This document shows positions 1 through 64,000 of a stretch of 64,000 nucleotides of DNA, piece by piece; position 1 is the stretch's first letter; each line of letters begins with the position of its first letter. This stretch comes from a virus, in IMG/VR virus record IMGVR_UViG_3300020159_001521, positions 32,001 through 96,000 of that record, one strand, 5' to 3'. A program made the translations under genes and the position numbers. A model generated the notes under the pieces. The model was not told the origin of the DNA and did not search any database. It saw only the letters and a list, made by a program, of their open reading frames with translations.

Positions 1-123
1 TTGGTTTATGCGTGTAAAAATATATTAAGACTAGCTAATTGCAAAGAGATGGAATATGTATAAAATGAATTTTGCCGATAATATAGCATTATTATTTTTT
101 ACTCTAACCAAAATTGTTTTAAT

Positions 124-2715
124 TTATTTGCTTTTCTTGGTATTTCTTCCCTTTGCATTCTCTTTCGCAATAGCTAAATCGTTTGCTTGATTTTCTCTTG
201 CAAGTTGAATCTTTTCTTTCTCCAGCTGAAGTTTCTCAGAAGCAAGTCTGTTTTTGTTTTGTATATCAGACATCTTCATTTGATAATCTCTTGCTGCATT
301 TGCCTCTTCACTAGCAAACCTACTTGCTTCCAGTACATCAGGAACAGCGTTAGCATTAGCATCTTCGCTCTCTACATTGCCAAATCCTGTTGCCTGTATG
401 ATGGCAATTTCCTTCTTATTAATCCTATCAAGCTCTTTCTGGTAGTTTTCGTTAGCAAGCTTCTGCTCATTAGCCACTTGCTGTTGTTCCATTTGAGCTT
501 GTGCAATCTGCTGCTGTTGCTCCATTTGTTGCTGTTGCATTTGCATTTGCTGATCCTGGAGCTGTTCTTGCCTTTCTTTCAGTGTCTTGAACACTTTCTT
601 CATCTGCCTAATTGAGTTGGTAGAATACAGCTCAATTACATCGTGGAGAGATCCACCGTTCTGCAGAACAGCTTGAGACAATCCTCTAATCTCCCTGAAC
701 ATCTCTCTATCCTCAGGTCTGTTAGTTGCATACACCTTCAAATCACGGAATTTCAAATCTGTACCATTCACTTGTACGAAAGCAGATTCTCCTTCTGATG
801 TAATGTATGACAGGGTGGATTGTGGCTTCTTGCTCTCTACGTACAGAGAGGCGTCTATAATTGCTTGATACAGTTGACCCAATACATATTCATGTGCTAC
901 AAACAGAGGCTCTGTTTGAGCATAAGATTGCTGAATAGCAGCATTGGTGCCTGTTGCAGACTCACTTGCTGATACAGAACCAAGTCTTTGTCTTGACATA
1001 CCAATTAGTTCCCAGCACTCATTCTTAAGTTGCATAGCAAGCTGATACCTAGATTGTATCTCCTGCGTGCGTGTGAGGTCAATATCTCTAAACTGATTGA
1101 AACTAGACGGACTCTTCAGGTTTTCTGGGCTATCGTCAATGAACACTACACCACGATTACGTGCTTCCATTTCCCATACATCAAGAGCATCCTGTGCGTC
1201 TCCATCCTTTGGAACAGGTACGTGCCTGATGGATGTCAAATAAACCTTACCCACTTCTTTTTCAAGGAGCTTGTAAAGCTGGTTCATACAAACATTGTAC
1301 AACACCTGGAAAGGTTTCATCAAATCAACAAGACTCTTTGCCTCAGTGTTCTTTATTTCGTGTGTGATTCCAATTATAGGACAGTAGTTGAGAAGCTTGA
1401 ATGGTTTGATGTGATAGATGTCTGGACCAATCTTAGTTCCTTGATACCACTGATTAACCCATCCCCATTCTAAAGATTGCTGTGTAGGAATAGTGCCACT
1501 CTTGTAGTTTTCATCTACAAGGATGGATTGCTCATTACCAAGCTCATCTACATAAATCAATTTACCAATCTTCCTCTTACTCATCCAATAGCACCTAACC
1601 ACTACATACTTATATCCAAAAGAAGACACATTAGATGTCAATCCAAGGAAATCCTTCAATCCATCGTTGTTCTCCTTCATCTCTGATTCAATAATCATAC
1701 GAGTTTGAAGAACAGCTGGGTCATAAGTGTCATATGTAACAGAATCAATACCAGGAGACACACTTGGATTACCAAGGTTTGACTCACGAACATTAATCAA
1801 TCCATAGTCTTGGAGAGAACTTCTGAGGTGATCTATTTCCTCCTTAGTTAAGTCTGGAATAGATTCTATTATCTCAGAAAGCTCCATCACCTGCACTGTT
1901 CCAGCAGCATAAGCACCCTGTGCTCTACCTGTAGGATCAGAAATATATTTCCTATCTGGCGTAGTGAGGAACCAAGTGTTCTTGGGGTTAGCCACCTCTA
2001 TATTATATCCAGTTTTGGAATTGTCTTCATAAATGTGGTAGAACTCCCTTGCAGAAATCAACATATCTCTAAAGGCATCTTCTGATTTCTCCTTTAGAAC
2101 AAACTCAGCCTTTTGAGCTGTAAGTACATGGTTTGCCCACTTCTCAGCTACAGATGTGTAGGAATCAAGTTCATCCTTCACCTCATCCATAGTCATCTGA
2201 TTCAATTGCTCTTCGTCAATCTCCTCCTCACCACTCATTTGCAACTTCTCAGCAATCTTCTGCTTTGCTTGGGATATAACGTAGTTTTGGAGAATCTCTG
2301 TCTTATATTGGAGCTCTTCTGCCTGACTATCGTCATCAAATGCTTTTATCCTGTAGGCATCTGGTCTTTTAGATATCTCACCAACAAGCTCATTAATTGG
2401 TGTAGTTATAATGGAATAATGCTTAACATAGGCAGGAAGCTGTAAATCTGTTGTGAGCATTTCTGTAAAACTCTTCACTTGAGGCTCTTGATAGAAGTCT
2501 TCCATCCTCAAAATACCCTTAACAAGATCATAGTTCTTTACAAATGTGTCTCTATTTTTTACATACTCAGCATACGCCTTGTTAGCAAAATAGTCCATTG
2601 TGTTCTTTATCCAGCTCTCATCTTGCTTTTCTTTCTCAGTTTTGAACTGGTCAGGAAATATATTAAGATAGGCATACCTAATCGTTGCATCCTTTGTATA
2701 TCTAATTATTGCCAT
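124..2715 (-). CDS. Portal protein, crAss-like
   Basis: 863 aa, directly downstream of TerL; Q-rich coiled-coil C-terminus; size and position typical of crAss-like portals. Confidence 0.88.
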   Translation of the reverse strand: MAIIRYTKDATIRYAYLNIFPDQFKTEKEKQDESWIKNTMDYFANKAYAEYVKNRDTFVKNYDLVKGILRMEDFYQEPQVKSFTEMLTTDLQLPAYVKHYSIITTPINELVGEISKRPDAYRIKAFDDDSQAEELQYKTEILQNYVISQAKQKIAEKLQMSGEEEIDEEQLNQMTMDEVKDELDSYTSVAEKWANHVLTAQKAEFVLKEKSEDAFRDMLISAREFYHIYEDNSKTGYNIEVANPKNTWFLTTPDRKYISDPTGRAQGAYAAGTVQVMELSEIIESIPDLTKEEIDHLRSSLQDYGLINVRESNLGNPSVSPGIDSVTYDTYDPAVLQTRMIIESEMKENNDGLKDFLGLTSNVSSFGYKYVVVRCYWMSKRKIGKLIYVDELGNEQSILVDENYKSGTIPTQQSLEWGWVNQWYQGTKIGPDIYHIKPFKLLNYCPIIGITHEIKNTEAKSLVDLMKPFQVLYNVCMNQLYKLLEKEVGKVYLTSIRHVPVPKDGDAQDALDVWEMEARNRGVVFIDDSPENLKSPSSFNQFRDIDLTRTQEIQSRYQLAMQLKNECWELIGMSRQRLGSVSASESATGTNAAIQQSYAQTEPLFVAHEYVLGQLYQAIIDASLYVESKKPQSTLSYITSEGESAFVQVNGTDLKFRDLKVYATNRPEDREMFREIRGLSQAVLQNGGSLHDVIELYSTNSIRQMKKVFKTLKERQEQLQDQQMQMQQQQMEQQQQIAQAQMEQQQVANEQKLANENYQKELDRINKKEIAIIQATGFGNVESEDANANAVPDVLEASRFASEEANAARDYQMKMSDIQNKNRLASEKLQLEKEKIQLARENQANDLAIAKENAKGRNTKKSK

Positions 2716-4742
2716 TATGTAAAAAGTTTACGTTTTTTAGTTCCAAATAATCCTACAGAAGACTCGCTGAACAGACTTCCTTTAGATTTGTTCTTTGCAA
2801 ATAATGCTGCCACTCTCTCATCTCCTGTTCCACCAATCTTACCCATAATAGGATCCATCTTCACAGCTTGGGCTATTGCTAGCTCTGCTGCTACAATACG
2901 GTCAAAGTTACCCTGATCGTTGTATTGTATAATTTCTTCTAGAAGAACTGGGTCAAATATCTTACTTACACCTGTCACTTCTCTAATTAGATTTCCTGCT
3001 TCATCTTTCTCTATGAAAATCACTTCCTCCAGATACTTCTTGATACAGTTGTGAAGGTAGTCAATTATTTTCTGTGAGCTCCTGTGTATACCATATTCAC
3101 GTTTTACAGTGGTGTTAGGTACAATTTCCTGCAACCATTGAGGTTGTTTCTCCAAATAATGTCCATCTCCCTTAGCTTTCATGTATTCTATAAAAGAAAT
3201 ATCATCATTCTCACAGAGAGTTCTGGCATTGTAGTATTTAATAAGAAGCCTGGCTTGTTCTTCCCAATGTTCCTTCTTATCAGGACGAGCTACGTAGGAT
3301 GCAACAAACATATCCTGGTACTTTTCACCAGTGAGGTCGTGCATCCTTTTATATACATAAACAGCTCCTAGAGACGAACTATATGCTGACTGACCTTGCC
3401 TGTAAGGGTCAACACCAGCAACATATAGCCCATAAGGAGGGTTGTTCACGGGAAATTCGTATATTATTACAGGAGCATCCTTTGAATCTGAGTTCTTCAG
3501 AGGGAAGTTTGTAATTGGTAACTTGTCTGTGAAGTCGTGTCCAATTTTCTCTCCATCAGAAAACAGAATAATGGGTGTTCCTGTTCTTTCTTGGTTTGTA
3601 AGTCTGGTTTTCTGTCTCTTTGCTGCCTCTATATCAAATATGTTCGTATCCTCATTAAGGAAAATGTCATCCACCTCTAATGGATAGTACATCTTCTCCT
3701 TCAGATAGGCAATCCTGTCTCCTGCTTTCTTTAAACGTTCTAGATTAGACGTTGTTATTTCAGCTGCCTTTTCCTCATTGCTGACCAGCATAGATACGTT
3801 GTGTAACTCGCTATCAGCAGGTTGGTTAAGATGTTTACCAAGCGTAGATTGTTCCTTAGCCTCCATCCTATATTTGTAGGAAATAAATAGCCCATGTATC
3901 CTGCTTGTATCTTTTTCATTATTATACGTGAGAAAGTTAAAGTTGTCCACATCGAACATTAAGCTCTTTGCGTCCATGAATCTCTTCATGTCACCACCTG
4001 TTCCTGTTAGAATGGGAGAACATCCCCAACCAAACGGTGTAGTAAAACCAGGTACAGCCGCTTGGAAACCCCTAAGAAAAGATCCTTTACCAATCTCATC
4101 TATAATTAATTTACGTGGTTTTGTACCAGCAATAGCTTCCTCATTATTACCCTCATCCAAGTTCCTTATGAGAATCTGAGAGAAGGGAATCCTCTCTCCT
4201 GATTTTGTTTTAATACCTAATGTCACCTGATTCTTCCAATTGTCCTCAATTCTCTGCCATCTCCATGCCTCTGGAAGGAAGTTCAGTCCTTTATCAATCT
4301 TATCTGTAATCAGCTTAATATCTGGAGCATTCAATCCAGCAATAATGTTCTGTGAATTCTCATCAAATGTAGCTCCCCATGCAATATAACTAGCCTCAAG
4401 AACAGACTTAGCAAAACGTCTGATTCCTAGAATAACCAGCCCTTTCTTCTCCTGTTGAGCTCTATCTATCTCATTTGTTACAACCCACTCGTTATCACGT
4501 AGAAGGGGATTGGAATATTGTTGGGATATTCTACCTCTGTCATCAATAACATCCACCTCCGTATGCCATATGTTCAAATGCCAATACAGAAAGGGGTTGA
4601 TGTACACCCCTCCCATCATTGCTCCGTTCAAACACAATTCCTTATGAAAGTTGAAGAACTCTTTATATTCTGCACTCTCTCTATCAGGAATTCTCTTTTG
4701 ATTTATGAACCAATCCTTATAATCTATCGACTGTAAACTCAT
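2715..4742 (-). CDS. terL: Terminase large subunit
   Basis: Walker A-like GIRRFAKS, Walker B IIDEIG, motif III TGTGG, nuclease YVAGVDPY and C-terminal NFDRIVA. Confidence 0.95.
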   Translation of the reverse strand: MSLQSIDYKDWFINQKRIPDRESAEYKEFFNFHKELCLNGAMMGGVYINPFLYWHLNIWHTEVDVIDDRGRISQQYSNPLLRDNEWVVTNEIDRAQQEKKGLVILGIRRFAKSVLEASYIAWGATFDENSQNIIAGLNAPDIKLITDKIDKGLNFLPEAWRWQRIEDNWKNQVTLGIKTKSGERIPFSQILIRNLDEGNNEEAIAGTKPRKLIIDEIGKGSFLRGFQAAVPGFTTPFGWGCSPILTGTGGDMKRFMDAKSLMFDVDNFNFLTYNNEKDTSRIHGLFISYKYRMEAKEQSTLGKHLNQPADSELHNVSMLVSNEEKAAEITTSNLERLKKAGDRIAYLKEKMYYPLEVDDIFLNEDTNIFDIEAAKRQKTRLTNQERTGTPIILFSDGEKIGHDFTDKLPITNFPLKNSDSKDAPVIIYEFPVNNPPYGLYVAGVDPYRQGQSAYSSSLGAVYVYKRMHDLTGEKYQDMFVASYVARPDKKEHWEEQARLLIKYYNARTLCENDDISFIEYMKAKGDGHYLEKQPQWLQEIVPNTTVKREYGIHRSSQKIIDYLHNCIKKYLEEVIFIEKDEAGNLIREVTGVSKIFDPVLLEEIIQYNDQGNFDRIVAAELAIAQAVKMDPIMGKIGGTGDERVAALFAKNKSKGSLFSESSVGLFGTKKRKLFT

Positions 4743-5074
4743 TTCCTATTCTTCAGAAAATCCTCAGCCATAGAGCTGAGCTCTCCCTTTCCTCTCACCT
4801 CCACCTTAGCTTCTTCAATCTTTCTAAGCTTATCCACCACCTCAAGAAGAGCCAAATAGTTCTTCATTGTCTCCTGAATAAACTTACCCTGTGCCTCAAT
4901 AGAAGCAATCACCATAGGGAGCATTCCCCCTTTAGCTGTAGGTTTCCATTCAATCCTATCCTTCAACTCATGAAGGGGATTGGCATCCACATAAGCTTTC
5001 CAGGAAGTGAGCTGTTGTTCAGCCCAATCCAGTTCTGCATTAATATATGTAGTTTTCTTAATAGCTGTCGCCAT
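4739..5074 (-). CDS. Conserved protein upstream of TerL (possible terminase small subunit)
   Basis: 111 aa helical, overlaps the TerL start; function inferred from position only. Confidence 0.55.
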   Translation of the reverse strand: MATAIKKTTYINAELDWAEQQLTSWKAYVDANPLHELKDRIEWKPTAKGGMLPMVIASIEAQGKFIQETMKNYLALLEVVDKLRKIEEAKVEVRGKGELSSMAEDFLKNRK

Positions 5075-5342
5075 AATCTTCTTCTTTAAATAAACTGTCT
5101 AAATTCATCCCTCCCTCTATAATCTTGTCAATATCTGTTTCCTCATGAGGAAAATCTAGGGCTAATTGACTCTTATATTTAGAAAGAGCAAAAAGCAGCT
5201 CTTTGTCACTCACTCCCCATACATCACCATAACCATCCAGCGCTGTGGCTAAATGTCTACCCATATTATAATTAGGATAGAGCTTATGTAATTCCTGAAG
5301 AGCATGAACCACTTGCACGTAATAATTTGGTTTCTTGCTCAT
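5058..5342 (-). CDS. Hypothetical protein
   Basis: 94 aa ORF tightly packed in the late operon. Confidence 0.75.
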   Translation of the reverse strand: MSKKPNYYVQVVHALQELHKLYPNYNMGRHLATALDGYGDVWGVSDKELLFALSKYKSQLALDFPHEETDIDKIIEGGMNLDSLFKEEDYGDSY

Positions 5343-5347
5343 CTTTC

Positions 5348-5530
5348 CTATTTTGTTATAATTCCTGCTGAAGAAGCTGAGAGCTTTGTCAAACTAGGAC
5401 TAACAACATCTTCTAACAATCTTTTAATCTGTTCATTTGCCTCCTTCTGAACATCCTCAGAAATTCCTGGCGTTGCACATAAAGCTCCAAGCTTCTCAAT
5501 AACTACCCATGCTTCAAACACTGGATTCAT
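5348..5530 (-). CDS. Hypothetical protein
   Basis: 60 aa, 4 bp overlap with upstream gene. Confidence 0.7.
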   Translation of the reverse strand: MNPVFEAWVVIEKLGALCATPGISEDVQKEANEQIKRLLEDVVSPSLTKLSASSAGIITK

Positions 5531-5802
5531 AATAATTGGTTTAAATCGTCATCAGACAAATTAATATTTATCTCTGTATCTGTCTTTGTAATCTTTGTTG
5601 TAGGAATCATGTCAAAGTTCTCCTGGAACTCCTCATCCATATATTCCTTGGAAAAGCTAATCATTATCCCATCCTGCGTGTCATCAAGCATTCCTACAAT
5701 GTCCACATAATTAACCCCCTTGTCATACAAATCTGCAAGAATGTCAATGAACGATTCCAAAGGAACCTTCCTAATCCTCATTTCTTTATTTTCTCCTTCC
5801 AT
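5527..5802 (-). CDS. Acidic hypothetical protein
   Basis: 91 aa, packed in operon. Confidence 0.75.
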   Translation of the reverse strand: MEGENKEMRIRKVPLESFIDILADLYDKGVNYVDIVGMLDDTQDGIMISFSKEYMDEEFQENFDMIPTTKITKTDTEININLSDDDLNQLL

Positions 5803-6100
5803 CTATTTTCTTTTTTATAGATTCTTCTTCATCCTGAGAAACTATTTCCTTCCAAAATCCTATAGGGCAACTACAAGAAAGACACCTCGTTTTGGCAGAC
5901 AGCGTACATCCACAATTCGTACAATGTACATCTGGACGTAAAGCTGACAATCCCCTTTTCCTAACATTCTCTGAATAATGCTCACATTTAGCACACACAT
6001 CCAACCTCTCCCTACTAACATCCTCTATAGCCTGTTTCATGTCCTTAGGAGGAACCAATTGATTTCTCCATCCTTCATAAATCTGAGAAAAACTAATCAT
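5786..6100 (-). CDS. Cys-rich Zn-binding protein
   Basis: RLDVCAKC...CTNCGCTL.AKTR...CSCPIGFW pattern. Confidence 0.75.
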   Translation of the reverse strand: MISFSQIYEGWRNQLVPPKDMKQAIEDVSRERLDVCAKCEHYSENVRKRGLSALRPDVHCTNCGCTLSAKTRCLSCSCPIGFWKEIVSQDEEESIKKKIDGRRK

Positions 6101-6452
6101 CGTTGGTTTTTGATGTTAAATATTCAATATCAGCAATTGTATTCGTCAACATCGTATTGGCTCTCTGCCTCTTTGCTTCTGAAATCGTGCTGTCATTCAG
6201 CGTCCTTTCAACAGCTTCCTTCTTAGCCATCAATTGATCAAGCCTCTTCAAAGCCTTCTTCTTATTAAAATAAAACTTCCCAAACCCACTAAGCTCCACA
6301 CTATTACTATCCTTCATAGCAGCAGAAACACTCTGGAACTGATGATTAATCACAGACTCAATTGTCTTCTCACTCACCATCATCTTCACAGCCATCACCC
6401 TAATCAAATAGTCCTTCATGGACATACTCCTAGGCTTATTATCAATCTCCAT
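6093..6452 (-). CDS. HU/IHF-like DNA-binding protein
   Basis: SVELSGFGKF arm motif of HU/IHF; IHF-like genes lie near terminase in crAss-like phages. Confidence 0.8.
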   Translation of the reverse strand: MEIDNKPRSMSMKDYLIRVMAVKMMVSEKTIESVINHQFQSVSAAMKDSNSVELSGFGKFYFNKKKALKRLDQLMAKKEAVERTLNDSTISEAKRQRANTMLTNTIADIEYLTSKTNDD

Positions 6453-6804
6453 CGTGTAACAACTTTATTTCCAAAGCCAAATCATTGTCAAAATTAAGAG
6501 CTATAACAGGATTCACCTTTGTCTTACTCCCCTCCTTAACCAACACTCCTATCCTCTTGAGCTTAGATATAATATTATATATCGTAGCTTCAGAGCTAGA
6601 ATGCTTCTTACAAAACTCTTCCCTATTATTAGCATAAGAAATATTCCCCTTAATAGCTGTAAAAGCAACAAGCTGTATTTCCCTCTCTGTCAAATTCAAA
6701 TCATTAACATCAGACAATATCCTATAATACTTCTGAGCTAACAAATAATTGTCAGACAATTGTCGTTTAAGCTTCTGTGAAATAATCCTTCTATTCGTTT
6801 CCAT
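6442..6804 (-). CDS. Winged-helix (RepL-like) DNA-binding protein
   Basis: LTEREIQL...SEATIYNIISKLKRIGVLVK...VNP. Confidence 0.65.
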   Translation of the reverse strand: METNRRIISQKLKRQLSDNYLLAQKYYRILSDVNDLNLTEREIQLVAFTAIKGNISYANNREEFCKKHSSSEATIYNIISKLKRIGVLVKEGSKTKVNPVIALNFDNDLALEIKLLHDGD

Positions 6805-6817
6805 ATTTAATTATACA

Positions 6818-6825
6818 CAAAGATA
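6818..6825 (-). promoter_or_regulatory. Bacteroidota sigma -7 promoter element
   Basis: TATCTTTG on minus strand, 14 nt upstream of the 6804 start. Confidence 0.65.
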
Positions 6826-6889
6826 GAATGTAAGCATCTATTTGCAAACACCACTATACACAATTTAAAAAACTAATGCCATATTATGC

Positions 6890-7147
6890 TCAAAATTCTT
6901 CTTCATCCATAGGAATTGTTGTCTTCCAAAACACAAACACCACATTAATAAAAAACAACCCTATAACAAACTCATCCTCAACACTTTCATCTTCTAACGT
7001 ATATCTCTGAGAAAATATACCAAACTTAAAATATGGTGTTCTCAACGTATTAAGCTCTATTCCAAATGTCATCTCCATGGAACCAATCCACCCATATATC
7101 AATGACACTAAACACAAAAACACCAATACAACAATAACTATATCCAT
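6890..7147 (-). CDS. Small membrane protein
   Basis: N-terminal hydrophobic helix; first gene of the leftward operon. Confidence 0.7.
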   Translation of the reverse strand: MDIVIVVLVFLCLVSLIYGWIGSMEMTFGIELNTLRTPYFKFGIFSQRYTLEDESVEDEFVIGLFFINVVFVFWKTTIPMDEEEF

Positions 7148-7358
7148 AATAAGTAAAATTTAATCATCATCATCTATTCCCACCCCCCACCCTGTAAAGA
7201 TAAGGAGTGTACAAGTAAAAAATAAAACATTTTTCCTACAGAAGTCCAAAATAAAGCTACAATCCTTTCCCAGCCTGTCTAAAAAATTTTTTTCCCAAGG
7301 CCCTTTGTAAGACAATATCCCCCTCCTTTAACCAAAAATCATCAATGCCCCCTACATT

Positions 7359-7400
7359 AAAAAATGTTTTGTGTCTATGAAAAAATGTTTTGTGTCCATG
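7359..7400. repeat. 21 bp tandem repeat (2 copies)
   Basis: AAAAAATGTTTTGTGTCTATG followed by AAAAAATGTTTTGTGTCCATG. Confidence 0.9.
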
Positions 7401-7491
7401 GGGGAGGAGACTACTGCCAATAACAACCCCTCCTATAAATGGGGAAGTCACGGTGACCCCCCACATTATTAAAAATTTAAATCGAAAAACG

Positions 7492-7896
7492 ATGAGCACA
7501 ACAACAACGCAAATCAGCTACAACAAGGCAGTGTTTTCCAACAATGGTGAGTTCACCTATGAGAGTGTTGGACAATTGAAAGAACACGTGAAAGGAATGT
7601 CTATTAAGTTCACCAAGAACAATCTTGCAGGAACGAAGAGAGTAACAATCATTGCTACTCCCAAAAAGGGCGAACCAATCACCTTCTCTTGCACCAAGCC
7701 ATTGAGCGAAGTGGTAAGAAAGGCATTGGAAAACAAAACCCAATTGGAAGTGTTGGGTGCATTGCTTAACTGCGATGTAAAAGTAGACTCCCAAGACAAC
7801 ACCAAGTATTTCATCTTCCAGGCTGAAGGTTCTCAACTTGAAGGATTAATGGTAACTGATAGCGTTATCAGCAATTACGAAGATGTTGCGTTCTAA
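7492..7896 (+). CDS. Hypothetical early protein (first rightward gene)
   Basis: ATG at 7492 after an A-rich leader; followed by its own terminator. Confidence 0.85.
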   Translation: MSTTTTQISYNKAVFSNNGEFTYESVGQLKEHVKGMSIKFTKNNLAGTKRVTIIATPKKGEPITFSCTKPLSEVVRKALENKTQLEVLGALLNCDVKVDSQDNTKYFIFQAEGSQLEGLMVTDSVISNYEDVAF

Positions 7897-7898
7897 TT

Positions 7899-7920
7899 AA
7901 GGGGGCTTTGCCCCCTTTTT
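7899..7920 (+). terminator. Rho-independent terminator
   Basis: AAGGGGGC-TTT-GCCCCCTTTTT. Confidence 0.9.
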
Positions 7921-8173
7921 ATATATAGGGTGGGAAATTAAATAGGGTGGGTGAATGAAGTGATGTATCATCCCTTTCATCTTTTTATTCACCCATTCTT
8001 ACATCACAATTATAAAAAATAAAGGCATACATATAGCATTAATTACAACACAACCAGGAAATATGCAGTCTCAATATATTGAGAGTTAGTCCATACCATG
8101 TGGAGTGCAAAAATATCAGGTTTGGTGTGTGTTGTAATTTTTATTTATTCATTCATCATTTAAATCAATAGTT

Positions 8174-8335
8174 ATGAAGACATTTATCATTACACTTGTA
8201 GGATGGGACGGTCCTATTAAGTCAGAGTATTGTTATGGATCTAATAGACAAGAGGTTTATTCTATGTATAGGAATGAATATCCTGTTTCTGATTATCCTC
8301 AAATACAATACATTGATGTAGCTGAGGTATTATAA
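8174..8335 (+). CDS. Small hypothetical protein (53 aa, not in ORF track)
   Basis: MKTFIITLVGWDGPIKSEYCYG...DVAEVL*, followed by terminator. Confidence 0.7.
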   Translation: MKTFIITLVGWDGPIKSEYCYGSNRQEVYSMYRNEYPVSDYPQIQYIDVAEVL

Positions 8336-8358
8336 GAGCCTGTAACAGGGCTCTTTTT
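8334..8358 (+). terminator. Rho-independent terminator
   Basis: AAGAGCCTGTAACAGGGCTCTTTTT. Confidence 0.8.
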
Positions 8359-8362
8359 AAAA

Positions 8363-8821
8363 TACGTTCTGTTTAATCCACAGATAGTATGTCCTATATG
8401 ATAAGAAATGGTGTGATAGCCATAAGGGACTGTACTGTTACAAGGTAACAGCAGGATGATCACCTGATGATGAACTTCTGAATAATCTATTCCTAACCTA
8501 GCAATAGGGACAGCCATAACACCTGTAAGTTGGATAAATTAGGGTGTTTTAATGCACCATTCTCACGTGGATATAAAGACTTCTTAAGATTGGCAGGATG
8601 TATGATTCCGTCTATAGGATTTGCCTGTAGGTAATCCATATCCTTAAGATGTAAAACCACACTGATACTATAGGTTCGTCCCTATTATTTACAATCTGGA
8701 AGCAGAGCGTAACAGAATCAGTCTCCCAAGGGTGAGCAGTTGTAATCTCCTTTTACATAATTCTGGAGTTAAATAGGGGATTTAACGTAGAACCAGTTAC
8801 AACTGAGTGCAGAGAGAAATA
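8363..8821 (+). ncRNA. Candidate large structured RNA with twister-ribozyme-like core
   Basis: No plausible plus-strand ORF; many complementary arms; UAA-UGCA-CC...CUCAC...UCCCAAGG-GUGAG-CAGUUGUAA...UUACAACUG-AG-UGCA-GAGAGA layout. Confidence 0.6.
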
Positions 8822-8906
8822 ATTGTTATGTTGGAGGTTATATATGCTCCCGAGCAGGTGCAAGGCCTGCATTTTTCTTTTATTCATTCACCAAAACCAC
8901 GTTATT

Positions 8907-9119
8907 ATGAAAGATTATTTAATGGGAACCATAGTGGTTCTATGTGTGCTTCTTCTATTTATAGAAGCTGTAAAGAGTGTTAGGTCTCAGCCTGATGACA
9001 CACAATTTCAGTTTGTTGTGACAGACTCTATGATGTCTGTGTATAACAATGATGTATATGTAGGCACTGTTAGGGTGCAAGGACAATTAGATTCATTATT
9101 AGTAGACTATAATCAATAA
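8907..9119 (+). CDS. Small membrane-anchored protein
   Basis: ATG 8907, N-terminal TM helix. Confidence 0.7.
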   Translation: MKDYLMGTIVVLCVLLLFIEAVKSVRSQPDDTQFQFVVTDSMMSVYNNDVYVGTVRVQGQLDSLLVDYNQ

Positions 9120-9241
9120 ACCATGATTACACTATCAATCCTTCCCAATTTTACGGGAACAAGGTCTGAGTGGATTAAAGCCACAATTAGTTGTCTTCTA
9201 TTAGACAGTACATATGTTATTCCTATAATAAACCATTATTT

Positions 9242-9640
9242 ATGAGGATGCTGTTGATTGGGCTATTGTTTCCGTTTAAATTGGGAGCAATAGCACCAAT
9301 TAAGCCTGTTGTGTCTTGTTCTCCTAAGGAGCAATATGTTGTTACATTGACGACATATAGTGCTGTGAGGGCACAATGTGACAATTCTCCGCTTATTACA
9401 GCTTCTGGACATAGAATAAGAACTAATGACAGAATAATAGCTGTAAGCAGGGATTTGAAGCTTAGGTTTAATTGGGGAGACAGTGTTGTTATTAGTAATG
9501 CAGGACAGTTTGATGGTGTATATGCTGTTCATGATGTAATGAACAAGCGTTACACCAATCGTATTGATGTCCTTAGTGATAAAATTATTAAACTAGAAAA
9601 CATAATTATTTATGAAAAGGACTTACTATCTGTTAATTAG
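9242..9640 (+). CDS. 3D-domain protein (putative lytic transglycosylase), signal peptide
   Basis: TTYS...QCD.SPLITASG...IAVSRDL...VHDVMNKRY.NRIDVL three-Asp pattern. Confidence 0.85.
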   Translation: MRMLLIGLLFPFKLGAIAPIKPVVSCSPKEQYVVTLTTYSAVRAQCDNSPLITASGHRIRTNDRIIAVSRDLKLRFNWGDSVVISNAGQFDGVYAVHDVMNKRYTNRIDVLSDKIIKLENIIIYEKDLLSVN

Positions 9641-9794
9641 TATTTTGATGATAATTGTAACCACCATTGCAATATTTCTTGCATTTTGTCTGTTAGACGT
9701 GTCGTATGCTAATCTATTTCTTATATCTATGCTGTCATTAGCTGGATATGGCACATCATTATTATATTACGTCACCTATAAAGAAGCATTATGA
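9612..9794 (+). CDS. Small 2-TM membrane protein
   Basis: Two hydrophobic stretches. Confidence 0.65.
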   Translation: MKRTYYLLISILMIIVTTIAIFLAFCLLDVSYANLFLISMLSLAGYGTSLLYYVTYKEAL

Positions 9795-10057
9795 AAACAT
9801 ACATGGTAACTGTAAATAGAGAATATCCTATTGAGAGGAAGGTGTACAATGCTAGAAATAACTCTTTTGACATTATTTCTACAGTAAAGATGACAAAGGT
9901 GTATTTGTCAATCCTGTCTCCCAAGAAACAGGATGCAGCAATAATGTATGACAACAGACGTAAAGAGGCTATATTCTATACAGAGGATGAATTGCCTTAC
10001 GTTAAATTTTTGCTCAAGAGGTTGAGTATTGAACATAAAATTGAGGAAATAATATAG
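9791..10057 (+). CDS. Hypothetical protein
   Basis: 88 aa, ATGA overlap. Confidence 0.7.
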   Translation: MKTYMVTVNREYPIERKVYNARNNSFDIISTVKMTKVYLSILSPKKQDAAIMYDNRRKEAIFYTEDELPYVKFLLKRLSIEHKIEEII

Positions 10058-10254
10058 CTTTATTATACACATCTGTGTGTATAAATAGCTTATTTATGCC
10101 TAATTTTGTGCCTTACACTAACCTATGAGACATTTAAAATCCGTACTACTGACGCTTTGCCTATCATTAACCATAATTGCTCTGTTGTTCCAACTAACAT
10201 TAGTTATATTGGATGTAACAGGTAACCACCATTTAACCAATAAAATTAAATCTT

Positions 10255-10392
10255 ATGCGTACAGTGTGCTTAACTCCAAGTGAGTTCGTTAGTTTTAAGC
10301 AATTAGCCTGTTTTTGGTTCGATATGTATGTGAAACATGGATTTGTCCATGTTACAGCACATGCTGATGATCTTGACACATTAGGCTATTAA
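10255..10392 (+). CDS. Small hypothetical protein (45 aa)
   Basis: MRTVCLTPSEF...LDTLGY*, followed by hairpin. Confidence 0.55.
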   Translation: MRTVCLTPSEFVSFKQLACFWFDMYVKHGFVHVTAHADDLDTLGY

Positions 10393-10415
10393 AATAGGTG
10401 TTTTATCAAGGGTGA

Positions 10416-10450
10416 AGCTCTGGTGTGTCTACACTGGAGCTCTTTTTTTT
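10416..10450 (+). terminator. Terminator-like hairpin, GUCU tetraloop
   Basis: AGCTCTGGTGT-GTCT-ACACTGGAGCT plus T-tract. Confidence 0.85.
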
Positions 10451-10478
10451 ATTTTAAACCATTATAAACCAAACCATT

Positions 10479-10937
10479 ATGTACATAGAAGCCAAACTCG
10501 TATTTCAACATTATGTTCCTTATGAATATAATGATTTATTGTTTCTCTCTGTAAATAGCATGGGAGAACCATTTATATATTTAATTGACAATCTCACAAA
10601 TCCAGAGGAGTATATGGAGCTCAATGGATTTCCTGTTAAACCATTCATTATTCAGGAGGGAAATCCAAACATTCCTGACAGTGAGATTATTCTTGCTGAC
10701 CCTCAAGAAATAGGCTGGATGGATGATGGTGAGGATGCTTTGTCTCTTAGGGACATAGATTTAAAAGACTTTAACACTATTATTCAGAATTACAATGGCT
10801 ATTGCCTAATAGACGTTGAAGAAGATGATAATGGACATGAATATGTATCATTATATGCAGGACAAGCTACAATAGCTTTGTATGATGCATATGATGAGGA
10901 AGAACCCTTTAACAATGAAAACGATGAAGAAGATTAA
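10479..10937 (+). CDS. Acidic hypothetical protein
   Basis: 152 aa, very D/E-rich. Confidence 0.8.
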   Translation: MYIEAKLVFQHYVPYEYNDLLFLSVNSMGEPFIYLIDNLTNPEEYMELNGFPVKPFIIQEGNPNIPDSEIILADPQEIGWMDDGEDALSLRDIDLKDFNTIIQNYNGYCLIDVEEDDNGHEYVSLYAGQATIALYDAYDEEEPFNNENDEED

Positions 10938-11097
10938 AAAATACCTTTTAACAACATTAAGAATGACAACAGTGGATGCTGTTGACACCTTTAAACCAGG
11001 TGTGCGTACATTAAAAGCCTCAAAAAAGCCATCATTTAACAAATGGTGTGCTGAATTCAATGTGTCCTCTAGATGGACAAAAACTAATTACGGCTAG
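10915..11097 (+). CDS. Small basic hypothetical protein
   Basis: Ends PSFNKWCAEFNVSSRW... Confidence 0.6.
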   Translation: MKTMKKIKKYLLTTLRMTTVDAVDTFKPGVRTLKASKKPSFNKWCAEFNVSSRWTKTNYG

Positions 11098-11124
11098 TAA
11101 TGTTTGGTTTTAATGGTGATTGTT

Positions 11125-11156
11125 AGCCCTCAGAGTGGTTTCTGGGGGCTTTTTTT
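11125..11156 (+). terminator. Rho-independent terminator
   Basis: AGCCCTCAGA...TCTGGGGGCT plus T-tract. Confidence 0.8.
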
Positions 11157-11175
11157 ATTAATTAAACTAAATTGT

Positions 11176-11601
11176 ATGCCAACGATAGATATACCAGATA
11201 AAATATGCTCACATTGTGGTGGTACTAAATGGAAAACTGAGTATAGAAAATCAGCCAAAGACCCAGAAATAAAAACTCTTGTATACAGATGTTCTAAAAA
11301 AGGAGATGAGAGAAATTACAAATGGAAACACAATAATCCTGAAAAAGCTAGAGAACATAATATCAAAAGCTGTAGAAATCGTAGAGCTAATGGATATTAT
11401 AAGTCTGAAAAAGAAAGAGAACGTAATAGACAGAGAGGAAAAACAGAATCTTCTGAACTTTCTGATAATTATGTCTACAGAATGATTTTTAACGCTCCAG
11501 ATACAAAAGAGCTAACTCGTTCAGATATACCACAAAAGCTTATTGATATTAAACGTAAACAATTATTATTAACTAGACAATTAAAACAATTACAAAAATG
11601 A
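11176..11601 (+). CDS. Basic protein with N-terminal CxxC motif
   Basis: MPTIDIPDKICSHCGG; C-terminal LSDNYV...IPQKLIDIKRKQL. Confidence 0.75.
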   Translation: MPTIDIPDKICSHCGGTKWKTEYRKSAKDPEIKTLVYRCSKKGDERNYKWKHNNPEKAREHNIKSCRNRRANGYYKSEKERERNRQRGKTESSELSDNYVYRMIFNAPDTKELTRSDIPQKLIDIKRKQLLLTRQLKQLQK

Positions 11602-11807
11602 GAAAGAAACAATTAACAAAGACAGAAGTAGAACTTACACAAATTCAAGAACTTCAGCACATTGAGAAAGCAGGTTTTAAAATGGGAGTCAACACTGAAA
11701 AGAGTTTTGATGAAACACAAAATTTATCTGCCTTAAAAGCATCTGTATCAGCATATAGATTATGCATGCAAGCAATTAGAGATCAAATGAGACACAAAGT
11801 TAGTTAA
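11598..11807 (+). CDS. Hypothetical protein
   Basis: 69 aa helical, ATGA overlap. Confidence 0.7.
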   Translation: MRKKQLTKTEVELTQIQELQHIEKAGFKMGVNTEKSFDETQNLSALKASVSAYRLCMQAIRDQMRHKVS

Positions 11808-11867
11808 CAACAATTTAAAACAGCTTAGAACACAGAAATCAATTTAAAAACACAGAAATCAAACATT

Positions 11868-12635
11868 ATGAAAAAGAACGAGCTTTACAAGAACACACTT
11901 AAGCAAATCAAATGGTTAGGGGACAATGCTAAGAGCACATTTAACTATCTAGCAGGAATCAATCGTCCAATTTATCCAGCACAGGTAACTAAGCTAGCGC
12001 AATCAATCAACAAAATGGGCGTAGTTAGACCTATTATTATTGCTGAGTTTGACTTTATATCTGGAAAAAAGACAAAGTACATCATTGATGGTCAACACTT
12101 GTTTAATGCTTTAATTAGGAATGGTATGGATATTCCATATGTCACAATTTCAATTAAAGATAAACACGACTTGGTTGAGACTATTGCTAAATTGAATGCG
12201 TCTTCTAAAAATTGGGCTCTTGTTGACTATATTATGGCATGGGGTTCATTGATTCCTGATTACGTAAAACTCAATCATTATTTTCAAGTTTACGATTTTG
12301 ACATGGGTCTTTTGTGTGCTGTTCTTAATGATAATAGTACAGATGGTGGTAATATTATCACAAAAATAAAGAATGGTACATTCAGAATCATTAATGAAGA
12401 AGAAAATGTTAAAATTCTTAATTATTTGACAGATGTTCTTAAAATGGTTCCAAGAATGAACAGGATGGAAAATAGGTATTTGTGTAGAGAGTATGTAAAG
12501 TTCTGCATAAAAAACTGTTCTAAGTACAATCATGATAAATTCATGAAAAATCTTGAAAAGAACAAGGAGACGTTTGTTTTAGCTACTCAAGAGGAAGGTA
12601 AACTTAAAGAGCTTTTCTCTAAATACATGAAATAA
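11868..12635 (+). CDS. ParB N-terminal-like domain protein
   Basis: NRPI...V.KLAQSI.K.G..RPII...YIIDGQH. Confidence 0.8.
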   Translation: MKKNELYKNTLKQIKWLGDNAKSTFNYLAGINRPIYPAQVTKLAQSINKMGVVRPIIIAEFDFISGKKTKYIIDGQHLFNALIRNGMDIPYVTISIKDKHDLVETIAKLNASSKNWALVDYIMAWGSLIPDYVKLNHYFQVYDFDMGLLCAVLNDNSTDGGNIITKIKNGTFRIINEEENVKILNYLTDVLKMVPRMNRMENRYLCREYVKFCIKNCSKYNHDKFMKNLEKNKETFVLATQEEGKLKELFSKYMK

Positions 12636-12706
12636 CAATTAAATTTGGCTGGGGACAAACATTAGTCCTCAGCCATCTTAATTTAACAATCCAAAAACCA
12701 ATACAT

Positions 12707-12928
12707 ATGACCAGTACACTTATTTATTCCTCCAGACAAGTAGATAGACAACCGCTCTCTTATACAAAGGATATGAGAGACTATATACTTGCTAGTAAGC
12801 TTATCGATGCCATAATAATGGCTAGTAAAGAGAAGAAAAGACTTGTAGTGGTGGATAGAACTACGTTCACCTATATTCCATCTGATGGAAGTAGGAAAAT
12901 GATTATTAGACTAAAAAGATTCAAATGA
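12707..12928 (+). CDS. Hypothetical protein
   Basis: 73 aa after hairpin at 12646-12676. Confidence 0.7.
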   Translation: MTSTLIYSSRQVDRQPLSYTKDMRDYILASKLIDAIIMASKEKKRLVVVDRTTFTYIPSDGSRKMIIRLKRFK

Positions 12929-13032
12929 TTGCACTATTAGGCATTATGATTTGCTCGTTTATATTTTTGGCATGGAGTTTTCACACAGCTCCTATGTATG
13001 ATGAAGAAACTGGTTTGTTCTATGATAGGAAT

Positions 13033-13063
13033 AAAAAAGGCTAGCTGTAAATGGCTAGCCTTT
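13033..13063 (-). terminator. Terminator for the antisense holin-like gene (possibly bidirectional)
   Basis: Minus strand AAAGGCTAGCCA-TTTA-CAGCTAGCC-TTTTTT. Confidence 0.75.
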
Positions 13064-13083
13064 AACAATTTTAGGACAATTGC

Positions 13084-13239
13084 TTATTTCTTAGAAGCAA
13101 TAGACCAAATTGCACCAATGAGTGTGAGAACAGCACCAGAAATCTCTTGTACAAGAGAAGCCTCAGCGAGTCCAAGAGACACAATAAATCCACCACCAAA
13201 GGTGAATACGTGTCTTACGATTCCAAGAATCTTTTCCAT
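13084..13239 (-). CDS. Small 2-TM holin-like protein (51 aa, not in ORF track)
   Basis: MEKILGIVRHVFTFGGGFIVSLGLAEASLVQEISGAVLTLIGAIWSIASKK; RH..TF.GG and WS...KK pattern of small putative phage holins. Confidence 0.75.
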   Translation of the reverse strand: MEKILGIVRHVFTFGGGFIVSLGLAEASLVQEISGAVLTLIGAIWSIASKK

Positions 13240-13296
13240 ATTAGTCATTTTAAGGCTGCAATGTAACGTATTTAAACAAGAAAACCAAATATTTTT

Positions 13297-13683
13297 ATGG
13301 AATTGATATCACCATATGTCTATCCAATTTTAAAGAGAGTGTTTATAGATAGAACCAAGTATATGTATTTGAGAAAAATAAGTACATTTACAGAGGAAGA
13401 TGTCAGAGAAGCTATTTCCAGACAATTGGGTGTGACACAAGACTTCCTTGAAATAAAGAACAGAACTGCAGAATACGCAGATGCTAAGAAGATCTATTGT
13501 AAGATATGTACAGACTATTTAGGAATGAAAGCTGTTACAGTGGCAAAGCACATAAAAAGCTATGACCACACATTAGTTCTTTATGGAAAGAAGAAGTATG
13601 ACCACTTCTATTCAACAAATCAGTATTTTAGAGAAAAAGCTGACAGAGTGTTAGCATTATTAGGAATAAACCAATTAAAATGA
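13297..13683 (+). CDS. Stand-alone DnaA domain IV-like HTH protein
   Basis: KNRT.EY..AKKIYC.I...YLG....VAK.I..YDHTLVLYG.KK resembles the DnaA C-terminal DHTTV..A motif. Confidence 0.65.
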   Translation: MELISPYVYPILKRVFIDRTKYMYLRKISTFTEEDVREAISRQLGVTQDFLEIKNRTAEYADAKKIYCKICTDYLGMKAVTVAKHIKSYDHTLVLYGKKKYDHFYSTNQYFREKADRVLALLGINQLK

Positions 13684-14285
13684 AACAAATGGCTACAGAA
13701 ATCTTCATTGAACCAGAATTAGCAGAATTAGAGCAACCAGAGCAAGCCCAACAGTGGTTTGAAATTGCTTCACAACTTAATCTCACCAATCAATTAATCC
13801 ATGCAGACAGAAGTGAAGAGAAGAAAGCTCCTCCATATATGCATGTAGATGCTAAAACAAGTAGGATTATTATGGTGCTGTGTCCTGTGCAAAGAGAATA
13901 TGCACAATACAAAGCTTCCACAATTCCTTTGGATGTTCTGAAGGAGATTGCTAAATGTGAGAAGAATAAATGGTATAGTAAGATTTGTATTTGTTATGAT
14001 GATAAGTCACCAGATCCGTTTGTTCTTGGATTTACACATAACGAAAGCAAATGGCAGAGAGATATTCATTTGATTGCACGTTGGGGTGCTGAACTCATTC
14101 CTTTTGAATTGCTTGAGAAGAAGGCTATAGACAGATTGCGTAACAGGGCTACAGCAGCTCTGAAGGAGCTTGAATTCAAAGCAAAGTATGCTATTGATAA
14201 TATAGATGCTTTTATTGAAAATCAATTAGCTACATCACAGGATATTAGACTTGATTTTGCAGTTAACGAACCTTCTAAATACTAA
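13680..14285 (+). CDS. Hypothetical protein
   Basis: 201 aa; DPFVLG...LIARWGAE motif. Confidence 0.85.
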   Translation: MKQMATEIFIEPELAELEQPEQAQQWFEIASQLNLTNQLIHADRSEEKKAPPYMHVDAKTSRIIMVLCPVQREYAQYKASTIPLDVLKEIAKCEKNKWYSKICICYDDKSPDPFVLGFTHNESKWQRDIHLIARWGAELIPFELLEKKAIDRLRNRATAALKELEFKAKYAIDNIDAFIENQLATSQDIRLDFAVNEPSKY

Positions 14286-14287
14286 TA

Positions 14288-14854
14288 ATGAAAAGATTAT
14301 ATGTGCTCTTTTTGGTTACTGTCATATTCTCATCACTGTCGAATGCTCAGTCATTCGATGGTGTGAGGATTGATGGCTCGCTTAGTTCTAAAATACAACA
14401 ATATAGGGCTAAAGGCTATGTTCTCAATAAAATGATCTCCAATGGAGCAATCATGAAGGGAAAGGTGGCAGGAAACACTGTTGAGTTGTTTATACTCACT
14501 ACACCAAAAACAAAGGTGGTGTATAAAATGATTGTATATTTGCCTGTACATACAAATTGGCCAGATATTAAATCAGAATATGCTAAATTTGTAGACATGT
14601 TTACAGAGAAACATGGAGAACCAGACAGTGAATTTGATTTCTTCCGTGATCCATATTACGAAGGAGATGGATATGAAATGTCTGCTATCACTCTTGACAA
14701 GGTGGTGTGTTCAGCATTCTGGATAAATAGGAGCAATTTAACATTCAGTGTATCTATTTCCAAATACAAGCAAGTGGAAATAACATACGAGAATGACAAG
14801 AACATGGAAATAGCTAAAAGAGAGGCCTCAGAAATCAATTTACAAAGCTTTTAA
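14288..14854 (+). CDS. Secreted/periplasmic protein with Sec signal peptide
   Basis: MKRLYVLFLVTVIFSSLSNA|QSF: signal peptide followed by Gln, typical of Bacteroidota. Confidence 0.8.
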   Translation: MKRLYVLFLVTVIFSSLSNAQSFDGVRIDGSLSSKIQQYRAKGYVLNKMISNGAIMKGKVAGNTVELFILTTPKTKVVYKMIVYLPVHTNWPDIKSEYAKFVDMFTEKHGEPDSEFDFFRDPYYEGDGYEMSAITLDKVVCSAFWINRSNLTFSVSISKYKQVEITYENDKNMEIAKREASEINLQSF

Positions 14855-14889
14855 AATTTTTAGTTCTCATATATAATACATGTTATTTC

Positions 14890-14919
14890 GCCCTAGTGTT
14901 TCCACATTTGGGGCTTTTT
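14890..14919 (+). terminator. Terminator-like hairpin, UUCC tetraloop
   Basis: GCCCTAGTGT-TTCC-ACATTTGGGGC-TTTTT. Confidence 0.7.
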
Positions 14920-14921
14920 AT

Positions 14922-15365
14922 GGGGGTAACATGGTTTTGATTCAGTTATGAGTGGTAAGTAAACATGCGGAGATAAGTACTAGATCTCCTTAAACTCTGT
15001 ACAAACAATAAACGCTAAGACACAATCTCAGCGTGTTTCTGAAGGTGAAGCAATCCTTGCTTCTCTCTTCTCTGATGTAGCAGTTGCTGCATAAGGAACG
15101 GGGTAGTCATACCTGGCAACAGAAAATGACAAGTGTAAGACTATGAGACATCTTATAGTGACTTACCATCTAATGCTGAAGATGTAAATAGACAGTTTTT
15201 CCCAGTTTCGCAAAATTGGGTGGTGGATTCGACCATAACAGGTCAGCCCTACGGTGCAAATTGTCAAGTTTTTCGAACAGAAAACTTGACATTAGTACTA
15301 AGCATGTGATACGTTTTACTTATTGGCTTTAACTGAAGACGCAGGTTCGAATCCTGCTACCTCCA
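14922..15365 (+). ncRNA. ssrA: tmRNA
   Basis: 5' GGGGGUA pairs with 3' UACCUCC including G3.U; discriminator A; T-arm GCAGG-UUCGAAU-CCUGC; GCAUG helix elements; tag ORF 15014-15094 after AAUAAAC ending VAA*. Confidence 0.95.
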
Positions 15366-15403
15366 CTCAGATGTGTGCTTAATCTGGAATAAGAAGACAA
15401 TCC

Positions 15404-15434
15404 CCCCGATGTTTCTACATTGGGGTCTTTTTTT
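15404..15434 (+). terminator. Terminator-like hairpin, UUCU tetraloop
   Basis: CCCCGATGT-TTCT-ACATTGGGG plus T-tract. Confidence 0.8.
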
Positions 15435-15457
15435 ATCATCACTAAACAAACCAAAAC

Positions 15458-15604
15458 ATGAAACAGCTATTGAAAAAACTTACATGCAAACTATTTGGAC
15501 ACAAATGGACATTTTCTTATTTTTACGGACTAAGAGCAAATGCTAAATGCAGCAGATGTAATGTTAGAAAAGATGATTATTTACACAATTTTATAAACTT
15601 ATGA
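15458..15604 (+). CDS. DUF1660-like small Zn-binding protein (48 aa)
   Basis: CKLFGHKW...KCSRC. Confidence 0.7.
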   Translation: MKQLLKKLTCKLFGHKWTFSYFYGLRANAKCSRCNVRKDDYLHNFINL

Positions 15605-16017
15605 CAACAGAACAACTAATACATAAGTATCCAAAGATTTTTCAGCAATATGAAGGTAATCCAGGTATGGTGAACTGGTATGGTGTTCCTAAAGGATGGT
15701 TAGATATTATTGACAAACTTTGTGGAGCTATACAGGAATATGTAAATAGCACCACTAGATACACTAAAGATGGTCCTATAAAACCCATTCAACCTACACT
15801 TACACAAATGAAAGAGAAGTTTGGTGGTCTCAGGTTTTATATGGACAATAGTGATGATTATATAGAAGGAATGATTAGAATGGCAGAATATATGTGTGAC
15901 AACACTTGTCAAGACTGTGGATCAGAAGAACACATTGGACTAACAACAGGTTGGATTAGTGTCCTTTGTAGAAATTGTGCTATAGAAAGAGACAATTGGA
16001 AACCTAAAACTAAATAA
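15601..16017 (+). CDS. Conserved phage protein (KEKFGGLRFY family) with Zn ribbon
   Basis: GW..II...QMKEKFGGLRFY...TCQDCG...GWI.VLC..C. Confidence 0.85.
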   Translation: MTTEQLIHKYPKIFQQYEGNPGMVNWYGVPKGWLDIIDKLCGAIQEYVNSTTRYTKDGPIKPIQPTLTQMKEKFGGLRFYMDNSDDYIEGMIRMAEYMCDNTCQDCGSEEHIGLTTGWISVLCRNCAIERDNWKPKTK

Positions 16018-16019
16018 CT

Positions 16020-16268
16020 ATGGAACAAAACGACCATCCTCCATATGGAGTGTTTAAAACAAATGTGACAGCTGTAGATTGGATTATAAAAGAAGCTGCT
16101 AAAATAGGAAAACTAGTTCCTGTAATATTCTATAAGAAAGCTAAAAGCTTACAAAAACAGCAACATTACGATACTTGGCATGACAGTAGGCTTTATCAGA
16201 AAGGAGAAGACTACATTGGGAAAGAGAAAACATTTGAAGAATATTACAACGAAACTTATAATCAATGA
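16020..16268 (+). CDS. Hypothetical protein
   Basis: TAVDW...FEEYYNETY, common in Bacteroidota phages. Confidence 0.75.
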   Translation: MEQNDHPPYGVFKTNVTAVDWIIKEAAKIGKLVPVIFYKKAKSLQKQQHYDTWHDSRLYQKGEDYIGKEKTFEEYYNETYNQ

Positions 16269-16591
16269 GTGGAGGAAGATTTTCATACGACCAATACAAG
16301 ATAGGCTACATAGCTGATGCTATAGAGGATGAGATAGAGAAGAATGGTAGACCTAAGACTAGACAAGAGATTAAAGAAGAGACATGGCATAATGATGAAT
16401 GGTATCATAAGTATCCTGAAGACTTAAACCATTACAAGTATTCTGACGAGGTTATAGAGAAGTTTAAAGAGGGCGTTGAGCTTCTAAGGAAGGCACAGAT
16501 ATACGCCCACAGAATAGACTACCTATTGTCTTCAGACGATGGAGAGGAATCATTTCTTAGAAGATTAGAAGAAGATTTAAAAAAGCTATGA
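16265..16591 (+). CDS. Conserved phage protein
   Basis: MSGG.F.Y...RIDYLLS.DDGEESF. Confidence 0.85.
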   Translation: MSGGRFSYDQYKIGYIADAIEDEIEKNGRPKTRQEIKEETWHNDEWYHKYPEDLNHYKYSDEVIEKFKEGVELLRKAQIYAHRIDYLLSSDDGEESFLRRLEEDLKKL

Positions 16592-16896
16592 CAATATCAA
16601 AGAACATAACCAAGCTCAGAGAGGAGCATGGTATGACTAAACAGGAGTTCTGTGACTTAGTAGGCATCAATAGACGAACACTCGAACGTTGGGAGAAGGG
16701 AGATAGGAATCCTGACTTACGCAGTGTAAGAGCTATAATTGATAAGTTCTACATCACTGACGTGTACACGTTTCTCTTTGGTAAGAGATATGAGAAAGGT
16801 GCTAGACTAACAGATGTTAAGCCTGTAAAGCAAAAGGTTGCTAAAAAGGCTCCAACAGTGCATAAAACAATTCCTAAATTAATGTACATACCATGA
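16588..16896 (+). CDS. XRE-family HTH transcriptional regulator
   Basis: LREEHGMTKQEFCDLVGINRRTLERWEKG.RNP. Confidence 0.9.
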   Translation: MTISKNITKLREEHGMTKQEFCDLVGINRRTLERWEKGDRNPDLRSVRAIIDKFYITDVYTFLFGKRYEKGARLTDVKPVKQKVAKKAPTVHKTIPKLMYIP

Positions 16897-17255
16897 ACAG
16901 AGAATTAATCCTTAAGAAGTATCTAGAACGCATAGACAGGATAGCAGAAGATATTCCAGAGAAGACACATTTCACTCCTAAAGAGATAGTGAATATTATT
17001 GTCACCATCATTGAGCATGATTTTATGCCTATACACAAATATAATGGTGGTGTAGGTGCAACATTGTGTCATACATGTAGGAAAATCATCACTGTAGGAC
17101 TTACACAAGACATGTATTGTGATGACCATCTCCCTGTTCAAGAAGAGGAGGATGAAGAAGAAGAGGATTATAGAGTTTGTCCTTCTTGTGGAGGTAGTGG
17201 TGAAGGTCCAGCTGATGGCACTACGTGTTGGAGATGTAAAGGATCTGGCGAATAA
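16893..17255 (+). CDS. Protein with C-terminal DnaJ-type zinc finger
   Basis: CPSCGGSG...CWRCKGSG; also HKYNGG.GATLC..C. Confidence 0.75.
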   Translation: MNRELILKKYLERIDRIAEDIPEKTHFTPKEIVNIIVTIIEHDFMPIHKYNGGVGATLCHTCRKIITVGLTQDMYCDDHLPVQEEEDEEEEDYRVCPSCGGSGEGPADGTTCWRCKGSGE

Positions 17256-17343
17256 ATAATTTATTATGATGTATTTTATTATTATCTTGCTTCTCTTTGC
17301 GATAAATGAAAATGTAAGAAGGTCTTCTAAATAATCAAAATAT

Positions 17344-17508
17344 ATGAGAAGAATAGAACTGTTTAAAGAAGAGAACAATTTATATATTCTTCCTTCTATA
17401 AAGCTTTATTTTGACAAATACATTCATAATGGCAAATACAGATTTGTCTATCTTGAGTTTGCTTGGTTGAAATATGCAATAGGTGTAAGAATAATTGACA
17501 ACCCATGA
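17344..17508 (+). CDS. Small hypothetical protein (54 aa)
   Basis: MRRIELFKEENNLYILPSIKL... Confidence 0.6.
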   Translation: MRRIELFKEENNLYILPSIKLYFDKYIHNGKYRFVYLEFAWLKYAIGVRIIDNP

Positions 17509-17555
17509 ATATACTTATTTATGACAAAATAGATTTGATAGTCTCAAATGTATAA
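17505..17555 (+). pseudogene. Orphaned N-terminus of the DNA polymerase (MNILIYD...)
   Basis: 16-codon ORF whose ILIYD parallels VICYD preceding the ExoI DIE motif of the downstream PolB. Confidence 0.5.
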
Positions 17556-17580
17556 CATATCTTTGTCTCAAATATGTAAT

Positions 17581-18210
17581 ATGAAAAGAGTTAACAATTT
17601 TAACGATAACTATTTTGAGACAATAGATACAGAAGATAAAGCCTATTTTCTAGGTTTATTATTTGCAGATGGAAATATTTATGTAAAACGTAATAGAGTT
17701 CAAATAACTTTGGCAAATGAGGATGCTTATATACTTCAAACTTTTGCTAATTGTATAGGATATAAAGGTAAGATGTATATTGATCGAGAAAAGTATAGCA
17801 AGTTAATATTACCAAGTAAAAAGATGTGTGAAGATTTAACTAACTTAGGATGTACACCTAATAAATCTTTAACTTTACAGTTCCCAACAGAGGTTCCAGA
17901 AGAGCTAATGCATCATTTCATTAGAGGATGTTTTGATGGTGATGGTCATATTAGTAAAGATAAAAAACTAGTAAATCCATATTACCATATAAACATTACT
18001 TCTAGCGAAGATTTTATAAAATCATTAAGAGATAAGTTAATAGAGAATGGAATCGTTCCTGCTGGAACATATAAAAGATATAAGTACAAAGAAGTTAGTG
18101 CACATACAATGATGGTAAAAAGTAAATCTGCAAAAGTTTTTCTAGATTATCTATACAAAGATGCCACTATCTTTTTAACACGAAAACATAAACTGCATGG
18201 AGAAATGTGA
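17581..18210 (+). mobile_element. Free-standing LAGLIDADG homing endonuclease
   Basis: AYFLGLLFADG and HFIRGCFDGDG motifs; AT-rich; own TATCTTTG box at 17558-17565. Confidence 0.92.
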
Positions 18211-20170
18211 AAAGGTTATATGTTACGACATAGAAACAATGAAAGAGTTCTTTCTTGTTGTTGTCTACAATCCCCAGAAGGATTCTTATTATGAGTTTAG
18301 AATAAACAGGTGGAGAAATGACCTCGATAAATTTATCAGATTCACAGAGCAGCACAGTGACTTCTATTGGGTGGGTTACAACAATCTCAGATTTGACAGC
18401 CAAGTGGTTGAATGGATCCTCAGGAATTATGAAGAGTGGCACATTCTATCTAAACTGGATATATGTGCCAGAATAGCTCAGAAAGCTGCTGACATCATCC
18501 ATGATGCAAATTATGATGTGTTTCCTGATTATAGAGAATCTGATCTCAGTCTTAAACAAATAGACCTTTTCAGAATACACCACTTCGATAATAAGAACAG
18601 AAGAGTGAGCCTAAAAAGACTTGAGTTTGAGATGGATCTTGAGAACATTGAAGAGATGCCTGTTCATCATAGCAAGGAGAATCTAAATGGTGATGATATC
18701 AAAACTACAGTGGATTACTGTTATAATGATGTAGATGCCACTTATCAATTCTATCTTGTCACTATAGGTGAAACAGACCATCCTCTATACAAAGGAAACA
18801 ACCAAATAGAACTCAGGAAAGACATTGAGCAAGAATTTGATATTCCCTGTTTAAACTATTCAGACAGTAAGATTGGGGATGAGATGATTAAGAAGTATTA
18901 TTGTGAAGAGAAGGATATACAATATGCTGCTCTTCCCAAGAAAGGAACATTCTCTAAGGTGCCTGTAAAAAAGTGTATTGCTGATTATGTGACATTTCAA
19001 ACAGATGAGCTAAAGCAGTTCCTTGATAAGATTAAGAAGATAACGCTAGAAATCCAGGATGATTTTAAAGAGGAGATACATTTCTACGGTAATGCATATT
19101 CATTCATGAAAGGTGGATTACACACAGAAAACAAGCCTGAAGTGTTTGAAGCTGATGATGAATATGAAATAATAGATTGGGACGTATCGAGTTACTATCC
19201 TGCCATCATCATCAACAATGGTCGTTATCCAAGGCATTTGGGTAAAGAGTTTCTATCTGGATACAAACGTATGTTTGAGAAGAGATTGGAACTCAAGCCT
19301 TTAGCTAAGAAGGATAAGCGTATAAAAGGTATTGTAGGTGCTCTAAAGCTTGCTGTAAACTCTGTTTACGGTAAGAGCTCAGACATGCAAAACTGGATAT
19401 ATGATAGGCAATTGACAATGTTCACCACTATTACAGGTGAATTATCATTGATGATGCTTATTGAGGCTTATGAACTCAGGGGTATACATGTAATTAGTGC
19501 TAACACAGATGGTGTTACAATCATGATTAAGAAAGACTTGATCTCCACTATGCATGAAATTAATGAGTGGTGGATGAATCTGACAAAATATGAACTGGAA
19601 CGCACTGATTATCAGAAGATTATATTTAGCACAGTTAATGACTACTTAGCAATTAAAACAGATGGAGAAATTAAGAAGAAGGGAGATTTCCTCACAGATT
19701 TTGAGCTTCATAAAAACAAGTCTGCTCGCATTGTGCCTATTGCTCTTGAGGCTTATTATGTACATAATGTTCCTATTGATACTACTATCTGCAATCATAG
19801 TAATATCTTTGATTTTTGTTTACGACAAAAGTCTAGCAAAGATTTTCACTACGAAGGTTGGAACAGAGCAAGAGGAGAAAAAACCATCTACAACAAGCTA
19901 ATTAGGTATTATGTCAGTAATACAGGAGAGAAGCTTCTTAAGGTCAAGAACCCTGAATGTACAACAAATGCTGTTGATGTAGCACAAGTTGAGGCAGGTG
20001 AATGGGTTTGTACAGTTTGTAACTTCCTCAGTAAGAAAACAGATGTAGCTACAGCAGGAATTAACCATCAGTATTACATAGAGAAAGCTGAACGTATTAT
20101 ACATAAGATACAATATCAGGGTAAGAAACGTAAAGTGGTTGTAAATCCAAATCAACTAAGTCTGTTCTAA
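18197..20170 (+). CDS. polB: DNA polymerase, family B
   Basis: ExoI YDIET, ExoII GYNNLRFD, motif A DVSSYYP, motif B KLAVNSVYGK, motif C NTDG. Confidence 0.95.
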   Translation: MEKCEKVICYDIETMKEFFLVVVYNPQKDSYYEFRINRWRNDLDKFIRFTEQHSDFYWVGYNNLRFDSQVVEWILRNYEEWHILSKLDICARIAQKAADIIHDANYDVFPDYRESDLSLKQIDLFRIHHFDNKNRRVSLKRLEFEMDLENIEEMPVHHSKENLNGDDIKTTVDYCYNDVDATYQFYLVTIGETDHPLYKGNNQIELRKDIEQEFDIPCLNYSDSKIGDEMIKKYYCEEKDIQYAALPKKGTFSKVPVKKCIADYVTFQTDELKQFLDKIKKITLEIQDDFKEEIHFYGNAYSFMKGGLHTENKPEVFEADDEYEIIDWDVSSYYPAIIINNGRYPRHLGKEFLSGYKRMFEKRLELKPLAKKDKRIKGIVGALKLAVNSVYGKSSDMQNWIYDRQLTMFTTITGELSLMMLIEAYELRGIHVISANTDGVTIMIKKDLISTMHEINEWWMNLTKYELERTDYQKIIFSTVNDYLAIKTDGEIKKKGDFLTDFELHKNKSARIVPIALEAYYVHNVPIDTTICNHSNIFDFCLRQKSSKDFHYEGWNRARGEKTIYNKLIRYYVSNTGEKLLKVKNPECTTNAVDVAQVEAGEWVCTVCNFLSKKTDVATAGINHQYYIEKAERIIHKIQYQGKKRKVVVNPNQLSLF

Positions 20171-20221
20171 CTTGTTATAAAAAGGACAAAATGCTTATAT
20201 TTGTTCTTTATAATACAAGTT

Positions 20222-20530
20222 ATGGAAAAAGTAAACAGAAAGAACCTTACAGAACATTTAGTTAGATATCAACTGGAAATGGTTGGTAGGACATGGGAAG
20301 ATGCTCTTGCTGATGAGCAATGGTATTATAACATCACCATGACAAAAGAACAATTCGATGAGTTCATGGTGTATGCGCTTCCTCTAGTTAAGAAAATACT
20401 GAAATGTAACAAGTCACGAGCTGAAAAAACATTAGCGTGGTTCAATTTACAATTTGGACTACGTATATACCCATGTCCTTTTGAGCTTAATTCAAAACCA
20501 ATAAATGATGTTGATAAGACGGACAGTTAG
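20222..20530 (+). CDS. Hypothetical protein
   Basis: ATG 20222 after TATATTTG promoter box at 20196-20203. Confidence 0.8.
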   Translation: MEKVNRKNLTEHLVRYQLEMVGRTWEDALADEQWYYNITMTKEQFDEFMVYALPLVKKILKCNKSRAEKTLAWFNLQFGLRIYPCPFELNSKPINDVDKTDS

Positions 20531-20876
20531 AAAGATTAAGAATATTGTAAGATGGATCCCAATTCTCTGGCATGATGAGGATTGGGATTATTTTTACATC
20601 TATAATCTACTTCAGAACAAGTTGTTACATGTTAAGAAGCACATAGTAGAACAGAACAGTCATTTAGACAGCAAACATGTAGCATCTAGAATTCAGACAG
20701 CTATCGACCTGATAGACAAGGTTAAAACGGAATATTACATAGATGATTTTATTGAAAAAAGGGAAATAGGAAGTCTTAGAGATGAAGAGCTAATGAAAGC
20801 CTTCAGAAAGCATGACAAAGCTAAGAAAGTGTTATTTCAATTTTTAAGTCACAATCTCCACCACTGGTGGGAGTAA
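20505..20876 (+). CDS. Conserved phage protein
   Basis: W.PILW.D.DWDY...WW motif. Confidence 0.8.
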   Translation: MMLIRRTVRKIKNIVRWIPILWHDEDWDYFYIYNLLQNKLLHVKKHIVEQNSHLDSKHVASRIQTAIDLIDKVKTEYYIDDFIEKREIGSLRDEELMKAFRKHDKAKKVLFQFLSHNLHHWWE

Positions 20877-20889
20877 AAAAACAAATTTT

Positions 20890-21444
20890 ATGGGAGCAAG
20901 TTGGTTTAGGACTCAGTCCACAGGTAAAGACATTAAAGATGCTTACAACAAAGCTGTAGAGCGTGCTGATGATGAATATGGTCATCAAGAAGGATATAGC
21001 GGACAGATTAACTGTTCTTCAGGATTTAGAGATGTTACAAAGGAGTTTAAAGCTAGCAAGAAGAGCATGTCTCAGTTCATGGATGAAGCTGCAGACAAGC
21101 TCAGTAAACATCAAGGAGCACAGGCTATTTGCATCGAGGAGCCTAAAGGTAATGACAACAAGGTGAAGAGTCAAGTGGAGCATGTTGTCACTCCTGGTAC
21201 AAAGAAGTGGGTTCTTACATACATTGTCTATTGTGGAAGTGATAGGATTGCTAGTGCTTTAACAAAAGGAGATGCTGTTAAACGTGCTCGTGATTATTCA
21301 GAGAAGCACCAGTGCACCACTTGGATTAAAATGGAAAGAAGGCTTGAAAAAGACGCTCATGCTCTTGTAGCTAAAGTGACATATAAGAAATCATCTACAG
21401 AAAAAGAGGGTAAGTGGATATTCTTTGGTTGGGCTTCATATTAA
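20890..21444 (+). CDS. Conserved phage protein
   Basis: MGA...EYGHQEGYSG...W.FFGWAS. Confidence 0.85.
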   Translation: MGASWFRTQSTGKDIKDAYNKAVERADDEYGHQEGYSGQINCSSGFRDVTKEFKASKKSMSQFMDEAADKLSKHQGAQAICIEEPKGNDNKVKSQVEHVVTPGTKKWVLTYIVYCGSDRIASALTKGDAVKRARDYSEKHQCTTWIKMERRLEKDAHALVAKVTYKKSSTEKEGKWIFFGWASY

Positions 21445-21455
21445 AAACTTTATCT

Positions 21456-21731
21456 ATGATTTTTGAAGATTTTGAGAGGGAGCATATCAAAGAAATGATA
21501 TATTTGCAGGAGGAACAAGACATTATAGAAGCAGAAATTAAAGTGGTGACAAATGAATTTGAAGATAACGTTCAAGAAATACGAGAAATTAGTCCAGCGA
21601 GGATTTACGTTGGATATGATTTTCCTCCTGAAGCTAATTCAAGAGGATTTCGATGTGTGCCTTCTTTGCTCAGAAACTCCAAAACTATCTCTACTCTGTC
21701 AAACGATTCTCAGGAAACAGCTAATCACTGA
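21456..21731 (+). CDS. Hypothetical protein
   Basis: Fills the gap but overlaps the next gene by about 180 nt. Confidence 0.45.
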   Translation: MIFEDFEREHIKEMIYLQEEQDIIEAEIKVVTNEFEDNVQEIREISPARIYVGYDFPPEANSRGFRCVPSLLRNSKTISTLSNDSQETANH

Positions 21732-22179
21732 GAATTACAAACTCACAATAGAAGGCAAGGAACTCCTTGCCTTTTTTGACACTCCTACAAGAGAAACTAT
21801 TGTAAGGGTTAGACCTGCAGATGATTTGTTTGAAGCTTGGTGGAAACTCTATCCAGGCACTGACACATTCACACATGCTGGTGTAAGCTTTACAGGCTCT
21901 AGAGGACTAAGAGTGTACAAAGAGGAATGTAAGATTAAGTTTGACAAAATCCTTGGAGAAGGAGAACATACAGCTAATGATTTAATAGAAGCTTTGAATT
22001 TTGATGTACTGCAGAAGAAAGAGAACTCTGTCAAATTGAAGACAAATAAGATGACATATATGCAGAACTCTCTAACCTATCTGAACCAACGTACATTTGA
22101 ACCATTTATAGAATTAATTAAAGAAGGAGTTAAGATTGAACAACAATCTAGCGCTCCTTCAGGAGGTGTAGACATATGA
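21553..22179 (+). CDS. Putative replication initiator / helicase loader
   Basis: FEAWWKLYP...YMQNSLTYLNQRTFE, replisome-organiser-like C-terminus; adjacent to DnaB. Confidence 0.6.
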   Translation: MNLKITFKKYEKLVQRGFTLDMIFLLKLIQEDFDVCLLCSETPKLSLLCQTILRKQLITENYKLTIEGKELLAFFDTPTRETIVRVRPADDLFEAWWKLYPGTDTFTHAGVSFTGSRGLRVYKEECKIKFDKILGEGEHTANDLIEALNFDVLQKKENSVKLKTNKMTYMQNSLTYLNQRTFEPFIELIKEGVKIEQQSSAPSGGVDI

Positions 22180-23237
22180 GTTTTGAACAACTGAGAGCTG
22201 AAGTGGAAGCTGGTCTTATTGAAGGGAACAATGGCATACCTATGGGATTTAATAGACTGAATAAATACATTGGTATCAGGAAGTCTATGTATTTTCTTGT
22301 GGGTGGTTTAACAGGCTCAGGTAAAACATCGTTTATTGATGATGCGTTTGTACTCAATCCTTTTGATTGGTATGTTACGCAGAAAGACCCAAAGGTTAAA
22401 CTGAAGATTATATATCGTTCTATGGAGCGTAGTAGGACGTATAAGCTTGCCAAATGGGTAAGTAGAAAAATCTTCCTTGACCATGGATATGTAATTCCTG
22501 TAAGCAAGCTATTGGGCTGGACAGAGAAAATGACAAGTGATGAACATGATATGTTCCTTATGTATGAAGATTACATAAATAGAATGAATGATGTAATTAC
22601 AATCATTGATGGCCCAGAGAATGCTGTAGGTATAGCCAAGGAATTACGAGCACATGCATTAAATAATGGGCGTATTGAGCAGATTGATGAATTTAATAAG
22701 CGCTACATTCCTAACAATGAGAATGAGGTGACAATTGTAATCATCGATCACATTGGTTTATTGAAGACAACAAAAGACCAATCTACTAAAAAGGAAGCTA
22801 TTGACAAGATGAGTGATGAACTCAGGTTTGCCAGAGATTTCTACGGGTACACTCCAGTGGTTGTTAGTCAGTTTAACAGATCCATATCTAACATTGTGAG
22901 ACTTAAGAATGGTGATGTAGAGCCTCAATTGGAAGATTTTGCAGAATCATCCAGCACACAAAATGATGCTGATGTTGTTCTTGCATTATTTGACCCTATG
23001 AGGTATAAGGTGGCAGACACTTCTGGATATGAACTAGAAAGACTTAGAGATCAATTTGGTGCTAAGTATTTTAGGAGCTTGAGGCTTATTAAGAATTCCT
23101 ATGGAGAAGATGATGTAAGGCTAGGTCTTGCGTTCTTTGGTTCTATAGGAATGTTCAAAGAGCTTCCTAAAAGGAAGGATATGACAGATGCGATTTATGA
23201 TTCGATTTTACAAAAGTCTTTTTTCTTAAACAAGTGA
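22176..23237 (+). CDS. DnaB-like replicative helicase
   Basis: GGLTGSGKT, SME, IIDHIGL, VSQFNR, QNDADVVL. Confidence 0.92.
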   Translation: MSFEQLRAEVEAGLIEGNNGIPMGFNRLNKYIGIRKSMYFLVGGLTGSGKTSFIDDAFVLNPFDWYVTQKDPKVKLKIIYRSMERSRTYKLAKWVSRKIFLDHGYVIPVSKLLGWTEKMTSDEHDMFLMYEDYINRMNDVITIIDGPENAVGIAKELRAHALNNGRIEQIDEFNKRYIPNNENEVTIVIIDHIGLLKTTKDQSTKKEAIDKMSDELRFARDFYGYTPVVVSQFNRSISNIVRLKNGDVEPQLEDFAESSSTQNDADVVLALFDPMRYKVADTSGYELERLRDQFGAKYFRSLRLIKNSYGEDDVRLGLAFFGSIGMFKELPKRKDMTDAIYDSILQKSFFLNK

Positions 23238-23238
23238 C

Positions 23239-23427
23239 ATGAAAATTAAACTACTAACAACAAACACACTACCCAGCAATAGAGACAAGTTTTGGCAATT
23301 TGTAACAGTTCCTACAATAAGTGTATATAGGAGTTTCTGTAAAGAGAATCCATATACATCATTTATGTTTGAGCTGTTCTTTTGGTCATTTGTTGTCCTC
23401 ATTAGCAAAAACAACGGTGATGACTAA
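23239..23427 (+). CDS. Hypothetical protein
   Basis: 62 aa packed in operon. Confidence 0.65.
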   Translation: MKIKLLTTNTLPSNRDKFWQFVTVPTISVYRSFCKENPYTSFMFELFFWSFVVLISKNNGDD

Positions 23428-23668
23428 AAGCGAGTATATACACAGGAGAATAAACAATGACATAAACATTGTCTACGAGTATTATTTGGAAAAGTTTGAT
23501 AAGAACAGACATAAAGGGAACATATTAGGAATACAGGAATTCTTCATATATCTAAATATGTGGGGAGATATAAATCAGATATTTGAACGCATAAGGTCAC
23601 ATTACGACCAGAAGTTTAGTATTGTAATACTGTCTGATAAGAATAACAACATATTAGGATATTTATGA
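23420..23668 (+). CDS. Hypothetical protein
   Basis: ATG 23420; overlaps both neighbours. Confidence 0.7.
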   Translation: MTKSEYIHRRINNDINIVYEYYLEKFDKNRHKGNILGIQEFFIYLNMWGDINQIFERIRSHYDQKFSIVILSDKNNNILGYL

Positions 23669-24744
23669 CACTAAGAGATAAAAGACAAGCTGAGTTTGCC
23701 AAACAATGGATTGATAAAGGTAAGTTTGGTATTCTCAATCTGTGTCCAAGGTTTGGTAAGATTCGCACTACAATTAACATCCTGAAGAAATATCGCAAAC
23801 ATGCTACAGTGTTGATAGCCTATCCAGATAACAAGATTAAAGACTCCTGGATAGCAGACTTTGAGACTATGGGATATAACAATCCTAACATCACATACAC
23901 AACACATCTGTCTATAAAGAAGTATACAGACTACCAGTTTGATCTTGTTGTTATTGATGAGATACATTTGTTATCAGAAGCTCAAATAGAAACTTGTAAG
24001 TTACTACTTGAGAGTAATAGGCAAGTGTTAGGATTGACAGGAACACTCTCTAGATCTACAGAATCTACATTGTACAATGAGCTCGATATGAAAGTGATGG
24101 CTTCCTATCCCATCGAGACAGCGATTAAAGAAGGTGTAATTGTTGATTATGAAATCACTGTTGTAAAGGTGCCTCTAGACAATGTTGTAGTTAATGACTA
24201 CAAGGGTAAGAAAAGAACAGAGAAGAAACAGTTTGACAGTTACGGATGGGTGATAGATCAATTGGAAAGACAGGGTAAGAGCACAATGTTCTTACGTCTG
24301 GCAAGAATGAGAATCATCCAGAACAGTCTTGCTAAATTAGAACGCACAAAGAGAATATTAGAAAACTTCAAGCATGAACGTATTCTTGTATTCTGTGGTG
24401 TAACTAAAATAGCTGACTCTTTAGGAATTTCTTCCTATCATAGTAAGTCAGGTGAGAAACAAATGTTTACAGACTTTGCATCAGGAGAAGGTAATCATAT
24501 GGCTGTAGTGAAGATTGGTAACACGGGTGTTACGTATAAACCACTTAACAAAGTGATTATCAATTATTTTGACAGTAATGGTGAAAACCTTGCTCAGAAG
24601 ATTAACAGATGTATGGCAATGGAGTATGATAATCCAGACAAGAAAGCAAACATTTACATCATTAGTAGTGATGAGGATGTAGAACTCAGATGGCTTAAAA
24701 AAGCATTAGAATTCTTTGATAAATCCAAAATTAAGTATATTTAA
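23665..24744 (+). CDS. SF2 (DEAD/DEXH-like) helicase
   Basis: PRFGKI (degenerate Walker A), VIDEIH, GLTGT, QKINR. Confidence 0.88.
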   Translation: MTLRDKRQAEFAKQWIDKGKFGILNLCPRFGKIRTTINILKKYRKHATVLIAYPDNKIKDSWIADFETMGYNNPNITYTTHLSIKKYTDYQFDLVVIDEIHLLSEAQIETCKLLLESNRQVLGLTGTLSRSTESTLYNELDMKVMASYPIETAIKEGVIVDYEITVVKVPLDNVVVNDYKGKKRTEKKQFDSYGWVIDQLERQGKSTMFLRLARMRIIQNSLAKLERTKRILENFKHERILVFCGVTKIADSLGISSYHSKSGEKQMFTDFASGEGNHMAVVKIGNTGVTYKPLNKVIINYFDSNGENLAQKINRCMAMEYDNPDKKANIYIISSDEDVELRWLKKALEFFDKSKIKYI

Positions 24745-24794
24745 TTCAAAGAATTCTTCGTATCTTTATACACTAACTAAATCAATATTTGAAC

Positions 24795-25466
24795 ATGGCA
24801 AGCAAATTAATCGGGATTGTTGGTGCTACAGGAACTGGTAAATCAACCAGTGTTAAGCACTTAGATCCAAAAGAAACCTACATCATCAATGTAGCTAAGA
24901 AGGAACTCCCTTTCAAAGGCTCAGAGAAGTTGTATAACGCAGAAAACAGAAACTACAAGGAAGTGGATGATGCAAATGAAATCACCAGGCTCCTTAAGAC
25001 AATTTCAGAAAAAGCTCCTCACATCAAGAACATCATTATCGAGGACAGTAATTACATTATGGGCTTTAACATTGTATCTAAAGCTACAGAGGTGGGTTAC
25101 ACAAAGTTTAGCTTAATGGCTAAAGATATGGTGGAACTTATGAGAGAAGCTCGTAAACTCCGTGATGACATAAAAGTGTTCTATTTCTCACATCCTGAAA
25201 CTATTGAAGATGGTGGTGATATCATAGGATATAAAATTAAGACAGCTGGTAAGTTAATTGACAATCAAGTGTTGTTGGAAGGACTGTTGACAGTGTGTTT
25301 ATACACATATGTTGAAGAAAACAAAGATGGTTCTACAAGCTACAGTTTTGTGACTAACAGGTTCAAGAAGTTTCCTGCAAAGAGTCCAGATGGTATGTTT
25401 GATGAAATCAAGATTCCAAACGACCTGAGTTATGTATGTAAAAAGTTAGACGAATATTATAATTAA
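24795..25466 (+). CDS. AAA_24 / Sak4-like ATPase
   Basis: GATGTGKST, IIIEDS, C-terminal AKSP.GMF...IPNDL. Confidence 0.88.
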   Translation: MASKLIGIVGATGTGKSTSVKHLDPKETYIINVAKKELPFKGSEKLYNAENRNYKEVDDANEITRLLKTISEKAPHIKNIIIEDSNYIMGFNIVSKATEVGYTKFSLMAKDMVELMREARKLRDDIKVFYFSHPETIEDGGDIIGYKIKTAGKLIDNQVLLEGLLTVCLYTYVEENKDGSTSYSFVTNRFKKFPAKSPDGMFDEIKIPNDLSYVCKKLDEYYN

Positions 25467-25485
25467 TAATTAAAACAAGAAAACA

Positions 25486-26355
25486 ATGAGTAACATTGGC
25501 GGTAAAAAACGTGAAAGCGTACAACAGACAGATTATGCAAAGAAGGTGGGATTGTTTGAGGCTAAAGTGATAGCCATCAATCCTGATGCTGAAGAGTACA
25601 AAGAGACACTTGGTGTTGAACTTAAAGAAGACAGCAAGGCGCTTGAGTATCTTGGTGAAAGCAGAGATGGTAACAAAACTTTGAGAGTTGACTTCTGGTT
25701 AGAAGAATCTAAGAAGAAGGATAAGTTTAAAGTGACATTCTTCCTTGAGAACAAAGAGAAGGTTAATAAGGACGGTACAAAGAAACAATACATTAACAAT
25801 GTAGGAACTTGTTCTTGGGCTTCTGATGCTAATGACCTTCCTGAATGGTTTGCTAAGAGGGAATATCGTGTAGCATTCGTAGGAGAAGATGAGCTGTATA
25901 CATTCTTACAAACATGGTTGGGTAATCTTGACTATCGTGATGTAGAAACAACATTACAACTTGACTGGAAATCTCTTATGAAGGGAAATCTTAAAGACAT
26001 CAAATCTCAGATTGATGGAGAATATTCTGTAAACATACTTGCTCTTGCCACTGTTAAAAGTGTAGAGAAAGATGGTGAATTCAAAGAGTATCAGGGTGTT
26101 TACAATAAAGCATTCCTTCCTGCATATGAAATTAAGCAGTTTAGGCTTGTAGATTATTCGAAGTCTGATGTTATTACATCACTTAGGAACAAGAAGAGCA
26201 AAGATCTCAAACGTTATGAGAGGTTTGTTCTCAATGTTACAGGTGAATATGGTTGTAAAGATTTCTATGTTCTGAAGGACTTGAAAGAATACAGTGCAGA
26301 GGATAACATTGTTTCTTCTGATGCTGTTATTTCTGATGAGGATGCCTCCTACTAG
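25486..26355 (+). CDS. Putative ssDNA-binding protein (crAss-type)
   Basis: VG...KVIAINP N-terminus, acidic tail, follows Sak4-like ATPase. Confidence 0.65.
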   Translation: MSNIGGKKRESVQQTDYAKKVGLFEAKVIAINPDAEEYKETLGVELKEDSKALEYLGESRDGNKTLRVDFWLEESKKKDKFKVTFFLENKEKVNKDGTKKQYINNVGTCSWASDANDLPEWFAKREYRVAFVGEDELYTFLQTWLGNLDYRDVETTLQLDWKSLMKGNLKDIKSQIDGEYSVNILALATVKSVEKDGEFKEYQGVYNKAFLPAYEIKQFRLVDYSKSDVITSLRNKKSKDLKRYERFVLNVTGEYGCKDFYVLKDLKEYSAEDNIVSSDAVISDEDASY

Positions 26356-26375
26356 ATATTAAGACATGGTGTATA

Positions 26376-26416
26376 AAAACCCCTGTTTGAAATATAGCAG
26401 GGGTTTTTTATATTTG
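26376..26416 (+). terminator. Terminator fused to a -7 promoter box
   Basis: AAAACCCCTG...CAGGGGTTTTT running directly into TATATTTG. Confidence 0.8.
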
Positions 26417-26423
26417 TAACTCT

Positions 26424-27428
26424 ATGATACAAGGTAAAATCAAGACAACTCTAACTCCTGATGCTATACTGAACAAGATTAGTGACTATGACATATTCAT
26501 GTATTACATGCCTGATAAATCATGGAAACTAAATCAAGTGACACTATCTCCCTTTAGAAAGGAGCGCAATCCTTCCTTCTTAATTGGAACAAGAAAAGGG
26601 TATATATCTTTTATAGATTTTGCAGATACAAGCTTACGTGGTGATTGTTTTACGTTTGTAAAACTTCTCTATGGCTATGCCAAACTGGATGATGTTCTTA
26701 GGCTTATTGATAAAGACTTTGATCTTGGTATTACAACAGGAACAAGTTCAGACAAGCATAAAGAAATAACATCACAGTATAAGCAACCAGAGGTTGTTAA
26801 ACGTAACTCTCTTATTCAGGTGGTTACAAGAAAGTTCACAAATAGAGAACTTGAATATTGGAACGAATATCATCAATCTGTAGATGATTTGAGAGAGAAT
26901 AACATTTATGCAATCAAGAAGGTGTATTTGAACAAGAGCTTGTTCTATATGAAGGAAGAGGAGCTAGTATTTGGTTATTTATACGAAGGAGGACATTGGA
27001 AGATATATAGACCATTTGCAGATAAGAAAAGCAAATGGGTGCCTAACTATGTTCCTATTACAGCAATGGACGGTAAAGATGATATTAAGTATTGTAAAAT
27101 GGCTTTCATCAACAAGAGTAAGAAAGACTACATGGTGATGAAAAAAGTGTTTCCAAATAGCTGTGCTGTGCAAAACGAAGGACTTGGATGTTTCTCTACA
27201 GAGAATGTGGAATACATGAAAAGATATTCCGACATACAAATTCTAAGTTTTGATAGTGACATCACTGGTGTTACAAATTCACAACAGATAACAAAGCTAT
27301 TTGATTTTGGCTATTGCAATGTGCCCAAAAAATACCTCAAAGAAGGAATTAAAGACTGGGCTGATTTAGGGAAAGTTCATGGACTAAACGCTATCGAAGA
27401 CTATTTAAAGCAAAAAGAATTGTTATGA
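26424..27428 (+). CDS. DNA primase (crAss-type TOPRIM)
   Basis: SPFRKERNPSF, KSKKD, FDSD.TG, KDWAD. Confidence 0.88.
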   Translation: MIQGKIKTTLTPDAILNKISDYDIFMYYMPDKSWKLNQVTLSPFRKERNPSFLIGTRKGYISFIDFADTSLRGDCFTFVKLLYGYAKLDDVLRLIDKDFDLGITTGTSSDKHKEITSQYKQPEVVKRNSLIQVVTRKFTNRELEYWNEYHQSVDDLRENNIYAIKKVYLNKSLFYMKEEELVFGYLYEGGHWKIYRPFADKKSKWVPNYVPITAMDGKDDIKYCKMAFINKSKKDYMVMKKVFPNSCAVQNEGLGCFSTENVEYMKRYSDIQILSFDSDITGVTNSQQITKLFDFGYCNVPKKYLKEGIKDWADLGKVHGLNAIEDYLKQKELL

Positions 27429-27583
27429 CTTTTGATGAACTAAAAGAATCCATTCAAGAAGAAATAGAATGGTTAGAAACAACTGACAGAGATGTAATAC
27501 AATGTATTAGTATAGAAAATCTGGAAGCTATATTATCAGTGTATTTCAACACAGAAATTAAATTAACAAAAGAAGAAAACTAA
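27425..27583 (+). CDS. Small hypothetical protein (52 aa)
   Basis: MTFDELKESIQEEIEWLE...; ATGA overlap. Confidence 0.6.
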   Translation: MTFDELKESIQEEIEWLETTDRDVIQCISIENLEAILSVYFNTEIKLTKEEN

Positions 27584-27588
27584 TTATT

Positions 27589-28389
27589 ATGAAAGTAGCA
27601 ACTTACACAACAACAAAGAACATATTATTGGATGCTGAAATTCCAGCACAAACACGTACATATAAACCAATTACACACAATCAGTTGATAGACCTCACCA
27701 TGGAGTCTATATATGGAGCAGGATTCACTTTGGATAAAGAACTCTATTCAGCTTCTCCTGATGGTCAAGTGGCTAATGCTAATTTCACTATTAGCAATGT
27801 AGCAGATAAAGAAATGCAATTACAGATTGGTTGGCAGAATAGCTACAATAAGACACTCAGTCTGAAGTTTGCTATTGGTGCAAGTATATTCATTTGTCAA
27901 AATGGTGCTGTACATGGTGACATGGGTTCCTTTAAGAAGAAACACATGGGTGAAGTGCAACAGTTCACTCCCTCTGCTATTACAGAATATATCAAACAAG
28001 CTGGTGATACATTCCAGACAATGCAGAAAGAGCGTGAGGCTATGAAGCAAATTGAAATGAGCAAACGTACACAAGCTGAGCTTGTAGGTAGATTGCTTCT
28101 TGAAGAGCAATTGATTAGCACTATGCAAGTGAATCAAATTGCTGCAGAACTTAGTAAGCCTACATATGACTATGGTGCTCCAGGTAGCTTGTGGGAACTC
28201 TATCAGTTTACAACACAGACAATGAGAGAGACACATCCTAGGTTTTGGATTAATGACCACATGAAAGCTCACAATTTCTTTGTGAACGAAAGTGGCGTAA
28301 TTCTTTCTGCACCTCCTCAGGTGATTAATGTGTACGAAGAGCCAGCAGACACCCCTTTGGGATTTCTTCAACTAGCAATGGAATTTTAA
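27589..28389 (+). CDS. DUF932-like protein
   Basis: TRTYKPITH, NSYNKT.S, FICQNG, KKH, LWELYQ. Confidence 0.8.
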   Translation: MKVATYTTTKNILLDAEIPAQTRTYKPITHNQLIDLTMESIYGAGFTLDKELYSASPDGQVANANFTISNVADKEMQLQIGWQNSYNKTLSLKFAIGASIFICQNGAVHGDMGSFKKKHMGEVQQFTPSAITEYIKQAGDTFQTMQKEREAMKQIEMSKRTQAELVGRLLLEEQLISTMQVNQIAAELSKPTYDYGAPGSLWELYQFTTQTMRETHPRFWINDHMKAHNFFVNESGVILSAPPQVINVYEEPADTPLGFLQLAMEF

Positions 28390-28390
28390 T

Positions 28391-29107
28391 ATGATTTGGG
28401 CAAACTTTAAAGATCAGTTTCACGAGAGCTGGCACAGTAAAATGCAACCTTTTATTGAAAGTGAAGAGTGCGACAACATCTATAAGTTTCTCAAGGCAGA
28501 AGGAAAGAGGGGCAAGAAAATTGCCCCTTCTTCTTCTGTAACTTACAGATGCTTCAAAGAAACTTCTCTTGACGATCTGAAGGTGGTAATGATTGGCATG
28601 TGCCCCTATCACACTTTCTACAATGGTGTCTCTGTAGCAGATGGACTGCTTATGGGATGTAGTGTAACAGACAGGTTACAACCTTCTCTTGAGAAGTTCT
28701 ATGAAGGACTAGAAGATGAATTAAGCAATGGACTCAATCTTAAATATAAACAGCTCACTGATGTTAGCTATTTGGCTAATCAAGGAGTGCTTATGTTTAA
28801 TGCTGCGCTCACTACAGAAGTAAACAAAGCAGGAAGTCATATTGAAATATGGGAACCCTTCACTAAGTATGTAATGGAAGAAATACTATCTGTTACAGGT
28901 GTGCCCACTATATTCCTTGGTAAAGATGCTGCTAAGTATGAGAAATACACAAATCCATTTGCTTGGAACTTTGTGTTAAGTCATCCAGCCTCAGCAGCGT
29001 ACAAGCAGTCTAGTTGGGACACAGAAGGAACATTTACAAAGGTGAATAAGATACTCAAGGAAAACAATGGTTATGAAATCATGTGGCTCTACAATGTGCC
29101 ATTCTAA
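28391..29107 (+). CDS. ung: Uracil-DNA glycosylase (family 1-like)
   Basis: KVVMIGMCPY, QGVLMFNAALT, LSHPA; catalytic GQDPY reads GMCPY. Confidence 0.85.
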   Translation: MIWANFKDQFHESWHSKMQPFIESEECDNIYKFLKAEGKRGKKIAPSSSVTYRCFKETSLDDLKVVMIGMCPYHTFYNGVSVADGLLMGCSVTDRLQPSLEKFYEGLEDELSNGLNLKYKQLTDVSYLANQGVLMFNAALTTEVNKAGSHIEIWEPFTKYVMEEILSVTGVPTIFLGKDAAKYEKYTNPFAWNFVLSHPASAAYKQSSWDTEGTFTKVNKILKENNGYEIMWLYNVPF

Positions 29108-29119
29108 AATCGAAAAACA

Positions 29120-29437
29120 ATGAAACTAAGATTTGGTGGTAGCTTACAAATAGGAGATCCTATTTTTATTAGTTATGGAAGCAGTGTAGACTTTGGACTA
29201 TTTGCAGGATATGGAAAAGGAACTATACAATTTTATACTCCCACTGGTATAATATACCAATACGAAAACGCAATAGGAAAAGACAAAAAACCAAAGTTCT
29301 GGAAAGCATACATACATGGACAGAATATAGAATATAGAGTGGTGAAGGTGAATCCAGAAGTGCTATACAATCGTGAAGACATAGAAAACTACGAGAAAGC
29401 AATTGCAATTTTAAAACAAGAAAACATAATCAAATGA
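29120..29437 (+). CDS. Hypothetical protein
   Basis: 105 aa in operon. Confidence 0.75.
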   Translation: MKLRFGGSLQIGDPIFISYGSSVDFGLFAGYGKGTIQFYTPTGIIYQYENAIGKDKKPKFWKAYIHGQNIEYRVVKVNPEVLYNREDIENYEKAIAILKQENIIK

Positions 29438-31731
29438 TCTTAGAAAAACAAAAAGAGTCAGTTGTTCTACAAGAAGGAGAACAAACACAGGAATCAATTG
29501 GAATGTCCTTAGACTTAGATTCTGCACAGATATTGATGCAGATGTTAAGTAAGAACTTATATTCAGATGCAATAGGTTCTACAATTCGTGAGTGTGCTAG
29601 TAATGCTCTTGACAGTCACAGAAGAGCTGGTATAAAGGAAGCTATTGTTGTTTCCTTTGGATATACAAACAATAACACTTATGAATTCACTGTAGAAGAT
29701 TTTGGTATTGGTCTGGATGCAGACGATGTTAAAAACATCATCAGTAAATATGGTAAGAGTACAAAGCGTAATTCAGCTAATGAGCTGGGTATGATGGGCT
29801 TGGGCTTCAAGGCTCCTCTTGCATATTGCTCAAGCTTCTATTTCGTTGCTCGTAAGAACGGAATTGAGCGTAAATATATGATGTACGAAGGAGAAGATGT
29901 AAACACAATTGATTTGCTTTACGAAACTCCTACAGATGAGAGAAATGGTGTTAAGGTGATTGTTCCTGTTAAATCTGGTGACAAGTGGTCTTTTACATCA
30001 AAGATTAAAGAGCAGCTTGCGTATTTTGAGGATGTTTATTTTAATGTAGATGGTGTAGATAATAATTTCACTATACACAGACATGAGCACTTCCAGTTTT
30101 CTCCACTTGCTTCTGATAGCAGTTTGCACATCTGTTTAGATAATGTCTACTATCCTATTGATTTTCAGAAGATTGGCATTAATAATGTACAAATGCCTAT
30201 AGCTCTTAAGTTTGGTTTGTCAGATGCAATATTCCCTACACCAAACAGAGAATCTATTCGCTATACACAAGAAGCAAAAGCAGCTATTCTTGACAAGATT
30301 CAAAAGGTGGCTAACTACTTTGTAGAGAAGTATAATGAATCTATACAAGAGTCAGAAGACATTAAGCAAATAATGGAGTATTATGGTGATAGCGAAAGAG
30401 CTGTTAAGTTTGGTAGTTCTAAATGGAACATCAGTCCTCTGAAACAGTTTTCTACAATATCTTTTGCCACTCCTAAATACAAACATTCTGATAATGTTGA
30501 CTTTGAAAGGTTGTGGAAAATGAAAGATCAGTTGTTTGGTGAGTATTCTCTCAAGTATAGCGTGCATTCAGGAAGGATGTATTCTGAAGAAAACAACAGA
30601 TGGAATAACTTGAGCTGGTTCAATGTATTTGGTAATGACTGGAATAAGTGTATTATGATGGTGTATTCTGAGAAACTCAAAGGGTTGACAAAGGATTACA
30701 TCAGAAGCACTTACGGTAGACAAAGAGTGAAGATTGTCAAGAAGGAAAAACAATTTGTTCTTGGTAAAATGAAAAGTGCTGGTAATGGCAATTTTGATAA
30801 TTACATTAATCTTCTCAGACTAGACAAGTATCCAAAGAGTGAATGGAGAATCAGGATTAAGGACTTTCAGCTTGTTGTAAATAAGCTCACTGAGAGTTTT
30901 ATTAATCTAGATGAACTTGTTGTTCCTCAAACCTTTATTGACGCTAGGAAAAAGCAGAGAGTGAAAGCAATTGCTGCTTCACCAAAGCGTAAGAAGCTTG
31001 AAGGAGAAATCAATGTTAAACTACTTTCTCCTCTGGAGAGGTTTGTTTATGGTAAGAACTCTAAGCTTGTTCCCACCATCATCAATCTTGCAGATGCACA
31101 TAAGCAACCATCACTAACTGTGTTTGGTAAGCAGGAACATGCAGATCTGATGGACAAATGGTTTGCTGTATTCCCTAGGCACATTAAGTTTATTGTACTG
31201 TCTGAAAGAGAACTGAAAGCAATTAAGGATGTAAAAATTAGAAACTGGATTAGTATGGAAGAATTCATGGAAGGTGAACACATTGTGTTCAGAAGAGCAG
31301 CCACTGCATATCTTATACAGAAGCTTATGAATGATTATGAGTATGTGTTCGTCACTAATTTAAGTGATGTATCTATTGACCTCAATAACAAACTCAATGA
31401 TCTGAAAAACTATAAGAAAAAGTATAGGCTTGATGGTGAAAACAAGTTGTATGACGAGATAATTTCTATCGCACAAGAGAAGAATTTATTTGACAATTCC
31501 ATCTATTCTTCGTATCTTAACATGAAAGATTTCTTAGACAGGAATCGTTACATCAATAGTTTCTTGAGGCACATAGGTCGTTACAATGGATTGGCTAAGA
31601 CGGAAAAAGAAATGCTTTGTGACCTTATGAAATATCATAAACAAAAGCTTAATTGGCAGAATTATAAACTTAATGAAGAGAAACTTGAAGTTCCTACAGA
31701 GGAAACAATTGAATCTCTTGTAACATCTTAG
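29434..31731 (+). CDS. rIIA: rIIA-like protein (N-terminal GHKL ATPase)
   Basis: LYSD.I.S.IRE..SNALDSH, VEDFGIG, YG.STK, GMMGLGFKAP; paired with rIIB. Confidence 0.88.
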   Translation: MILEKQKESVVLQEGEQTQESIGMSLDLDSAQILMQMLSKNLYSDAIGSTIRECASNALDSHRRAGIKEAIVVSFGYTNNNTYEFTVEDFGIGLDADDVKNIISKYGKSTKRNSANELGMMGLGFKAPLAYCSSFYFVARKNGIERKYMMYEGEDVNTIDLLYETPTDERNGVKVIVPVKSGDKWSFTSKIKEQLAYFEDVYFNVDGVDNNFTIHRHEHFQFSPLASDSSLHICLDNVYYPIDFQKIGINNVQMPIALKFGLSDAIFPTPNRESIRYTQEAKAAILDKIQKVANYFVEKYNESIQESEDIKQIMEYYGDSERAVKFGSSKWNISPLKQFSTISFATPKYKHSDNVDFERLWKMKDQLFGEYSLKYSVHSGRMYSEENNRWNNLSWFNVFGNDWNKCIMMVYSEKLKGLTKDYIRSTYGRQRVKIVKKEKQFVLGKMKSAGNGNFDNYINLLRLDKYPKSEWRIRIKDFQLVVNKLTESFINLDELVVPQTFIDARKKQRVKAIAASPKRKKLEGEINVKLLSPLERFVYGKNSKLVPTIINLADAHKQPSLTVFGKQEHADLMDKWFAVFPRHIKFIVLSERELKAIKDVKIRNWISMEEFMEGEHIVFRRAATAYLIQKLMNDYEYVFVTNLSDVSIDLNNKLNDLKNYKKKYRLDGENKLYDEIISIAQEKNLFDNSIYSSYLNMKDFLDRNRYINSFLRHIGRYNGLAKTEKEMLCDLMKYHKQKLNWQNYKLNEEKLEVPTEETIESLVTS

Positions 31732-31733
31732 TT

Positions 31734-31925
31734 ATGACATTGATTATTTATTTAATAGTTGGGCTCCTGTATTGGGGGCTCAACTCTTTTGTTAGGAAAT
31801 TGGAAACTGATGGTGATTGGTTGCTACCCATTGTATGGTTTTTAGCATGGCCCATTGGATTTATATCTTGGTCTTTCGTATTTATGGACTATTTATTAAG
31901 CAAACAACGTAAGAAACACTTTTAA
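31734..31925 (+). CDS. Small membrane protein
   Basis: IYLIVG...WFLAWP hydrophobic pattern. Confidence 0.7.
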   Translation: MTLIIYLIVGLLYWGLNSFVRKLETDGDWLLPIVWFLAWPIGFISWSFVFMDYLLSKQRKKHF

Positions 31926-31936
31926 AAAACAAAACT

Positions 31937-33397
31937 ATGAGTAATTTCACACTTAACTGGTTTAAAAGACAAGCAGAACTAGAAAACCTCATCATCGAAG
32001 AACAAAGACTGAAGAACGAGATTCTTCGTACACAAGCTGGATTTACAACATCCATTGAAACAACACAAATCAATTATGGCAATCCTTACAAAGCTGTAAA
32101 GTTTGTAAACGGTGTAATAGTTGTTGTTATGCATGACGGTACAATCCTTACAAAGAATGGTGCTACAGAAGCTGATTTCAATATAGTGACAAATGCTAAA
32201 CTGGAATCAACAATATATGATGTTATGGGCTCTTCAGATATCAAAGCTGAAAAGGCTAAACATGATGCAGAAGTGGCAAGACTTAAATCTCTTCAGGAAG
32301 GAATCAAGAAACTAGAAGGATTAGATGATTTTGAGATAGAAGGTAACTCTGTAAAGCTGGCTGGTACAGGCAGAACTATGCCTCAGCTCCTTGTTGAGAA
32401 GTTCATTGAGATTGTAGATCATTATGATGGAGATCCATATAATAATGTACAAGACGATGAAGAGTATCAAGCTCTTAAGAGATTCTTCATGTGGTGCTGC
32501 CTCAATCCTAGGGCTGAGGTTGCAAATGACCTTTATGATTTCCTTACGAAGAACAGCTTCAGGATTACCAAACAAGGTTTCTTTGCTGCTCTTAGGAATG
32601 TTGTTACATTACATGGAAGTAATAAACTTGTACAGTTTGTAAGCAATGTGTACACTAAGATGAAAGCTGTATGGAAGAAGAGTCCAAACAACTATGAAGT
32701 GTATCTGAAGGATGGTGAATATTCATTCATACACATTGACGACACAGTTACCACTGAAATCGTAGAAGGTGAAGAATGGTATGATGAAGACCTTGAAGAG
32801 TATGTACAAGAAGAAGATGGAGAAGCGGAAGTGATGAGAACAGACCTTGGTGAGCACATTGGTAATCTTACAGAACTCTATCTTGATTTGCCTAACAGAC
32901 ATGAGAACAGGTTTACAGATGAGTACACACGTACATTTGACATTCGTATTGGTCAAGTGGTGAACATGCCTCCAAATGAGTGTAGCTGGTCTACAGCTGA
33001 TTGTGCTCATGCAGGATTACATTTCACTTCTGACGAGATTCATTATGTAGGATGTGGTGACCAGTCTGTTCTTGTACTCATCAATCCTATGAAGGTGGTG
33101 GGTATTGGTGCACAAAAGGGTAGGTGTTATGAATATCTTCCTATTATGACTGTCAGCCGTGATGAGGCTACAGAACTTCTGCATGACCTGAATTTCAGCA
33201 CTCTTGAGATTGACGATGCTTACGCAATTCGTGAATTGGAAAATCTTGCTGAGAAGGCTAAAGAAGGATTTGTGATAGAAACTAAGAAGTATGAGTTCAA
33301 TGTTCCTCAAATGAGTTCTCAAGACCTTGAGAATATTGTAGAATCATTGGAAGAAATGCGTAGCACTTTGTCCAGTCGTATATCCATTATTGATTAA
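31937..33397 (+). CDS. rIIB: rIIB-like protein
   Basis: NP...V..DLYDFL...ITK.G.F.A; C.HAGLHF; VLINP..VV; KGRCYEY. Confidence 0.88.
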   Translation: MSNFTLNWFKRQAELENLIIEEQRLKNEILRTQAGFTTSIETTQINYGNPYKAVKFVNGVIVVVMHDGTILTKNGATEADFNIVTNAKLESTIYDVMGSSDIKAEKAKHDAEVARLKSLQEGIKKLEGLDDFEIEGNSVKLAGTGRTMPQLLVEKFIEIVDHYDGDPYNNVQDDEEYQALKRFFMWCCLNPRAEVANDLYDFLTKNSFRITKQGFFAALRNVVTLHGSNKLVQFVSNVYTKMKAVWKKSPNNYEVYLKDGEYSFIHIDDTVTTEIVEGEEWYDEDLEEYVQEEDGEAEVMRTDLGEHIGNLTELYLDLPNRHENRFTDEYTRTFDIRIGQVVNMPPNECSWSTADCAHAGLHFTSDEIHYVGCGDQSVLVLINPMKVVGIGAQKGRCYEYLPIMTVSRDEATELLHDLNFSTLEIDDAYAIRELENLAEKAKEGFVIETKKYEFNVPQMSSQDLENIVESLEEMRSTLSSRISIID

Positions 33398-33405
33398 TGT
33401 ATAAT

Positions 33406-33450
33406 ATAGGGGTTGTCACATTTATTTTCTATATTTGTGACAGCCTCTAT
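33406..33450 (+). promoter_or_regulatory. Inverted repeat enclosing a TATATTTG promoter box
   Basis: ATAGGGGTTGTCACA / TGTGACAGCCTCTAT arms; -7 box at 33430-33437. Confidence 0.65.
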
Positions 33451-33467
33451 TATATAACTAATTGATT

Positions 33468-33854
33468 ATGAAGAAGAAAGCAGCAAAACCGAGAGTAGCG
33501 AAAACAAGAAACGCAGGCACAATGAGCGAGAGTGCCTTCTGGAGTTTTATACGAAGTGCTCTAAGACAGAAGAGCAGATGGTGGAAGCCTATTACACAAT
33601 GTAAACTGAATGCCAAGAGACCGTATAAAGGTCCTCTCAAAAGGCAAAAGTTTGAATATCAATGTAATAGCTGTAAGAAATGGTTTCCAGATAAGAACAT
33701 TAATGTTGACCATGTAGTTCCAGCAGGCTCCTTGAATTGTGCTGCAGATCTCCCAGGTTTTGTTGAACGTTTATTTTGTGAAATAGACAACCTGCAAATA
33801 TTATGTAGCGGTTGTCATGATGCTAAAACTAAAAAAGAAAGAAATGCAAATTGA
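33468..33854 (+). CDS. HNH endonuclease (T7 gp7.7-like)
   Basis: YQCNSC...VDHVVP...NLQILCSGCHDAKT. Confidence 0.88.
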   Translation: MKKKAAKPRVAKTRNAGTMSESAFWSFIRSALRQKSRWWKPITQCKLNAKRPYKGPLKRQKFEYQCNSCKKWFPDKNINVDHVVPAGSLNCAADLPGFVERLFCEIDNLQILCSGCHDAKTKKERNAN

Positions 33855-34089
33855 AATTAAGAAGCTTTACAAAGGAATGGTAGAAGTTCGTGATTACACT
33901 GTAGAAGAGTGTATAAAAAAGGGACATGCTTTAAGGATTAAGTTTGATGGAGAAGTGATGATACTCACACCTCATGAAATGGAAAACAATATTAAGAGTA
34001 AATCTAAGCCTATTAAAAGCAGGTTTCACGATGGTTCAAGTTACATATTGTATGGATATAAGTGGAATCCTAATGAAATCTCTTACTAA
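33844..34089 (+). CDS. Hypothetical protein
   Basis: VEVRDY...Y.LY.Y.W.P. Confidence 0.75.
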   Translation: MQIEIKKLYKGMVEVRDYTVEECIKKGHALRIKFDGEVMILTPHEMENNIKSKSKPIKSRFHDGSSYILYGYKWNPNEISY

Positions 34090-34352
34090 TGGAACAGATG
34101 ACTATTAACATAAACAGAAACCCCTCTTGTACAGAAGTTTGGTATGAAGGATCTGTTGAACACAACGATGAGTTTCATAGATTTTGGTTAGTTGACCCAC
34201 AAGGTTCTGATTACGAACTAGAGGTGAGATGGTTTAATAAATCTGTACCAAGAGAAGTGAGAGCTATGTATGTTGAGATTATAAACACGTTTAAACAAAT
34301 ACAAGATGATAGGAGGAAAAACCAAGACAGAAACAACTTACAGAGCTATTAA
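34089..34352 (+). CDS. Hypothetical protein
   Basis: 87 aa in operon. Confidence 0.75.
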   Translation: MEQMTININRNPSCTEVWYEGSVEHNDEFHRFWLVDPQGSDYELEVRWFNKSVPREVRAMYVEIINTFKQIQDDRRKNQDRNNLQSY

Positions 34353-35349
34353 TCTAGATAGTTCTAGTTCATTGAAAGAGTTTTCAATGGACAGGAAGAA
34401 GTATTATAAGAAATATATTCTAGGAGAGAAGCCTGAAGAAAAGGATACACAAGCCTCCATAACAGGTAGAGTGGTAGAAACACTGCTATTAGAGCCTGAA
34501 GAGTTTGATGTAAGGTTTTATATGTCTGCTTGTATGACAGCTCCTACAGGGCTAATGATGGCCTTTGTAGATGCATTGTATAAATTCACTGCAGAAGCAA
34601 CTGACGAAGATGGAAACATAAGCAGAGCGTTTGAAGACATTGCAAAAGATGCATATGTTGAATCAGGGTTTAAGATTAAGTTCGATGCTGTAATATCTAA
34701 GTTTGTTGGAAGTGACGCAGAGCTTTATTACAATGAGATGCGTACAGTGAAATCAAAGGGATTGACAGTGATTACAACAGAGGATGTTACAAATGCTGAG
34801 AAGATTGTACAAGAGCTCAAAACAAATAGCTTTACAGCAGATGTTGTAAATCTTGTTAACAGTGCTAGATGGACAGTGTACAATCAAATGCAAGTTGAAG
34901 GATATGTTGTAGGTGGACTGAAGTTCAAGAGCATGATGGACAAGGTGGTTATAGACCATGACAAGAAAACTATACAAGTGTATGACCTGAAATGTGTTTG
35001 GGCTGTAGAGAACTTCTATGAAGAATACTATCTCTACCGTAGAGCATACATTCAAGCCTATTTGTATTGGAGAGCTTGTTCAGAAGTTCAGAAACAGATG
35101 GAACTTGATGGTTATAAGGTGGAATATCCAAAGTTTATTGTTTGTGATAGCACCAACTATTACAGTCCGCTCATCTACCAACTGTCAGGAGAAGACATTC
35201 TTGATGCATTTGAAGGATTTGAGCATAAAGGAAAAAACTATCCAGGTGTACAAGAATTGATTCAAGACTTGACATGGGCTGTAGAGAATGACAGGTGGAA
35301 TGTATCAAGGAAGAATCATGTTTCCAATGGACTTGTAAACCTAAAATAG
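34306..35349 (+). CDS. PD-(D/E)XK exonuclease (RecE/Cas4-like)
   Basis: S.SSLK, KSMMD...VYDLK, Y.QAY.Y. Confidence 0.82.
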   Translation: MIGGKTKTETTYRAINLDSSSSLKEFSMDRKKYYKKYILGEKPEEKDTQASITGRVVETLLLEPEEFDVRFYMSACMTAPTGLMMAFVDALYKFTAEATDEDGNISRAFEDIAKDAYVESGFKIKFDAVISKFVGSDAELYYNEMRTVKSKGLTVITTEDVTNAEKIVQELKTNSFTADVVNLVNSARWTVYNQMQVEGYVVGGLKFKSMMDKVVIDHDKKTIQVYDLKCVWAVENFYEEYYLYRRAYIQAYLYWRACSEVQKQMELDGYKVEYPKFIVCDSTNYYSPLIYQLSGEDILDAFEGFEHKGKNYPGVQELIQDLTWAVENDRWNVSRKNHVSNGLVNLK

Positions 35350-35353
35350 ATGT

Positions 35354-35905
35354 ATGGAGTTAAAAAAGACAATAACAACAATATTCATTGTACCTACATT
35401 AGGTATTGATAGAGAAAGGCTTAGAGACAATGGATTTATAAATGCCTTCATAAAGGATGGTGCAAAGGATGTACAGTATGAAAATTCTGTATATTTGCTA
35501 TTCAATCCAAAGCATCCAGACAAGTTCAAATTGTTTCTCGATGATGAGTATGAGAGAACTAAGTCTGTATTGGATGATTATGATTATGAAGATGGATTTA
35601 TAGTGGTTGTCTATCAACTTAACCCAAAGTTTAAAAAAGACTTTGGGTTAATTAAAATGGGTAGGTATTCCAAAACCTCTCCAGAGTTCCAGAAGTTGTT
35701 TCCTAAGATAGTGAAGATTGTTAGGAACGGATTGCATAAAGATGAGATATCTTTGCAATACAGAGTGTTTAACAAGACAGAAGATCTTAAGAAGTATTGG
35801 GAAGATAAGATTGGTGTGGAGTTTGATGACAAGATGGAAGTTTGGCAAGGATGGGATGAGAATTTTGAGACACTTAACATTCAAAAAGTTAAAGAAAATG
35901 TATAA
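35354..35905 (+). CDS. Conserved crAss-like phage protein
   Basis: GFINAF...GRYSKTS...W. Confidence 0.8.
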   Translation: MELKKTITTIFIVPTLGIDRERLRDNGFINAFIKDGAKDVQYENSVYLLFNPKHPDKFKLFLDDEYERTKSVLDDYDYEDGFIVVVYQLNPKFKKDFGLIKMGRYSKTSPEFQKLFPKIVKIVRNGLHKDEISLQYRVFNKTEDLKKYWEDKIGVEFDDKMEVWQGWDENFETLNIQKVKENV

Positions 35906-36119
35906 CGAAGACTTTGTACAGAAGATTATTTCAGAAAGAGGCAGAGAAGCAGCTCTTATTTATTGTGAATTAGAAGCAGATAGGAACGATTTGATTGTAA
36001 GAGAGTATAAATACATGAAAACTCTTCCTTATGATCAGTATATGAACTGTGATTACGAAAGAACCTGGTGGAAATCTCGTGCTGAAAAACTTAAAAACCA
36101 ATTAGAAAATGAACATTGA
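35898..36119 (+). CDS. Hypothetical protein
   Basis: ATG 35898. Confidence 0.7.
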   Translation: MYNEDFVQKIISERGREAALIYCELEADRNDLIVREYKYMKTLPYDQYMNCDYERTWWKSRAEKLKNQLENEH

Positions 36120-36501
36120 TCTATTAGAAGCCTATCCTATTGCCTCTGAAGCAATCAGAGTTTATTATTTAGAAATTCTTCTATCTACACTAAATGACAA
36201 AAATCTTCCTGAAGACTTCAAAGCTCATGTTAGAGAAAAGGGTGTGTCTAATGCAGATATTGTAAATGTCTACAAGAACTCTCCAAGACAGCTTATGGAT
36301 GTTTTTGATGTCAACGGTGTGTATATTGAAATCCTCCTTAAAATGGATGATGGAAATGTACTGTTTGGCTGGAGGATTCTTCCTAGAGACGAGGATTTTA
36401 TTGATATTCAATGGAGTGGTGATAGAAAGGAAGTGGAAAGATATGCTATAGCAGACGCTTTTAAACTACTAAATGATAAATTATGCCCGACAAAATCGTA
36501 G
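36109..36501 (+). CDS. Hypothetical protein
   Basis: 130 aa in operon. Confidence 0.75.
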   Translation: MNIDLLEAYPIASEAIRVYYLEILLSTLNDKNLPEDFKAHVREKGVSNADIVNVYKNSPRQLMDVFDVNGVYIEILLKMDDGNVLFGWRILPRDEDFIDIQWSGDRKEVERYAIADAFKLLNDKLCPTKS

Positions 36502-36734
36502 AACAAGTTATTGCTAAGTTCCAAAAAAGAAGCGAAACAGGTTGTAGAAAGTATGGAACAACTCTCCATGCGAATAATAAAGACAACTACCTATTGCATC
36601 TTCAGGAGGAACTAATGGATGGTTGTAACTATCTTGAGAAGTTAATGACACAGAATCAAGAGATAATTGATTTAGTTAAAACCACTCCAAATAACTACGA
36701 TCTTGGAGAGAAAATAAGAAAATTGGTTAGCTAG
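36483..36734 (+). CDS. MazG-like all-alpha NTP pyrophosphatase domain protein
   Basis: RS..G..KYGTTL...HLQEELMD..NY. Confidence 0.6.
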   Translation: MPDKIVEQVIAKFQKRSETGCRKYGTTLHANNKDNYLLHLQEELMDGCNYLEKLMTQNQEIIDLVKTTPNNYDLGEKIRKLVS

Positions 36735-36761
36735 AATTTTAATAATGTGTTGGTTTATAAC

Positions 36762-36796
36762 AATGGGGACTGTATATTTGCAGTCCTCATTTTTTT
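36762..36796 (+). promoter_or_regulatory. Terminator-like hairpin overlapping a TATATTTG promoter box
   Basis: AATGGGGACTGTA-TATT-TGCAGTCCTCATT plus T-tract; box at 36773-36780. Confidence 0.65.
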
Positions 36797-36817
36797 AACC
36801 AAAATAAACAGAAATTT

Positions 36818-38671
36818 ATGGACTTAGGATTAGACGCATTAAGTAAAATTACAGTGTTTAGTAAGTATGCAAAATACCTACCTGAACAGAAAAGAAGAGA
36901 AACGTGGGATGAAATTGTGAACAGGTATGTTGCTATGATGATTAAGAAATATCCTAAGTTGGAAGATGCAATTCTTTCTACATCAACAATGATTAGAGAT
37001 AAGAAGGTGTTACCTTCTATGAGAGCACTTCAGTTTGCTGGTCCAGCTGCAGAAGTGAACAATTCTAGAATATACAACTGTTGTTTCCTTCCTATAGATA
37101 GCATACATAGCTTCAGTGAAACTATGTTTCTGTTATTAGGTGGAACAGGAGTGGGATATTCCGTACAGAAGCATCATGTGGAACAACTTCCTGCTATTAC
37201 TAAGACAGGTAAGAAGCGTAACTATCTTATCGAGGACAGTATAATGGGCTGGGCAGACGCTGTAAAGGTGTTGATGAAAGCCTATTTAGAGGGAGGATTC
37301 ATGCCTTCTTTTGACTTTAGAGCTATTAGGCACAAAGGTGCTAGGCTTATTACAGCTGGTGGTAAAGCACCTGGTCCTGAGCCTCTGAAGATATGTTTGG
37401 CACATGTACAGGCTATTTTAGACAGGAAACAAGAAGGAGAATTTCTATCTCCTTTAGAATGTCATGATATACTGTGTCACATTGCCAACTCTGTTCTTTC
37501 TGGAGGAATCAGAAGGTCAGCCATGATTGCTCTGTTCAGTGATGATGATGAGGAAATGATTACATGTAAGTATGGAACATGGTATGAGCTGAACGAACAA
37601 AGAGGACGTGCAAATAATTCAGTTGTACTTGAAAGAGGAGTGGTTACAGAAGAAAAGTTCTATGACATTTGGAATAGAATTGAAGCTTCTGGATCTGGTG
37701 AACCTGGTATTTATTGGACTAACAATAAAGATTGGGGAACCAACCCATGTTGCGAGATTGCACTCAGACCATATCAGTTCTGTAATCTGTGTGAGGTGAA
37801 TGTAAGTGATGTAAGTAGTCAGGATGATTTGAATAATCGTGTAGCATCAGCTTCCTTCTTTGGAACTCTTCAGGCTGGATTTACAGACTTCCATTATTTG
37901 AGACCTATTTGGCAGAAGACAACACAAAAGGATGCTCTGTTAGGAATTGGTATGACAGGAATAGGAAGTGGTGAGATTCTTAAATACAACCTGGACATTG
38001 CAGCTCATGTAGGAGTGGTGATGAATAGCATGATTAGTGCTGTAATTGGAACAAATGAAGCAGCTAGGGTGACATGTATTAAGCCAAGTGGTACAACCAG
38101 TTTAGTGTTGGGTACAGCTAGTGGTATACATGCATGGCACAATGACTACTATCTTAGGACAATGAGGTTTAACAAGAATGAAGACCTTGCAGCCTACCTG
38201 ATGGTTAATCATCCTGAATTGTGTGAAGATGATGTTCTCAGACCTACAGACACAGTGTGTGTACGTATTCCTGTTAAAGCTCCAGAAGGATCTATTCTTA
38301 GAACAGAAACAGCTCTCGATACATTAGAACGTGTTAAGAGGTTTTCTCTTGAATGGATTAAAGCAGGACATGTTAATGGTGATAATACACATAATGTATC
38401 AGCTACAATTTCCATCCTTGAAGATGGTTGGAAAGAAGTGGGAGAGTGGATGTGGACCAATAGAGAGGTGTATAATGGCTTGTCAGTCTTGAACTACCAT
38501 GGGGGCAGTTATCGCCAGGCCCCTTTCGAGGACATAACAAAGGAAGAATACGAGACCAGAGTGGACTTATTGAAATCTCTTGACCTCACTAAGGTGATAG
38601 AGCTAGATGATACAGTTGACTTCAGTCAAGTAGTAAGTTGTGCAGGTGGTGCATGTGAAGTTAATATATGA
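36818..38671 (+). CDS. nrdJ: Ribonucleotide reductase class II (B12-dependent)
   Basis: PSMR, YNC, GGIRRSA, TNPCCEI, CNLCE, KPSGT, C-terminal CAGGACE; no beta-subunit gene nearby. Confidence 0.92.
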   Translation: MDLGLDALSKITVFSKYAKYLPEQKRRETWDEIVNRYVAMMIKKYPKLEDAILSTSTMIRDKKVLPSMRALQFAGPAAEVNNSRIYNCCFLPIDSIHSFSETMFLLLGGTGVGYSVQKHHVEQLPAITKTGKKRNYLIEDSIMGWADAVKVLMKAYLEGGFMPSFDFRAIRHKGARLITAGGKAPGPEPLKICLAHVQAILDRKQEGEFLSPLECHDILCHIANSVLSGGIRRSAMIALFSDDDEEMITCKYGTWYELNEQRGRANNSVVLERGVVTEEKFYDIWNRIEASGSGEPGIYWTNNKDWGTNPCCEIALRPYQFCNLCEVNVSDVSSQDDLNNRVASASFFGTLQAGFTDFHYLRPIWQKTTQKDALLGIGMTGIGSGEILKYNLDIAAHVGVVMNSMISAVIGTNEAARVTCIKPSGTTSLVLGTASGIHAWHNDYYLRTMRFNKNEDLAAYLMVNHPELCEDDVLRPTDTVCVRIPVKAPEGSILRTETALDTLERVKRFSLEWIKAGHVNGDNTHNVSATISILEDGWKEVGEWMWTNREVYNGLSVLNYHGGSYRQAPFEDITKEEYETRVDLLKSLDLTKVIELDDTVDFSQVVSCAGGACEVNI

Positions 38672-38835
38672 AGAAAGAATTCATAGAAGGAGTGCATTTC
38701 TATTTAGAAAATGGCAAGGTGGTGTTTACAGAAAAATACCATCTTGACAGAGGGCAATGTTGTGGATCTAAAGGAGGATGTAGACATTGTCCTTACATTC
38801 CTAAAGGTATTAAAGGTAATAAACAGAAGAAATAG
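38668..38835 (+). CDS. DUF5522-like Cys-rich protein (55 aa)
   Basis: FYLENGKVVFTEKYHLDRGQCCGS..GCRHCPY. Confidence 0.8.
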   Translation: MKKEFIEGVHFYLENGKVVFTEKYHLDRGQCCGSKGGCRHCPYIPKGIKGNKQKK

Positions 38836-38857
38836 TCCATTAGTTTTTCGATTTCAC

Positions 38858-38889
38858 GTCCTGGGATGTCCATCCTGGGACTCTTTTTT
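38858..38889 (+). terminator. Terminator-like hairpin, GUCC tetraloop
   Basis: GTCCTGGGAT-GTCC-ATCCTGGGAC plus T-tract. Confidence 0.8.
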
Positions 38890-38936
38890 GTTTGGCCCTT
38901 TAAACTAAATTTTGTATATTTGATAAAATAAACTAT

Positions 38937-39962
38937 ATGGCGAAATCAACAAAAGAATCTTCAGGAAGCAAGATTCAGGAAGCATTAGACAAATTAAATA
39001 AGACGTATGGTGTAGGCACAGTGCTTACATTGGATAACAAAGGAAACAATAGCTATGATGTAATTAGCACAGGCTCTATTGGTTTTGATTGGGTTACATT
39101 GGGAACAGGAGGATTTGTTAAGGGTAAGATGTATGAACTGATGGGCTGGGAGGGCTCTGGTAAATCTACAATATGTGGTCATGCTGTAGCTGAGTGTCAG
39201 AAGAAGGGTGGTACAGTGCTGTATATAGATGGCGAGCATGCTGTAGACAAGAACTATTTTGAGGCTCTTGGTGTAGACACAAATAAGATGCTCATTGCTC
39301 AACCAAGCTGCGGTGAGGAAGGTTTTAACATTGCTATGGAGATGATTAAAACTGGAGACATCGATATGATTATCATCGACTCAGACAGTAGTTTGATTCC
39401 TAAGAAGGTGTTAGATGGTGAGGTGGGTGATAGTGCTATTGGTAAGAAAGCTGTACTTAACAGCAGTGCCTATCCAAAACTCAAGAGTGCTTTGTCTGAA
39501 TTCAATGTATGTGTAATTGTAATCAGTCAATACAGAGAGAAGATTGGTGTTATGTTTGGCAATCCCACAACCACTCAGGGAGGACATGCTTTGAAATACT
39601 ACACAGACTGTAGGATAGAGGTGAGCAAGAGTCTTGCTAAAGAGGGTGATGTAAATTACGGCAACATCACAAAGGTGAAGTCTGTAAAGAACAAAATGTC
39701 TCCTCCTTATAGACTAACTCAGTTTGAGATTGTTTATGGTGCAGGCATTGATAAGGTGAAAGAGATTATGGAATTGGGCAGTGAGTACGAAATTTTCAAA
39801 AAGTGGGGAAAAACCATTACATTTGGTGAAAATAAGTATGATCTTGATCAATTTTCTGAATTACTTTTACATAACGAAGAGTTCTACAATGACATTACAG
39901 AGAAAATCAAAACTAAAATAAATCAATCAGAACCTAAAATCGAAGAGAATGTTGAAGATTAA
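38937..39962 (+). CDS. recA: RecA recombinase
   Basis: ISTGSI, GWEGSGKST, YIDGEHA, QYREKIGVMFGNPTTTQGGHALKYY. Confidence 0.96.
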   Translation: MAKSTKESSGSKIQEALDKLNKTYGVGTVLTLDNKGNNSYDVISTGSIGFDWVTLGTGGFVKGKMYELMGWEGSGKSTICGHAVAECQKKGGTVLYIDGEHAVDKNYFEALGVDTNKMLIAQPSCGEEGFNIAMEMIKTGDIDMIIIDSDSSLIPKKVLDGEVGDSAIGKKAVLNSSAYPKLKSALSEFNVCVIVISQYREKIGVMFGNPTTTQGGHALKYYTDCRIEVSKSLAKEGDVNYGNITKVKSVKNKMSPPYRLTQFEIVYGAGIDKVKEIMELGSEYEIFKKWGKTITFGENKYDLDQFSELLLHNEEFYNDITEKIKTKINQSEPKIEENVED

Positions 39963-40377
39963 GTTTAGAAAACTCAAGGAGAATGTTAATATGCCTGTAA
40001 AAGGTAGTGAACATGCTGCTTGTTTTGATGTTTATGCTAATTCATTAAGTTATTCTGGTCAGAAAGTTATTGTAGGACTAGGATTTCAAACAGAAATTCC
40101 TAAAGGATACAGAGGAGTGATTGTTCCTCGTAGCAACCTCACAAAACACTACTGGTTAATGAACAACTCTATAGGAATAATCGACAGTGATTATAGAGGA
40201 GAATGGATGTGCATCTTTACACCAATTGGAAACTATAGTCAGTTCCCTTACGCTGTAGGTGAAAGAGTTGCTCAGATATATTTTGAGAAGGTGGAAGATG
40301 TAGAGTTTGTTGATGCTAATGAGTTGGAATCTTCTGAAAGAGGAACTGGTGGTTTTGGCAGTACAGGCGTAATTTAA
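39949..40377 (+). CDS. dut: Trimeric dUTPase
   Basis: ACFDV, PRS, GIIDSDYRGE, RVAQ, RGTGGFGSTG. Confidence 0.96.
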   Translation: MLKIKFRKLKENVNMPVKGSEHAACFDVYANSLSYSGQKVIVGLGFQTEIPKGYRGVIVPRSNLTKHYWLMNNSIGIIDSDYRGEWMCIFTPIGNYSQFPYAVGERVAQIYFEKVEDVEFVDANELESSERGTGGFGSTGVI

Positions 40378-40388
40378 AACCAATATAC

Positions 40389-40526
40389 ATGAGAAAGACA
40401 AGAAACATTTACAAGACAGAGAATGGCACCTACAGAGTTAGAAAGTATGTGAACGGTGTAAGACTTAGTAGAAACTTTACGAAGCTTAAGGATGCTAGAG
40501 AATGGTTATTGTCACTACTTAATTAA
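40389..40526 (+). CDS. Small AP2-like DNA-binding protein (45 aa)
   Basis: NIYKT.NGTYRVR..VNG.R.SR.F..LKDA..W. Confidence 0.55.
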   Translation: MRKTRNIYKTENGTYRVRKYVNGVRLSRNFTKLKDAREWLLSLLN

Positions 40527-40531
40527 TCCTT

Positions 40532-40927
40532 ATGAAAACAACCCTCATCTACAATGCTGTGTATTGTACTCTTTGCGAAGAAACAATACAAAGCTACCAT
40601 AGGCATGACTATAAGCATTGTACTTGTAGGAATGCCATGGTGGATGGAGGATTAGATTACAATAGATGGGGATGGGAAACAGAAGGTTCTGTTATTAACC
40701 ATTCCCTCTATTTGGAATCTAATCCTTTTTCTGTTATAAGACAACACTTTTATAGGTGGAATCATAACACACAAACATATGTCACTCTTGAGAACATAGA
40801 TGATGCATGGTTGGAAAATATCCTTAAATGGTATATTCCTTCTGATGTATCAAGAGGAGACATGAATCCTGATTATCTATTATTGTTTTTACAAGAAAAA
40901 CTTTACAGAAGTGAGCAAGAAGACTAA
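40532..40927 (+). CDS. Zn-binding conserved phage protein
   Basis: NA..C..C...I.S.HRHDY..C.C....VDGG.DY. Confidence 0.8.
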   Translation: MKTTLIYNAVYCTLCEETIQSYHRHDYKHCTCRNAMVDGGLDYNRWGWETEGSVINHSLYLESNPFSVIRQHFYRWNHNTQTYVTLENIDDAWLENILKWYIPSDVSRGDMNPDYLLLFLQEKLYRSEQED

Positions 40928-41144
40928 GATTATTTTAGACATTGATGACAGTGAAATGAACCTCTTTAAGAAGCAGTATATAAATGCTGGTGAGGTGAAA
41001 GATGAACTTGAGAAACTAGAATATGAAGAGGACAAGCTTGACAAACGCAAAAAGGAATACAAGCTATGGAAAGATAAAATGAACTTTCTTATAGACATGT
41101 ATAATATAAAAGTAGGTTGGAAAGCTTATAAAAAAGTAGAATGA
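40911..41144 (+). CDS. Hypothetical protein
   Basis: 77 aa, DKRKKEY..WK. Confidence 0.75.
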   Translation: MSKKTKIILDIDDSEMNLFKKQYINAGEVKDELEKLEYEEDKLDKRKKEYKLWKDKMNFLIDMYNIKVGWKAYKKVE

Positions 41145-41530
41145 AATCTAAATGTAAGACATGTGGAAACAATTGTGAAGGTGAGTATTGTTTTAAACAT
41201 AAACCAAGAAAACCTTTAGCTCAAACTAAGAAACCTAAAACTGAAAATGCTTCTGAAATGAGAGAGTTCTTTTTAAAAATCTGGAGAAAGCGATTGCACT
41301 ACTCACAAGTGAGTTTAAACTATCTGGGAAACGAACCATTATCAACGTTCTTTCATCACATCCTTCCTAAAGAAAAATATCCTGAGGCTAAATTCGATGA
41401 GGATAACATAATTTTACTAACTTTGGAGGAGCATGACCAAGTTGAACGTGATATTTATAGGTATGACATAATTAATACAAAGAGGGAAAAGCTTATTAAA
41501 AAGTATGAAAGATCCGAAGAGAGAGTATAA
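41141..41530 (+). CDS. HNH-like nuclease
   Basis: HHILPK.KYP...NIILLT.EEH; N-terminal CKTC..C..H. Confidence 0.75.
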   Translation: MKSKCKTCGNNCEGEYCFKHKPRKPLAQTKKPKTENASEMREFFLKIWRKRLHYSQVSLNYLGNEPLSTFFHHILPKEKYPEAKFDEDNIILLTLEEHDQVERDIYRYDIINTKREKLIKKYERSEERV

Positions 41531-42161
41531 GAATGACATTAAGTTTCAAGTAGCTTTAACAGAAGAGCAGAAACAAGCAAAAGATGTTATATTGAAGAAT
41601 GTAATAACTATTCTTAAAGGTTCTGCTGGAAGTGGAAAGTCTACAGTAGCAGCTCAAGTAGCTCTAGACTGTTTGTTTAAAAAGCAGATAGAGAAAGTAA
41701 TTATTACTAGACCGATGGTAGTTTCTTCTGATGAGATGGAGTTAGGAATTCTTCCTGGAGGCATAAACGAAAAGCTAAGTTTGTACACTGCTCCTGTGTA
41801 TGACAATATGTATAGGCTATATAATAAGGAGAAAATTGAAACACTTATAAGAGAGGCCAAGATAGAAGTTATACCTATGTCTATGTTAAGAGGTAGAAAT
41901 TTTTCAAACACTCTCTTGATAGGTGACGAAATGCAAAACTGTACAGATAGAGCTCTAGAAATGCTATTAACTAGGATTTGCAATGGTACCAAAGTAATAC
42001 TTTGTGGAGATTCTGCACAGATAGACTTGAAAGATAGAAAACAAAGCGGATTTGACTACCTGTGTAAAAATTTAACAAACATTGAAGGAGCTGCTGTTGT
42101 AAAACTTACAAGCAATCACAGACATCCTATAATAGAGGAAATAATAAAAATATATCAGTAA
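41505..42161 (+). CDS. phoH: PhoH-family ATPase
   Basis: GSAGSGKS, LG.LPG, RGRNF, DEMQN, LTRI, GD..Q.D, RHPII. Confidence 0.93.
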   Translation: MKDPKREYKNDIKFQVALTEEQKQAKDVILKNVITILKGSAGSGKSTVAAQVALDCLFKKQIEKVIITRPMVVSSDEMELGILPGGINEKLSLYTAPVYDNMYRLYNKEKIETLIREAKIEVIPMSMLRGRNFSNTLLIGDEMQNCTDRALEMLLTRICNGTKVILCGDSAQIDLKDRKQSGFDYLCKNLTNIEGAAVVKLTSNHRHPIIEEIIKIYQ

Positions 42162-42162
42162 G

Positions 42163-42468
42163 GTGGGTATATCAAAAGAAGTCAATAAAAGACACAAGAA
42201 TATCAAAGTAAAAAGTGGTTATAGTATAGAATCTATGTTAATTTTTCCTTGTACTTTTTATGAAAGTACTATTATTGAGAAAACAATATTATGTGATTTG
42301 CGTAAAACTTATAGATATTTACCTTCTGTAAAATTTCCAGGATACAAGGAGTGTTTGTCTATTGATGCAAAAGACAACATATTAGAAAAATTAAAAAACA
42401 TATTAATAAGTAACTACAACAGATCGTCTATTATTGGAAAAATCCTTGACTATGAGTATGGTAAATGA
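42163..42468 (+). pseudogene. T5orf172/GIY-YIG-like endonuclease fragment ending in a PhoH-like tail
   Basis: KVGISK.V.KR...IEK.I...F.GY.EC; in-frame stop 6 codons upstream of the GTG start; AT-rich. Confidence 0.55.
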
Positions 42469-42811
42469 TTTATACACTTACAAAGCTACAGTTGTTAGAG
42501 TGGTAGATGGTGATACAGCAGAGCTGATTATTGATCTTGGCTTCACTGTTCAATGGAGATCTACATGTAGATTCTATGGAGTTAACACACCTGAACTAAA
42601 AAGCAAAGATGCTGATGAGAAAGCAAAAGCACTACTAGCTAAAGAGTTTACCAAAGCAAATTTAAATGAAGGAGCCATCGTTATTATCAAAAGCAAAGAC
42701 CTGGATAAATATGGCAGACCCCTTGTTGACATATATTGTGGTGAAGATTATAGCCTTCATCTTAATGCTGCTCTTATTGATGCAGGGTTAGCAAAATCTC
42801 TTAAATACTAA
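42452..42811 (+). CDS. Thermonuclease (SNase) family protein
   Basis: VVRVVDGDT..L.IDLGF, R..GVNTPE, DKYGR.L. Confidence 0.92.
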   Translation: MSMVNDLYTYKATVVRVVDGDTAELIIDLGFTVQWRSTCRFYGVNTPELKSKDADEKAKALLAKEFTKANLNEGAIVIIKSKDLDKYGRPLVDIYCGEDYSLHLNAALIDAGLAKSLKY

Positions 42812-42822
42812 ACCAAAATAAA

Positions 42823-43125
42823 ATGAAGAATCAGTTTTTCTACACGAGGAGAGAAGTTTCTGGTGGTACACCTGAAGCTCCTGAGTACAGGACATTTACA
42901 GACAGCTTTAACATGGACAAGGTTATTAGGAGTATATCTCTTGAGGACGACAGAGTGCTTGTTCTCTTGGATGATTTGCACGAAAGAGCCCAGCTTGTTC
43001 CTGATGTAGATCCTAAAACCAATAAGGTGAGAGGACAGAAGAGAGAAAGGAATGTTTATCAATCAGAAATCTATCTTGAACAATCAGACGCAAAACGTTT
43101 CTATGAGCTTACTTCCATCAATTAG
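42823..43125 (+). CDS. Conserved hypothetical protein
   Basis: FFY...DSFN..KVIRS...LDD.HE. Confidence 0.8.
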   Translation: MKNQFFYTRREVSGGTPEAPEYRTFTDSFNMDKVIRSISLEDDRVLVLLDDLHERAQLVPDVDPKTNKVRGQKRERNVYQSEIYLEQSDAKRFYELTSIN

Positions 43126-43861
43126 TTGTAAATGCATCACTTACGGACGTGTAGACTTTCTGGAGGAATCTATTTATAGCTTCCTTCAGCAAGACTACCA
43201 AGGAGAAAGAGAACTTGTTATTGTAAATGACTATCCTTTACAGAAGCTTGTATTTGACCATCCTGATGTAAGAATCTACAATCTTGATACAACCTTTCCT
43301 ACAATAGGAGAAAAGGAAAACTTCATCCTTGAGAAATGTAGATTTGATGTAATAGCTGTTTGGGATGATGATGATGTGGCTATGCCTAATCACCTGAACA
43401 ATATTGCTAAACACTTCGTTCCAGGATCAAATCTATTACATTGGCAAAAAGGAGTGCTGTTCAACGGTGACAACATTGAAGCTATTACATCATTGGGTAA
43501 TTCTGGTATTGTATATAGTAGAGATGCTTGGGAAGCTGTAGGAAGACATCCTCTTGAGAATGCTGGATATGATATGACTCTAGTGGTTAGAATACATGAA
43601 CTTGGACGAGATAAGGTTGTATTAGCATCTCCTGCTGATGAGGAAGTGAGCTGGTTCTATATGTGGGGAGGAAGAGGCTATCACATGAGTGGTCTTGGTA
43701 CAGACGATGATACACGTCCAAATGCTATACAAAGGCATTCTGCTCACGTAGAAAGACTCAGACAAATGGGACAGATTCCTACAGGAGAAGTGAAGCTCAT
43801 TCCCAATTGGACAAGGAATTATAAACAAATATTAAAAGAGTTCACTAATGCACATAAATAG
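43103..43861 (+). CDS. Glycosyltransferase family 2
   Basis: ITYGR..LEESI.SFL.QDY..ELVIVND; WDDDD motif. Confidence 0.88.
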   Translation: MSLLPSISCKCITYGRVDFLEESIYSFLQQDYQGERELVIVNDYPLQKLVFDHPDVRIYNLDTTFPTIGEKENFILEKCRFDVIAVWDDDDVAMPNHLNNIAKHFVPGSNLLHWQKGVLFNGDNIEAITSLGNSGIVYSRDAWEAVGRHPLENAGYDMTLVVRIHELGRDKVVLASPADEEVSWFYMWGGRGYHMSGLGTDDDTRPNAIQRHSAHVERLRQMGQIPTGEVKLIPNWTRNYKQILKEFTNAHK

Positions 43862-44504
43862 TATAGAAATTGATTCTACTAACTCTAGAACAGACTTATG
43901 TAATTTAGGAACACTCTATCCTACAGATAAATCTCCATACAATGAGAATTCTGGATTACATAAACATGCATACACTTCTATATATAATCTTCTTTTCTCA
44001 CACATAAGGTATAATGATGTGAAACTAGGAGAAGCTGGTATATTAGATAACATGTCTATGTTGTCTTGGAGAAACTACTTTCCAAATGCTAAGTTGTATG
44101 GCTATGAATGGTTTGATGATAGATTACATAAAGCTTTGGGAGATCGTTTACATAACAGTGTGTACATGAAAATGAACATAGAAGATGTAAACTCAATAGA
44201 AGAATGTTTACGTTCATCAGGAAGTGAGTTTGATATATTGATAGATGACTCAACACATGTATTTAAAGATCAAATCAACTTCATCAATGTTGCTTATAAA
44301 CATTTAAAGCCTGGAGGCTTCTTGATTATTGAGGATATATTCATCTCTGAAAGTGAGAAACGATATGAAGATGCTATCGATCATCTAAAAGAGTATTTCT
44401 CATCAGCTACATTTATATTTGCAAATCATGCTTTGAAATACTCTCCAGGATGGAACAATGATAAACTATTGGTATTAAACAGAAACGATAAACCATGTTC
44501 TTAA
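43848..44504 (+). CDS. Class I SAM-dependent methyltransferase (sugar O-methyltransferase-like)
   Basis: TDK...H.Y...Y; E.GI; FDILIDDSTH; LKPGG.LIIED. Confidence 0.85.
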   Translation: MHINSIEIDSTNSRTDLCNLGTLYPTDKSPYNENSGLHKHAYTSIYNLLFSHIRYNDVKLGEAGILDNMSMLSWRNYFPNAKLYGYEWFDDRLHKALGDRLHNSVYMKMNIEDVNSIEECLRSSGSEFDILIDDSTHVFKDQINFINVAYKHLKPGGFLIIEDIFISESEKRYEDAIDHLKEYFSSATFIFANHALKYSPGWNNDKLLVLNRNDKPCS

Positions 44505-45031
44505 ATATAATCACGCCCTGTTCAAGACCTAACAATCTAGAGGCCATCTCTAATAGTATCAACATTCCACCTGATCATTACAGGTGGATTGTTGTTTTTG
44601 ATTCTACAGAAATACCAGAAAACATCCCTCATAACTGTGAACCTTACGCAATAAAGGTGAATGGTAGTGTATTTGGTAACGGTCAACGTAACTATGGAAT
44701 AGATTTAGTTAAACACGGACATATCTATTTCAATGATGATGACACAACAATTGTACCTGTTCTTTGGGAAAATATAAAAGATTTAACTGAACACTTCATA
44801 TCATTCAGTCAAATTGAGAAGGATGGGAGGATGCGACTAATTGGGAAAACAGTAGGTGTAGGAGCAATAGATAGTCACAACTTCATTGTATCTAAAGAAA
44901 CAGTAGGTGACATAAGGTGGGAATTAGACAAGTATGATTCTGATGGATTCTTTGCATACGAGTGTTATAGAAAAGCAAATAGCATAATTCATATACCTAA
45001 GGTGCTCTCTGTGTACAATTCATTAAAATGA
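44495..45031 (+). CDS. GT-A fold glycosyltransferase
   Basis: IITPCSRP, QRN, IYFNDDD, IDS. Confidence 0.8.
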   Translation: MFLNIITPCSRPNNLEAISNSINIPPDHYRWIVVFDSTEIPENIPHNCEPYAIKVNGSVFGNGQRNYGIDLVKHGHIYFNDDDTTIVPVLWENIKDLTEHFISFSQIEKDGRMRLIGKTVGVGAIDSHNFIVSKETVGDIRWELDKYDSDGFFAYECYRKANSIIHIPKVLSVYNSLK

Positions 45032-45055
45032 AAAAGCCCCGTAATTGGGGCTTTT
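45031..45055. terminator. Bidirectional terminator at convergence of the two blocks
   Basis: AAAAAGCCCC-GTAATT-GGGGCTTTT. Confidence 0.9.
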
Positions 45056-45058
45056 CAG

Positions 45059-45196
45059 TTATTTAGAAAGACGCTTTTGCTTCATGGGCCACATAGGACT
45101 CTTGAGTCTGAGTTTTGTATCAGCTTCCTTCATATAGTTTCCCTTTGGATTGGGATTCTTCACTTTAGGAGCTTTCTTTGGCTTTCCTGATTTCAT
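45059..45196 (-). CDS. Small Lys-rich protein (45 aa)
   Basis: MKSGKPKKAPKVKNPNPKG... Confidence 0.65.
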   Translation of the reverse strand: MKSGKPKKAPKVKNPNPKGNYMKEADTKLRLKSPMWPMKQKRLSK

Positions 45197-45540
45197 TTAC
45201 AGCCGTATTTACATTTACCCATCTTAGCACCACTCTTTGCTTTCATCTTGCCACCATTCTTAATAACACCACGTCCTTTAAGAATGTCAGCTTTAGTGAT
45301 TTTACCATCCTTATTCAGGTCAGGGAATGAAGAGGCTTTACCACCATCTTTCATTTTCTTCTTAGGCATAACAGCCTTAGGCTTAGCAACAGATGATTTA
45401 GCAGATGCTACTGACTTTGCCATATTACCACTTGCATAATTCGACTTAGCTTTTGGAATCATCTTACCAGGATACATTTCACTTTCTACCATTCCTTTAG
45501 GAACGTTCTTGCCAGTTTGGGCTTTTTTAACTTTTGCCAT
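45193..45540 (-). CDS. Lys-rich protein with EF-hand-like loop
   Basis: FPDLNKDGKITKADIL; repeated K.GGK. Confidence 0.8.
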   Translation of the reverse strand: MAKVKKAQTGKNVPKGMVESEMYPGKMIPKAKSNYASGNMAKSVASAKSSVAKPKAVMPKKKMKDGGKASSFPDLNKDGKITKADILKGRGVIKNGGKMKAKSGAKMGKCKYGCK

Positions 45541-45558
45541 TATGTTTAATTTAATTGA

Positions 45559-45849
45559 TTAGCAATTCCATTTTCTCAAAGACTTATTGATTCTGCTATT
45601 TGGATCATTGGCAGTTTTGGCAGATGTCAGTTTCTTCTTCATTCCTGACATTCTACTACAAAATGATTTACGTCTTTTAGCAGATTTGCTTCCCTTCTTA
45701 AGCTTAGAAGGCTTTGTTGTAACAGCTGTCTTTAATTTACTGCCAGGATTAGCAGCTCTATAGCTTGCAACACCTTTAGCATTGAGACCTCCAGATTCAG
45801 ATTTTCCTTCTTTCCTGGTCCAGGCTTCTGATTTTTTAACTGTAGCCAT
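45559..45849 (-). CDS. DUF6321-like basic protein
   Basis: AWTRKEGK..GGLNAKG...RRKSFCSRM.GM...WNC. Confidence 0.8.
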   Translation of the reverse strand: MATVKKSEAWTRKEGKSESGGLNAKGVASYRAANPGSKLKTAVTTKPSKLKKGSKSAKRRKSFCSRMSGMKKKLTSAKTANDPNSRINKSLRKWNC

Positions 45850-46039
45850 GTCTTCCAAAGGTTATATTGTTCTTTACAATAATGTCTTTATGCCTGAACT
45901 GCCACATTTCACCAGTGGTATTTATAATCACTGTATATATTGTGTCAGATTCATGTCCGTAGTCTGTAACTAACCAAATGATTCCATCACCTTTAGGTGT
46001 TGTCACCTCTACACGGTTGGATGGTTCGAATATTATCAC
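45836..46039 (-). CDS. Hypothetical protein
   Basis: V.TPKG.G...DYG.E...TGE.W...N.TFGR. Confidence 0.75.
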   Translation of the reverse strand: MIIFEPSNRVEVTTPKGDGIIWLVTDYGHESDTIYTVIINTTGEMWQFRHKDIIVKNNITFGRHGYS

Positions 46040-46218
46040 TTCTTCTTCATCTTCTTGAGAGTCTGAGCAAGGCGTGCTCTTTGACCCATTTTACCAGGCT
46101 TCTTAGCAGCAGCTGCAAGTTTACCAGCAGGGATCTTTTCTCCCTTTTTAACACCAAGAGATGAGCGTAGGGCACCAGGCTTCTTAATAGCCTTCTGTAT
46201 CCATTTCTTGTCAGCCAT
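46036..46218 (-). CDS. Small Lys-rich protein
   Basis: KWIQKAIKKPGALR...RARLAQTL. Confidence 0.8.
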   Translation of the reverse strand: MADKKWIQKAIKKPGALRSSLGVKKGEKIPAGKLAAAAKKPGKMGQRARLAQTLKKMKKK

Positions 46219-46220
46219 GG

Positions 46221-46553
46221 TTATTTCTTTTTAGCAGACTTCTTAACTATCTTACCACCCTTCTTCATATTACCAAGAGTTCTTTCCTGAACCTTTGTCC
46301 AAGCTCCTTTAGGATCAACCATAGGGGCTTTAACCTTCTTACTAGCTACACCACCAGCTTGCATTTTGCTTGCAAGACCTTTTACAAAAGCCTTACCACG
46401 CTCTAAACGTGTATCTCTTTCAATCATTCTGTTAGCAACACGTTCTGCTCTTTCAGGATTCTTATCTGAGATTCTACCAAGTCTTTTATATTGACCTTTC
46501 CTCAAAGATGGTGTGGCACTAATGCCAACTTGAGCTTTCTTTGCCTTTGCCAT
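46221..46553 (-). CDS. Lys-rich protein
   Basis: KKAQVG, MQAGG, MKKGGK. Confidence 0.8.
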   Translation of the reverse strand: MAKAKKAQVGISATPSLRKGQYKRLGRISDKNPERAERVANRMIERDTRLERGKAFVKGLASKMQAGGVASKKVKAPMVDPKGAWTKVQERTLGNMKKGGKIVKKSAKKK

Positions 46554-46555
46554 AG

Positions 46556-46954
46556 TTATTTCTTTTTACCTTTGTATTTATAATCAGGATTGTCCTTGTG
46601 CCATTTCTTTGTAGAAGCAACGCCTTGTTTAACTGTCTTAGCTCTACCAATTTTTGTGAGGTTGATGGTGTCCCATTTACCTTTGTCTTTGGTAGGATGG
46701 TTTACAATTATGTCTCCTTTGGTAGCTTTAGTACTATTTTTCTTAGATTTATAAACTACGTGCTTCTCACCACCAGCATTTACTGTCACCTTACCACCAC
46801 TCTTTAATGTACTTCCTTTAAATGGTCCTTTCTTTTTAACAAGAGGACCATCAGGAACAGGAGTGATGTTACCACCACGTTTAAGAACTCCCTTACCAAC
46901 ATAAGCTTCTGCTTTCTGTGGATTGTACACTTTGGTTTTAGGAATTCTAGGCAT
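46556..46954 (-). CDS. Lys-rich protein
   Basis: LKRGG, LKSGGK. Confidence 0.8.
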   Translation of the reverse strand: MPRIPKTKVYNPQKAEAYVGKGVLKRGGNITPVPDGPLVKKKGPFKGSTLKSGGKVTVNAGGEKHVVYKSKKNSTKATKGDIIVNHPTKDKGKWDTINLTKIGRAKTVKQGVASTKKWHKDNPDYKYKGKKK

Positions 46955-46956
46955 GG

Positions 46957-47100
46957 TTATTTACCTTTAGCTTTAATCTTCTTTTCTTGCTTGAGCATTG
47001 CCGAATTTGGCTTCTTTCCACTTCCTTTATTGGCACGAATATTGTCCCACAAACCACGTTGTGAAACACTTCCATCTTTACGTTTAATCATTTGTTTCAT
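46957..47100 (-). CDS. Small Lys-rich protein (47 aa)
   Basis: MKQMIKRKDGSVSQRGLWDNIRANKGSGKKP... Confidence 0.7.
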   Translation of the reverse strand: MKQMIKRKDGSVSQRGLWDNIRANKGSGKKPNSAMLKQEKKIKAKGK

Positions 47101-47339
47101 AAAGAACTATTGTCTTTTTGTTCTGTTTCTTCTGCTATTCCGTCTTCTACAGCTCTGGCAAGAATATTCTCCACCACTTTGTTTCCTTCGTTAACAAGAA
47201 GGATGCGTTGTGCTTCTTCTGTGCCAAGAACAGCTCTCATTGAATTAAGCAACAATCCAAACTCAGATCCTGTCAATTTAAACTCATCTGTAGGAGCCCA
47301 TTTATAAGCTTTATTTGGATCAAATGTCTTCTTTTCCAT
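47097..47339 (-). CDS. Hypothetical protein
   Basis: 80 aa, first gene after an intergenic gap. Confidence 0.8.
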   Translation of the reverse strand: MEKKTFDPNKAYKWAPTDEFKLTGSEFGLLLNSMRAVLGTEEAQRILLVNEGNKVVENILARAVEDGIAEETEQKDNSSL

Positions 47340-47402
47340 ATATTTAATTTTTGGTTTTAGGGGCGAATGTAATAAATTAAAATGAATTTACCAAATTTAT
47401 TT

Positions 47403-47984
47403 TTACCATGTTGCTATTGCTACACGCTTCCATGTATTGGTTGCTGTACAAACGTATATGTGGTTAGCATCAATTCTTATTTCTCCAAGAGTTCCTGTTG
47501 CTGCTGCTGTTGCAGGAGCTGTGTTTAGTGCTGAGAGATTGTATTGTGTACCTCTTATTGTACCAGCTACATCTAATTTATATCCAGTATTGCTATCACC
47601 TGTTCCTATACCTACATTACCATCAAGAAATATTCGTACATTCTCAGTGTTGTTTGTTCCAAACACCAATGGGTGATTACTAAATGTACCTATTGCAAAT
47701 GGTAAACCTTGTGTAAATATTAATGTAGCAGTGTTTCCAGCAAAACCAAATCTTGTATTTCCTGACTGACCAACATATGAAGTACTTGATGTGAAAGTAC
47801 TTATTATTAGACTAGACGTTGCACTTATGTTGCTATTTCCTAAAGTGTTTGGTCCAACGTATTTTGGAATAAAATTAGTTGTTCCTGTTCCTATAGAACT
47901 ACCAATTAAGTCATCAAGATTCAACCATCCTTTGTATCCTTTCTGTACCTTTTCCCAATAGCCTGTTTTAATAAACGTTGGCAT
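47403..47984 (-). CDS. Short fibre/decoration protein
   Basis: GNVGIGT...KLDVAG fibre motif; C-terminal G..GEIR.D..YVCTATNTWKRVA; N-terminus shared with 57270-58235. Confidence 0.75.
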   Translation of the reverse strand: MPTFIKTGYWEKVQKGYKGWLNLDDLIGSSIGTGTTNFIPKYVGPNTLGNSNISATSSLIISTFTSSTSYVGQSGNTRFGFAGNTATLIFTQGLPFAIGTFSNHPLVFGTNNTENVRIFLDGNVGIGTGDSNTGYKLDVAGTIRGTQYNLSALNTAPATAAATGTLGEIRIDANHIYVCTATNTWKRVAIATW

Positions 47985-47989
47985 ATATA

Positions 47990-48274
47990 TTAATTTAATT
48001 CTATTTCAAAAACAATTGTTGCAGAACTCTTAATCGACTTGCTCAAATTGAGCTTTATGTGTAAGAGATTGTGGAATTTTAATATCTCCTCTAGAAGCAT
48101 ATCGTTGTACATGGGTACAGATGGTGCTAATCTGAAATGCAGAGAATTAGGATTTCTTGTCACTTCCAATGTACACAGCTCATCAACTGATTCAATTATT
48201 CCCTCTAGATGTGCCAGATAAGCTATTTCATTATCTGGCAACACCTTAGGAAAGAATCTTGTGTTAATTTGCAT
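47990..48274 (-). CDS. Hypothetical protein
   Basis: 94 aa in operon. Confidence 0.75.
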   Translation of the reverse strand: MQINTRFFPKVLPDNEIAYLAHLEGIIESVDELCTLEVTRNPNSLHFRLAPSVPMYNDMLLEEILKFHNLLHIKLNLSKSIKSSATIVFEIELN

Positions 48275-48687
48275 TAGCTCAGTGTTAGCAGATACTTTGT
48301 TTTAGCAGCTTCGCCAGATAGTGCATCAGCCAGATTTGCTATATCGTGATAGGAATTACCTTCAGCATAGCTCTTTAAACTAGATGAAAAGCTAAGAAGT
48401 TCACTAACAACAGCATCTGGTGTAGAGCTTGTCAATTGTTCCATCTTAACTGTTCCAGGTCTTTTTCCTGTATATCCCATAAGCTTCTCTATAACACCAT
48501 CTTTAAAATCATGTACATAATCGTACAATCCTCCAAGAGCTTGATGCGTAGCGTAGCTGCTTGTCTGCCAATGCAATAAGTGTAGCTGCTCATGAAAATA
48601 CGTAAGCTTGCTAGCAATTGCTTCCAGAGACATTTCTTGAGGAGAAGACTTAATCATCTCCTCAGGAAAAAGTGATTTTAATGCCAT
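48274..48687 (-). CDS. Ferritin/Dps-like protein (DUF5856-like)
   Basis: LHLLHWQT.SYA.HQALG.LYD...D..IE...KYLLTL. Confidence 0.85.
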   Translation of the reverse strand: MALKSLFPEEMIKSSPQEMSLEAIASKLTYFHEQLHLLHWQTSSYATHQALGGLYDYVHDFKDGVIEKLMGYTGKRPGTVKMEQLTSSTPDAVVSELLSFSSSLKSYAEGNSYHDIANLADALSGEAAKTKYLLTLS

Positions 48688-48711
48688 TATGATAAGTTTT
48701 GTTATTTGCCA

Positions 48712-49107
48712 CTAAGCCTTCAAGATGTTGTCATACTTAACTCTCAAATAACCAATGTTGTGGTCAAACACTACAAAACTAGGATTGAGTTCCATTGCTT
48801 GTTGAGCAAGTACACCTTTTGTAGGATTGTTAGCAACACCAAGAGATACAGCTTTAGCATTCCATTCCCAAGTGTATTCAGGAAGGCTTCCTATAAAGTT
48901 ACCTGTAGCTCTAATGTTTCTTTTCAGACGGATATCTGATACAGTGGTAGTTGTAGTGGTGGTAGGAGCACAGCACTCATATGCTTGTATCTCAATCCAT
49001 TTACCCACCTTAGGCATCTTCTTCCTGAGAATAAGGCTCCCAGGCACCACTCGCCCAGAACCATCAAAGCGTACATACGCTTTCAAATCTTTACGATTGT
49101 TTCCCAT
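48712..49107 (-). CDS. Poly-Thr micro-protein fused to a peptidase S74 intramolecular chaperone
   Basis: CCAPTTTTTTTV followed by SDIRLKRNI...Y.WEW...GVLAQ...P..V...GYLRV.Y. Confidence 0.85.
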   Translation of the reverse strand: MGNNRKDLKAYVRFDGSGRVVPGSLILRKKMPKVGKWIEIQAYECCAPTTTTTTTVSDIRLKRNIRATGNFIGSLPEYTWEWNAKAVSLGVANNPTKGVLAQQAMELNPSFVVFDHNIGYLRVKYDNILKA

Positions 49108-49125
49108 TTTACTTAATTTTTGCTT

Positions 49126-50145
49126 TTAATAATTGAAATTGTATTTCTGTTTGACATCAAACATTCGTGTTACGTAGTAGTGATTACAAAGTGTTTTACT
49201 GAGTTCACTATTCAGCACTTCCTCTAGATGAGGATCTTGGAAAGGGTTTTTTCCTGAATGATAGAGTCCTTTGTAGAATGTTGGAATTGCTCCTTGGTTA
49301 TTAGCTACAATGCCTGCATTGTGTAATATACCCACCCTATCTAGTTTCTCTATTCCATCTGAACTCCATGCGAATTCCATTTCAGGAATCACTCTTGTTT
49401 CTTTCTCTCTGAGCCACAGATTCCAAAGCACAGCCCACATATCAGCACACCAACTCTGGAACCCTTTGTTCTCATTCTCAAAGAACTGTCTATTTACGTT
49501 CATTAAATATGACCTAATCATCAGACAATGACTTGTCACATTATCCCAAAACCCTGCATCTATGTTCTTAAGGAGATATTGTGCTCCTCCAGAATGTAGA
49601 TTGTTCTTTTCACATATCTCTCTTGTTATTCCAACTAAACTTGTGGTTTCAGAGAGAATATCTGTTTTCTCGTAGTCTTCCAGTTTTTCAGGAAGAACAT
49701 CTTTTATCTTACTATCAAAATATGATGCACTTATGTAACTGTTTGTATCAGACAGATAACAAATATCATCATCTATATAAGCGTCTATGTTAAATCTTTC
49801 TGTGAATACGATGTCACAATCGCAATAGAAGATTGCCTTATTCACCATCTCTGGATGTTCTTTGAAGTATTTCATCAAAGTGTAAGGACGTAATACAGGA
49901 ATGTAGAGGCTAAATGTTTTGCTTATACCATCTACATCTTTGTAATATGCAAATTCAGATTCTGGATAGAGAGCTTCCAGGTCTTTCCATTTCTCATTGA
50001 AGTCTCTGAAGTTTGGTGTGAAGACAAGAACAATAGCCTTGTCACTCTTACCAATCATCTTTAAACTCTCAAGCCATGTGTGCACTTGCCAAACGTAGTA
50101 ATCATCATCTGGCTGTACGCAGACGAATTTAAGATCCTTTGCCAT
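49126..50145 (-). CDS. GT-A fold glycosyltransferase (GT95/GT96-like)
   Basis: YxWQ, Y.P..RPY, FYCDCDIVF (DxD), GGAQYL, WCADMWA, H.AG. Confidence 0.7.
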   Translation of the reverse strand: MAKDLKFVCVQPDDDYYVWQVHTWLESLKMIGKSDKAIVLVFTPNFRDFNEKWKDLEALYPESEFAYYKDVDGISKTFSLYIPVLRPYTLMKYFKEHPEMVNKAIFYCDCDIVFTERFNIDAYIDDDICYLSDTNSYISASYFDSKIKDVLPEKLEDYEKTDILSETTSLVGITREICEKNNLHSGGAQYLLKNIDAGFWDNVTSHCLMIRSYLMNVNRQFFENENKGFQSWCADMWAVLWNLWLREKETRVIPEMEFAWSSDGIEKLDRVGILHNAGIVANNQGAIPTFYKGLYHSGKNPFQDPHLEEVLNSELSKTLCNHYYVTRMFDVKQKYNFNY

Positions 50146-50172
50146 ATGTAATTTTGGTTTATTGTTTCCTTA

Positions 50173-50313
50173 TTAAGGAGCCACAGTTGTAGTGGTGGTA
50201 GTAGTGGTAGCAGGTCCTGCTGTTATTTGAATCAGTCTTTCTAACTTCTTAGAAATCTGCCAAAGCAAATTAGACTCGTTGCTCCAACCAATTTGTTTAT
50301 TAGGAACTGCCAT
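50173..50313 (-). CDS. Poly-Thr micro-protein (46 aa, not in ORF track)
   Basis: MAVPNKQIGWSNESNLLWQISKKLERLIQITAGPATTTTTTTTVAP; N-terminus homologous to 55798-57267. Confidence 0.85.
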   Translation of the reverse strand: MAVPNKQIGWSNESNLLWQISKKLERLIQITAGPATTTTTTTTVAP

Positions 50314-50348
50314 AATTAAAAGTTTTAACGAAGAGAAGAGGGAGGCTA

Positions 50349-50522
50349 TTAAGCCTCTCCTCCTTTGTCTTCTTCTTTGAGAATTTTCTCACTAACGGTG
50401 TTAAAAGCTGTGATAGCTGCAAGTGAGTCGTTTAAGGATTTAAACAGTCCTTTTTCACTTGCGAGGTCAAGAATCATTTTGATCACCTCAAGAGCTTGCT
50501 TTTCTGTCATTTGTGGATTCAT
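50349..50522 (-). CDS. Small hypothetical protein (57 aa)
   Basis: MNPQMTEKQALEVIK...; TATATTTG box on minus strand at 50548-50555. Confidence 0.7.
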   Translation of the reverse strand: MNPQMTEKQALEVIKMILDLASEKGLFKSLNDSLAAITAFNTVSEKILKEEDKGGEA

Positions 50523-50561
50523 ACTAGTTGATTTTTAATTGTTTACGCAAATATAATAACC

Positions 50562-50855
50562 TTATGGGACAATGACAACATTAAGTTTAGCAGCTACAAT
50601 TACGTAAGCTTCAGCATTAACATCACTACTAGCTCCCCAGTCAATATACTCTTGACCAGAAATACCTTCGTTACCTACGGACAACACTTGTCCACCGATT
50701 ACATTACCTTCTGCATCTGTAACATCTGCTGATTTAAGTTCATAATAGAACGTAGCTGCTGTAGCCAAATCATCATTAATGATGCGAAGATTGAATTGTG
50801 TAGCTTCTTTCACTACACCATTTACCCAAATACTAACTGGTTCAATTTGTGCCAT
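50562..50855 (-). CDS. Hypothetical protein (fibre-associated)
   Basis: I.PV.IW.NG...DDL...ATFYY.L. Confidence 0.8.
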   Translation of the reverse strand: MAQIEPVSIWVNGVVKEATQFNLRIINDDLATAATFYYELKSADVTDAEGNVIGGQVLSVGNEGISGQEYIDWGASSDVNAEAYVIVAAKLNVVIVP

Positions 50856-50874
50856 TTTGTTTGAATTTTAATTG

Positions 50875-51165
50875 TTAAATAATTTCTGCTTGTATATCTT
50901 CTGTTACAACACCCTCTTCTACAGGAGCTGGTTGAACAAACCAACCGTTTGCTTCCATATAAGCTTGGTCTTGTAAAGATGCTATTTCTTCTTCTGTAAG
51001 GAGATTTTCTTGGTCTTCAGGAATCTGAAGAGCGCCTTCAAGTGTGGTAGGATGAACTATCCATCCAAACCAATATTGTGTAACACCCGAGCAGCCTTGA
51101 GCTACAGCTATCTCGTGACTTCTGTCTTGTGCTTCTTGCTCTGTAGGGAAAATCAAATAAAGCAT
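50875..51165 (-). CDS. Hypothetical protein (possible fibre chaperone)
   Basis: Immediately downstream of the large fibre gene. Confidence 0.75.
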   Translation of the reverse strand: MLYLIFPTEQEAQDRSHEIAVAQGCSGVTQYWFGWIVHPTTLEGALQIPEDQENLLTEEEIASLQDQAYMEANGWFVQPAPVEEGVVTEDIQAEII

Positions 51166-51166
51166 A

Positions 51167-54100
51167 TTAGTATATTTTATAATAGTTGTTTATGTTGGAT
51201 TGTATAGGGATTCTAGAAGGTAATTGATTTGTGGTATACAATATAATCTCTTGCATTTCTCCATTGAATGTAAATGACCCACCAACACCACCAAGAGTAG
51301 CAAATGAAGATGCCGTATTAGATGTAGTTCCGTCTGTCAAGAAAGATGTATTTGATCCGTCAATTACCCCATTAACATATTGGAAACCATCGCTCGTTAA
51401 GTATTGAATAGCGGAATAAAGTAAAGCTTGAGCATTTATCGATATCGACCCAGTAAGAGCACTAACTGTATCTCCGTCTAATCTTCTAGCATCTATTTTA
51501 TATACAGATCCATCTATATACGGACCAAATCTAACAGTACCCGAAGAAGTACTGAAGAATATTATTACCTTAGCTATAGCAGCAGCTGGGTTATTGGTAA
51601 CAACTGAGAACATATTAGCATATCCAACATTCTGAAGTGTATTCAATCCATTTGGAATATTGAAGTTGTCATTAGTTCCATCAAAGAAAACAGCTGGTTT
51701 TCCGTTCTCCGTATCCACCACCCCAGCATTCACTATCCTCGGTTGGTTAGCAGCAGTTCCTTGAACAGCATTTCTAGCATTACCACTCTGATCATACCAC
51801 GTTGTTACAAATCCACTGTTAGCACCTACGAAGGCTACTAATGAGGCTATATCTAAATCACCCCCGAACGTGCCATATATATCCCTCTCTACGTTATCAC
51901 TACTCCTCCTCACTCTGATCAATGGACCAGTGTAGGCAGAGCTGAGGTTGCGGAGAGAATATGCTGCACTAGCTCCACTGTAGTTATCAAGTAGTGCTGT
52001 TCCGTTTCCTTGCCAGTAGATTTGGTAGTAGGAATTGATGTTGGAAGATATGGTTGGTCTGTTGGATAATTGGTTTGACATATATAACACAAGCTCAGAA
52101 GCTTCTGCGTTTGATCTTTCTAATGCAAGACCTCCTATTAAATTAAATGACGAAGAAAGAGATGTGTACGTTAATGGACCACTAAGAGAAAGTTGAACTC
52201 CGTTTAGAAATGCATTTGCAGATGAGCCTCTAGAAAAACCGCTTGTCAGATTAAATGTAGTTGATAGTTCTGAAACTGTATAATAATAGTCAGTACTACC
52301 ATCATTTTGAAGATATAAATTACCATCAGAATATCTACCAAAGAATACTGATGGTGGTCCAGTAACTGAACCAACTCCAAATCCTATAGCAGACGGACTG
52401 TTACTTCTTGCAGTATAAAACATAGACCAATCCAAATTGCTTGTTTCAATGTTCGGCATAGTAAAACTATCCGTCCCATCAAAGAACAAAGATGGTTTAT
52501 TCCCCTCACTCTCCACTCCTCCACTGTTAACTATTCTTGGTTGAGAAGCTGCTGTGGCTTGAATGGCATCTCTTCTTTGAGAGACGGTGGTGGTGGTGGC
52601 TGTGTAGGGTTGTAAAGTACCTTCACTTAGTTGAGCGCCCCAAATGTATACTCCCGAACCAACAACTCCAAGATAGCTAAAAGTAGATCCGTTTGTCAAT
52701 AGCCCACATTGAATAATGTGAGCACCAGTTTTGTTAGTGTTTCCAGTTACTGTACATCTGTACCATCCATCTCCAACTGGAGTTATCGAATTTCCCAAAT
52801 TTACACTAGCTCCAGTGGCATTACTTGAAAATACGGTTCCATTAGATAGATTAAATACGCATCCAAAGTAATCAAATGGGGCACTACCTAAAAACATACC
52901 AACACTAGCAAAAGTTCTTTCTGCAGCTTTCAAATAAAAAGATACAGTAAATGTAGATGCTGTTGCTATGCTATATGTCTGCCCAATCCAGTGCTGGTCA
53001 TTTACAGCAGTTTCATTAAGTTTATCAGCAGTTAGTGTTCCATCGGGAGCAGCTGTACTGTCTTGAGTGATAGATGAATTAGATTTACTCCAACTAGCAT
53101 TCTCAAATGTTTGACTCTGCAACAACAGATTCTGATAGTTATTATCTTGTGTGTACCACTTAGTGACAAAAGCATTTGCGCCATTGACAGCTGTTGTGGT
53201 GGTTGGGATGTAGGGTTGGAGGATGCCCGTGTTTAGTTGTGCTCCCCATACATATATCCCCGAACCAGCGGTTCCAATATAAAATCGTTGAAATGAATTA
53301 TCAAGTATTTCTATTTGTACAGAATGATTTCCAATGGTGTTAGTGTTGCCAGTGACAGAACATCTGTACCAGCCATTCCCAACAGACTGAATAGATGAAG
53401 ATATAAAAACTGCAGCTGCATCACTTCCATTTTTATATACAGTACCATTTGACAAATCAAAATAAGAGTTAAAGTTGCTATATGTGCCGCTACTTAGATA
53501 AAAAACTACAAATATTTTTGACCTCTCTGCTGCTTTAGCATAAAATGACAATGTGTAAGTAGATGATGCAGGAACATTAGATCCTTGATATGCAGCATGT
53601 TGCCCACCAACAGCAGTCTCCGTAATCTTATCAGCAGTAAGTGTACCATCGGGGGCTATAGTAGCATTTGCAGTTATAGTACTACCAACTTTAGTCCAAA
53701 CTGCATTCGTAAAATCCTCCGAGTTCGTCAAAAGATTCTGTCCACCCGTAAATGACAACAGAGAAGCTACATCCAAATCACCACTGTATGTACCACCAAT
53801 ATCTGTCTCTGCGTTGTCAGAGCTTCTTCTCACTCTTATTAATGGTCCTCTGTATGAAGAGGATAGGTTTCTTAATGAATAAGCAGCTGCTGCTCCCCCG
53901 AACTGATCCAATAACCCACTACTAGCACCAGTCCAATGGGTTTGGTAATAAGCTCCTATGTTACGTTCGATATCTGCTCTAGTGGATGTACGGTCTGAGT
54001 TGTATACAATGATCTCACCAATCTCACCGCCCATAAAAATTTCATTAGCATTTAGTGAACCTCTTGTTGCTCCAATTTGAGTAACTGGATTTACAGAACC

Positions 54101-55789
54101 AGCAACAGTAGTTGAAACAGATGCCCCAGCTATAGAATCAGCAAAAGCAGTTATTGAAGAACCCGTAAATATACCACTAGCAACAAGATAGTTTTGTAAT
54201 GAAGTATAAGCAAAAGCAGTTGGAAATGTAGTTGCATCAGCTCTTTGGGCCTCAAATCTTTTATTCGAGTTATTCAAATAAAGCAGAGCATCTCTAGAGA
54301 AGTTAGAAGAAGAACCTCTACTATAAATAGTGTTTGTAACAACGGAAGGAATAGTGTTAACTGCTGTAGAGAATATAGACCAAACTGGTAGAGCTATATC
54401 TGTAACACTTAAGAAATCATCCACACCATCAAACCTTATCGAAGCCTTCCCATTCTCTCTCTCTATAACTCCACCACCAACAATTCTTGGTTGGTTGGCA
54501 GCTGTAGATTGAGAGGCGTCTCTTCTGAGGATGGCTGCAGTTGTGGTCACTTGATAGGGTTGTAGCCAACTAGATTGAGAGAGTTGAGCGCCCCAAATGA
54601 AAACGCTTTCTGAAGCAAAAAGTTGAAACGAAGCAACAGAAGCTACACCAACAGTTAAACATGTTGTACCAACATAAAGTCTAACCCACCCATTTGGCAA
54701 TATTTGTCTACCAAAAAAAGCACAACTAGAAGAAATTGCATCTGTATCAAAGTTATAAGTGACTTGAGGATAACCAACAGAAGCACCCCATTTAGCGTTC
54801 ATTTGAGCCAAATCGCCACTTAGATCTAAATGTAAAGATACAGTTGATGTAGATGTTTTCTTTATATAAGCAGAAAATGTGTAAAAGGATCCAGCTGTTT
54901 TAGTATAAGTCTGACCTAATCTAGAAACAACTCCCGAAGTATATGTTATAGTGTCTGCAGTTAGAGTGCTGTTTGGTGCTGTTGTAGAATTTGGAGTGAC
55001 TGTAGCTATCGAACCAAACCCAGCATTATTAGCCCACGCAGCATTTTCAAATTGCTCAGAAAATGTCAACAAATTCTCTCCATTACTATCTTGTGTATAC
55101 CATTTAGTAACAAATCCATCCCCCGAACGGGCAGCACTTATGGTCACTTGATATGGTTGAGCTGTGATGCCAGCGTTTAGTTGGGCGCCCCAAATTAATA
55201 AGTCAGCCGACGAAGTGCTGCTTCTTACTATTGATTGAAAGTTACCAGCAACAGCAACAAATGAAAATGTAAATCTTTGCCAGTCATTAGTAGCAGTAAA
55301 ATTTCCGCTTACTATACTCCCATTACACGGAGCCATAGCAAACTGCTGGTTAACACCAGTGTTTGACTTAGCCCAAACAGACATTGTGTAACTCTGCCCA
55401 ACAGTTAACGCAATATTTTGATCTAACCAATAAGGTAAAGCTGTACTAAGAAGCCTAGAAGCTGTATTCCCACCTAATGGATCTGTCCCAGCATTTGCGG
55501 TTATTGTAACACTTGCCTTACCCCAGCTAGCACTTGTAAATTCTTGACTAACCCTAAACAGATTCTCATAACCAACAAAGTTCATCAGAGCTGTTTCATC
55601 AATTGCACCTCCACTAAATCCAATATCTTGTTCTGCATTATCAAATGATCTTCTCACCCTAACAGCAGATCCACCGTATGCACTGCTTAAGAGCCTTGTA
55701 GAATAGGCTGCTGCAGCTCCTCCAAATGTATCAAGAGGAGGAACTATATTCCCACGAGAAGAAGCAATTATGCCTAATGTTAAACTCAT
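51167..55789 (-). CDS. Large fibre/spike protein with repeated lectin-like domains
   Basis: Three AAAAYS.R.L...VRRS.DN.E.DI...WY.Q...QPRIV modules and four NLL..S..F....W...WGAQL modules; likely start MSLTLGIIASS. Confidence 0.85.
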   Translation of the reverse strand: MSLTLGIIASSRGNIVPPLDTFGGAAAAYSTRLLSSAYGGSAVRVRRSFDNAEQDIGFSGGAIDETALMNFVGYENLFRVSQEFTSASWGKASVTITANAGTDPLGGNTASRLLSTALPYWLDQNIALTVGQSYTMSVWAKSNTGVNQQFAMAPCNGSIVSGNFTATNDWQRFTFSFVAVAGNFQSIVRSSTSSADLLIWGAQLNAGITAQPYQVTISAARSGDGFVTKWYTQDSNGENLLTFSEQFENAAWANNAGFGSIATVTPNSTTAPNSTLTADTITYTSGVVSRLGQTYTKTAGSFYTFSAYIKKTSTSTVSLHLDLSGDLAQMNAKWGASVGYPQVTYNFDTDAISSSCAFFGRQILPNGWVRLYVGTTCLTVGVASVASFQLFASESVFIWGAQLSQSSWLQPYQVTTTAAILRRDASQSTAANQPRIVGGGVIERENGKASIRFDGVDDFLSVTDIALPVWSIFSTAVNTIPSVVTNTIYSRGSSSNFSRDALLYLNNSNKRFEAQRADATTFPTAFAYTSLQNYLVASGIFTGSSITAFADSIAGASVSTTVAGSVNPVTQIGATRGSLNANEIFMGGEIGEIIVYNSDRTSTRADIERNIGAYYQTHWTGASSGLLDQFGGAAAAYSLRNLSSSYRGPLIRVRRSSDNAETDIGGTYSGDLDVASLLSFTGGQNLLTNSEDFTNAVWTKVGSTITANATIAPDGTLTADKITETAVGGQHAAYQGSNVPASSTYTLSFYAKAAERSKIFVVFYLSSGTYSNFNSYFDLSNGTVYKNGSDAAAVFISSSIQSVGNGWYRCSVTGNTNTIGNHSVQIEILDNSFQRFYIGTAGSGIYVWGAQLNTGILQPYIPTTTTAVNGANAFVTKWYTQDNNYQNLLLQSQTFENASWSKSNSSITQDSTAAPDGTLTADKLNETAVNDQHWIGQTYSIATASTFTVSFYLKAAERTFASVGMFLGSAPFDYFGCVFNLSNGTVFSSNATGASVNLGNSITPVGDGWYRCTVTGNTNKTGAHIIQCGLLTNGSTFSYLGVVGSGVYIWGAQLSEGTLQPYTATTTTVSQRRDAIQATAASQPRIVNSGGVESEGNKPSLFFDGTDSFTMPNIETSNLDWSMFYTARSNSPSAIGFGVGSVTGPPSVFFGRYSDGNLYLQNDGSTDYYYTVSELSTTFNLTSGFSRGSSANAFLNGVQLSLSGPLTYTSLSSSFNLIGGLALERSNAEASELVLYMSNQLSNRPTISSNINSYYQIYWQGNGTALLDNYSGASAAYSLRNLSSAYTGPLIRVRRSSDNVERDIYGTFGGDLDIASLVAFVGANSGFVTTWYDQSGNARNAVQGTAANQPRIVNAGVVDTENGKPAVFFDGTNDNFNIPNGLNTLQNVGYANMFSVVTNNPAAAIAKVIIFFSTSSGTVRFGPYIDGSVYKIDARRLDGDTVSALTGSISINAQALLYSAIQYLTSDGFQYVNGVIDGSNTSFLTDGTTSNTASSFATLGGVGGSFTFNGEMQEIILYTTNQLPSRIPIQSNINNYYKIY

Positions 55790-55797
55790 ATAATGAT

Positions 55798-57267
55798 TTA
55801 TACAGTTATGTCTCCAAATAAATACCACTCATCTGTTCCTATCTTCACAAGAGAAGCACCGCTATATTGAGCAGCGAGTTTAAGAGCTCCAAGAGCACTT
55901 CTCACAGTTACACCTGCTCCTGGAACAATTGATGTTTGTCCTGCTCCATATTGAGCTATGTCTATTTTTGTTCCTATTGGGAATGTTATTGAGCTGTTTG
56001 GTGGAACAGTGAGAGTGTTTGCTGCTCCAACGTTTGTTTCAACCAACTTACCTCTATCAGCCAAAGCAAGTGTATATGATGCAGTTTGTCTGTTTGTAGT
56101 GATGGTTTCTCGCAACACTCCATTTATTAACAATCCACCACCTAGAAAATTATCAGCTGTACCTTGTCCATATAATCCCCAGCCTGTGTTATTAGACCAT
56201 TCAATACTCCTCCAATCTGCTGCAGCGGTCAATGTAGGTTGAACATATAAACCTCTTGTTATACCATTTGCCCCTCCTGCTTGATTAATAGTAGGATTAA
56301 GCAATGCCAAAATTGTAGTAGCGTTTCCACTTGTAGGAGCAAAAGTTTCAGTTCCCTGTATAACTATATTACCACCACTTGTTCTTACAACATTTGCACT
56401 ATGGTTTGCAAGTAATACATTCGTTGCATTAAAATATGTTTGTAAAGTGATTACATTACTACTCGCCCAATTTGCTTCTAATAAAATATTTTGATTTTGT
56501 TGTGCCCTTAAAGTATTTGAGTTAAGAGTAGGAGTTGTTAATGAACTTCTTGAAAATGCATCACCATTATTAGATATTTGAAATTGGGTAACTCCACCTA
56601 AATTTCTGGTAATAAAATGTAATGTATTTAAATTATCTGTTCCTGTAATATTTAAAATATCAGTAAAAAGACTTGTTCCATTAACCTGCAATCTCTGACC
56701 ACCGTCTAAGAATGTACCTCCGTTTTGAAGAACTACATTTCTTGTAATACCGAACATAGTCATTCCTACTGTGTCATTTGTACCGAATGTTAATGGTGCA
56801 GTTGTTCCTGTTAAGAATGTAAGACCGTTTACAAGTGATGAACTTGACCGAAACCTTGCTTGATTAGCTGATAATGTACTGTGATTTGAGCCGAATACTT
56901 GTAATGATAAACCTCCTACATTGCTTAATATAAGTATATCTGAGATAGCACTTGTTCCTGTCGATGGATTACTTATAAGCATTCTTACAGTTCCATCAAC
57001 TGTTTTTACTATACTTAAATCATTTGAAGGCGTATTAGTCCCAATCCCCAACCTCCCTTGAGCATTATCCCAAAACAGATTATTAGATCCTGTAATGTTT
57101 GTAGCAGCATTCCAGAATGTCACTTGACCATTTGCACCACCACCTGTAATAGTGCCACCACCACCACCACCGCCTGAAGCAGCTGTTACAGCAGCGAGTC
57201 TATCAAGTTGCATTGATATATTGTATAGGAGATTAGATTCCTGACTCCAACCTATTTGTCTTGGCAT
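55798..57267 (-). CDS. Fibre protein
   Basis: RLGIGTNTP motif; C-terminal YTL.L.D.GK...FPIGT.I.I.Q.GAGQ...W.LFGD. Confidence 0.85.
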   Translation of the reverse strand: MPRQIGWSQESNLLYNISMQLDRLAAVTAASGGGGGGGTITGGGANGQVTFWNAATNITGSNNLFWDNAQGRLGIGTNTPSNDLSIVKTVDGTVRMLISNPSTGTSAISDILILSNVGGLSLQVFGSNHSTLSANQARFRSSSSLVNGLTFLTGTTAPLTFGTNDTVGMTMFGITRNVVLQNGGTFLDGGQRLQVNGTSLFTDILNITGTDNLNTLHFITRNLGGVTQFQISNNGDAFSRSSLTTPTLNSNTLRAQQNQNILLEANWASSNVITLQTYFNATNVLLANHSANVVRTSGGNIVIQGTETFAPTSGNATTILALLNPTINQAGGANGITRGLYVQPTLTAAADWRSIEWSNNTGWGLYGQGTADNFLGGGLLINGVLRETITTNRQTASYTLALADRGKLVETNVGAANTLTVPPNSSITFPIGTKIDIAQYGAGQTSIVPGAGVTVRSALGALKLAAQYSGASLVKIGTDEWYLFGDITV

Positions 57268-57269
57268 AA

Positions 57270-58235
57270 TTAATAAGTTTTATTTAATACAAAAATATCA
57301 CTGTATATACTGTTTCCTGCATTGTTACTTCCCCACTGAACTGTGATGTTTAATGTATTACTGATTGTGGTGTTAAATGTTGTATTGTTAACTACGTTAA
57401 ATGCAAATCCTTGAACTGATGCATTACTTGTTTTAGCGTAATGGAATGTTCCTAAAGAGACGATAGATGCTACGCCAGCTGTTCCTAGTTGTCTGATTGT
57501 GAAATCTACGTTTAAAGAAAACACATCATTTGTAATATTTGTAATTGGTTGAGCTCCACTGTCTAATAAAATGACAGATCCTGTTTTCACTCTAATTCTT
57601 ATAGTTTGGTTGTTGGCAGCGTTTAACACTCCTCCCATAATAGCTCTGAAGCTATCTCCAACAGCAAATCCATTAGCTGGAACACTTAATGTTCCTACAC
57701 CTCCATTTATTAATGATGTCTCTACTGTTGTTCCTGTTACGGGAGTGCTGTTAGCTGTCTCAGCAAATAGTCCACCACTACTTATAGGACCTGGAGGACC
57801 TTGAATACCTTGCACACCCTGAACACCTTGTATTCCTTGAATACCTTGAATGCCTTGAGGACCCTGAGGTCCTTGCAGATCACCTACATCATCCCAAGTG
57901 GTTGTTGCTGTATTCCATACATATAGAGAACCATCAGATTCAATAATCCAAGCTGTGCCTGCTGCACCAGGACTACCGCCAGCTCCTGCTAAGAATGCTG
58001 CAAGAGTGGGATAGGAACCAAGCACTGTAAGAGCAGCACCTGTTTCTCCTTGAGGTCCTTGCACACCTTGGATTCCTTGTATACCTTGAGGACCAGGAAC
58101 ACCTTGAGGACCTTGTGGGCCTACAATAACAGATGCAACATCTTTTATGAGAAGGTCTAAATTAAGCCAGCCCTTGTAACCGTTGCACGGTTTACAAACA
58201 CTTTCCCAAAATCCAGTTTTGACGAACGTAGGCAT
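57270..58235 (-). CDS. Collagen-like fibre protein
   Basis: Two Gly-X-Y (GPQ/GIQ) tracts plus beta-rich C-terminal domain. Confidence 0.85.
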   Translation of the reverse strand: MPTFVKTGFWESVCKPCNGYKGWLNLDLLIKDVASVIVGPQGPQGVPGPQGIQGIQGVQGPQGETGAALTVLGSYPTLAAFLAGAGGSPGAAGTAWIIESDGSLYVWNTATTTWDDVGDLQGPQGPQGIQGIQGIQGVQGVQGIQGPPGPISSGGLFAETANSTPVTGTTVETSLINGGVGTLSVPANGFAVGDSFRAIMGGVLNAANNQTIRIRVKTGSVILLDSGAQPITNITNDVFSLNVDFTIRQLGTAGVASIVSLGTFHYAKTSNASVQGFAFNVVNNTTFNTTISNTLNITVQWGSNNAGNSIYSDIFVLNKTY

Positions 58236-58318
58236 CTTAATTTATTAAAATGTTATAAAGGTATGATAATTGATATTATCTACAATGTCATTAATAAAAT
58301 TTAGTTTAACCAAAAAGA

Positions 58319-58447
58319 TTAATTTCCCTGTCCTCTGTATTTGCTAACAGGTTTATCTTTTGGTCCTCTGCTCTTTTGAGCTTTTCCTTTCTTTCTTTTT
58401 CCAAAGGTGAGCTTCTTAGACTCTCCTGATGATTTTAACTTTGCCAT
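58319..58447 (-). CDS. Small basic protein (42 aa)
   Basis: MAKLKSSGESKKLTFGKRKKGKAQK...KYRGQGN. Confidence 0.7.
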   Translation of the reverse strand: MAKLKSSGESKKLTFGKRKKGKAQKSRGPKDKPVSKYRGQGN

Positions 58448-58465
58448 AACTTATTGATTTTCAAG

Positions 58466-59218
58466 TTAATTTTTTCTCTTACCGTCATCTTGAGTGGCAT
58501 ATTTAATACCCATAATTGTTCCTACTATTGAAAAAGCATTTGTTAATAGTACACTAAACATGTTACTCCAAGTTGAACCAATGATCTGTGTATCCTTACC
58601 AGTGATCATAGCCATCCAATATAAAGCGGTTGTTATAACACCCACCCCAACAATTACTATCAAAGCAACCACTACAATTGTCTTAATTAACTCGGATTGA
58701 CTTTTCTTCATCAGTACATCCAAGTCATTTAACGCAGCATTCTTCTCTACTTCAATTGCATTTTTCAGTTGCTGTGATTTATCTAACTCAGTTTGCAAAT
58801 CTTTTGAAAGAGCGTCTATTTTATTTTTGCTATTGACAGTTTCTGTTATGTCAGTGGCAATCTTCATAACCTTAGTGATAGTACCGCTTTCATCAAATAT
58901 TGGGTTGTAAGTTGCTTGTAGATAGATAGAACTTCCGTCAATTTTCTTTCTCTCAAACTCACCTTCATAGAACTTACCGTTCTTTAAGGTTTCCCAAAAC
59001 TTTTTATACTCATCCGATTTTGAATATTCGTAGCTAACAAAAATGCTATGGTGTTTTCCAATGAGTTGTTTGTGGTCGCCCTCCTCATATCCCATCGCTG
59101 ATAGGAATATAGAATTCATACCTAATATATAACCGTCAAGGTCAAAATATATAATGGCATTACTTCTATTGATTGCTTCAAGCCTACTTAATAACTCTTC
59201 TTTAGATAGGTTTTTCAT
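58466..59218 (-). CDS. PAS/PAC sensor domain + coiled coil + 2 TM protein
   Basis: AINRSNAII.FDLDG...N..FL.AMGY...GKHH..F...EY..FW..L..G.F..GEF.R...ATYNPI.D..G...KV.K.ATDIT. Confidence 0.88.
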   Translation of the reverse strand: MKNLSKEELLSRLEAINRSNAIIYFDLDGYILGMNSIFLSAMGYEEGDHKQLIGKHHSIFVSYEYSKSDEYKKFWETLKNGKFYEGEFERKKIDGSSIYLQATYNPIFDESGTITKVMKIATDITETVNSKNKIDALSKDLQTELDKSQQLKNAIEVEKNAALNDLDVLMKKSQSELIKTIVVVALIVIVGVGVITTALYWMAMITGKDTQIIGSTWSNMFSVLLTNAFSIVGTIMGIKYATQDDGKRKN

Positions 59219-59494
59219 TTATTGAGCTGTTACGCTATCAATAACTACACTATCAACAATCTCAATATCTGTAATTTCTACAGGAACAGCTACACTATCA
59301 GCAGGAGCAGTAGCAAAAGCATCGCTTACAAAGTTGATAATTGCTTCAAAGTTCAATGACTCTTCGCTAATATATCCTTTCTGAGTAGCAAATACTCCAG
59401 CAGCAATAACCACTGCAGATAGAATGATTACAATAGGCTTTTTACCTTTGAACTTACCGATTAAGGGCAACAGTTTACTTATTAAATTTTTCAT
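59219..59494 (-). CDS. Single-TM membrane protein
   Basis: Basic N-terminus, hydrophobic helix, acidic tail. Confidence 0.75.
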   Translation of the reverse strand: MKNLISKLLPLIGKFKGKKPIVIILSAVVIAAGVFATQKGYISEESLNFEAIINFVSDAFATAPADSVAVPVEITDIEIVDSVVIDSVTAQ

Positions 59495-59498
59495 ACTT

Positions 59499-59756
59499 TT
59501 AATTTATGTTTTCGTTATTATCTTTTTTGTTAATGAACTTATCTACAGATGCTATACCAAAGGAACCTAAAGTTAACCACAGGAATGAATTGAATATAAA
59601 GTCTTGCACTACTAATTCCTTACCTAAAGCACCAGTGATGATGTCAGCAAAAGCAAACCCAACCATCATTAGGAATGCTAAAAAACCAATGAATGATTTT
59701 TCATTTATGTTGTTGTCATCACTGAATAGCGATTCAAAGAACTTCTTCATTTTCAA
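59499..59756 (-). CDS. Putative holin (2 TM)
   Basis: D.N.INEK..IGF...two TM helices...FGIASVDKF; adjacent to endolysin. Confidence 0.65.
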   Translation of the reverse strand: MKMKKFFESLFSDDNNINEKSFIGFLAFLMMVGFAFADIITGALGKELVVQDFIFNSFLWLTLGSFGIASVDKFINKKDNNENIN

Positions 59757-60218
59757 TCATTTAAAGGGTACGTAAGATGTCTTTCCACCAGATTTAACAG
59801 CCTTCAAGATTTGCTTACGTTGCTTACCAGTTGATTCATAAGATACATGTACCCAGTCAGGATTATTGTCTGTACCAAATTCCCAAATAAGTTGATCAAA
59901 TACTAAGTTATTCTTAATAAAATCAAATATTTGTTTGTTAGTAATAGAGGTGCCATCCATATCCAGGTCAATCGCTTCGCCCGAACAATGTTGTGAACTT
60001 AAACTTCCCCCAATCGCAACATTGAGCTCTTTTGATCTGTAGCCAGAACTGATGTGGATGGGCACTTTAAAATGTTCTCTTATAGGCTCAAATATATTCT
60101 CAGCCAGCTTCTTAAAGTTCTCCAGATGTTCTCCAGAAGGAGTGTTGTTAATACCTTTACGTTTAGCAGTTTCACTTCTGCTCACCTCAGCTAGAGATAG
60201 ATGTTTTGAAATTTGCAT
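59757..60218 (-). CDS. Endolysin, peptidase M15 family
   Basis: ISSGYRS..LN.AIGG...SQH..GEAID...FDQLIWE...WVHVSY. Confidence 0.92.
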   Translation of the reverse strand: MQISKHLSLAEVSRSETAKRKGINNTPSGEHLENFKKLAENIFEPIREHFKVPIHISSGYRSKELNVAIGGSLSSQHCSGEAIDLDMDGTSITNKQIFDFIKNNLVFDQLIWEFGTDNNPDWVHVSYESTGKQRKQILKAVKSGGKTSYVPFK

Positions 60219-60224
60219 AGTTTA

Positions 60225-60836
60225 TTATTTTTTAAGTTTTATTTTCCAATAAGCTCCTGCACCATATTGTAGAGCACCTTGTGTATTTATTCCTAAAGAA
60301 CCTCCAAACAGAAAATCATTTTTAGTTTTTAGAATTGCTCCCATACCTATTTGATTGATTTCAGGAGATGCTTGGATGGTTCCTCCTACATATAGTTGCG
60401 TTACTTTTTTTGCAGGTAGGGTGATAGTTTCTTTTATAATAGGATAGCGAATGTTCACCTGTGAAGACCTACCTGTAATAATGTTCTTTTGAACAGTGTC
60501 TGTAATAAATACATACCCATTACTGTCTATACGTATACTATCTGAGTGGATGTTCTTGGCTAGTAGTGTATTTACTACCTCCTGATATTGAATAAGAAGT
60601 TTGGCGTAGTTAGTATCTGGTATATAATGGTTGATTATAGTGTCATGTGATTCCACCTGAATAGTGTTGATCACTTTTGGTTTACTAACTATCAAAGAAT
60701 CCTTGACAACCCATGTAGTATCTCTCACCACTGTAGGCACTCCAGGATCTACAGATTGGGAACATTTCTGAAGAAGGATGGTTGCTAGTAATACAACTAT
60801 TAGTATTTTAAAAAAGTTGTTCTTTATAAACTGCAT
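60225..60836 (-). CDS. Putative spanin-like membrane protein
   Basis: N-terminal TM plus Cys, DT-rich linker, beta-stranded C-terminus; adjacent to endolysin. Confidence 0.55.
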   Translation of the reverse strand: MQFIKNNFFKILIVVLLATILLQKCSQSVDPGVPTVVRDTTWVVKDSLIVSKPKVINTIQVESHDTIINHYIPDTNYAKLLIQYQEVVNTLLAKNIHSDSIRIDSNGYVFITDTVQKNIITGRSSQVNIRYPIIKETITLPAKKVTQLYVGGTIQASPEINQIGMGAILKTKNDFLFGGSLGINTQGALQYGAGAYWKIKLKK

Positions 60837-60837
60837 A

Positions 60838-61149
60838 TTAACCTTTTAGATTATAATAAATAGTAGAGATGTACTGACCTAGAAGCAAAAGTGCACCTAT
60901 GATGGATATAACCCAGTAAACCTTCTTTCTGAAGTATTCATCTCTTTGTTGCTTCTTCTCAAGAATATAAATCTTTTCTTTCAACACTTCAATATCATCC
61001 ACAAAGCCTCCTCTCTTTGTTAAGGAGTTACCAAGGATTGCCTCAACCACTTGATTCAATTTTTTATCGATAGAATCTATTTTCTCTTCCATCTCTGTGA
61101 GTCTAATTTCCATCTGAGAAAGTTCTGCTGTTATGTTGCTGTTTTCCAT
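60838..61149 (-). CDS. Coiled-coil protein with C-terminal TM (XhlA/holin-accessory-like)
   Basis: Heptad repeats plus C-terminal hydrophobic helix. Confidence 0.65.
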   Translation of the reverse strand: MENSNITAELSQMEIRLTEMEEKIDSIDKKLNQVVEAILGNSLTKRGGFVDDIEVLKEKIYILEKKQQRDEYFRKKVYWVISIIGALLLLGQYISTIYYNLKG

Positions 61150-61158
61150 GAGTAGTTA

Positions 61159-63999
61159 TTAGTAGAAAGCGTTCCAAGCGGTTCCGTTATATCCGTAGTG
61201 TCTATTAAGGTCTGTATCGTAAACTATCAACCCAGCTGCTGGCGTAACAATTGCATTGCGTTGAGTGGTGGTCATACGAGGAGGTAAGAAACCTTGTGTA
61301 GTTGAATCCACTTGAAGCTTAGCTGAAGCAACTGGTGTAGCAACACCCACACCAACACTTGCTGCAAAGTAATTCTTATCATCAGCACCTGCTTGGTATA
61401 TACCCCATCTATTTGTTAATACAACAGTTGTACCGCCCCACTCTTTCAAATCATTAATTCTTACAGCAGCATAATCAGTGAATGTCACTGTACCTGTCAA
61501 GCTTGCTGGGTAAACACCCTGTATAAAGAGTGTAGCACCTTTATCTACGGTTCCACTATTTGCTCCACTTGCTTGCATTTGAAGCTGCATAACAGACAAT
61601 GGTCTGTACCCTGTTGTGGCACTGTTGGCCATTGTAACAGTACCAGTGGTGTCAAATTGTATGTTTGCTATATTAGCAGAGCCTGACCAAAGAGCATCTC
61701 CAAAAAGTGTAGTGGCTCCATTAAATCTGAAATAGTTAGCTCCTGTAACTGATGAGTAAACATTACCATCTGCACCACGGTTTCCTGCAGGAATATTCAA
61801 AACCTGTGAACCAAGAACACTTATTGTGTTAGCATTTGTAAAATTGGCTGCAAGTACTGTAGGACTCACTGTAAGCTTACCGTTAAGTAAGTTCTGCGCA
61901 CTACCTATGCCAAGCAATCCATATCCTCCATTATTACTCCATTCTACAGAGCGCCAATTACTTTCACTGACAACATTGTTTAGTACAGGGTTTATATAGA
62001 GACCTCTTGTAATAGCGTTTGCTGTTCCTGTCTGATTGATGTTTGGACTTAGTTCTAACGTATTGTATGCTATTGTTCCAGATACTGGAGCATATGATGC
62101 TGCTATTTGAATTGTTCTAGGCTTTGTAGCATGTGTTGCTCCAAAAAGATTAATTGATGTACCAAGGGAAGAGCATGATGATACACTAAATGTTCCGTCT
62201 GTTGCATCAGTTTTATATATATATCTCTTAGAAGCACCTTGTACCCTAAACCAAGCACCATCTCCTGCATATACATCTCCAGAATCTGCAACTTTCAGAC
62301 CTACGGATGCACTAGAGTTTTGTACAATAAGTGAGTTTGTTGTAGCGTCATTTCCTACACCAGAAATATGAAGTCTACTTGTTGGGGTTATTGCTATTCC
62401 TAAGTTTCCACCTAAGTAGTTATTAGCAGTTCCTGCTCCGTACAACCCCCAGCCTAAGCTATTTGACCACTCTATAGAACGCCAATCTACAGCACTTGTT
62501 ATCGTTGGATTAACATGCACACCTCTAGTAATTCCTGTTGCTGTTCCACCTTGAGCAATAGTTGGCTGAATTGAAAATGCCGTATACCTTATATCAGTTT
62601 GTGTTGGAGTGAATGACGATGCTGTTCTGATTCCAATTGCGTGCACACCAGTAGGAAGACCAGTTGTTGTGTACACTGGTGATAAATCAATACCAACCAA
62701 ATCCTCACTATTTGCAAAAGAGCTTAATTGAGATGTTACATGAAATCCTCTTGCTACATTAGAGGCAGCTATGACGGTGTTGTTAAGGAATAGCTTATTG
62801 CCTGGACTAAATGTAAACCCAGCATTCCCTGCTTGCGATGATGCTCCTGTCCAATATGTCACCTGACCAGATACGCCAGTCCCTGTTATGTTTCCTCCAG
62901 GAATTGCTTGTGTAGAAAGAACACCATTTGCATCAGCAACCACCATTCTGCTTCCAGTGCCCTGCAGATTAGATAGAGTGTTCACTCCTGTAGTCTTAAA
63001 TGTTCCTAAAATCTCAAAGAGATTTCCAGAGTTTGTAATTCCACCTACAGTGATGTTTCCACCAGAAAGAAAGTACATTCTAGAACCTGATCCACTTTCA
63101 TTAATTGCTAAGTCGTTGTTGAACGGACTTATATCCCATGTTTTATTGGCTGAAGATGAGTTTACTATACCTATAGCTGAGGCAGTGTTTGTAGTACTGA
63201 CAATCATTCCACCGCTAGTGTTAGCAAGTATTTGGAACGCATGACTGTATGTTCCTGTAGTTGGCGTTGGTATTGCTGTGTTAGTATTTACAAGAACACT
63301 TGTGCCGTTGTCATATACCAAGCTGTTAACTATTGAGCTTGTTCCTGTGGCTTTCGGAACATATCCTGATGTCAAAGCTCCTGTAATAAAATTTGTAGTG
63401 GCGCTTGATATCCTAAATTTAACATTTGTACCATCAAACCATAAGTCACCATTAGCTGGTGATGTTGGAGTAAAGCCAGAAGTGGCTAAGTTTAATTGAG
63501 CCTCTGCAACACTGTTTATACCTATGTTTACATAAGCACTAGTTCCAGAAGATGTACCTGACCTTACCTTTCCAGGTATTACAGCATTACCTGTACCAAA
63601 ATTAACCGTACCGTTGCTTCCAGTACTAAGATTTAATGTAGATGCATTTATCGTAAGAGCAGTGTACGCAGATGTTCCCCTGTTGTAGCTTATAATTAAT
63701 CCTGTAGAGCTACCTGTTAAATATCCAAACTCTAAACCAGCGCCTGTTGTTGGTAGTGTTGAGTTGGTTGTTCTCATTGTACCTGCAAACTCAGATGGTC
63801 CGCTTCCTGCAGATATTGCTCCAGTTATCTTTGCACTTCCTGCTACCTGAAGTCTATTAATACCATCGTCTGTTCTTGTTCCTAACAACAAGTTACCACC
63901 TAACCAAGTTGATACAGTGGATGTGTTTCCTATAAATGTTCTGTTAGAATCAGCAATTGCCTCTCCTATAGAATCAGAACCAATGAATATGTTATTTGA
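61159..63999 (-). CDS. Long fibre protein (5' truncated by window edge)
   Basis: Frame open to the end of the window; G/T/S/N-rich; C-terminal STTQGFLPPRMTTTQRNAI.TPAAGL.VYDTD motif. Confidence 0.88.
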   Translation of the reverse strand, partial: SNNIFIGSDSIGEAIADSNRTFIGNTSTVSTWLGGNLLLGTRTDDGINRLQVAGSAKITGAISAGSGPSEFAGTMRTTNSTLPTTGAGLEFGYLTGSSTGLIISYNRGTSAYTALTINASTLNLSTGSNGTVNFGTGNAVIPGKVRSGTSSGTSAYVNIGINSVAEAQLNLATSGFTPTSPANGDLWFDGTNVKFRISSATTNFITGALTSGYVPKATGTSSIVNSLVYDNGTSVLVNTNTAIPTPTTGTYSHAFQILANTSGGMIVSTTNTASAIGIVNSSSANKTWDISPFNNDLAINESGSGSRMYFLSGGNITVGGITNSGNLFEILGTFKTTGVNTLSNLQGTGSRMVVADANGVLSTQAIPGGNITGTGVSGQVTYWTGASSQAGNAGFTFSPGNKLFLNNTVIAASNVARGFHVTSQLSSFANSEDLVGIDLSPVYTTTGLPTGVHAIGIRTASSFTPTQTDIRYTAFSIQPTIAQGGTATGITRGVHVNPTITSAVDWRSIEWSNSLGWGLYGAGTANNYLGGNLGIAITPTSRLHISGVGNDATTNSLIVQNSSASVGLKVADSGDVYAGDGAWFRVQGASKRYIYKTDATDGTFSVSSCSSLGTSINLFGATHATKPRTIQIAASYAPVSGTIAYNTLELSPNINQTGTANAITRGLYINPVLNNVVSESNWRSVEWSNNGGYGLLGIGSAQNLLNGKLTVSPTVLAANFTNANTISVLGSQVLNIPAGNRGADGNVYSSVTGANYFRFNGATTLFGDALWSGSANIANIQFDTTGTVTMANSATTGYRPLSVMQLQMQASGANSGTVDKGATLFIQGVYPASLTGTVTFTDYAAVRINDLKEWGGTTVVLTNRWGIYQAGADDKNYFAASVGVGVATPVASAKLQVDSTTQGFLPPRMTTTQRNAIVTPAAGLIVYDTDLNRHYGYNGTAWNAFY

Positions 64000-64000
64000 G

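What the first reader, a model, noticed from the sequence alone, without database searches (positions are those of the whole stretch)
8545..8821. Twister-ribozyme-like core with a ~155 nt insertion in L4
Seen: elements in the order of a P1-type twister. These are UAA (putative U|A cut at 8550/8551), P2 UGCA 8553-56 / UGCA 8808-11, T2 CC 8557-58 / GG 8730-31, P4 CUCAC 8562-66 / GUGAG 8732-36, L4 UCCCAAGG, a perfect 9 bp P5 (8737-45 / 8797-8805) and a 3' GA-GAGA. Unusual features: two extra stems (GUGG/CCAC 8567-8660 and ACUGAU/AUCAGU 8661-8722) sit between P4 and the L4 motif; T1 has an A-C mismatch unless it shifts to UCUC 8722-25; P1 is weak. Inference: an expanded, possibly regulated or repurposed self-cleaving RNA in the early transcript.
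Basis: partly seen in the sequence, partly recalled or inferred. Interest (0 to 1): 0.8.

Follow-up and report, generated by a model that had tools for sequence, protein, structure and literature searches.

The report
Expanded twister ribozyme in crAss-like phage
This gene-free stretch of an uncultured crAss-like phage encodes a genuine relative of the self-cutting twister ribozyme carrying a conserved two-hairpin arm inside one loop; it belongs to a large phage RNA family that the standard RNA catalogue (Rfam) misses, and cutting itself is untested.

Summary
It is not chance: window 8545-8821 is one copy, the only one in this 113.7-kb phage genome, of an RNA family found in well over 100 IMG/VR phage contigs.

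The family core matches type-P1 twister position by position:
- the U|AA cleavage site
- a 4-bp P2
- a 2-bp T2
- P4 closed by the loop UCCCAAGG
- GA followed by GGG (T1)
- P1

All of these helices covary, including both pseudoknots. The putative catalytic A and G are nearly invariant.

It has two conserved, covarying arms between the P4 5' strand and L4, and P4 covaries across the insert.

Rfam 15 twister models hit none of these. The family lacks P3 and has a large P5.

The window copy has one C.A mismatch in T1, so its activity is likely but uncertain.

The most likely role is self-cleavage at 8550/8551. That would end an upstream conserved ncRNA and start a roughly 330-nt RNA that stops at the 8854-8870 terminator.

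Other agents in this scan reported the same family on other genomes. I class it as a new variant of a known kind.

The parts
8545..8549 (+). P1 5' strand UGUUU; pairs with 8817-8821
   Evidence: Sequence. Flank complementarity in the family exceeds partner shuffles: 0/1000 and 0/2000 shuffles reach the observed value. All 5 P1 pairs covary.
8550..8552 (+). UAA; predicted cleavage between U8550 and A8551. A8551 corresponds to the twister general-acid adenine.
   Evidence: N is U in 125/134 copies. Both A's are kept in every one of the 81 rows selected for a correctly aligned 5' half, but A at these two columns was itself a selection criterion. They are independently invariant in all 53 rows of alignment A1. 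Matches UAA of RF03160.
8553..8556 (+). P2 5' strand UGCA; pairs with 8808-8811
   Evidence: Family variants are compensated: UGUA/UACA, UGCG/CGCA, UGUG/CACA.
8557..8558 (+). T2 5' strand CC; pairs with G8730 and G8731
   Evidence: Family: CC/GG, UC/GG and one UC/GA. RF03160 has GC/GC at the same places.
8562..8566 (+). P4 5' strand CUCAC; pairs with 8732-8736 across the insert
   Evidence: P4 is 98.3% paired across the insert in 24 insert-type members, including CCUAC/GUAGG and CUCAU/AUGAG. In compact members 5/5 pairs covary.
8567..8660 (+). Arm A. Outer stem GUGG 8567-70/CCAC 8657-60. Conserved internal loop AUAUAAAG 8571-78 / AAAA 8653-56. Inner stem 8579-86/8645-52 with a conserved U.U. 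Variable tip 8587-8644.
   Evidence: The same module is in 24 unique relatives. The outer stem covaries GUGG/CCAC with GUAG/CUAC.
8661..8722 (+). Arm B. Stem ACUGAU 8661-66/AUCAGU 8717-22 with a variable interior that includes a T-arm-like hairpin AUAGG-UUCGUC-CCUAU.
   Evidence: The stem covaries in relatives: CUGAUUA/UAAUCAG, AAUGAUU/AAUCAUU, AAUAACU/AGUUAUU. Interior from the MFE fold.
8724..8731 (+). L4 strand UCCCAAGG. CCC 8725-27 is the T1 5' strand and GG 8730-31 is the T2 3' strand.
   Evidence: UCCCAAG is identical to the RF03160 consensus loop and invariant in the family.
8732..8736 (+). P4 3' strand GUGAG
   Evidence: See the P4 5' strand.
8737..8805 (+). P5. Base helix 8737-46/8796-8805. 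It encloses hairpin CUCC 8747-50/GGAG 8765-68, hairpin UUAAAU-AGGGG-AUUUAA 8769-85 and the single strand CGUAGAACCA 8786-95.
   Evidence: The P5 base is almost invariant in sequence in the family. The interior module recurs in at least 8 loci, inside or outside a twister. Hairpin 1 covaries: CUCC/GGAG against CCUG/CAGG in L021.
8808..8811 (+). P2 3' strand UGCA
   Evidence: See the P2 5' strand.
8812..8816 (+). G8812 (position of the twister general-base guanine), A8813, and the T1 3' strand GAG 8814-16
   Evidence: G in 78/81 and A in 81/81 aligned members. T1 is GGG in the family and covaries to CAC/GUG in 5 members. The window has C8726.A8815, as does L336.
8817..8821 (+). P1 3' strand AAAUA
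   Evidence: See the P1 5' strand.
8364..8548 (+). Context: a separate conserved non-coding RNA whose 3' end would be made by the cleavage
   Evidence: 73% identical over 194 nt to a stretch of L311 that lies between tRNA-like genes. No Rfam hit.
8831..8888 (+). Context: conserved hairpin GGAG 8833-36/CUCC 8847-50, then an intrinsic terminator (stem 8854-70 and a T run). This is the likely 3' end of the ribozyme-bearing RNA.
   Evidence: Terminator scan. The same element follows twisters in L257, L270, L218 and L255, and occurs in L290, L273 and L305.

Best explanation
Window 8545-8821 (+ strand) encodes a type-P1 twister-class self-cleaving ribozyme. It belongs to a large, uncatalogued family of crAss-like and other uncultured phages. 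The RNA folds into the twister double pseudoknot (P1, P2, P4, T1, T2). It has a large P5 that holds a conserved module. Like a recurrent subclass of the family, it carries two extra hairpin arms between the 5' strand of P4 and the L4 strand. It is expected to cut itself between U8550 and A8551. That cut would create the 3' end of the conserved non-coding RNA just upstream (8364-8548). It would also create the 5' end of a roughly 330-nt RNA that carries the ribozyme and ends at the terminator at 8854-8870. In this reading the ribozyme acts as a processing mark inside an array of small phage RNAs. Shown: homology, fold, covariation, and conservation of the catalytic positions. Inferred: cleavage, transcript boundaries, and what the arms and the P5 module do.
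For: Family size: two exact 18-mers each hit at least 119 IMG/VR contigs. There are 134 unique copies by regex and 116 covariance-model hits in 92 loci. Fold in compact members: overall 91.7% of cells paired against 85.1% in shuffles (0/500 reach it), against 32-46% for slid partners; P4 is 5/5 covarying pairs and 99.2% paired. Compensated variants: P2 UGUA/UACA (11), UGCG/CGCA (4), UGUG/CACA (1); T1 CAC/GUG (5) and CCA/UGG (1); T2 UC/GA (1). Catalytic positions: the cleavage-site A's are invariant in all 53 rows of A1 and in the 81 selected rows; G after P2 in 78/81. P1: complementarity is above partner shuffles in both compact and insert classes. Insert subclass: 24 members share the window's arms, with covariation in P4 across the insert, in the arm A outer stem and in arm B. 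Match to twister: the RF03160 consensus and real clostridial twisters show the same order and motifs, including UGCA for P2 and CAC/GUG for T1. Orientation: 112 of 121 copies point the same way as the next ORF and nearly all are intergenic. Punctuation role: the upstream RNA's homologue in L311 is followed by a tRNA-like gene instead of a twister. Tolerance: C.A mismatches in this pseudoknot were among the better tolerated in a large cleavage assay (PMC11662667, read).
Against: No Rfam 15 twister model (P1, P3, P5 or sister) hits the window, its insert-type relatives or its compact relatives, even at E<=10 on 141 bases. The window's T1 has a C.A mismatch (GAG rather than GGG). T1 is otherwise kept in about 95% of copies, so this copy may cut poorly. 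An insertion on the 5' side of L4 is not part of the published twister consensus, and its effect on folding is unknown. The promoter is not identified. The folding energy is not unusual (z -1.24). The loci were gathered with exact patterns from the core, which inflates apparent conservation of P5, L4 and P2.
Confidence: 0.62

Rival explanations
1. The element has the twister fold, but this particular copy is catalytically weak or dead because of the T1 mismatch. It would be a decaying copy, or one kept for a function that does not need cutting.
For: T1 is CCC/GGG or the compensated CAC/GUG in about 95% of aligned copies. The window has C.A in the middle pair. Pseudoknot imperfections lower cleavage on average (PMC11662667). 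Clearly degenerate copies exist in close relatives; L021 has lost its P4 3' strand and has a P2 mismatch.
Against: Every other core position of the window copy is consensus, and P1 is better than average. The only T1 mismatches seen in the family are single C.A pairs (L336, L266, L314), which suggests they are tolerated. C.A was among the better tolerated mismatches in the assay. A shifted 4-bp pairing UCUC 8722-25/GAGA 8814-17 is also available.
Confidence: 0.22
2. The whole family uses the twister fold mainly as a scaffold that presents variable RNA (the P5 interior and the arm tips) or binds a phage or host protein. Cleavage would be secondary or absent.
For: The first 9-10 bp of P5 are nearly invariant in sequence while P4 covaries freely. 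That points to a sequence-specific constraint which twister catalysis does not need. P5 interiors and arm tips are hypervariable, 44-185 nt. A conserved module sits in P5 in some copies and in a stand-alone P5-like hairpin in others.
Against: The cleavage-site A's and the G after P2 are conserved, which a mere scaffold would not require. P1 flanking the cut site covaries. The scaffold and cleavage roles are not mutually exclusive.
Confidence: 0.12
3. The resemblance is chance, or the conserved sequence works at the DNA level (for example a recombination or protein-binding site) rather than as RNA.
For: Folding energy is not significant. Rfam gives no hit.
Against: Compensatory changes in six helices, including two pseudoknots, are not expected for a DNA site or a chance match. 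There is a strand bias towards the downstream gene.
Confidence: 0.02

Closest known systems
Type-P1 twister self-cleaving ribozyme (Roth et al. 2014; Rfam RF03160; e.g. rice Osa-1-4, whose P4/L4 is CCGGUCCCAAGCCCGG as quoted in PMC11662667)
   Same: The order of elements is the same: P1, N|AA, P2, T2, P4, an L4 containing UCCCAAG, P2', GA, the T1 partner, P1'. It has the double pseudoknot. A follows the cut site and G follows P2. P5 sits at the published optional position. One relative (L256) even has a hairpin at the canonical P3 position. Clostridial twisters found here share UGCA for P2 and CAC/GUG for T1.
   Different: T2 is CC/GG rather than GC/GC. There is no P3, which 78% of known twisters have (PMC6154101). 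P5 is always present and large, whereas about 1% of known twisters have one. The P5 base is sequence-invariant. The UAAA linker is replaced by P5 plus AG. In the window's subclass, two conserved hairpin arms of about 155 nt lie between the P4 5' strand and L4, a position with no optional stem in the published consensus. No Rfam twister model reports it.
Twister-sister ribozyme (Rfam RF02681)
   Same: A similar P4 terminal loop sequence, as the review PMC6154101 notes for twister against twister-sister.
   Different: The family shows the T1/T2 double pseudoknot with covariation and the twister cut-site context. RF02681 gives no hit.
Ribozyme and tRNA 'punctuation' of phage and bacterial transcripts (twister, hammerhead, pistol and hatchet near phage genes; PMC6765202)
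   Same: Intergenic, co-oriented with the downstream genes, and lying next to other small RNAs. A relative (L028) also carries a Hatchet ribozyme at 82 bits and a tmRNA-like gene.
   Different: Here the neighbours are non-coding RNAs and a terminator rather than protein genes. Processing has not been shown.

Membership tests
Twister ribozyme class (structural definition) | Cleavage dinucleotide N-A followed by A, lying between P1 and P2 | tested here: met
   U8550 A8551 A8552. Both A's are invariant in all 53 rows of alignment A1 and are present in all 81 rows, where A at these columns was a selection criterion. N is U in 125/134.
Twister ribozyme class (structural definition) | P2 helix flanking the core | tested here: met
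   UGCA/UGCA in the window. Compensated variants in relatives: UGUA/UACA, UGCG/CGCA, UGUG/CACA.
Twister ribozyme class (structural definition) | P4 hairpin whose loop carries UCCCAAG-type L4 | tested here: met
   CUCAC/GUGAG with UCCCAAGG. P4 covaries in compact members (5/5 pairs) and in insert-type members (98.3% paired). In the window the loop also holds two extra arms.
Twister ribozyme class (structural definition) | Pseudoknot T1 (L4 CCC with GGG 3' of P2) | tested here: inconclusive
   Met for the family: CCC/GGG, with compensated CAC/GUG in 5 members and CCA/UGG in 1. The window has 2 Watson-Crick pairs and a central C8726.A8815 mismatch.
Twister ribozyme class (structural definition) | Pseudoknot T2 (2 bp between L2 and L4) | tested here: met
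   CC 8557-58 with GG 8730-31. Relatives have UC/GG (wobble) and UC/GA (compensated). This is compensatory relative to GC/GC in RF03160.
Twister ribozyme class (structural definition) | Conserved G (general base) and A directly 3' of P2 | tested here: met
   G8812 A8813. G in 78/81 and A in 81/81.
Twister ribozyme class (structural definition) | Site-specific self-cleavage giving 2',3'-cyclic phosphate and 5'-OH ends | not testable with these tools
Rfam twister families RF03160, RF03154, RF02684 (and twister-sister RF02681) | Covariance-model score at or above the gathering score | tested here: not met
   No hit at E<=10 on the window, on relatives, on a compact relative alone or on the whole genome. 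The RF03160 consensus includes P3 and has no P5, which explains the miss.
Phage 'expanded twister' subclass (defined here) | Arm A (GUGG..AUAUAAAGACUUCUUA..UAAGAUGUGAAA..CCAC) and arm B (CUGAUUA..UAAUCAG) between the P4 5' strand and YUCCCAAGG | tested here: met
   The window matches the regex-defined module, as do 24 unique relatives.

The most novel reading that the evidence does not exclude
The two conserved arms and the module-bearing P5 turn the twister into a controlled or cargo-carrying device. The arms join the core at the P1-proximal end of T1, next to the cut site. They could dock a protein, a tRNA-like partner or a small ligand and so gate cleavage. Alternatively, the invariant P5 base and the hypervariable interiors could make the ribozyme a self-trimming scaffold that presents variable RNA segments. 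Either would be a natural allosteric or scaffold twister, which has not been described.
Probability: 0.15. Interest if true: 0.85.

Novelty: new variant of a known kind. Interest (0 to 1): 0.6.

Why it matters
What twister ribozymes do in nature is still an open question (PMC6765202). This family offers three things:
- It has hundreds of natural variants in phages that the standard catalogue cannot see.
- Its subclass has a conserved extra domain at a position where no optional stem is known, which tests how much the twister fold tolerates.
- Its genomic setting, at the boundary between small non-coding RNAs and ending in a terminator, makes a processing role directly testable.

A covariance model for this family would also improve annotation of crAss-like phage genomes.

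Tried and rejected
- **BLAST against named phages.** BLASTN of the region and of 6 kb around it found nothing.
- **Too-short pattern.** Longer patterns worked.
- **Rfam.** At the gathering score and at E<=10 there was no twister, hammerhead, hatchet, pistol or large-RNA hit in the region.
Infernal on the sequence with 8567-8722 removed could not be run, because edited sequence cannot be submitted. Natural compact relatives that equal that deletion were scanned instead and gave no Rfam hit.
- **Folding energies.** The 501-nt region on either strand and the 277-nt element are not significant.
- **Genome scan.** The genome-contig scan gave mostly chance hits in high-GC bacteria. True members were found only in MAG contigs that look like mis-binned phage, so no host could be named.
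- **Weak RF03160 hit.** A 20-bit hit in one MAG (L343) is a different, weak candidate and was dropped.
- **Literature access.** Roth et al. 2014 is not held under the id I tried, and the supplements of PMC11662667 are not held.
- **Literature searches.** Searches for phage or crAss twister variants found no description of this family.
- **Arm A internal loop.** I considered a kink-turn or loop-E identity, but the sequence does not fit the canonical motifs, so it is left unnamed.
- **Arm B replacing P1.** I considered and rejected this. P1 complementarity is as strong in insert-type copies as in compact ones.

Full report
**Setting.** The window is bases 32001-96000 of a 113.7-kb IMG/VR virus record with direct terminal repeats. 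Its portal protein is about 25% identical to portals of Crassvirales and related Bacteroidota phages. Minus-strand structural genes end near 6800, and a long plus-strand block starts near 7400.

The finding lies in an ORF-poor stretch between two plus-strand intrinsic terminators, at 8338-8358 and 8854-8870. Rfam at its gathering scores finds only a tmRNA-like gene in the window, at 14922-15368. A permissive scan of 8200-9000 finds no ribozyme family.

**Observation.** P1 is better than described: UGUUU 8545-49 pairs with AAAUA 8817-21.

**It is a family, not a coincidence.** The closest syntenic relatives (L020 and L021, 90% identity in the neighbouring protein) share only short blocks of this region.

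From these loci I extracted 134 unique copies.

The compact consensus is: (P1) U|AA UGCA CC AYAA CUCAC UUCCCAAGG GUGAG CAGUUGUAAU [variable 44-185 nt] AUUACAACUG AG UGCA GAGGG (P1').

A covariance model built from 53 compact copies finds 116 hits in 92 loci. In the window it finds only 8695-8826 (39.8 bits, E 9e-9). Motif searches of the whole phage genome turned up no second copy.

**Is it twister?** I obtained the Rfam RF03160 consensus by finding real twisters in Clostridia genomes. It reads ccuuUAAcgCcGCC[P3]GcCGGUCCCAAGCCCGggUAAAgGcgGAGGGaagg. The phage family has the same order of elements and the same UAA, UCCCAAG and GAGGG.

It differs in four ways:
- T2 is CC/GG rather than GC/GC.
- It has no P3.
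- It has a large P5.
- It has AG in place of the UAAA linker.

These differences, above all the missing P3 and the long P5, plausibly explain why no Rfam twister model reports any member.

Covariation supports every helix:
- On alignment A1, P4 has compensatory changes in all 5 pairs and is 99.2% paired, and all 5 P1 pairs covary.
- The structure as a whole beats 500 shuffles and all slid controls.
- A descriptor search and the model-based alignment show P2 as UGUA/UACA (11), UGCG/CGCA (4) and UGUG/CACA (1).
- They show T1 as CAC/GUG (5) and CCA/UGG (1), and T2 as UC/GA (1) plus U.G wobbles.
- The A's after the cut site are invariant in all 53 rows of A1.
- The G after P2 is kept in 78/81.
- P1 complementarity exceeds partner-shuffled controls.

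This is the twister double-pseudoknot fold with its catalytic positions conserved.

**The 'insertion'.** The window's 155 nt between the P4 5' strand and L4 is a recurrent subclass. Twenty-four unique relatives have the same layout:
- the P4 5' strand
- arm A: GUGG, the conserved loop AUAUAAAG, an inner stem ACUUCUUA/UAAGAUGU with a conserved U.U, a variable tip, GAAA, then CCAC
- arm B: CUGAUUA..UAAUCAG around a variable interior
- one spacer nucleotide
- UCCCAAGG and the P4 3' strand

P4 is 98.3% paired across the insert, including CCUAC/GUAGG and CUCAU/AUGAG. The arm A outer stem switches between GUGG/CCAC and GUAG/CUAC. Arm B shows several compensated versions.

The published twister consensus has optional stems P0, P3 and P5 only (PMC6154101; PMC11662667). 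A domain at this position is therefore a new architectural variant.

**The window copy.** All core positions are consensus except T1, where the 3' strand is GAG rather than GGG. This gives a C8726.A8815 mismatch.

The other T1 mismatches in the 81 aligned members are also single C.A pairs (L336, L266, L314). A large cleavage assay found C.A among the better tolerated mismatches in this pseudoknot, which that paper calls PK2 (PMC11662667). I therefore rate this copy as probably, but not certainly, active.

Its P5 holds a module: hairpin CUCC/GGAG, hairpin UUAAAU-AGGGG-AUUUAA, then CGUAGAACCA. The module recurs in at least 8 loci, sometimes inside a twister P5 and sometimes in a separate P5-like hairpin.

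**Likely role.** Copies are intergenic and co-oriented with the next ORF in 112 of 121 cases.

In the window the ribozyme follows a 185-nt conserved non-coding RNA (8364-8548). Its homologue in L311 sits between tRNA-like genes and is followed by a tRNA-like gene rather than a twister.

The ribozyme is followed by a conserved hairpin plus terminator (8831-8888), which also follows twisters in other contigs.

The simplest reading is a self-processing mark. Cleavage at 8550/8551 trims the upstream RNA and starts a roughly 330-nt RNA that ends at the terminator. Cleavage, transcript ends and any regulation by the arms are inference. No RNA data could be obtained.

**An open point.** The first 9-10 bp of P5 are almost invariant in sequence while P4 covaries freely. 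This suggests an additional sequence-specific constraint, such as a tertiary contact or a protein. It is the basis for the more novel scaffold or regulated-ribozyme reading.

**Novelty.** I found no description of this family or of an L4-side domain in the papers library. Rfam 15 does not detect it. Other agents in this scan reported the same family on other genomes. Their notes agree with mine, but they are not independent evidence. I class this as a new variant of a known kind.

Noticed in passing
window 14922-15368 (+): tmRNA-like gene. Rfam RF00023 scores 78.7 bits over the full model, but ARAGORN finds nothing. Similar hits lie a few kb from the twister in relatives L028 (8424-8820) and L198 (885-1274). 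These phages appear to encode a tmRNA-like RNA.
   Followed up: no
window 8364-8548 (+): A separate conserved non-coding RNA directly upstream of the ribozyme. It is 73% identical over 194 nt to a stretch of L311 that lies between two tRNA-like genes. No Rfam family matches.
   Followed up: partly
window 8831-8888 (+): A conserved two-hairpin element ending in an intrinsic terminator. It directly follows twisters in L257, L270, L218 and L255 and also occurs in L290, L273 and L305. Its GGAGG plus ATG looks like a ribosome-binding site and start codon, but it is part of the first hairpin, so the ORF 8823-9119 probably starts later (ATG 8907).
   Followed up: partly
window 8769-8796 (+); also L021 5418-5447, L028 2638-2672, L123, L043, L113, L281: The near-invariant module UUAAAUAGGGGAUUUAACGYAGAACCAG (a hairpin with an AGGGG loop plus a single strand) occurs inside twister P5 in some phages and in a stand-alone P5-like hairpin in others. 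Function unknown.
   Followed up: partly
window 8338-8358 (+); L021 4757-4780 and 5206-5230; L224: The same terminator hairpin (GAGCCTGTAACAGGGCTC plus a T run) is reused almost letter for letter in otherwise unalignable regions of relatives. In some copies it lies immediately upstream of a twister cut site. 27 of 134 twisters have TTTT within 12 nt upstream of the cut site.
   Followed up: partly
L028 191-325 (+): A Hatchet ribozyme (RF02678, 82.4 bits) on the same relative contig that carries twister-family copies and a tmRNA-like gene.
   Followed up: no
L043 905-1027 (-) and L311 3657-3779 (-): A variant that keeps UAA-like CAA, P2, P5 with the module, and GAGAG, but has no P4 stem (CU AA CCC GUAAA GG). 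It may be a P4-less or decayed twister form.
   Followed up: no
L256 1037-1160 (+): One family member carries a hairpin (CACACA GAAA UGUGUG) at the canonical twister P3 position, between T2 and P4.
   Followed up: no
L231 and L153 (arm interiors); window 8671-8686: tRNA T-arm-like hairpins (GGGUUCAAUUCCC) sit inside the variable parts of the arms in some members. The window has a similar AUAGG-UUCGUC-CCUAU hairpin in arm B.
   Followed up: no
window 7356-7397 (+): A tandem 21-nt direct repeat (ATTAAAAAATGTTTTGTGTCT, second copy 90% identical) in the divergent region between the structural and early gene blocks. It may be a regulatory site.
   Followed up: no

Follow-up and report, generated by a model that had tools for sequence, protein, structure and literature searches.

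A candidate O-glycosylation system for threonine-tailed virion proteins encoded by an uncultured crAss-like phage

Mycobacteriophages are the only phages shown to glycosylate their particles with enzymes of their own, as far as the literature found goes and within what two citing papers relate of it (PMC11256854, PMC12619734). According to these papers, through which the original report (Freeman et al. 2023, Cell Host Microbe) is known to us, Che8, Rita and other mycobacteriophages encode glycosyltransferases and carry glycans at the C-termini of their capsid and tail-tube subunits, described as a glycan shield, and this modification of the particle alters antibody recognition (PMC11256854, PMC12619734). 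Among crAss-like phages, the head fibres gp21 and gp29 of crAss001 dock in hexon pockets through their N-terminal 38-58 residues, and its auxiliary capsid protein is gp36 (PMC10172136). Literature searches for poly-Thr tags in phages, or for the phage enzyme family described below, returned nothing relevant, and no biochemical or mass-spectrometric evidence was found in the literature for any phage carrying this family.

Here, we analysed a window of 64,000 nucleotides (positions 32,001 to 96,000 of the viral record IMGVR_UViG_3300020159_001521) from an uncultured crAss-like phage with a 113.7-kb genome. Compared with cultured phages, the DNA similarity of the region is confined to 125 nt of fibre sequence matching Synechococcus phage S-WAM2. 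The original prediction had singled out three adjoining minus-strand genes as a glycosylation module of the virion, and reading of the ORFs recovered all three: a 46-aa mini-protein that is a candidate acceptor (50173..50313), a 339-aa protein proposed to be the initiating O-glycosyltransferase for Thr runs (49126..50145) and a 131-aa protein (48712..49107). A terminator-like hairpin, a consensus match only, lies just upstream of the 46-aa ORF on the same strand (50342..50357). All the motifs that had been attributed to the enzyme (RPY, D109-C-D111, GGAQYL and WCADMWA) are found in the 339-aa protein.

The 339-aa enzyme matches no Pfam family at E ≤ 0.1, nor do 68 + 10 of its homologues (Glyco_transf_8 is absent among the 68 at E ≤ 1), and sequence and profile searches of the PDB gave nothing meaningful. 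It matches phrog_4417, whose function is unknown, over nearly the whole profile (E 1.5e-50, residues 5-328 versus profile positions 1-288/293). Its AF2 model (pLDDT 97.6) displays a single Rossmann-like α/β/α domain of GT-A type, and Foldseek retrieved with it 256 PDB chains at E ≤ 1e-3, the top ones all being GT-A. As modelled, the enzyme can be assigned a soluble GT-A glycosyltransferase fold with very high confidence. Its nearest neighbours by VIA Z are glycogenin (14.1), the catalytic domain of UGGT (13.9), the Skp1 galactosyltransferase Gat1 (13.9), LgtC (13.4) and GlyE (13.2), with WbbM within 13-14, and several of them glycosylate proteins. A match to DNA-base or LPS glycosyltransferases would have refuted the original prediction, and these neighbours do not provide one. 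A DNA or LPS transferase identity was rejected in view of the fold neighbours, the solubility, the site of the gene among structural genes and the co-variation with Thr tails. Membership of CAZy GT8 or Pfam Glyco_transf_8 was also rejected, as there is no profile match and the likeness to GT8 lies in the fold only.

Residues D109 and D111 (DCD) and H275 (HNAG), with others, are invariant across the 68 homologues at identities down to 30%. The two aspartates and the distal histidine would form a complete metal site, metal binding being inferred. The donor sugar and the stereochemistry are likewise inferences, and a retaining mechanism is merely guessed by analogy with the GT8-like neighbours. 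The family comprises 2166 homologues in metagenomes and 755 representative clusters at E ≤ 0.001; it is found in phages of Enterococcus, Lactococcus, Lactobacillus, Staphylococcus, Clostridium and Chryseobacterium, besides an abundant environmental crAss-like lineage.

In plants, HPAT (CAZy GT95) and the GT96 peptidyl-serine α-galactosyltransferase start the O-glycosylation of extensin-like proteins at runs of hydroxylated residues, and the phage enzyme had been proposed to resemble both. Pfam HPAT (PF23452) occurs in 10-58% of the members of 21 of the 30 named language-model clusters nearest to the enzyme, but HMM searches give no HPAT match to the enzyme itself. Among its 68 homologues, a single one yielded a weak HPAT match (E 0.013), and searches of this genome and of five phage genomes, performed without a positive control, yielded none; nor did the fold search return a solved HPAT or SGT1 structure. 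The link to GT95/GT96 is only a lead, and a transfer of Araf to Hyp (GT95) or of Gal to Ser (GT96) on extensin-type peptides would be purely hypothetical for the phage enzyme.

The enzyme gene is flanked by two Thr runs, both of which use ACC, ACT and ACA codons, in agreement with the mixed usage reported at the outset. T8 of the 46-aa ORF (50185..50208, minus strand) reads ACC ACT ACT ACC ACC ACT ACA ACT, and T7 of the 131-aa protein (48943..48963, minus strand) reads ACC ACC ACT ACA ACT ACC ACT. They are the only runs of at least seven Thr in the 113.7-kb genome. At a Thr content of 6.8%, the 35,000-residue proteome should contain about 2e-4 such runs, and chance does not explain them. In relatives, 136 Thr runs correspond to 119 distinct DNA strings, which together with the mixed codons points to selection on the protein. 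The three residues that follow the runs in related loci are AAP (37), VAP (35), ATP (16) or PAP (7); T(n)-[A/V]-[A/T]-P is the favoured unit. A slippage artefact was rejected in view of the mixed codons, the kept frames and the kept anchors.

The 46-aa protein, for which neither Pfam nor PHROG offers a family, is composed of a ∼30-residue anchor A (motif KQIGW..NLLWQISKKLERL) followed by GPA-T8-VAP and a stop codon. It is a conserved gene, its frame and N-terminal module being retained in dozens of relatives, and orthologues of 44-65 aa ending in T7-9-x-x-P occur on the upstream side of the enzyme in 63 of 74 related loci. Its residues 6-27 share 68% identity with the N-terminus of a 489-aa fibre-like virion protein (55798..57267, minus strand) made of anchor A, a Gly linker and a fibre body, which is recognised by the anchor A HMM (E 6e-14) and has PHROG matches to minor tail and virion structural proteins. 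In total, this HMM matched 141 ORFs, 73 of which exceed 70 aa and bear other heads.

The 131-aa protein starts with a ∼48-residue anchor B (KAYVRFDGSGRVVPGSL..KPKVGKW.EI.AYECC) and continues with CCAP-T7-V and then SDIRLK, where Peptidase_S74 begins (PF13884, residues 57-112 versus profile 1-57/58, E 8.2e-7, 29.7 bits for a cut-off of 22); the proposed placement of the run directly before an S74 chaperone is thus correct. S74 chaperones are typical of trimeric fibres. The Ser-Lys dyad S-x4-K is present (S57-DIRL-K62), presumably with the spacing described for endosialidases, and T7 lies directly before the predicted cleavage site, self-cleavage itself being a prediction. Anchor B is kept in relatives, where the protein often stops right after the Thr run (58-80 aa), and its HMM matched 150 ORFs of 58-1292 aa. 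Judged from their sequences, both neighbours of the enzyme are minimal members of two modular families built as N-terminal anchor, linker and head. Their docking on the virion is inferred, with indirect support from N-terminal modules common to larger fibre-like proteins; the anchors have no sequence similarity to the N-termini of the crAss001 head fibres gp21 and gp29.

A conserved linkage between the enzyme and poly-Thr ORFs, proposed as a test of the module, was found both within the clade and in unrelated phages. In a sample of ∼80 related viral contigs carrying the enzyme, an ORF with at least five consecutive Thr lies upstream of it in 63 of 74 loci and a Thr-run ORF lies downstream in 63 of 79, such neighbours being absent from 11/74 and 16/79 close relatives, respectively. 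In a second, more distant enzyme clade, a protein with T≥5 is encoded within 3 kb in 38/80 loci only. The linkage extends to unrelated phages of Enterococcus, Lactococcus, Lacticaseibacillus, Lactiplantibacillus, Clostridium and Chryseobacterium, in which the tags are carried by annotated major head (capsid), tail and tail-tube proteins. An enzyme homologue stands directly after or near Thr-tailed proteins in phiFL1A (tail protein), phiCTP1 (tail tube) and bIL285 (tail protein), and similarly in PLE3 (head protein, gp08 and tail protein), Semele (gp074/075) and Chryseobacterium phage MA9V-3.

A lack of co-occurrence with Thr-run genes would have counted against the original prediction; the runs are missing from relatives without the enzyme. 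The Thr tail is absent from the tail-protein homologues of five phages without the enzyme, and the enzyme profile matched none of these five (0/5) versus all positive controls (5/5). Over whole genomes, proteins with T≥5 are found in 7/7 enzyme-positive phages versus 0/6 enzyme-negative ones, and crAss001 has neither an enzyme homologue nor a T≥4 run anywhere in its genome. Given this shared presence and absence of the enzyme and of Thr-tailed head and tail proteins among unrelated phages, coating of the particle with sugar is the most likely role of the enzyme. Poly-Thr is not exclusive to the enzyme system, since only 4 of 80 viral loci chosen solely for an eight-codon ACN run held the enzyme inside the stretch fetched.

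Beyond the two micro-proteins, Thr runs are also found in this genome on a 389-aa capsid-associated protein, a 110-aa protein and a muzzle-like protein encoded outside the window. The set of candidate substrates is thus wider than the two micro-proteins. A 1553-aa repetitive fibre (51167..55828, minus strand), with short TTTT linkers encoded at 52586-52597 and 53192-53203, is a further possible but weak acceptor. Orthologues of the 389-aa protein all retain its C-terminal Thr tail (68/68), with Ser and Thr interchanging. The major capsid protein is followed here by genes for 321, 243 and 389 aa versus gp33, gp34/35 and gp36 in crAss001, which makes the 389-aa protein syntenic with the auxiliary capsid protein of that phage. 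Its AF2 model is poor (pLDDT 57) and aligns weakly, over the full length, to chain a of 7QOF (rmsd 11.8 Å), a chain of 333 residues, the same length as gp36. Since the protein has no match in cultured phages and no Pfam family, the model is poor and an hhalign comparison with crAss001 gp36 was not significant, its assignment as an auxiliary capsid protein, which rests on synteny and this model, is only tentative.

Three plus-strand genes, on the opposite strand to the enzyme and at the end of the replication block, had been suggested to extend and cap the glycan. The first encodes a 269-aa GT2-family glycosyltransferase (43052..43861; PF00535, E 2.2e-8, 34.6 bits for a cut-off of 23.3), the second a 218-aa SAM-methyltransferase-like protein (43848..44504) with weak matches to Pfam Methyltransf_31/24 below the curated cut-offs and a match to phrog_21658 (E 4.7e-12), and the third a 178-aa protein with a DDD motif (44495..45031). 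The suggestion receives support for the GT2, a candidate for glycan extension that aligns along its entire length (28% identity, E 1e-12) with the middle domain of the fused protein P0238; the N-terminal domain of P0238 is homologous to the 339-aa enzyme. P0231 is another fused protein, and the partners of the enzyme domain are GT2, Gly_transf_sug, GlcNAc-transferase with O-FucT, and methyltransferase. The 178-aa protein has no Pfam or PHROG match and gave none to P0238, but viral GT2 proteins make up the named language-model clusters closest to it (score 0.97-0.98, PF00535 in 65-100% of members) and it is probably a small GT2-like glycosyltransferase. The link is weaker for the methyltransferase, with a possible role in sugar O-methylation: enzyme homologues fused to Methyltransf_24 domains exist, but its similarity to the fused domain is marginal (E 0.025). 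In relatives with full flanks, the GT2 is present in 14/25, the methyltransferase in only 4/25 and the 178-aa protein in only 4/25. The rarity of the last two, and their place on the opposite strand where the replication block ends, speak against the proposed system.

Taken together, these observations make it probable that the locus encodes an O-glycosylation system for the phage's virion proteins, although the evidence is comparative only and sugar transfer is inferred. The enzyme would be a soluble, metal-dependent GT-A glycosyltransferase (DxD and C-terminal His) working in the cytoplasm of the infected cell, where it would pass a sugar from a nucleotide-sugar to the hydroxyls of T(5-12)-[A/V]-[A/T]-P runs. 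Its acceptors would be the pair of "headless" mini-proteins whose genes flank its own, each a small docking module with a Thr tail, the 131-aa protein freeing its Thr end by S74 self-cleavage. The C-terminal tail of the 389-aa protein, the 110-aa protein and the muzzle-like protein may serve as further acceptors. Extension and trimming of the glycan could then fall to the GT2 and probably also to the two other proteins encoded at 43052-45031, the methyltransferase and the small GT2-like one, and a mucin-like layer of glycan would result on the capsid and at fibre docking sites. The biological role of the glycan, as well as the transfer of any sugar, remains inferred.

A different view is that the Thr runs are flexible, protease-resistant spacers and that the enzyme modifies a host envelope polymer (LPS or teichoic acid), a capsule or the phage DNA. 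Fibre proteins do often contain Thr/Pro-rich linkers, the enzyme is absent from the vicinity of most poly-Thr loci in the random sample of viral contigs, and the GT2-methyltransferase-GT2-like genes close the replication block. However, in the 46-aa protein, the 389-aa protein and the tail proteins, the runs stand at the very C-terminal end, where nothing follows that they could space, and phages without the enzyme lack them, both in homologous tail proteins and across whole genomes. Besides, the enzyme is soluble, sits among structural genes without a Gtr-type membrane partner, and no base-hypermodification enzyme was found among the replication genes tested. We consider this view unlikely, while leaving it a small but real chance.

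The nature of the mini-proteins themselves could also be questioned. That they are glycogenin-style primers or carriers for a non-structural polysaccharide or glycopeptide (decoy, signal or matrix) instead of virion parts would fit their tiny size and lack of a head domain, the best fold match of the enzyme with the protein-priming glycogenin, and the occurrence of its domain in multi-glycosyltransferase fusions. We nonetheless regard it as quite unlikely, given that their N-terminal modules are common to fibre-like structural proteins, that one of them bears an S74 chaperone and that the tags of other phages are on major capsid and tail-tube proteins. Hardly credible, finally, is the idea that the micro-ORFs and the Thr runs are mere artefacts, non-coding or due to slippage, beside an unrelated enzyme: the 46-aa ORF is certainly very short and family-less, but its frame, its 44-65 aa length class, its N-terminal module and the C-terminal x-x-P are all kept while the DNA varies, and neither mixed codons nor the negligible number of T≥7 runs expected by chance suit an artefact.

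Virion O-glycosylation is therefore the reading that we retain. In a bolder and more doubtful form, which remains possible but which we would not favour at present, crAss-like phages and many phages of Gram-positive bacteria would make a mucin-like glycan coat with enzymes of their own, the acceptor being a portable poly-Thr tag, T(n)-[A/V]-[A/T]-P. In the phage studied here, headless fibres, each a docking anchor with a glycosylated Thr tail, would share the docking sites of protein-headed fibres, leaving the glycan outermost, and the auxiliary capsid protein would add several hundred glycosylated tails per capsid. If virion glycosylation by this enzyme family via a poly-Thr tag is confirmed, it would be widespread in view of the number of representative clusters of the enzyme. 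It would bear on phage stability, on adhesion to mucus or polysaccharide matrices, and on host defence and immune recognition, as well as on how therapeutic and dairy phages behave. A short tag that can be encoded genetically, with a single soluble enzyme, would also become available for cytoplasmic O-glycosylation.

Compared with known systems, what defines a virion O-glycosylation system is met as regards the enzyme and the Thr tails on virion or virion-like proteins. As far as the citing papers describe it, the mycobacteriophage system is alike in its phage glycosyltransferases and C-terminal tags on virion proteins. The present system differs by its hosts and lineages, a crAss-like phage and many phages of Gram-positive bacteria, by a proposed initiating enzyme of the unannotated family phrog_4417 and by a predicted pure Thr-run acceptor, T(n)-[A/V]-[A/T]-P, sometimes on stand-alone mini-proteins, with glycans that are only inferred. 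The plant GT95/GT96 enzymes reside in Golgi membranes and modify Hyp or Ser; the phage enzyme, by contrast, is predicted to be soluble and is linked to Thr runs. Closer in fold are the GT8-type retaining enzymes glycogenin, Gat1 and GlyE (Z 13.2-14.1 over ∼220-240 residues), which have a DxD and a distal His and act on protein acceptors in the cytoplasm, as proposed for the phage enzyme; the latter nevertheless shares only 7-11% identity with them, has no Glyco_transf_8 match and contains ∼80-100 additional residues. GlyE, from the pneumococcal serine-rich-repeat adhesin pathway, acts on Ser-rich repeats, an analogous low-complexity substrate of hydroxy-amino acids. Another virus-encoded GT-A enzyme, PBCV-1 A64R (VIA Z 10.7 to the enzyme model), glycosylates the capsid protein of its own virus in the cytoplasm, and the multi-domain glycosyltransferase and methyltransferase fusions of PBCV-1 resemble those of the enzyme family. 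Unlike the present system, PBCV-1 has a eukaryotic host and no Thr-run tags, and its glycans are N-linked at atypical sites of Vp54. Finally, the two short N-terminal anchor families with variable heads found here recall the two head-fibre types of crAss001.

The 339-aa minus-strand protein encoded at 49126-50145, proposed as the O-glycosyltransferase of the Thr runs (hereafter the enzyme), carries the expected RPY, DCD, GGAQYL and WCADMWA motifs, and both minus-strand neighbours were found as described: upstream, a 46-aa ORF (50173-50313) with the C-terminal end PA-T8-VAP; downstream, a 131-aa protein (48712-49107) in which CCAP-T7-V is followed by SDIRLK and a Peptidase_S74 (S74) chaperone domain (PF13884, score above the Pfam cut-off). 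The mixed Thr codons of the runs were confirmed in the DNA. By chance, the proteome should contain about 2e-4 runs of T≥7; the whole genome has only two, one on each side of the enzyme. The predicted linkage between the enzyme and poly-Thr ORFs also held in 80 related viral contigs (62-98% identity). A T≥5 ORF lies within 1.3 kb upstream of the enzyme in 63 of the 74 loci with enough upstream flank, usually 44-65 aa long with a C-terminal T7-9-x-x-P, and a Thr-run ORF begins within 400 nt downstream in 63/79 loci. Since the three residues directly after the runs are AAP (37), VAP (35), ATP (16) or PAP (7), the tag unit can be written T(n)-[A/V]-[A/T]-P. For the 136 Thr runs of these relatives, there are 119 distinct coding DNA strings, and their codons are mixed.

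The association extends to unrelated phages, the enzyme being detected by tblastn in 77 cultured-phage records, every one below 60% identity. In phiFL1A, the major tail protein has a C-terminal Thr/Ser tail of 23 residues, and the enzyme gene begins at the stop codon of that protein's gene. Thr runs are likewise borne by a head protein, a tail protein and gp08 of PLE3 (T7-12, some then VKP or VAP), by gp074 and gp075 of Semele, by the tail tube of phiCTP1 and by a tail protein of bIL285, while the enzyme of MA9V-3 is preceded by two proteins with long Thr/Ser tracts. The phiFL1A tail protein has homologues at 50-60% identity in five phages, all without the Thr tail, and the enzyme profile had no match in those five genomes (positive controls found in 5/5). 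Both the enzyme and runs of T≥4 are absent from crAss001. At the level of whole genomes, T≥5 ORFs are present in 7/7 enzyme-positive (1-6 each) and 0/6 enzyme-negative ones. In a more distant enzyme clade, a T≥5 protein lies within 3 kb in 38/80 loci. Among loci of this second clade, L316, L324 and L329 display uninterrupted runs of 19-26 Thr in proteins of 161-256 aa, less than 2 kb from the enzyme. When viral loci were chosen for an eight-codon ACN run, the enzyme was present in only 4/80, considering the fetched stretch only; poly-Thr loci without a nearby enzyme are likely to represent other Thr-run systems or an enzyme placed far off. In this set (L089-L168), T≥7 is in an open frame in 66/80, and some contigs are giant-virus bins.

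The enzyme itself belongs to phrog_4417, a family without known function, and Pfam searches of it and of 68 homologues assigned no family. It is common in metagenomes, with 2166 matches, and matches 755 representative clusters (E ≤ 0.001). Across the 68 aligned homologues, which extend down to 30% identity, Y81, D109, D111, Y137, F258, H275, K292 and Y324 are invariant. No signal peptide or membrane segment was evident from reading the sequence by eye. Its AlphaFold2 model (pLDDT 97.6) predicts a GT-A fold, with glycogenin as the closest solved chain (Z 14.1), near which come the UGGT catalytic domain and the Skp1 galactosyltransferase Gat1 (both Z 13.9), LgtC (13.4), WbbM (13.3), GlyE of the serine-rich-repeat adhesin pathway (13.2) and the capsid-glycosylating A64R of PBCV-1 (10.7). 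A Foldseek search agrees with these neighbours; among viral models, an uncultured phage protein and orf49 of Lactobacillus phage LP65 match best. The resemblance to plant GT95/96 put forward in the original prediction remains a lead only. It is favoured by the language-model neighbourhood, as the Pfam family HPAT (PF23452, plant GT95) is carried by 10-58% of members in 21 of the 30 nearest named clusters, and one of the 68 homologues matches HPAT at E 0.013; on the other side, the HPAT HMM returned no hits from this genome and none from five phage genomes, in a search without positive control.

The phage belongs to the crAss-like phages. The window corresponds to bases 32001-96000 of its viral record (113,680 bp), which has direct terminal repeats at its ends; a 517-aa protein just beyond the window edge matches Crass_capsid (Pfam, E 5e-28), and portal and large terminase genes occupy 124-4742. 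Replication genes (polymerase, helicases, primase, RNR, UvsX, PhoH) form a plus-strand block; the enzyme cassette sits in the minus-strand late block, surrounded by fibre genes. It adjoins a DUF5856/'starvation-inducible' (Dps-like) gene (48274-48687, minus strand) kept in 77/80 related loci. Also on this strand, the C-terminus of a 193-aa protein (47403-47984) matches terminal parts of phage tail and fibre proteins, and 125 nt of its DNA are 72% identical to a Synechococcus phage S-WAM2 tail-fibre gene. Between the GT2 module and the fibre genes comes a minus-strand series of short proteins (45193-47100; 47-132 aa) that are very rich in lysine, two of them kept in many relatives.

Two modular families of anchor-linker-head proteins are represented here, and the neighbours of the enzyme are their minimal members, without a head, since their modules are common to longer headed proteins and to short forms ending at the Thr run. 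Anchor A comprises roughly 30 N-terminal residues of the 46-aa protein; over residues 6-27, it shares 68% identity with the N-terminus of a 489-aa fibre-like protein (55798-57267), and its profile matches 141 ORFs across 80 loci, 73 of which exceed 70 aa, with collagen-like or globular heads. The second module, anchor B, spans about 48 residues at the start of the 131-aa protein (KAYVRFDGSGR...ECC) and has 150 matches in proteins of 58-1292 aa, often with a Thr-run linker next. In many relatives, the downstream protein is only 58-80 aa long and has its stop directly behind the Thr run; in this phage, the S74 chaperone takes the place of that stop, and its self-cleavage at S57 would yield an anchor plus Thr tail equal to that short form. 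Because crAss001 head fibres dock in hexon pockets via their N-terminal 38-58 residues (PMC10172136), we hypothesize that the anchors serve in docking; no sequence similarity was found between them and these fibres.

Further Thr-tagged proteins are encoded on the minus strand outside the window (G000, coordinates of the whole record). A 110-aa protein (23636-23968) has a C-terminal Thr-rich tag followed by AAP, and a 1554-aa phrog 'virion structural protein' (15468-20132) has two Thr linkers near its C-terminus, between Cys-containing repeats. A 389-aa protein (26075-27244) bears a Thr/Ser tail of roughly 22 residues closing in LIP, present in 68/68 orthologues recovered with S and T interchanging. 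From the capsid gene, the gene order here (517, 321, 243 and 389 aa) parallels gp32, gp33, gp34/35 and gp36 of crAss001, placing the 389-aa protein in synteny with gp36, the auxiliary capsid protein. Its poor model (pLDDT 57) gives a weak full-length alignment (Z 8.7, rmsd 11.8 Å) to 7QOF chain a, whose 333 residues equal the length of gp36 (PMC10172136). As the profile comparison with gp36 was not significant, the auxiliary-capsid assignment is only tentative.

Of the proposed partner enzymes (a GT2, a methyltransferase and another GT), the methyltransferase has only a weak link to the system. Homologues of the enzyme are fused to Methyltransf_24, to GT2, to Gly_transf_sug, or to GlcNAc-transferase, O-FucT and F5/8 domains. 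The entire window GT2 (43052-43861) can be aligned to the middle domain of one of these fusions (E 1e-12), and the 178-aa protein looks similar to small GT2 enzymes of viruses. Among 25 relatives with full flanks, the GT2 gene is found in 14, and the methyltransferase and 178-aa protein genes in 4. Large fusions involving an enzyme homologue include P0231 (1369 aa) and P0238 (904 aa); the types seen combine O-FucT, GlcNAc-transferase and F5/8 type C, or GT2 and Gly_transf_sug.

To conclude, comparative evidence supports the virion O-glycosylation reading, glycosylation itself not being shown. In the literature found, as far as its text was available, virion glycosylation is described only for mycobacteriophages, and the cassette is best regarded as a variant of virion glycosylation in phages. 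What would be new is an uncharacterised enzyme in the proposed role of initiator and a simple poly-Thr tag as its putative acceptor; in this phage, the novelty lies in stand-alone mini-proteins made of an anchor plus a tail.

Follow-up and report, generated by a model that had tools for sequence, protein, structure and literature searches.

What is a PAS sensor with two membrane-spanning helices doing at the end of a phage lysis cassette? The question is raised by a gene in the stretch of DNA analysed here (the window, 64,000 nucleotides), which spans 32001-96000 of an IMG/VR virus record; the record is 113,680 bp long, has direct terminal repeats and is estimated to be complete. The phage, with its ~114-kb genome, is uncultured. 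Our answer is that the gene encodes a putative one-component, signal-gated accessory regulator of host lysis, a reading to which we give a probability of about 0.55.

The lysis cassette of the window

The gene is the last in a run of six, all of them on the minus strand:

58466..59218, minus strand: PAS / signalling helix / two-TM hairpin protein, 250 aa, single-PAS form (ORF; Pfam PAS; AF2 model; 68 IMG/VR loci of the same architecture)
59219..59494, minus strand: TM91, small membrane protein of 91 aa with 1 TM, adjoining the PAS gene (weak Phage_holin_10 match, E=0.029)
59499..59756, minus strand: TM85, 85 aa, 2 TM, charged C-tail, a holin candidate (by size, TM content and position)
59757..60218, minus strand: M15 peptidase endolysin (PF08291, 2.8e-19; phrog_894 endolysin, 3.8e-37)
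60225..60836, minus strand: 203-aa protein with a hydrophobic segment at the N-terminus, 'spanin-like' in an earlier note (ORF; cassette-linked in loci L314 and L315)
60838..61149, minus strand: 103-aa coiled-coil protein with a TM at the C-terminus (phrog_937, 'hemolysin', E=7.6e-05)

The six genes are co-oriented and abutting, with zero gap between TM91 and the PAS gene, and they follow each other in the order that the earlier note on this DNA had described. No terminator-like sites were found in 57000-61400, hence none within the cassette, and promoter-like matches across the same interval were at chance level. Small TM genes are present in the cassette as that note had said, but its labels 'spanin-like' and 'holin-like' reflect size, TM content and position: TM85 matched no family model in Pfam, PHROGs or NCBIfam, and the 203-aa protein none in Pfam or NCBIfam. 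Relatives of TM91 were found in 7 loci (neighbour cluster C17), and in many loci members of the TM85 family are direct neighbours of the endolysin or of the PAS gene.

Architecture of the 250-aa protein

Within the protein we distinguish three parts:

58850..59203, minus strand: PAS domain, residues 6-123, predicted to be cytoplasmic (Pfam/NCBIfam; AF2 PAS fold; likeness to the PAS of the L205 kinase)
58604..58846, minus strand: predicted single continuous helix, residues 125-205, a coiled-coil linker running into TM1 (AF2; likeness to the L205 module protein)
58493..58591, minus strand: invariant 33-residue stretch, residues 210-242, comprising the end of the outer loop, TM2 and a juxtamembrane KYAT (invariance in alignments)

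Membership of the PAS superfamily is clear from Pfam, where residues 22-126 matched PAS_9 (E=3.8e-12; 46.8 bits against a cut-off of 27), PAS_3 (1.8e-11; 44.6 against 25.6), PAS_4 (1.1e-08; 35.7 against 23.1) and PAS (1.1e-08; 35.5 against 22.6), and the NCBIfam sensory_box model matched the protein at 1.6e-14. The AF2 model, for which 77 homologues served as input (mean pLDDT 75, pTM 0.44), places a PAS fold at residues 6-123, a helix at about 125-206 and, after a turn of four residues, another helix at 211-245; all AF2 models here are monomers of moderate confidence. A hydropathy scan gave two TM segments, and a short charged tail follows TM2. Pfam found neither MCPsignal nor HisKA/HATPase, GGDEF or EAL in the protein at E<=0.1. 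The description of the product as a PAS domain, a coiled coil and two TM helices without a kinase, MCP or GGDEF domain is thus borne out by Pfam, NCBIfam, AF2 and hydropathy. JGI names the homologues 'methyl-accepting chemotaxis protein', an assignment that we reject in view of the missing PF00015 match (E<=0.1); the precomputed Pfam lists of the 370-aa homologues likewise hold PAS families only, save for one extra PF17202 entry on P0093. Nor is the protein a sensor histidine kinase: the HisKA/HATPase_c core is absent from it and is found as a separate gene in sister phages.

Type of the PAS domain

By sequence, the nearest PDB entries are MmoS (3ewk, 6.1e-09), phototropin LOV1 and Aer (8dik, 1.6e-04). 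Fold comparison points to NifL, MmoS, LOV-kinase chimeras and those LOV proteins that carry C-terminal helices, with a Foldseek probability of 1.00 for LOV, NifL and MmoS, while identity to the listed PDB matches is low (12-26%). The PAS domains of MmoS, NifL, LOV proteins and Aer bind flavin. In NCBIfam there was a weak match to NifL and also a weak one to DosP, a heme protein. What the window protein shares with LOV proteins, YF1 (4gcz), NifL (2gj3), MmoS (3ewk) and Aer (8dik) is the PAS core followed by a long, signal-carrying C-terminal helix; whereas these flavin PAS sensors end in a kinase, NifA-binding or chemoreceptor output, the window protein ends in a membrane hairpin. A LOV photoreceptor was considered and rejected: in the phmmer alignment the Cys of phototropin LOV1 falls on Ser58 of the window PAS, so that the photo-active Cys of the GxNCRFLQ motif is replaced by a serine that is invariant in the family.

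Among cellular PAS domains, the closest (40-54% identity) belong to long multi-PAS proteins, mostly with an MCPsignal output and some with GGDEF/EAL outputs. Insofar as they lie mostly in multi-PAS MCPsignal proteins, the chemoreceptor-type PAS to which the earlier note had pointed holds. These domains are also what links the window protein to the multi-PAS soluble chemoreceptors (PAS repeats plus MCPsignal, the BdlA-like class); in contrast to them it is without MCPsignal, and its nearest relative of all is the PAS of a phage histidine kinase (58%). By its sequence relationships the domain would be a sensor of the chemoreceptor or flavin type, with flavin and heme both as candidate cofactors.

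A strictly conserved membrane hairpin

The most conserved part of the protein is the C-terminal hairpin. No variation was seen at residues 210-242 (TQIIGSTWSNMFSVLLTNAFSIVGTIMGIKYAT) among 58 distinct PAS-PAS proteins (alignment A2), nor among 77 mixed single- and double-PAS proteins (alignment A3), both alignments having the window sequence as row 1. Synonymous codon diversity in this stretch is 0.35-0.42, level with the remaining gene. A constraint on DNA or RNA is thereby ruled out as the cause of the invariance, and the constraint therefore acts at the protein level, where it is extreme. The whole 250-aa protein is under strong purifying selection in the codon-level analysis. Along TM2, as read from the sequence, a Ser or Thr recurs at every fourth residue (S218, S222, T226, S230 and T234), forming a stripe.

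The coiled coil, the two TM helices and the 210-242 motif together define what we call the CC-2TM module, and with all of these at its C-terminus the window protein is a member of the family. A profile search (HMMER, 1.84 billion representatives) gave 114 clusters at 50% identity, mostly of proteins of 130-230 aa, in which the module is always C-terminal; with hundreds of IMG/VR contigs carrying it, we regard the module, as defined by its sequence profile, as a large phage-only family. It is covered by no Pfam, PHROGs, NCBIfam or PADLOC model, and a feature search of the ESM Atlas with the module gave no usable match. The best PHROGs match of the 250-aa protein was phrog_1544, a family without assigned function (E=0.0084). 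We also rejected the hairpin as a paralogue of TM85, which would have suggested an antiholin of the dual-start kind: hhalign of A2 against A1 gave a probability of 2%.

Homologues and distribution

Among 5.8 billion proteins searched with the 250-aa protein we obtained 4,903 matches. The best 120 of the 4,903 are 367-377 aa long, are 70-79% identical to the query and carry two PAS domains with the same C-terminus. In IMG/VR this PAS-PAS form is found at no fewer than (at least) 182 loci and the single-PAS form at 68 (245-262 aa, 72-92% identity to the window protein), so that an assembly artefact is ruled out for the latter. Intact homologues on viral contigs number in the thousands, and the Lake Mendota series is the source of many of the loci. 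Among the genomes of prokaryotes (one per species, 185,579 species) there were four matches, all on MAG contigs and from four unrelated phyla, a scatter that looks like phage contigs mis-binned into MAGs. Cultured phages (INPHARED) gave three weak PAS-only matches and no member of the family.

A kinase, a receiver and a hairpin in sister phages

The majority of the family is without a PAS domain. These proteins have ~190 aa, with a small N-terminal element, a predicted helix of 114 residues, a turn and TM2 (AF2, mean pLDDT 82). At 81 of 89 non-redundant PAS-less loci the module gene is directly preceded by a response regulator of 143-145 aa that has PF00072 as its sole domain, and at 76 of the 89 a histidine kinase lies upstream of this receiver. 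The kinases of these operons contain PAS, sometimes GAF + PAS + PAS, plus HATPase_c, and are either membrane-anchored or soluble. Lacking an output domain, the receiver presumably acts on the hairpin protein directly. At the PAS-fused loci no kinase or receiver of the operon kind was found (0/160 loci, 1.84 Mb). We also considered that the pair might be encoded elsewhere in the same phage and rejected this: the complete 113,680-bp genome has no receiver, and its sole HATPase_c match is the N-terminal GHKL ATPase of a 765-aa ORF (29434-31731) without kinase features.

PAS is one of several sensors fused directly to the CC-2TM module, others being GAF (P0251, 2.5e-17) and a SOUL heme-binding domain (P0252, 1.2e-19). 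Since kinase/receiver operons and GAF and SOUL fusions share the hairpin module, we take the PAS domain as the input and the hairpin as the output. Hence the term 'output-less', which the earlier note had used for this protein, has to be given up: the two-TM hairpin is itself a conserved output module, driven elsewhere by a kinase/receiver pair, GAF or SOUL.

The PAS domains of the operon kinases are 55-63% identical to that of the window. The closest case is L205, where a soluble kinase shares its N-terminus with the window protein (58% identity over residues 1-143, and the same value for window residues 1-125) and the module protein of the same locus matches the rest, its residues 75-193 being 66% identical to window residues 131-249. 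Judged by these two alignments, the window protein is the N-terminal PAS of a kinase fused straight onto the hairpin module, and as such a one-piece short-circuit of the signalling unit that sister phages encode in three genes.

Origin of the single-PAS form

Which of the two fused forms came first was addressed with a tree of 89 PAS domains, a quick IQ-TREE maximum-likelihood run with SH-aLRT as its support measure. All fused domains, PAS1, PAS2 and single-PAS alike, group in one clade (SH-aLRT 96), whose sister is the N-terminal PAS of the L205 and L167 kinases (SH-aLRT 93). Two single-PAS sequences are basal with short branches, and the PAS2 stem is long. At sites where PAS1 and PAS2 differ, the window PAS mostly holds the state of the kinase outgroup. 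Because of the basal position and the outgroup states the single-PAS form looks ancestral, and the PAS-PAS form appears, from these sequences, to be a later tandem duplication. The reverse, a single PAS arising from PAS-PAS by a one-crossover deletion, was rejected: there is no single block switch, outgroup states are kept, the form is basal and it occurs at 68 loci. What this phage adds is the single-PAS, ancestral-like form, which can be traced directly to a kinase of the L205 type and its module protein.

Linkage to lysis genes

Genes in the loci were called with a simple ORF picker; locus contexts were then obtained by calling the genes of all related loci and clustering the neighbours. 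Non-redundant loci were counted if they had three or more genes on either side. An endolysin lay no more than five genes away in 46/46 single-PAS loci, in 44/51 PAS-PAS loci and in 28/67 operon-type loci, these loci being from related phage lineages and as samples not fully independent. A random gene in a phage of ~150 genes would lie as close to a single endolysin in roughly 5-7% of cases by our own estimate. In a separate count of 45 single-PAS loci the endolysin was directly adjacent in 35, and among 67 PAS-PAS loci, near-duplicates kept, it lay within four genes in 60 and directly adjacent in 32.

The recurrent neighbours include endolysins of four unrelated types, GH19 (PF00182, phrog_181), GH24 (PF00959), M15 and PG_binding_1 + phrog_3000, as well as Phage_holin_4_1 proteins and the TM85 family. 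Gene order varies: the PAS gene may precede or follow the endolysin, and TM85 may be found on either side. Given these differing orders, the lysis linkage has outlived module exchange. The earlier note had placed the gene in a lysis cassette and had suggested looking for PAS-2TM genes beside endolysins in phages; with 46/46 and 44/51 fused-form loci near an endolysin, four endolysin classes and shuffled orders, such a linkage was indeed found, and not a set of homologues unconnected with lysis genes. The operon-type loci are less often near an endolysin, and we note as an observation that counts against a lysis regulator that the ancestral unit is accordingly less lysis-tied than the fused forms.

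The gene is not indispensable to such a cassette. We compared 37 loci that have an M15 endolysin 80-90% identical to that of the window and at least 2.5 kb on both sides. The PAS gene was present in 13/37 and absent from 24/37. L314 and L315 are ordered as the window is (CC-TM, 203-aa protein, M15, TM85, ..., 42-aa basic protein), keep the 203-aa protein with the cassette at 75-77%, and in L314 two other membrane proteins of 93 aa occupy the slot of TM91 and the PAS gene. The PAS gene is thus optional and accessory. Since close relatives with the same cassette lack it, the role of an essential holin is unlikely.

DISCUSSION

A gene that is accessory, linked to endolysins and built as a one-piece version of a kinase/receiver/hairpin unit probably adjusts host lysis to an intracellular signal, through its predicted PAS-hairpin product. 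Mechanistically, the cytoplasmic PAS would sense how the infected cell is faring by binding a small molecule or cofactor indicative of its state. From the PAS a C-terminal helix is predicted to run unbroken via the coiled coil into TM1, and through such an unbroken helix conformational or register changes could pass directly to the two-helix hairpin. The hairpin would then probably self-assemble, or engage an invariant membrane target, and alter the permeability or potential of the membrane; the holin of the phage itself (TM85-type or holin_4-type) would in consequence fire earlier or later, and the time of holin firing would in turn set the release of the M15 endolysin. We infer lysis timing as the controlled process, and the sign of the effect, the ligand and the oligomerisation are inferred with it.

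Features of the holin type are present: two TM helices, a charged tail and an endolysin adjacent or within five genes. Membership of a described holin family is rejected, since the 250-aa protein was without a match to any holin model of Pfam, PHROGs or NCBIfam. The hairpin is invariant though the holin candidates that accompany it vary (TM85-type, holin_4-type, or neither recognised). Together with the missing homology to TM85 this disfavours a classical antiholin that serves one holin. Instead we favour a self-assembling or host-targeted device of permeability or depolarisation, which would trigger or restrain the holin. That the hairpin is in no holin or antiholin family of Pfam, PHROGs or NCBIfam and unrelated to TM85 is also an observation that counts against a lysis regulator.

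Other explanations have to be weighed against a signal-gated accessory regulator of lysis. The protein might be a sensor-gated membrane effector with a job outside lysis, such as superinfection exclusion, disturbance of respiration or transport in the host, or some other part of host takeover, and its location might simply reflect a tendency of small accessory membrane-protein genes to gather in the lysis region. An optional gene would fit this, as would the L314 slot filled by other small TM proteins, the 39/67 operon-type loci without a recognised endolysin within five genes, and a hairpin that stays invariant whatever the holin type, just as a conserved host target would predict. However, the linkage of the fused forms through four endolysin classes and reshuffled gene orders (46/46 and 44/51) is hard to explain without a functional tie, and no PADLOC defence family matched, by which a known defence system is also rejected. 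We consider such an effector unlikely, though by no means negligible.

The probability falls further for the idea that the protein is the main holin of the phage, a class-II-like two-TM holin with a regulatory N-terminal PAS. It is improbable in spite of the two TM helices, the short charged C-tail, the endolysin nearby and a Ser/Thr-rich TM2 like that of pore-lining helices: a holin is required for lysis and should be present in all close relatives, yet 24 of the 37 endolysin-matched loci do without the gene, and in most loci other candidates (TM85 family, Phage_holin_4_1) stand alongside. Known holins are also usually less conserved than the hairpin is here. Least credible of all, and already contradicted, is the idea that the gene is what remains of a decayed host chemoreceptor, or that its product is a decoy for host PAS signalling, without a function in the membrane. 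The nearest cellular PAS domains in multi-PAS chemoreceptors and the chemotaxis name given by JGI might point that way. But purifying selection is strong along the entire protein, where signs of a degenerate host fragment were looked for; the intact viral homologues run to thousands, the closest PAS relative is that of a phage kinase and not of a host protein, and the membrane module is invariant. Of the interpretation given in the earlier note, membership of the lysis cassette thus stands, while the decoy for host sensors finds no support, and neither does the missing output: the protein has an invariant membrane effector of its own and no chemoreceptor signalling domain.

How would a signal-gated accessory regulator compare with known systems? 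In lambda (S105/S107) and in the pinholin of phage 21 (S68/S71) the antiholins are near-identical isoforms of their holin. The window protein resembles these in being small and N-in/C-in with at least two TM helices, small or polar TM residues and a charged C-tail beside an endolysin; in contrast to them, its hairpin is without homology to TM85, has a 125-aa sensor attached and is far more conserved than its neighbours. Bacteria control the holin-like Cid/Lrg proteins through LytSR and CidR, a chromosomal and transcriptional control via a DNA-binding regulator. The likeness to the phage kinase/receiver/hairpin operon is conceptual, a two-component sensor being tied to holin-like membrane proteins that govern lysis, but the phage receiver lacks an output domain, and the window protein does without the relay, its sensor being fused directly to the hairpin. 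To our knowledge, signal-dependent timing of lysis has been well studied only as lysis inhibition, in T-even-like phages, ICP1 and N4, where the cue is periplasmic or comes from superinfection.

In function this lysis inhibition is the closest system. In T4, holin T is held by the antiholins RI, which is periplasmic, and RIII, which is cytoplasmic; the periplasmic superinfection signal is sensed by the small periplasmic domain of RI, which binds the periplasmic domain of T (PMC11413866, PMC8385771). Lysis inhibition is also described for the Vibrio phage ICP1 (PMC7182436). What would be shared is an accessory, signal-sensing protein encoded near the lysis genes that shifts the firing of the holin and is dispensable for lysis. 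Compared with T4, the window protein differs in its predicted cytoplasmic PAS sensor and in a two-TM hairpin output unrelated to RI, RIII and T. Among the papers that our literature search listed, none joined a PAS domain with phage lysis, in agreement with the earlier note, to whose author no PAS-regulated phage lysis was known; for two-component systems, kinases or sensors encoded by phages the search gave one preprint, which was unrelated.

Taken more broadly, the family might represent a phage-borne chain in which a PAS/GAF kinase with its receiver, or a fused PAS, GAF or SOUL domain, acts on an invariant hairpin as its non-transcriptional output and so sets the moment of lysis according to the redox, energy or metabolite state in the infected cell. 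We put this forward tentatively, as slightly less than an even bet. If true, it would be the first lysis clock gated by a cytoplasmic signal, and the three-gene form would be the first complete two-component system borne by phages whose output is a membrane effector. Timing of lysis is a central trait of phage life history. The family is very abundant in lake and marine viromes and joins PAS, GAF or two-component sensing to a membrane output in lysis cassettes. If this output controls lysis, phages would also read the internal physiology of the host to time its bursting, with consequences in natural waters for burst size, for the release of carbon and for the dynamics between viruses and their hosts. 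The module offers a new and compact sensor-to-membrane output whose natural one- and three-component versions can be compared directly and tested at the bench. The carriers of such a chain are uncultured freshwater and marine phages.

Sensor domains joined to the coiled-coil and membrane module

The C-terminal coiled coil and two-helix membrane hairpin of the PAS-gene protein (the CC-2TM module), which we read as its output part, is also found fused to other domains among the proteins matched by its profile search. It is joined to a GAF domain (2.5e-17) in P0251 and to a fragment of a SOUL heme-binding domain (1.2e-19) in P0252; hence, besides PAS, at least two more sensor-type domains are joined directly to one output. 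A C2H2-like zinc-finger segment is fused to the module in P0243, a weak match (0.0014).

In operon-type loci, a PAS histidine kinase and a receiver-only regulator usually precede a PAS-less module gene; in 40 of these loci (L086-L132 and related), a conserved 176-aa protein (cluster D3; for example L097:6330-6857) is encoded immediately 3' of that gene. In many cases two further conserved proteins, of 131 aa (D5) and 407 aa (D6), come after it; these matched nothing in Pfam and PHROG searches. The three may be additional components of the module unit, or structural genes.

The only HATPase_c match in the whole phage lies in the following ORF, in which no kinase or receiver features were found:

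29434-31731 (+), 765-aa ORF with an N-terminal GHKL-type ATPase (HATPase_c_3, 2.3e-07)

Surroundings of the lysis cassette

The cassette is flanked on both sides by tail-fibre-like genes; only 18 bp separate the 3' end of the PAS gene from a small basic ORF:

51167-58235 (-) and 61159-63999 (-), tail-fibre-like flanks
One flank (-), 321-aa collagen-repeat protein (PF01391, tail-fibre PHROGs)
Same flank (-), 489-aa protein with virion-structural and minor-tail PHROG matches
Same flank (-), 1553-aa protein containing internal repeat modules, recognised by eye
Opposite flank (-), ORF of at least 946 aa
58319-58447 (-), 42-aa lysine-rich ORF with a C-terminal YRGQG-type motif

Family-model searches gave no match for the 42-aa ORF. 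Many related loci have a similar ORF of 42-48 aa (K42/K48) close to their lysis cassette; one of them is L314 (7298-7426), a close relative lacking the PAS gene. There, two 93-aa multi-TM proteins, likewise unmatched by family models, occupy 6719-7278, between this ORF and the homologue of TM85, the 85-aa holin candidate. The region acts like an exchange point for small membrane proteins.

Homologues on MAG contigs

Only four 'genome' matches were obtained (L082-L085), all on GTDB MAG contigs, with bins placed in Ignavibacteria, Saprospira, Flavobacteriales and Saccharibacteria. Since their copies of the phage gene are 76-81% identical, these contigs probably derive from phages and ended up in MAGs through binning. 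The Bacteroidota/Ignavibacteria group accounts for three of the four bins, a weak hint at the host range.
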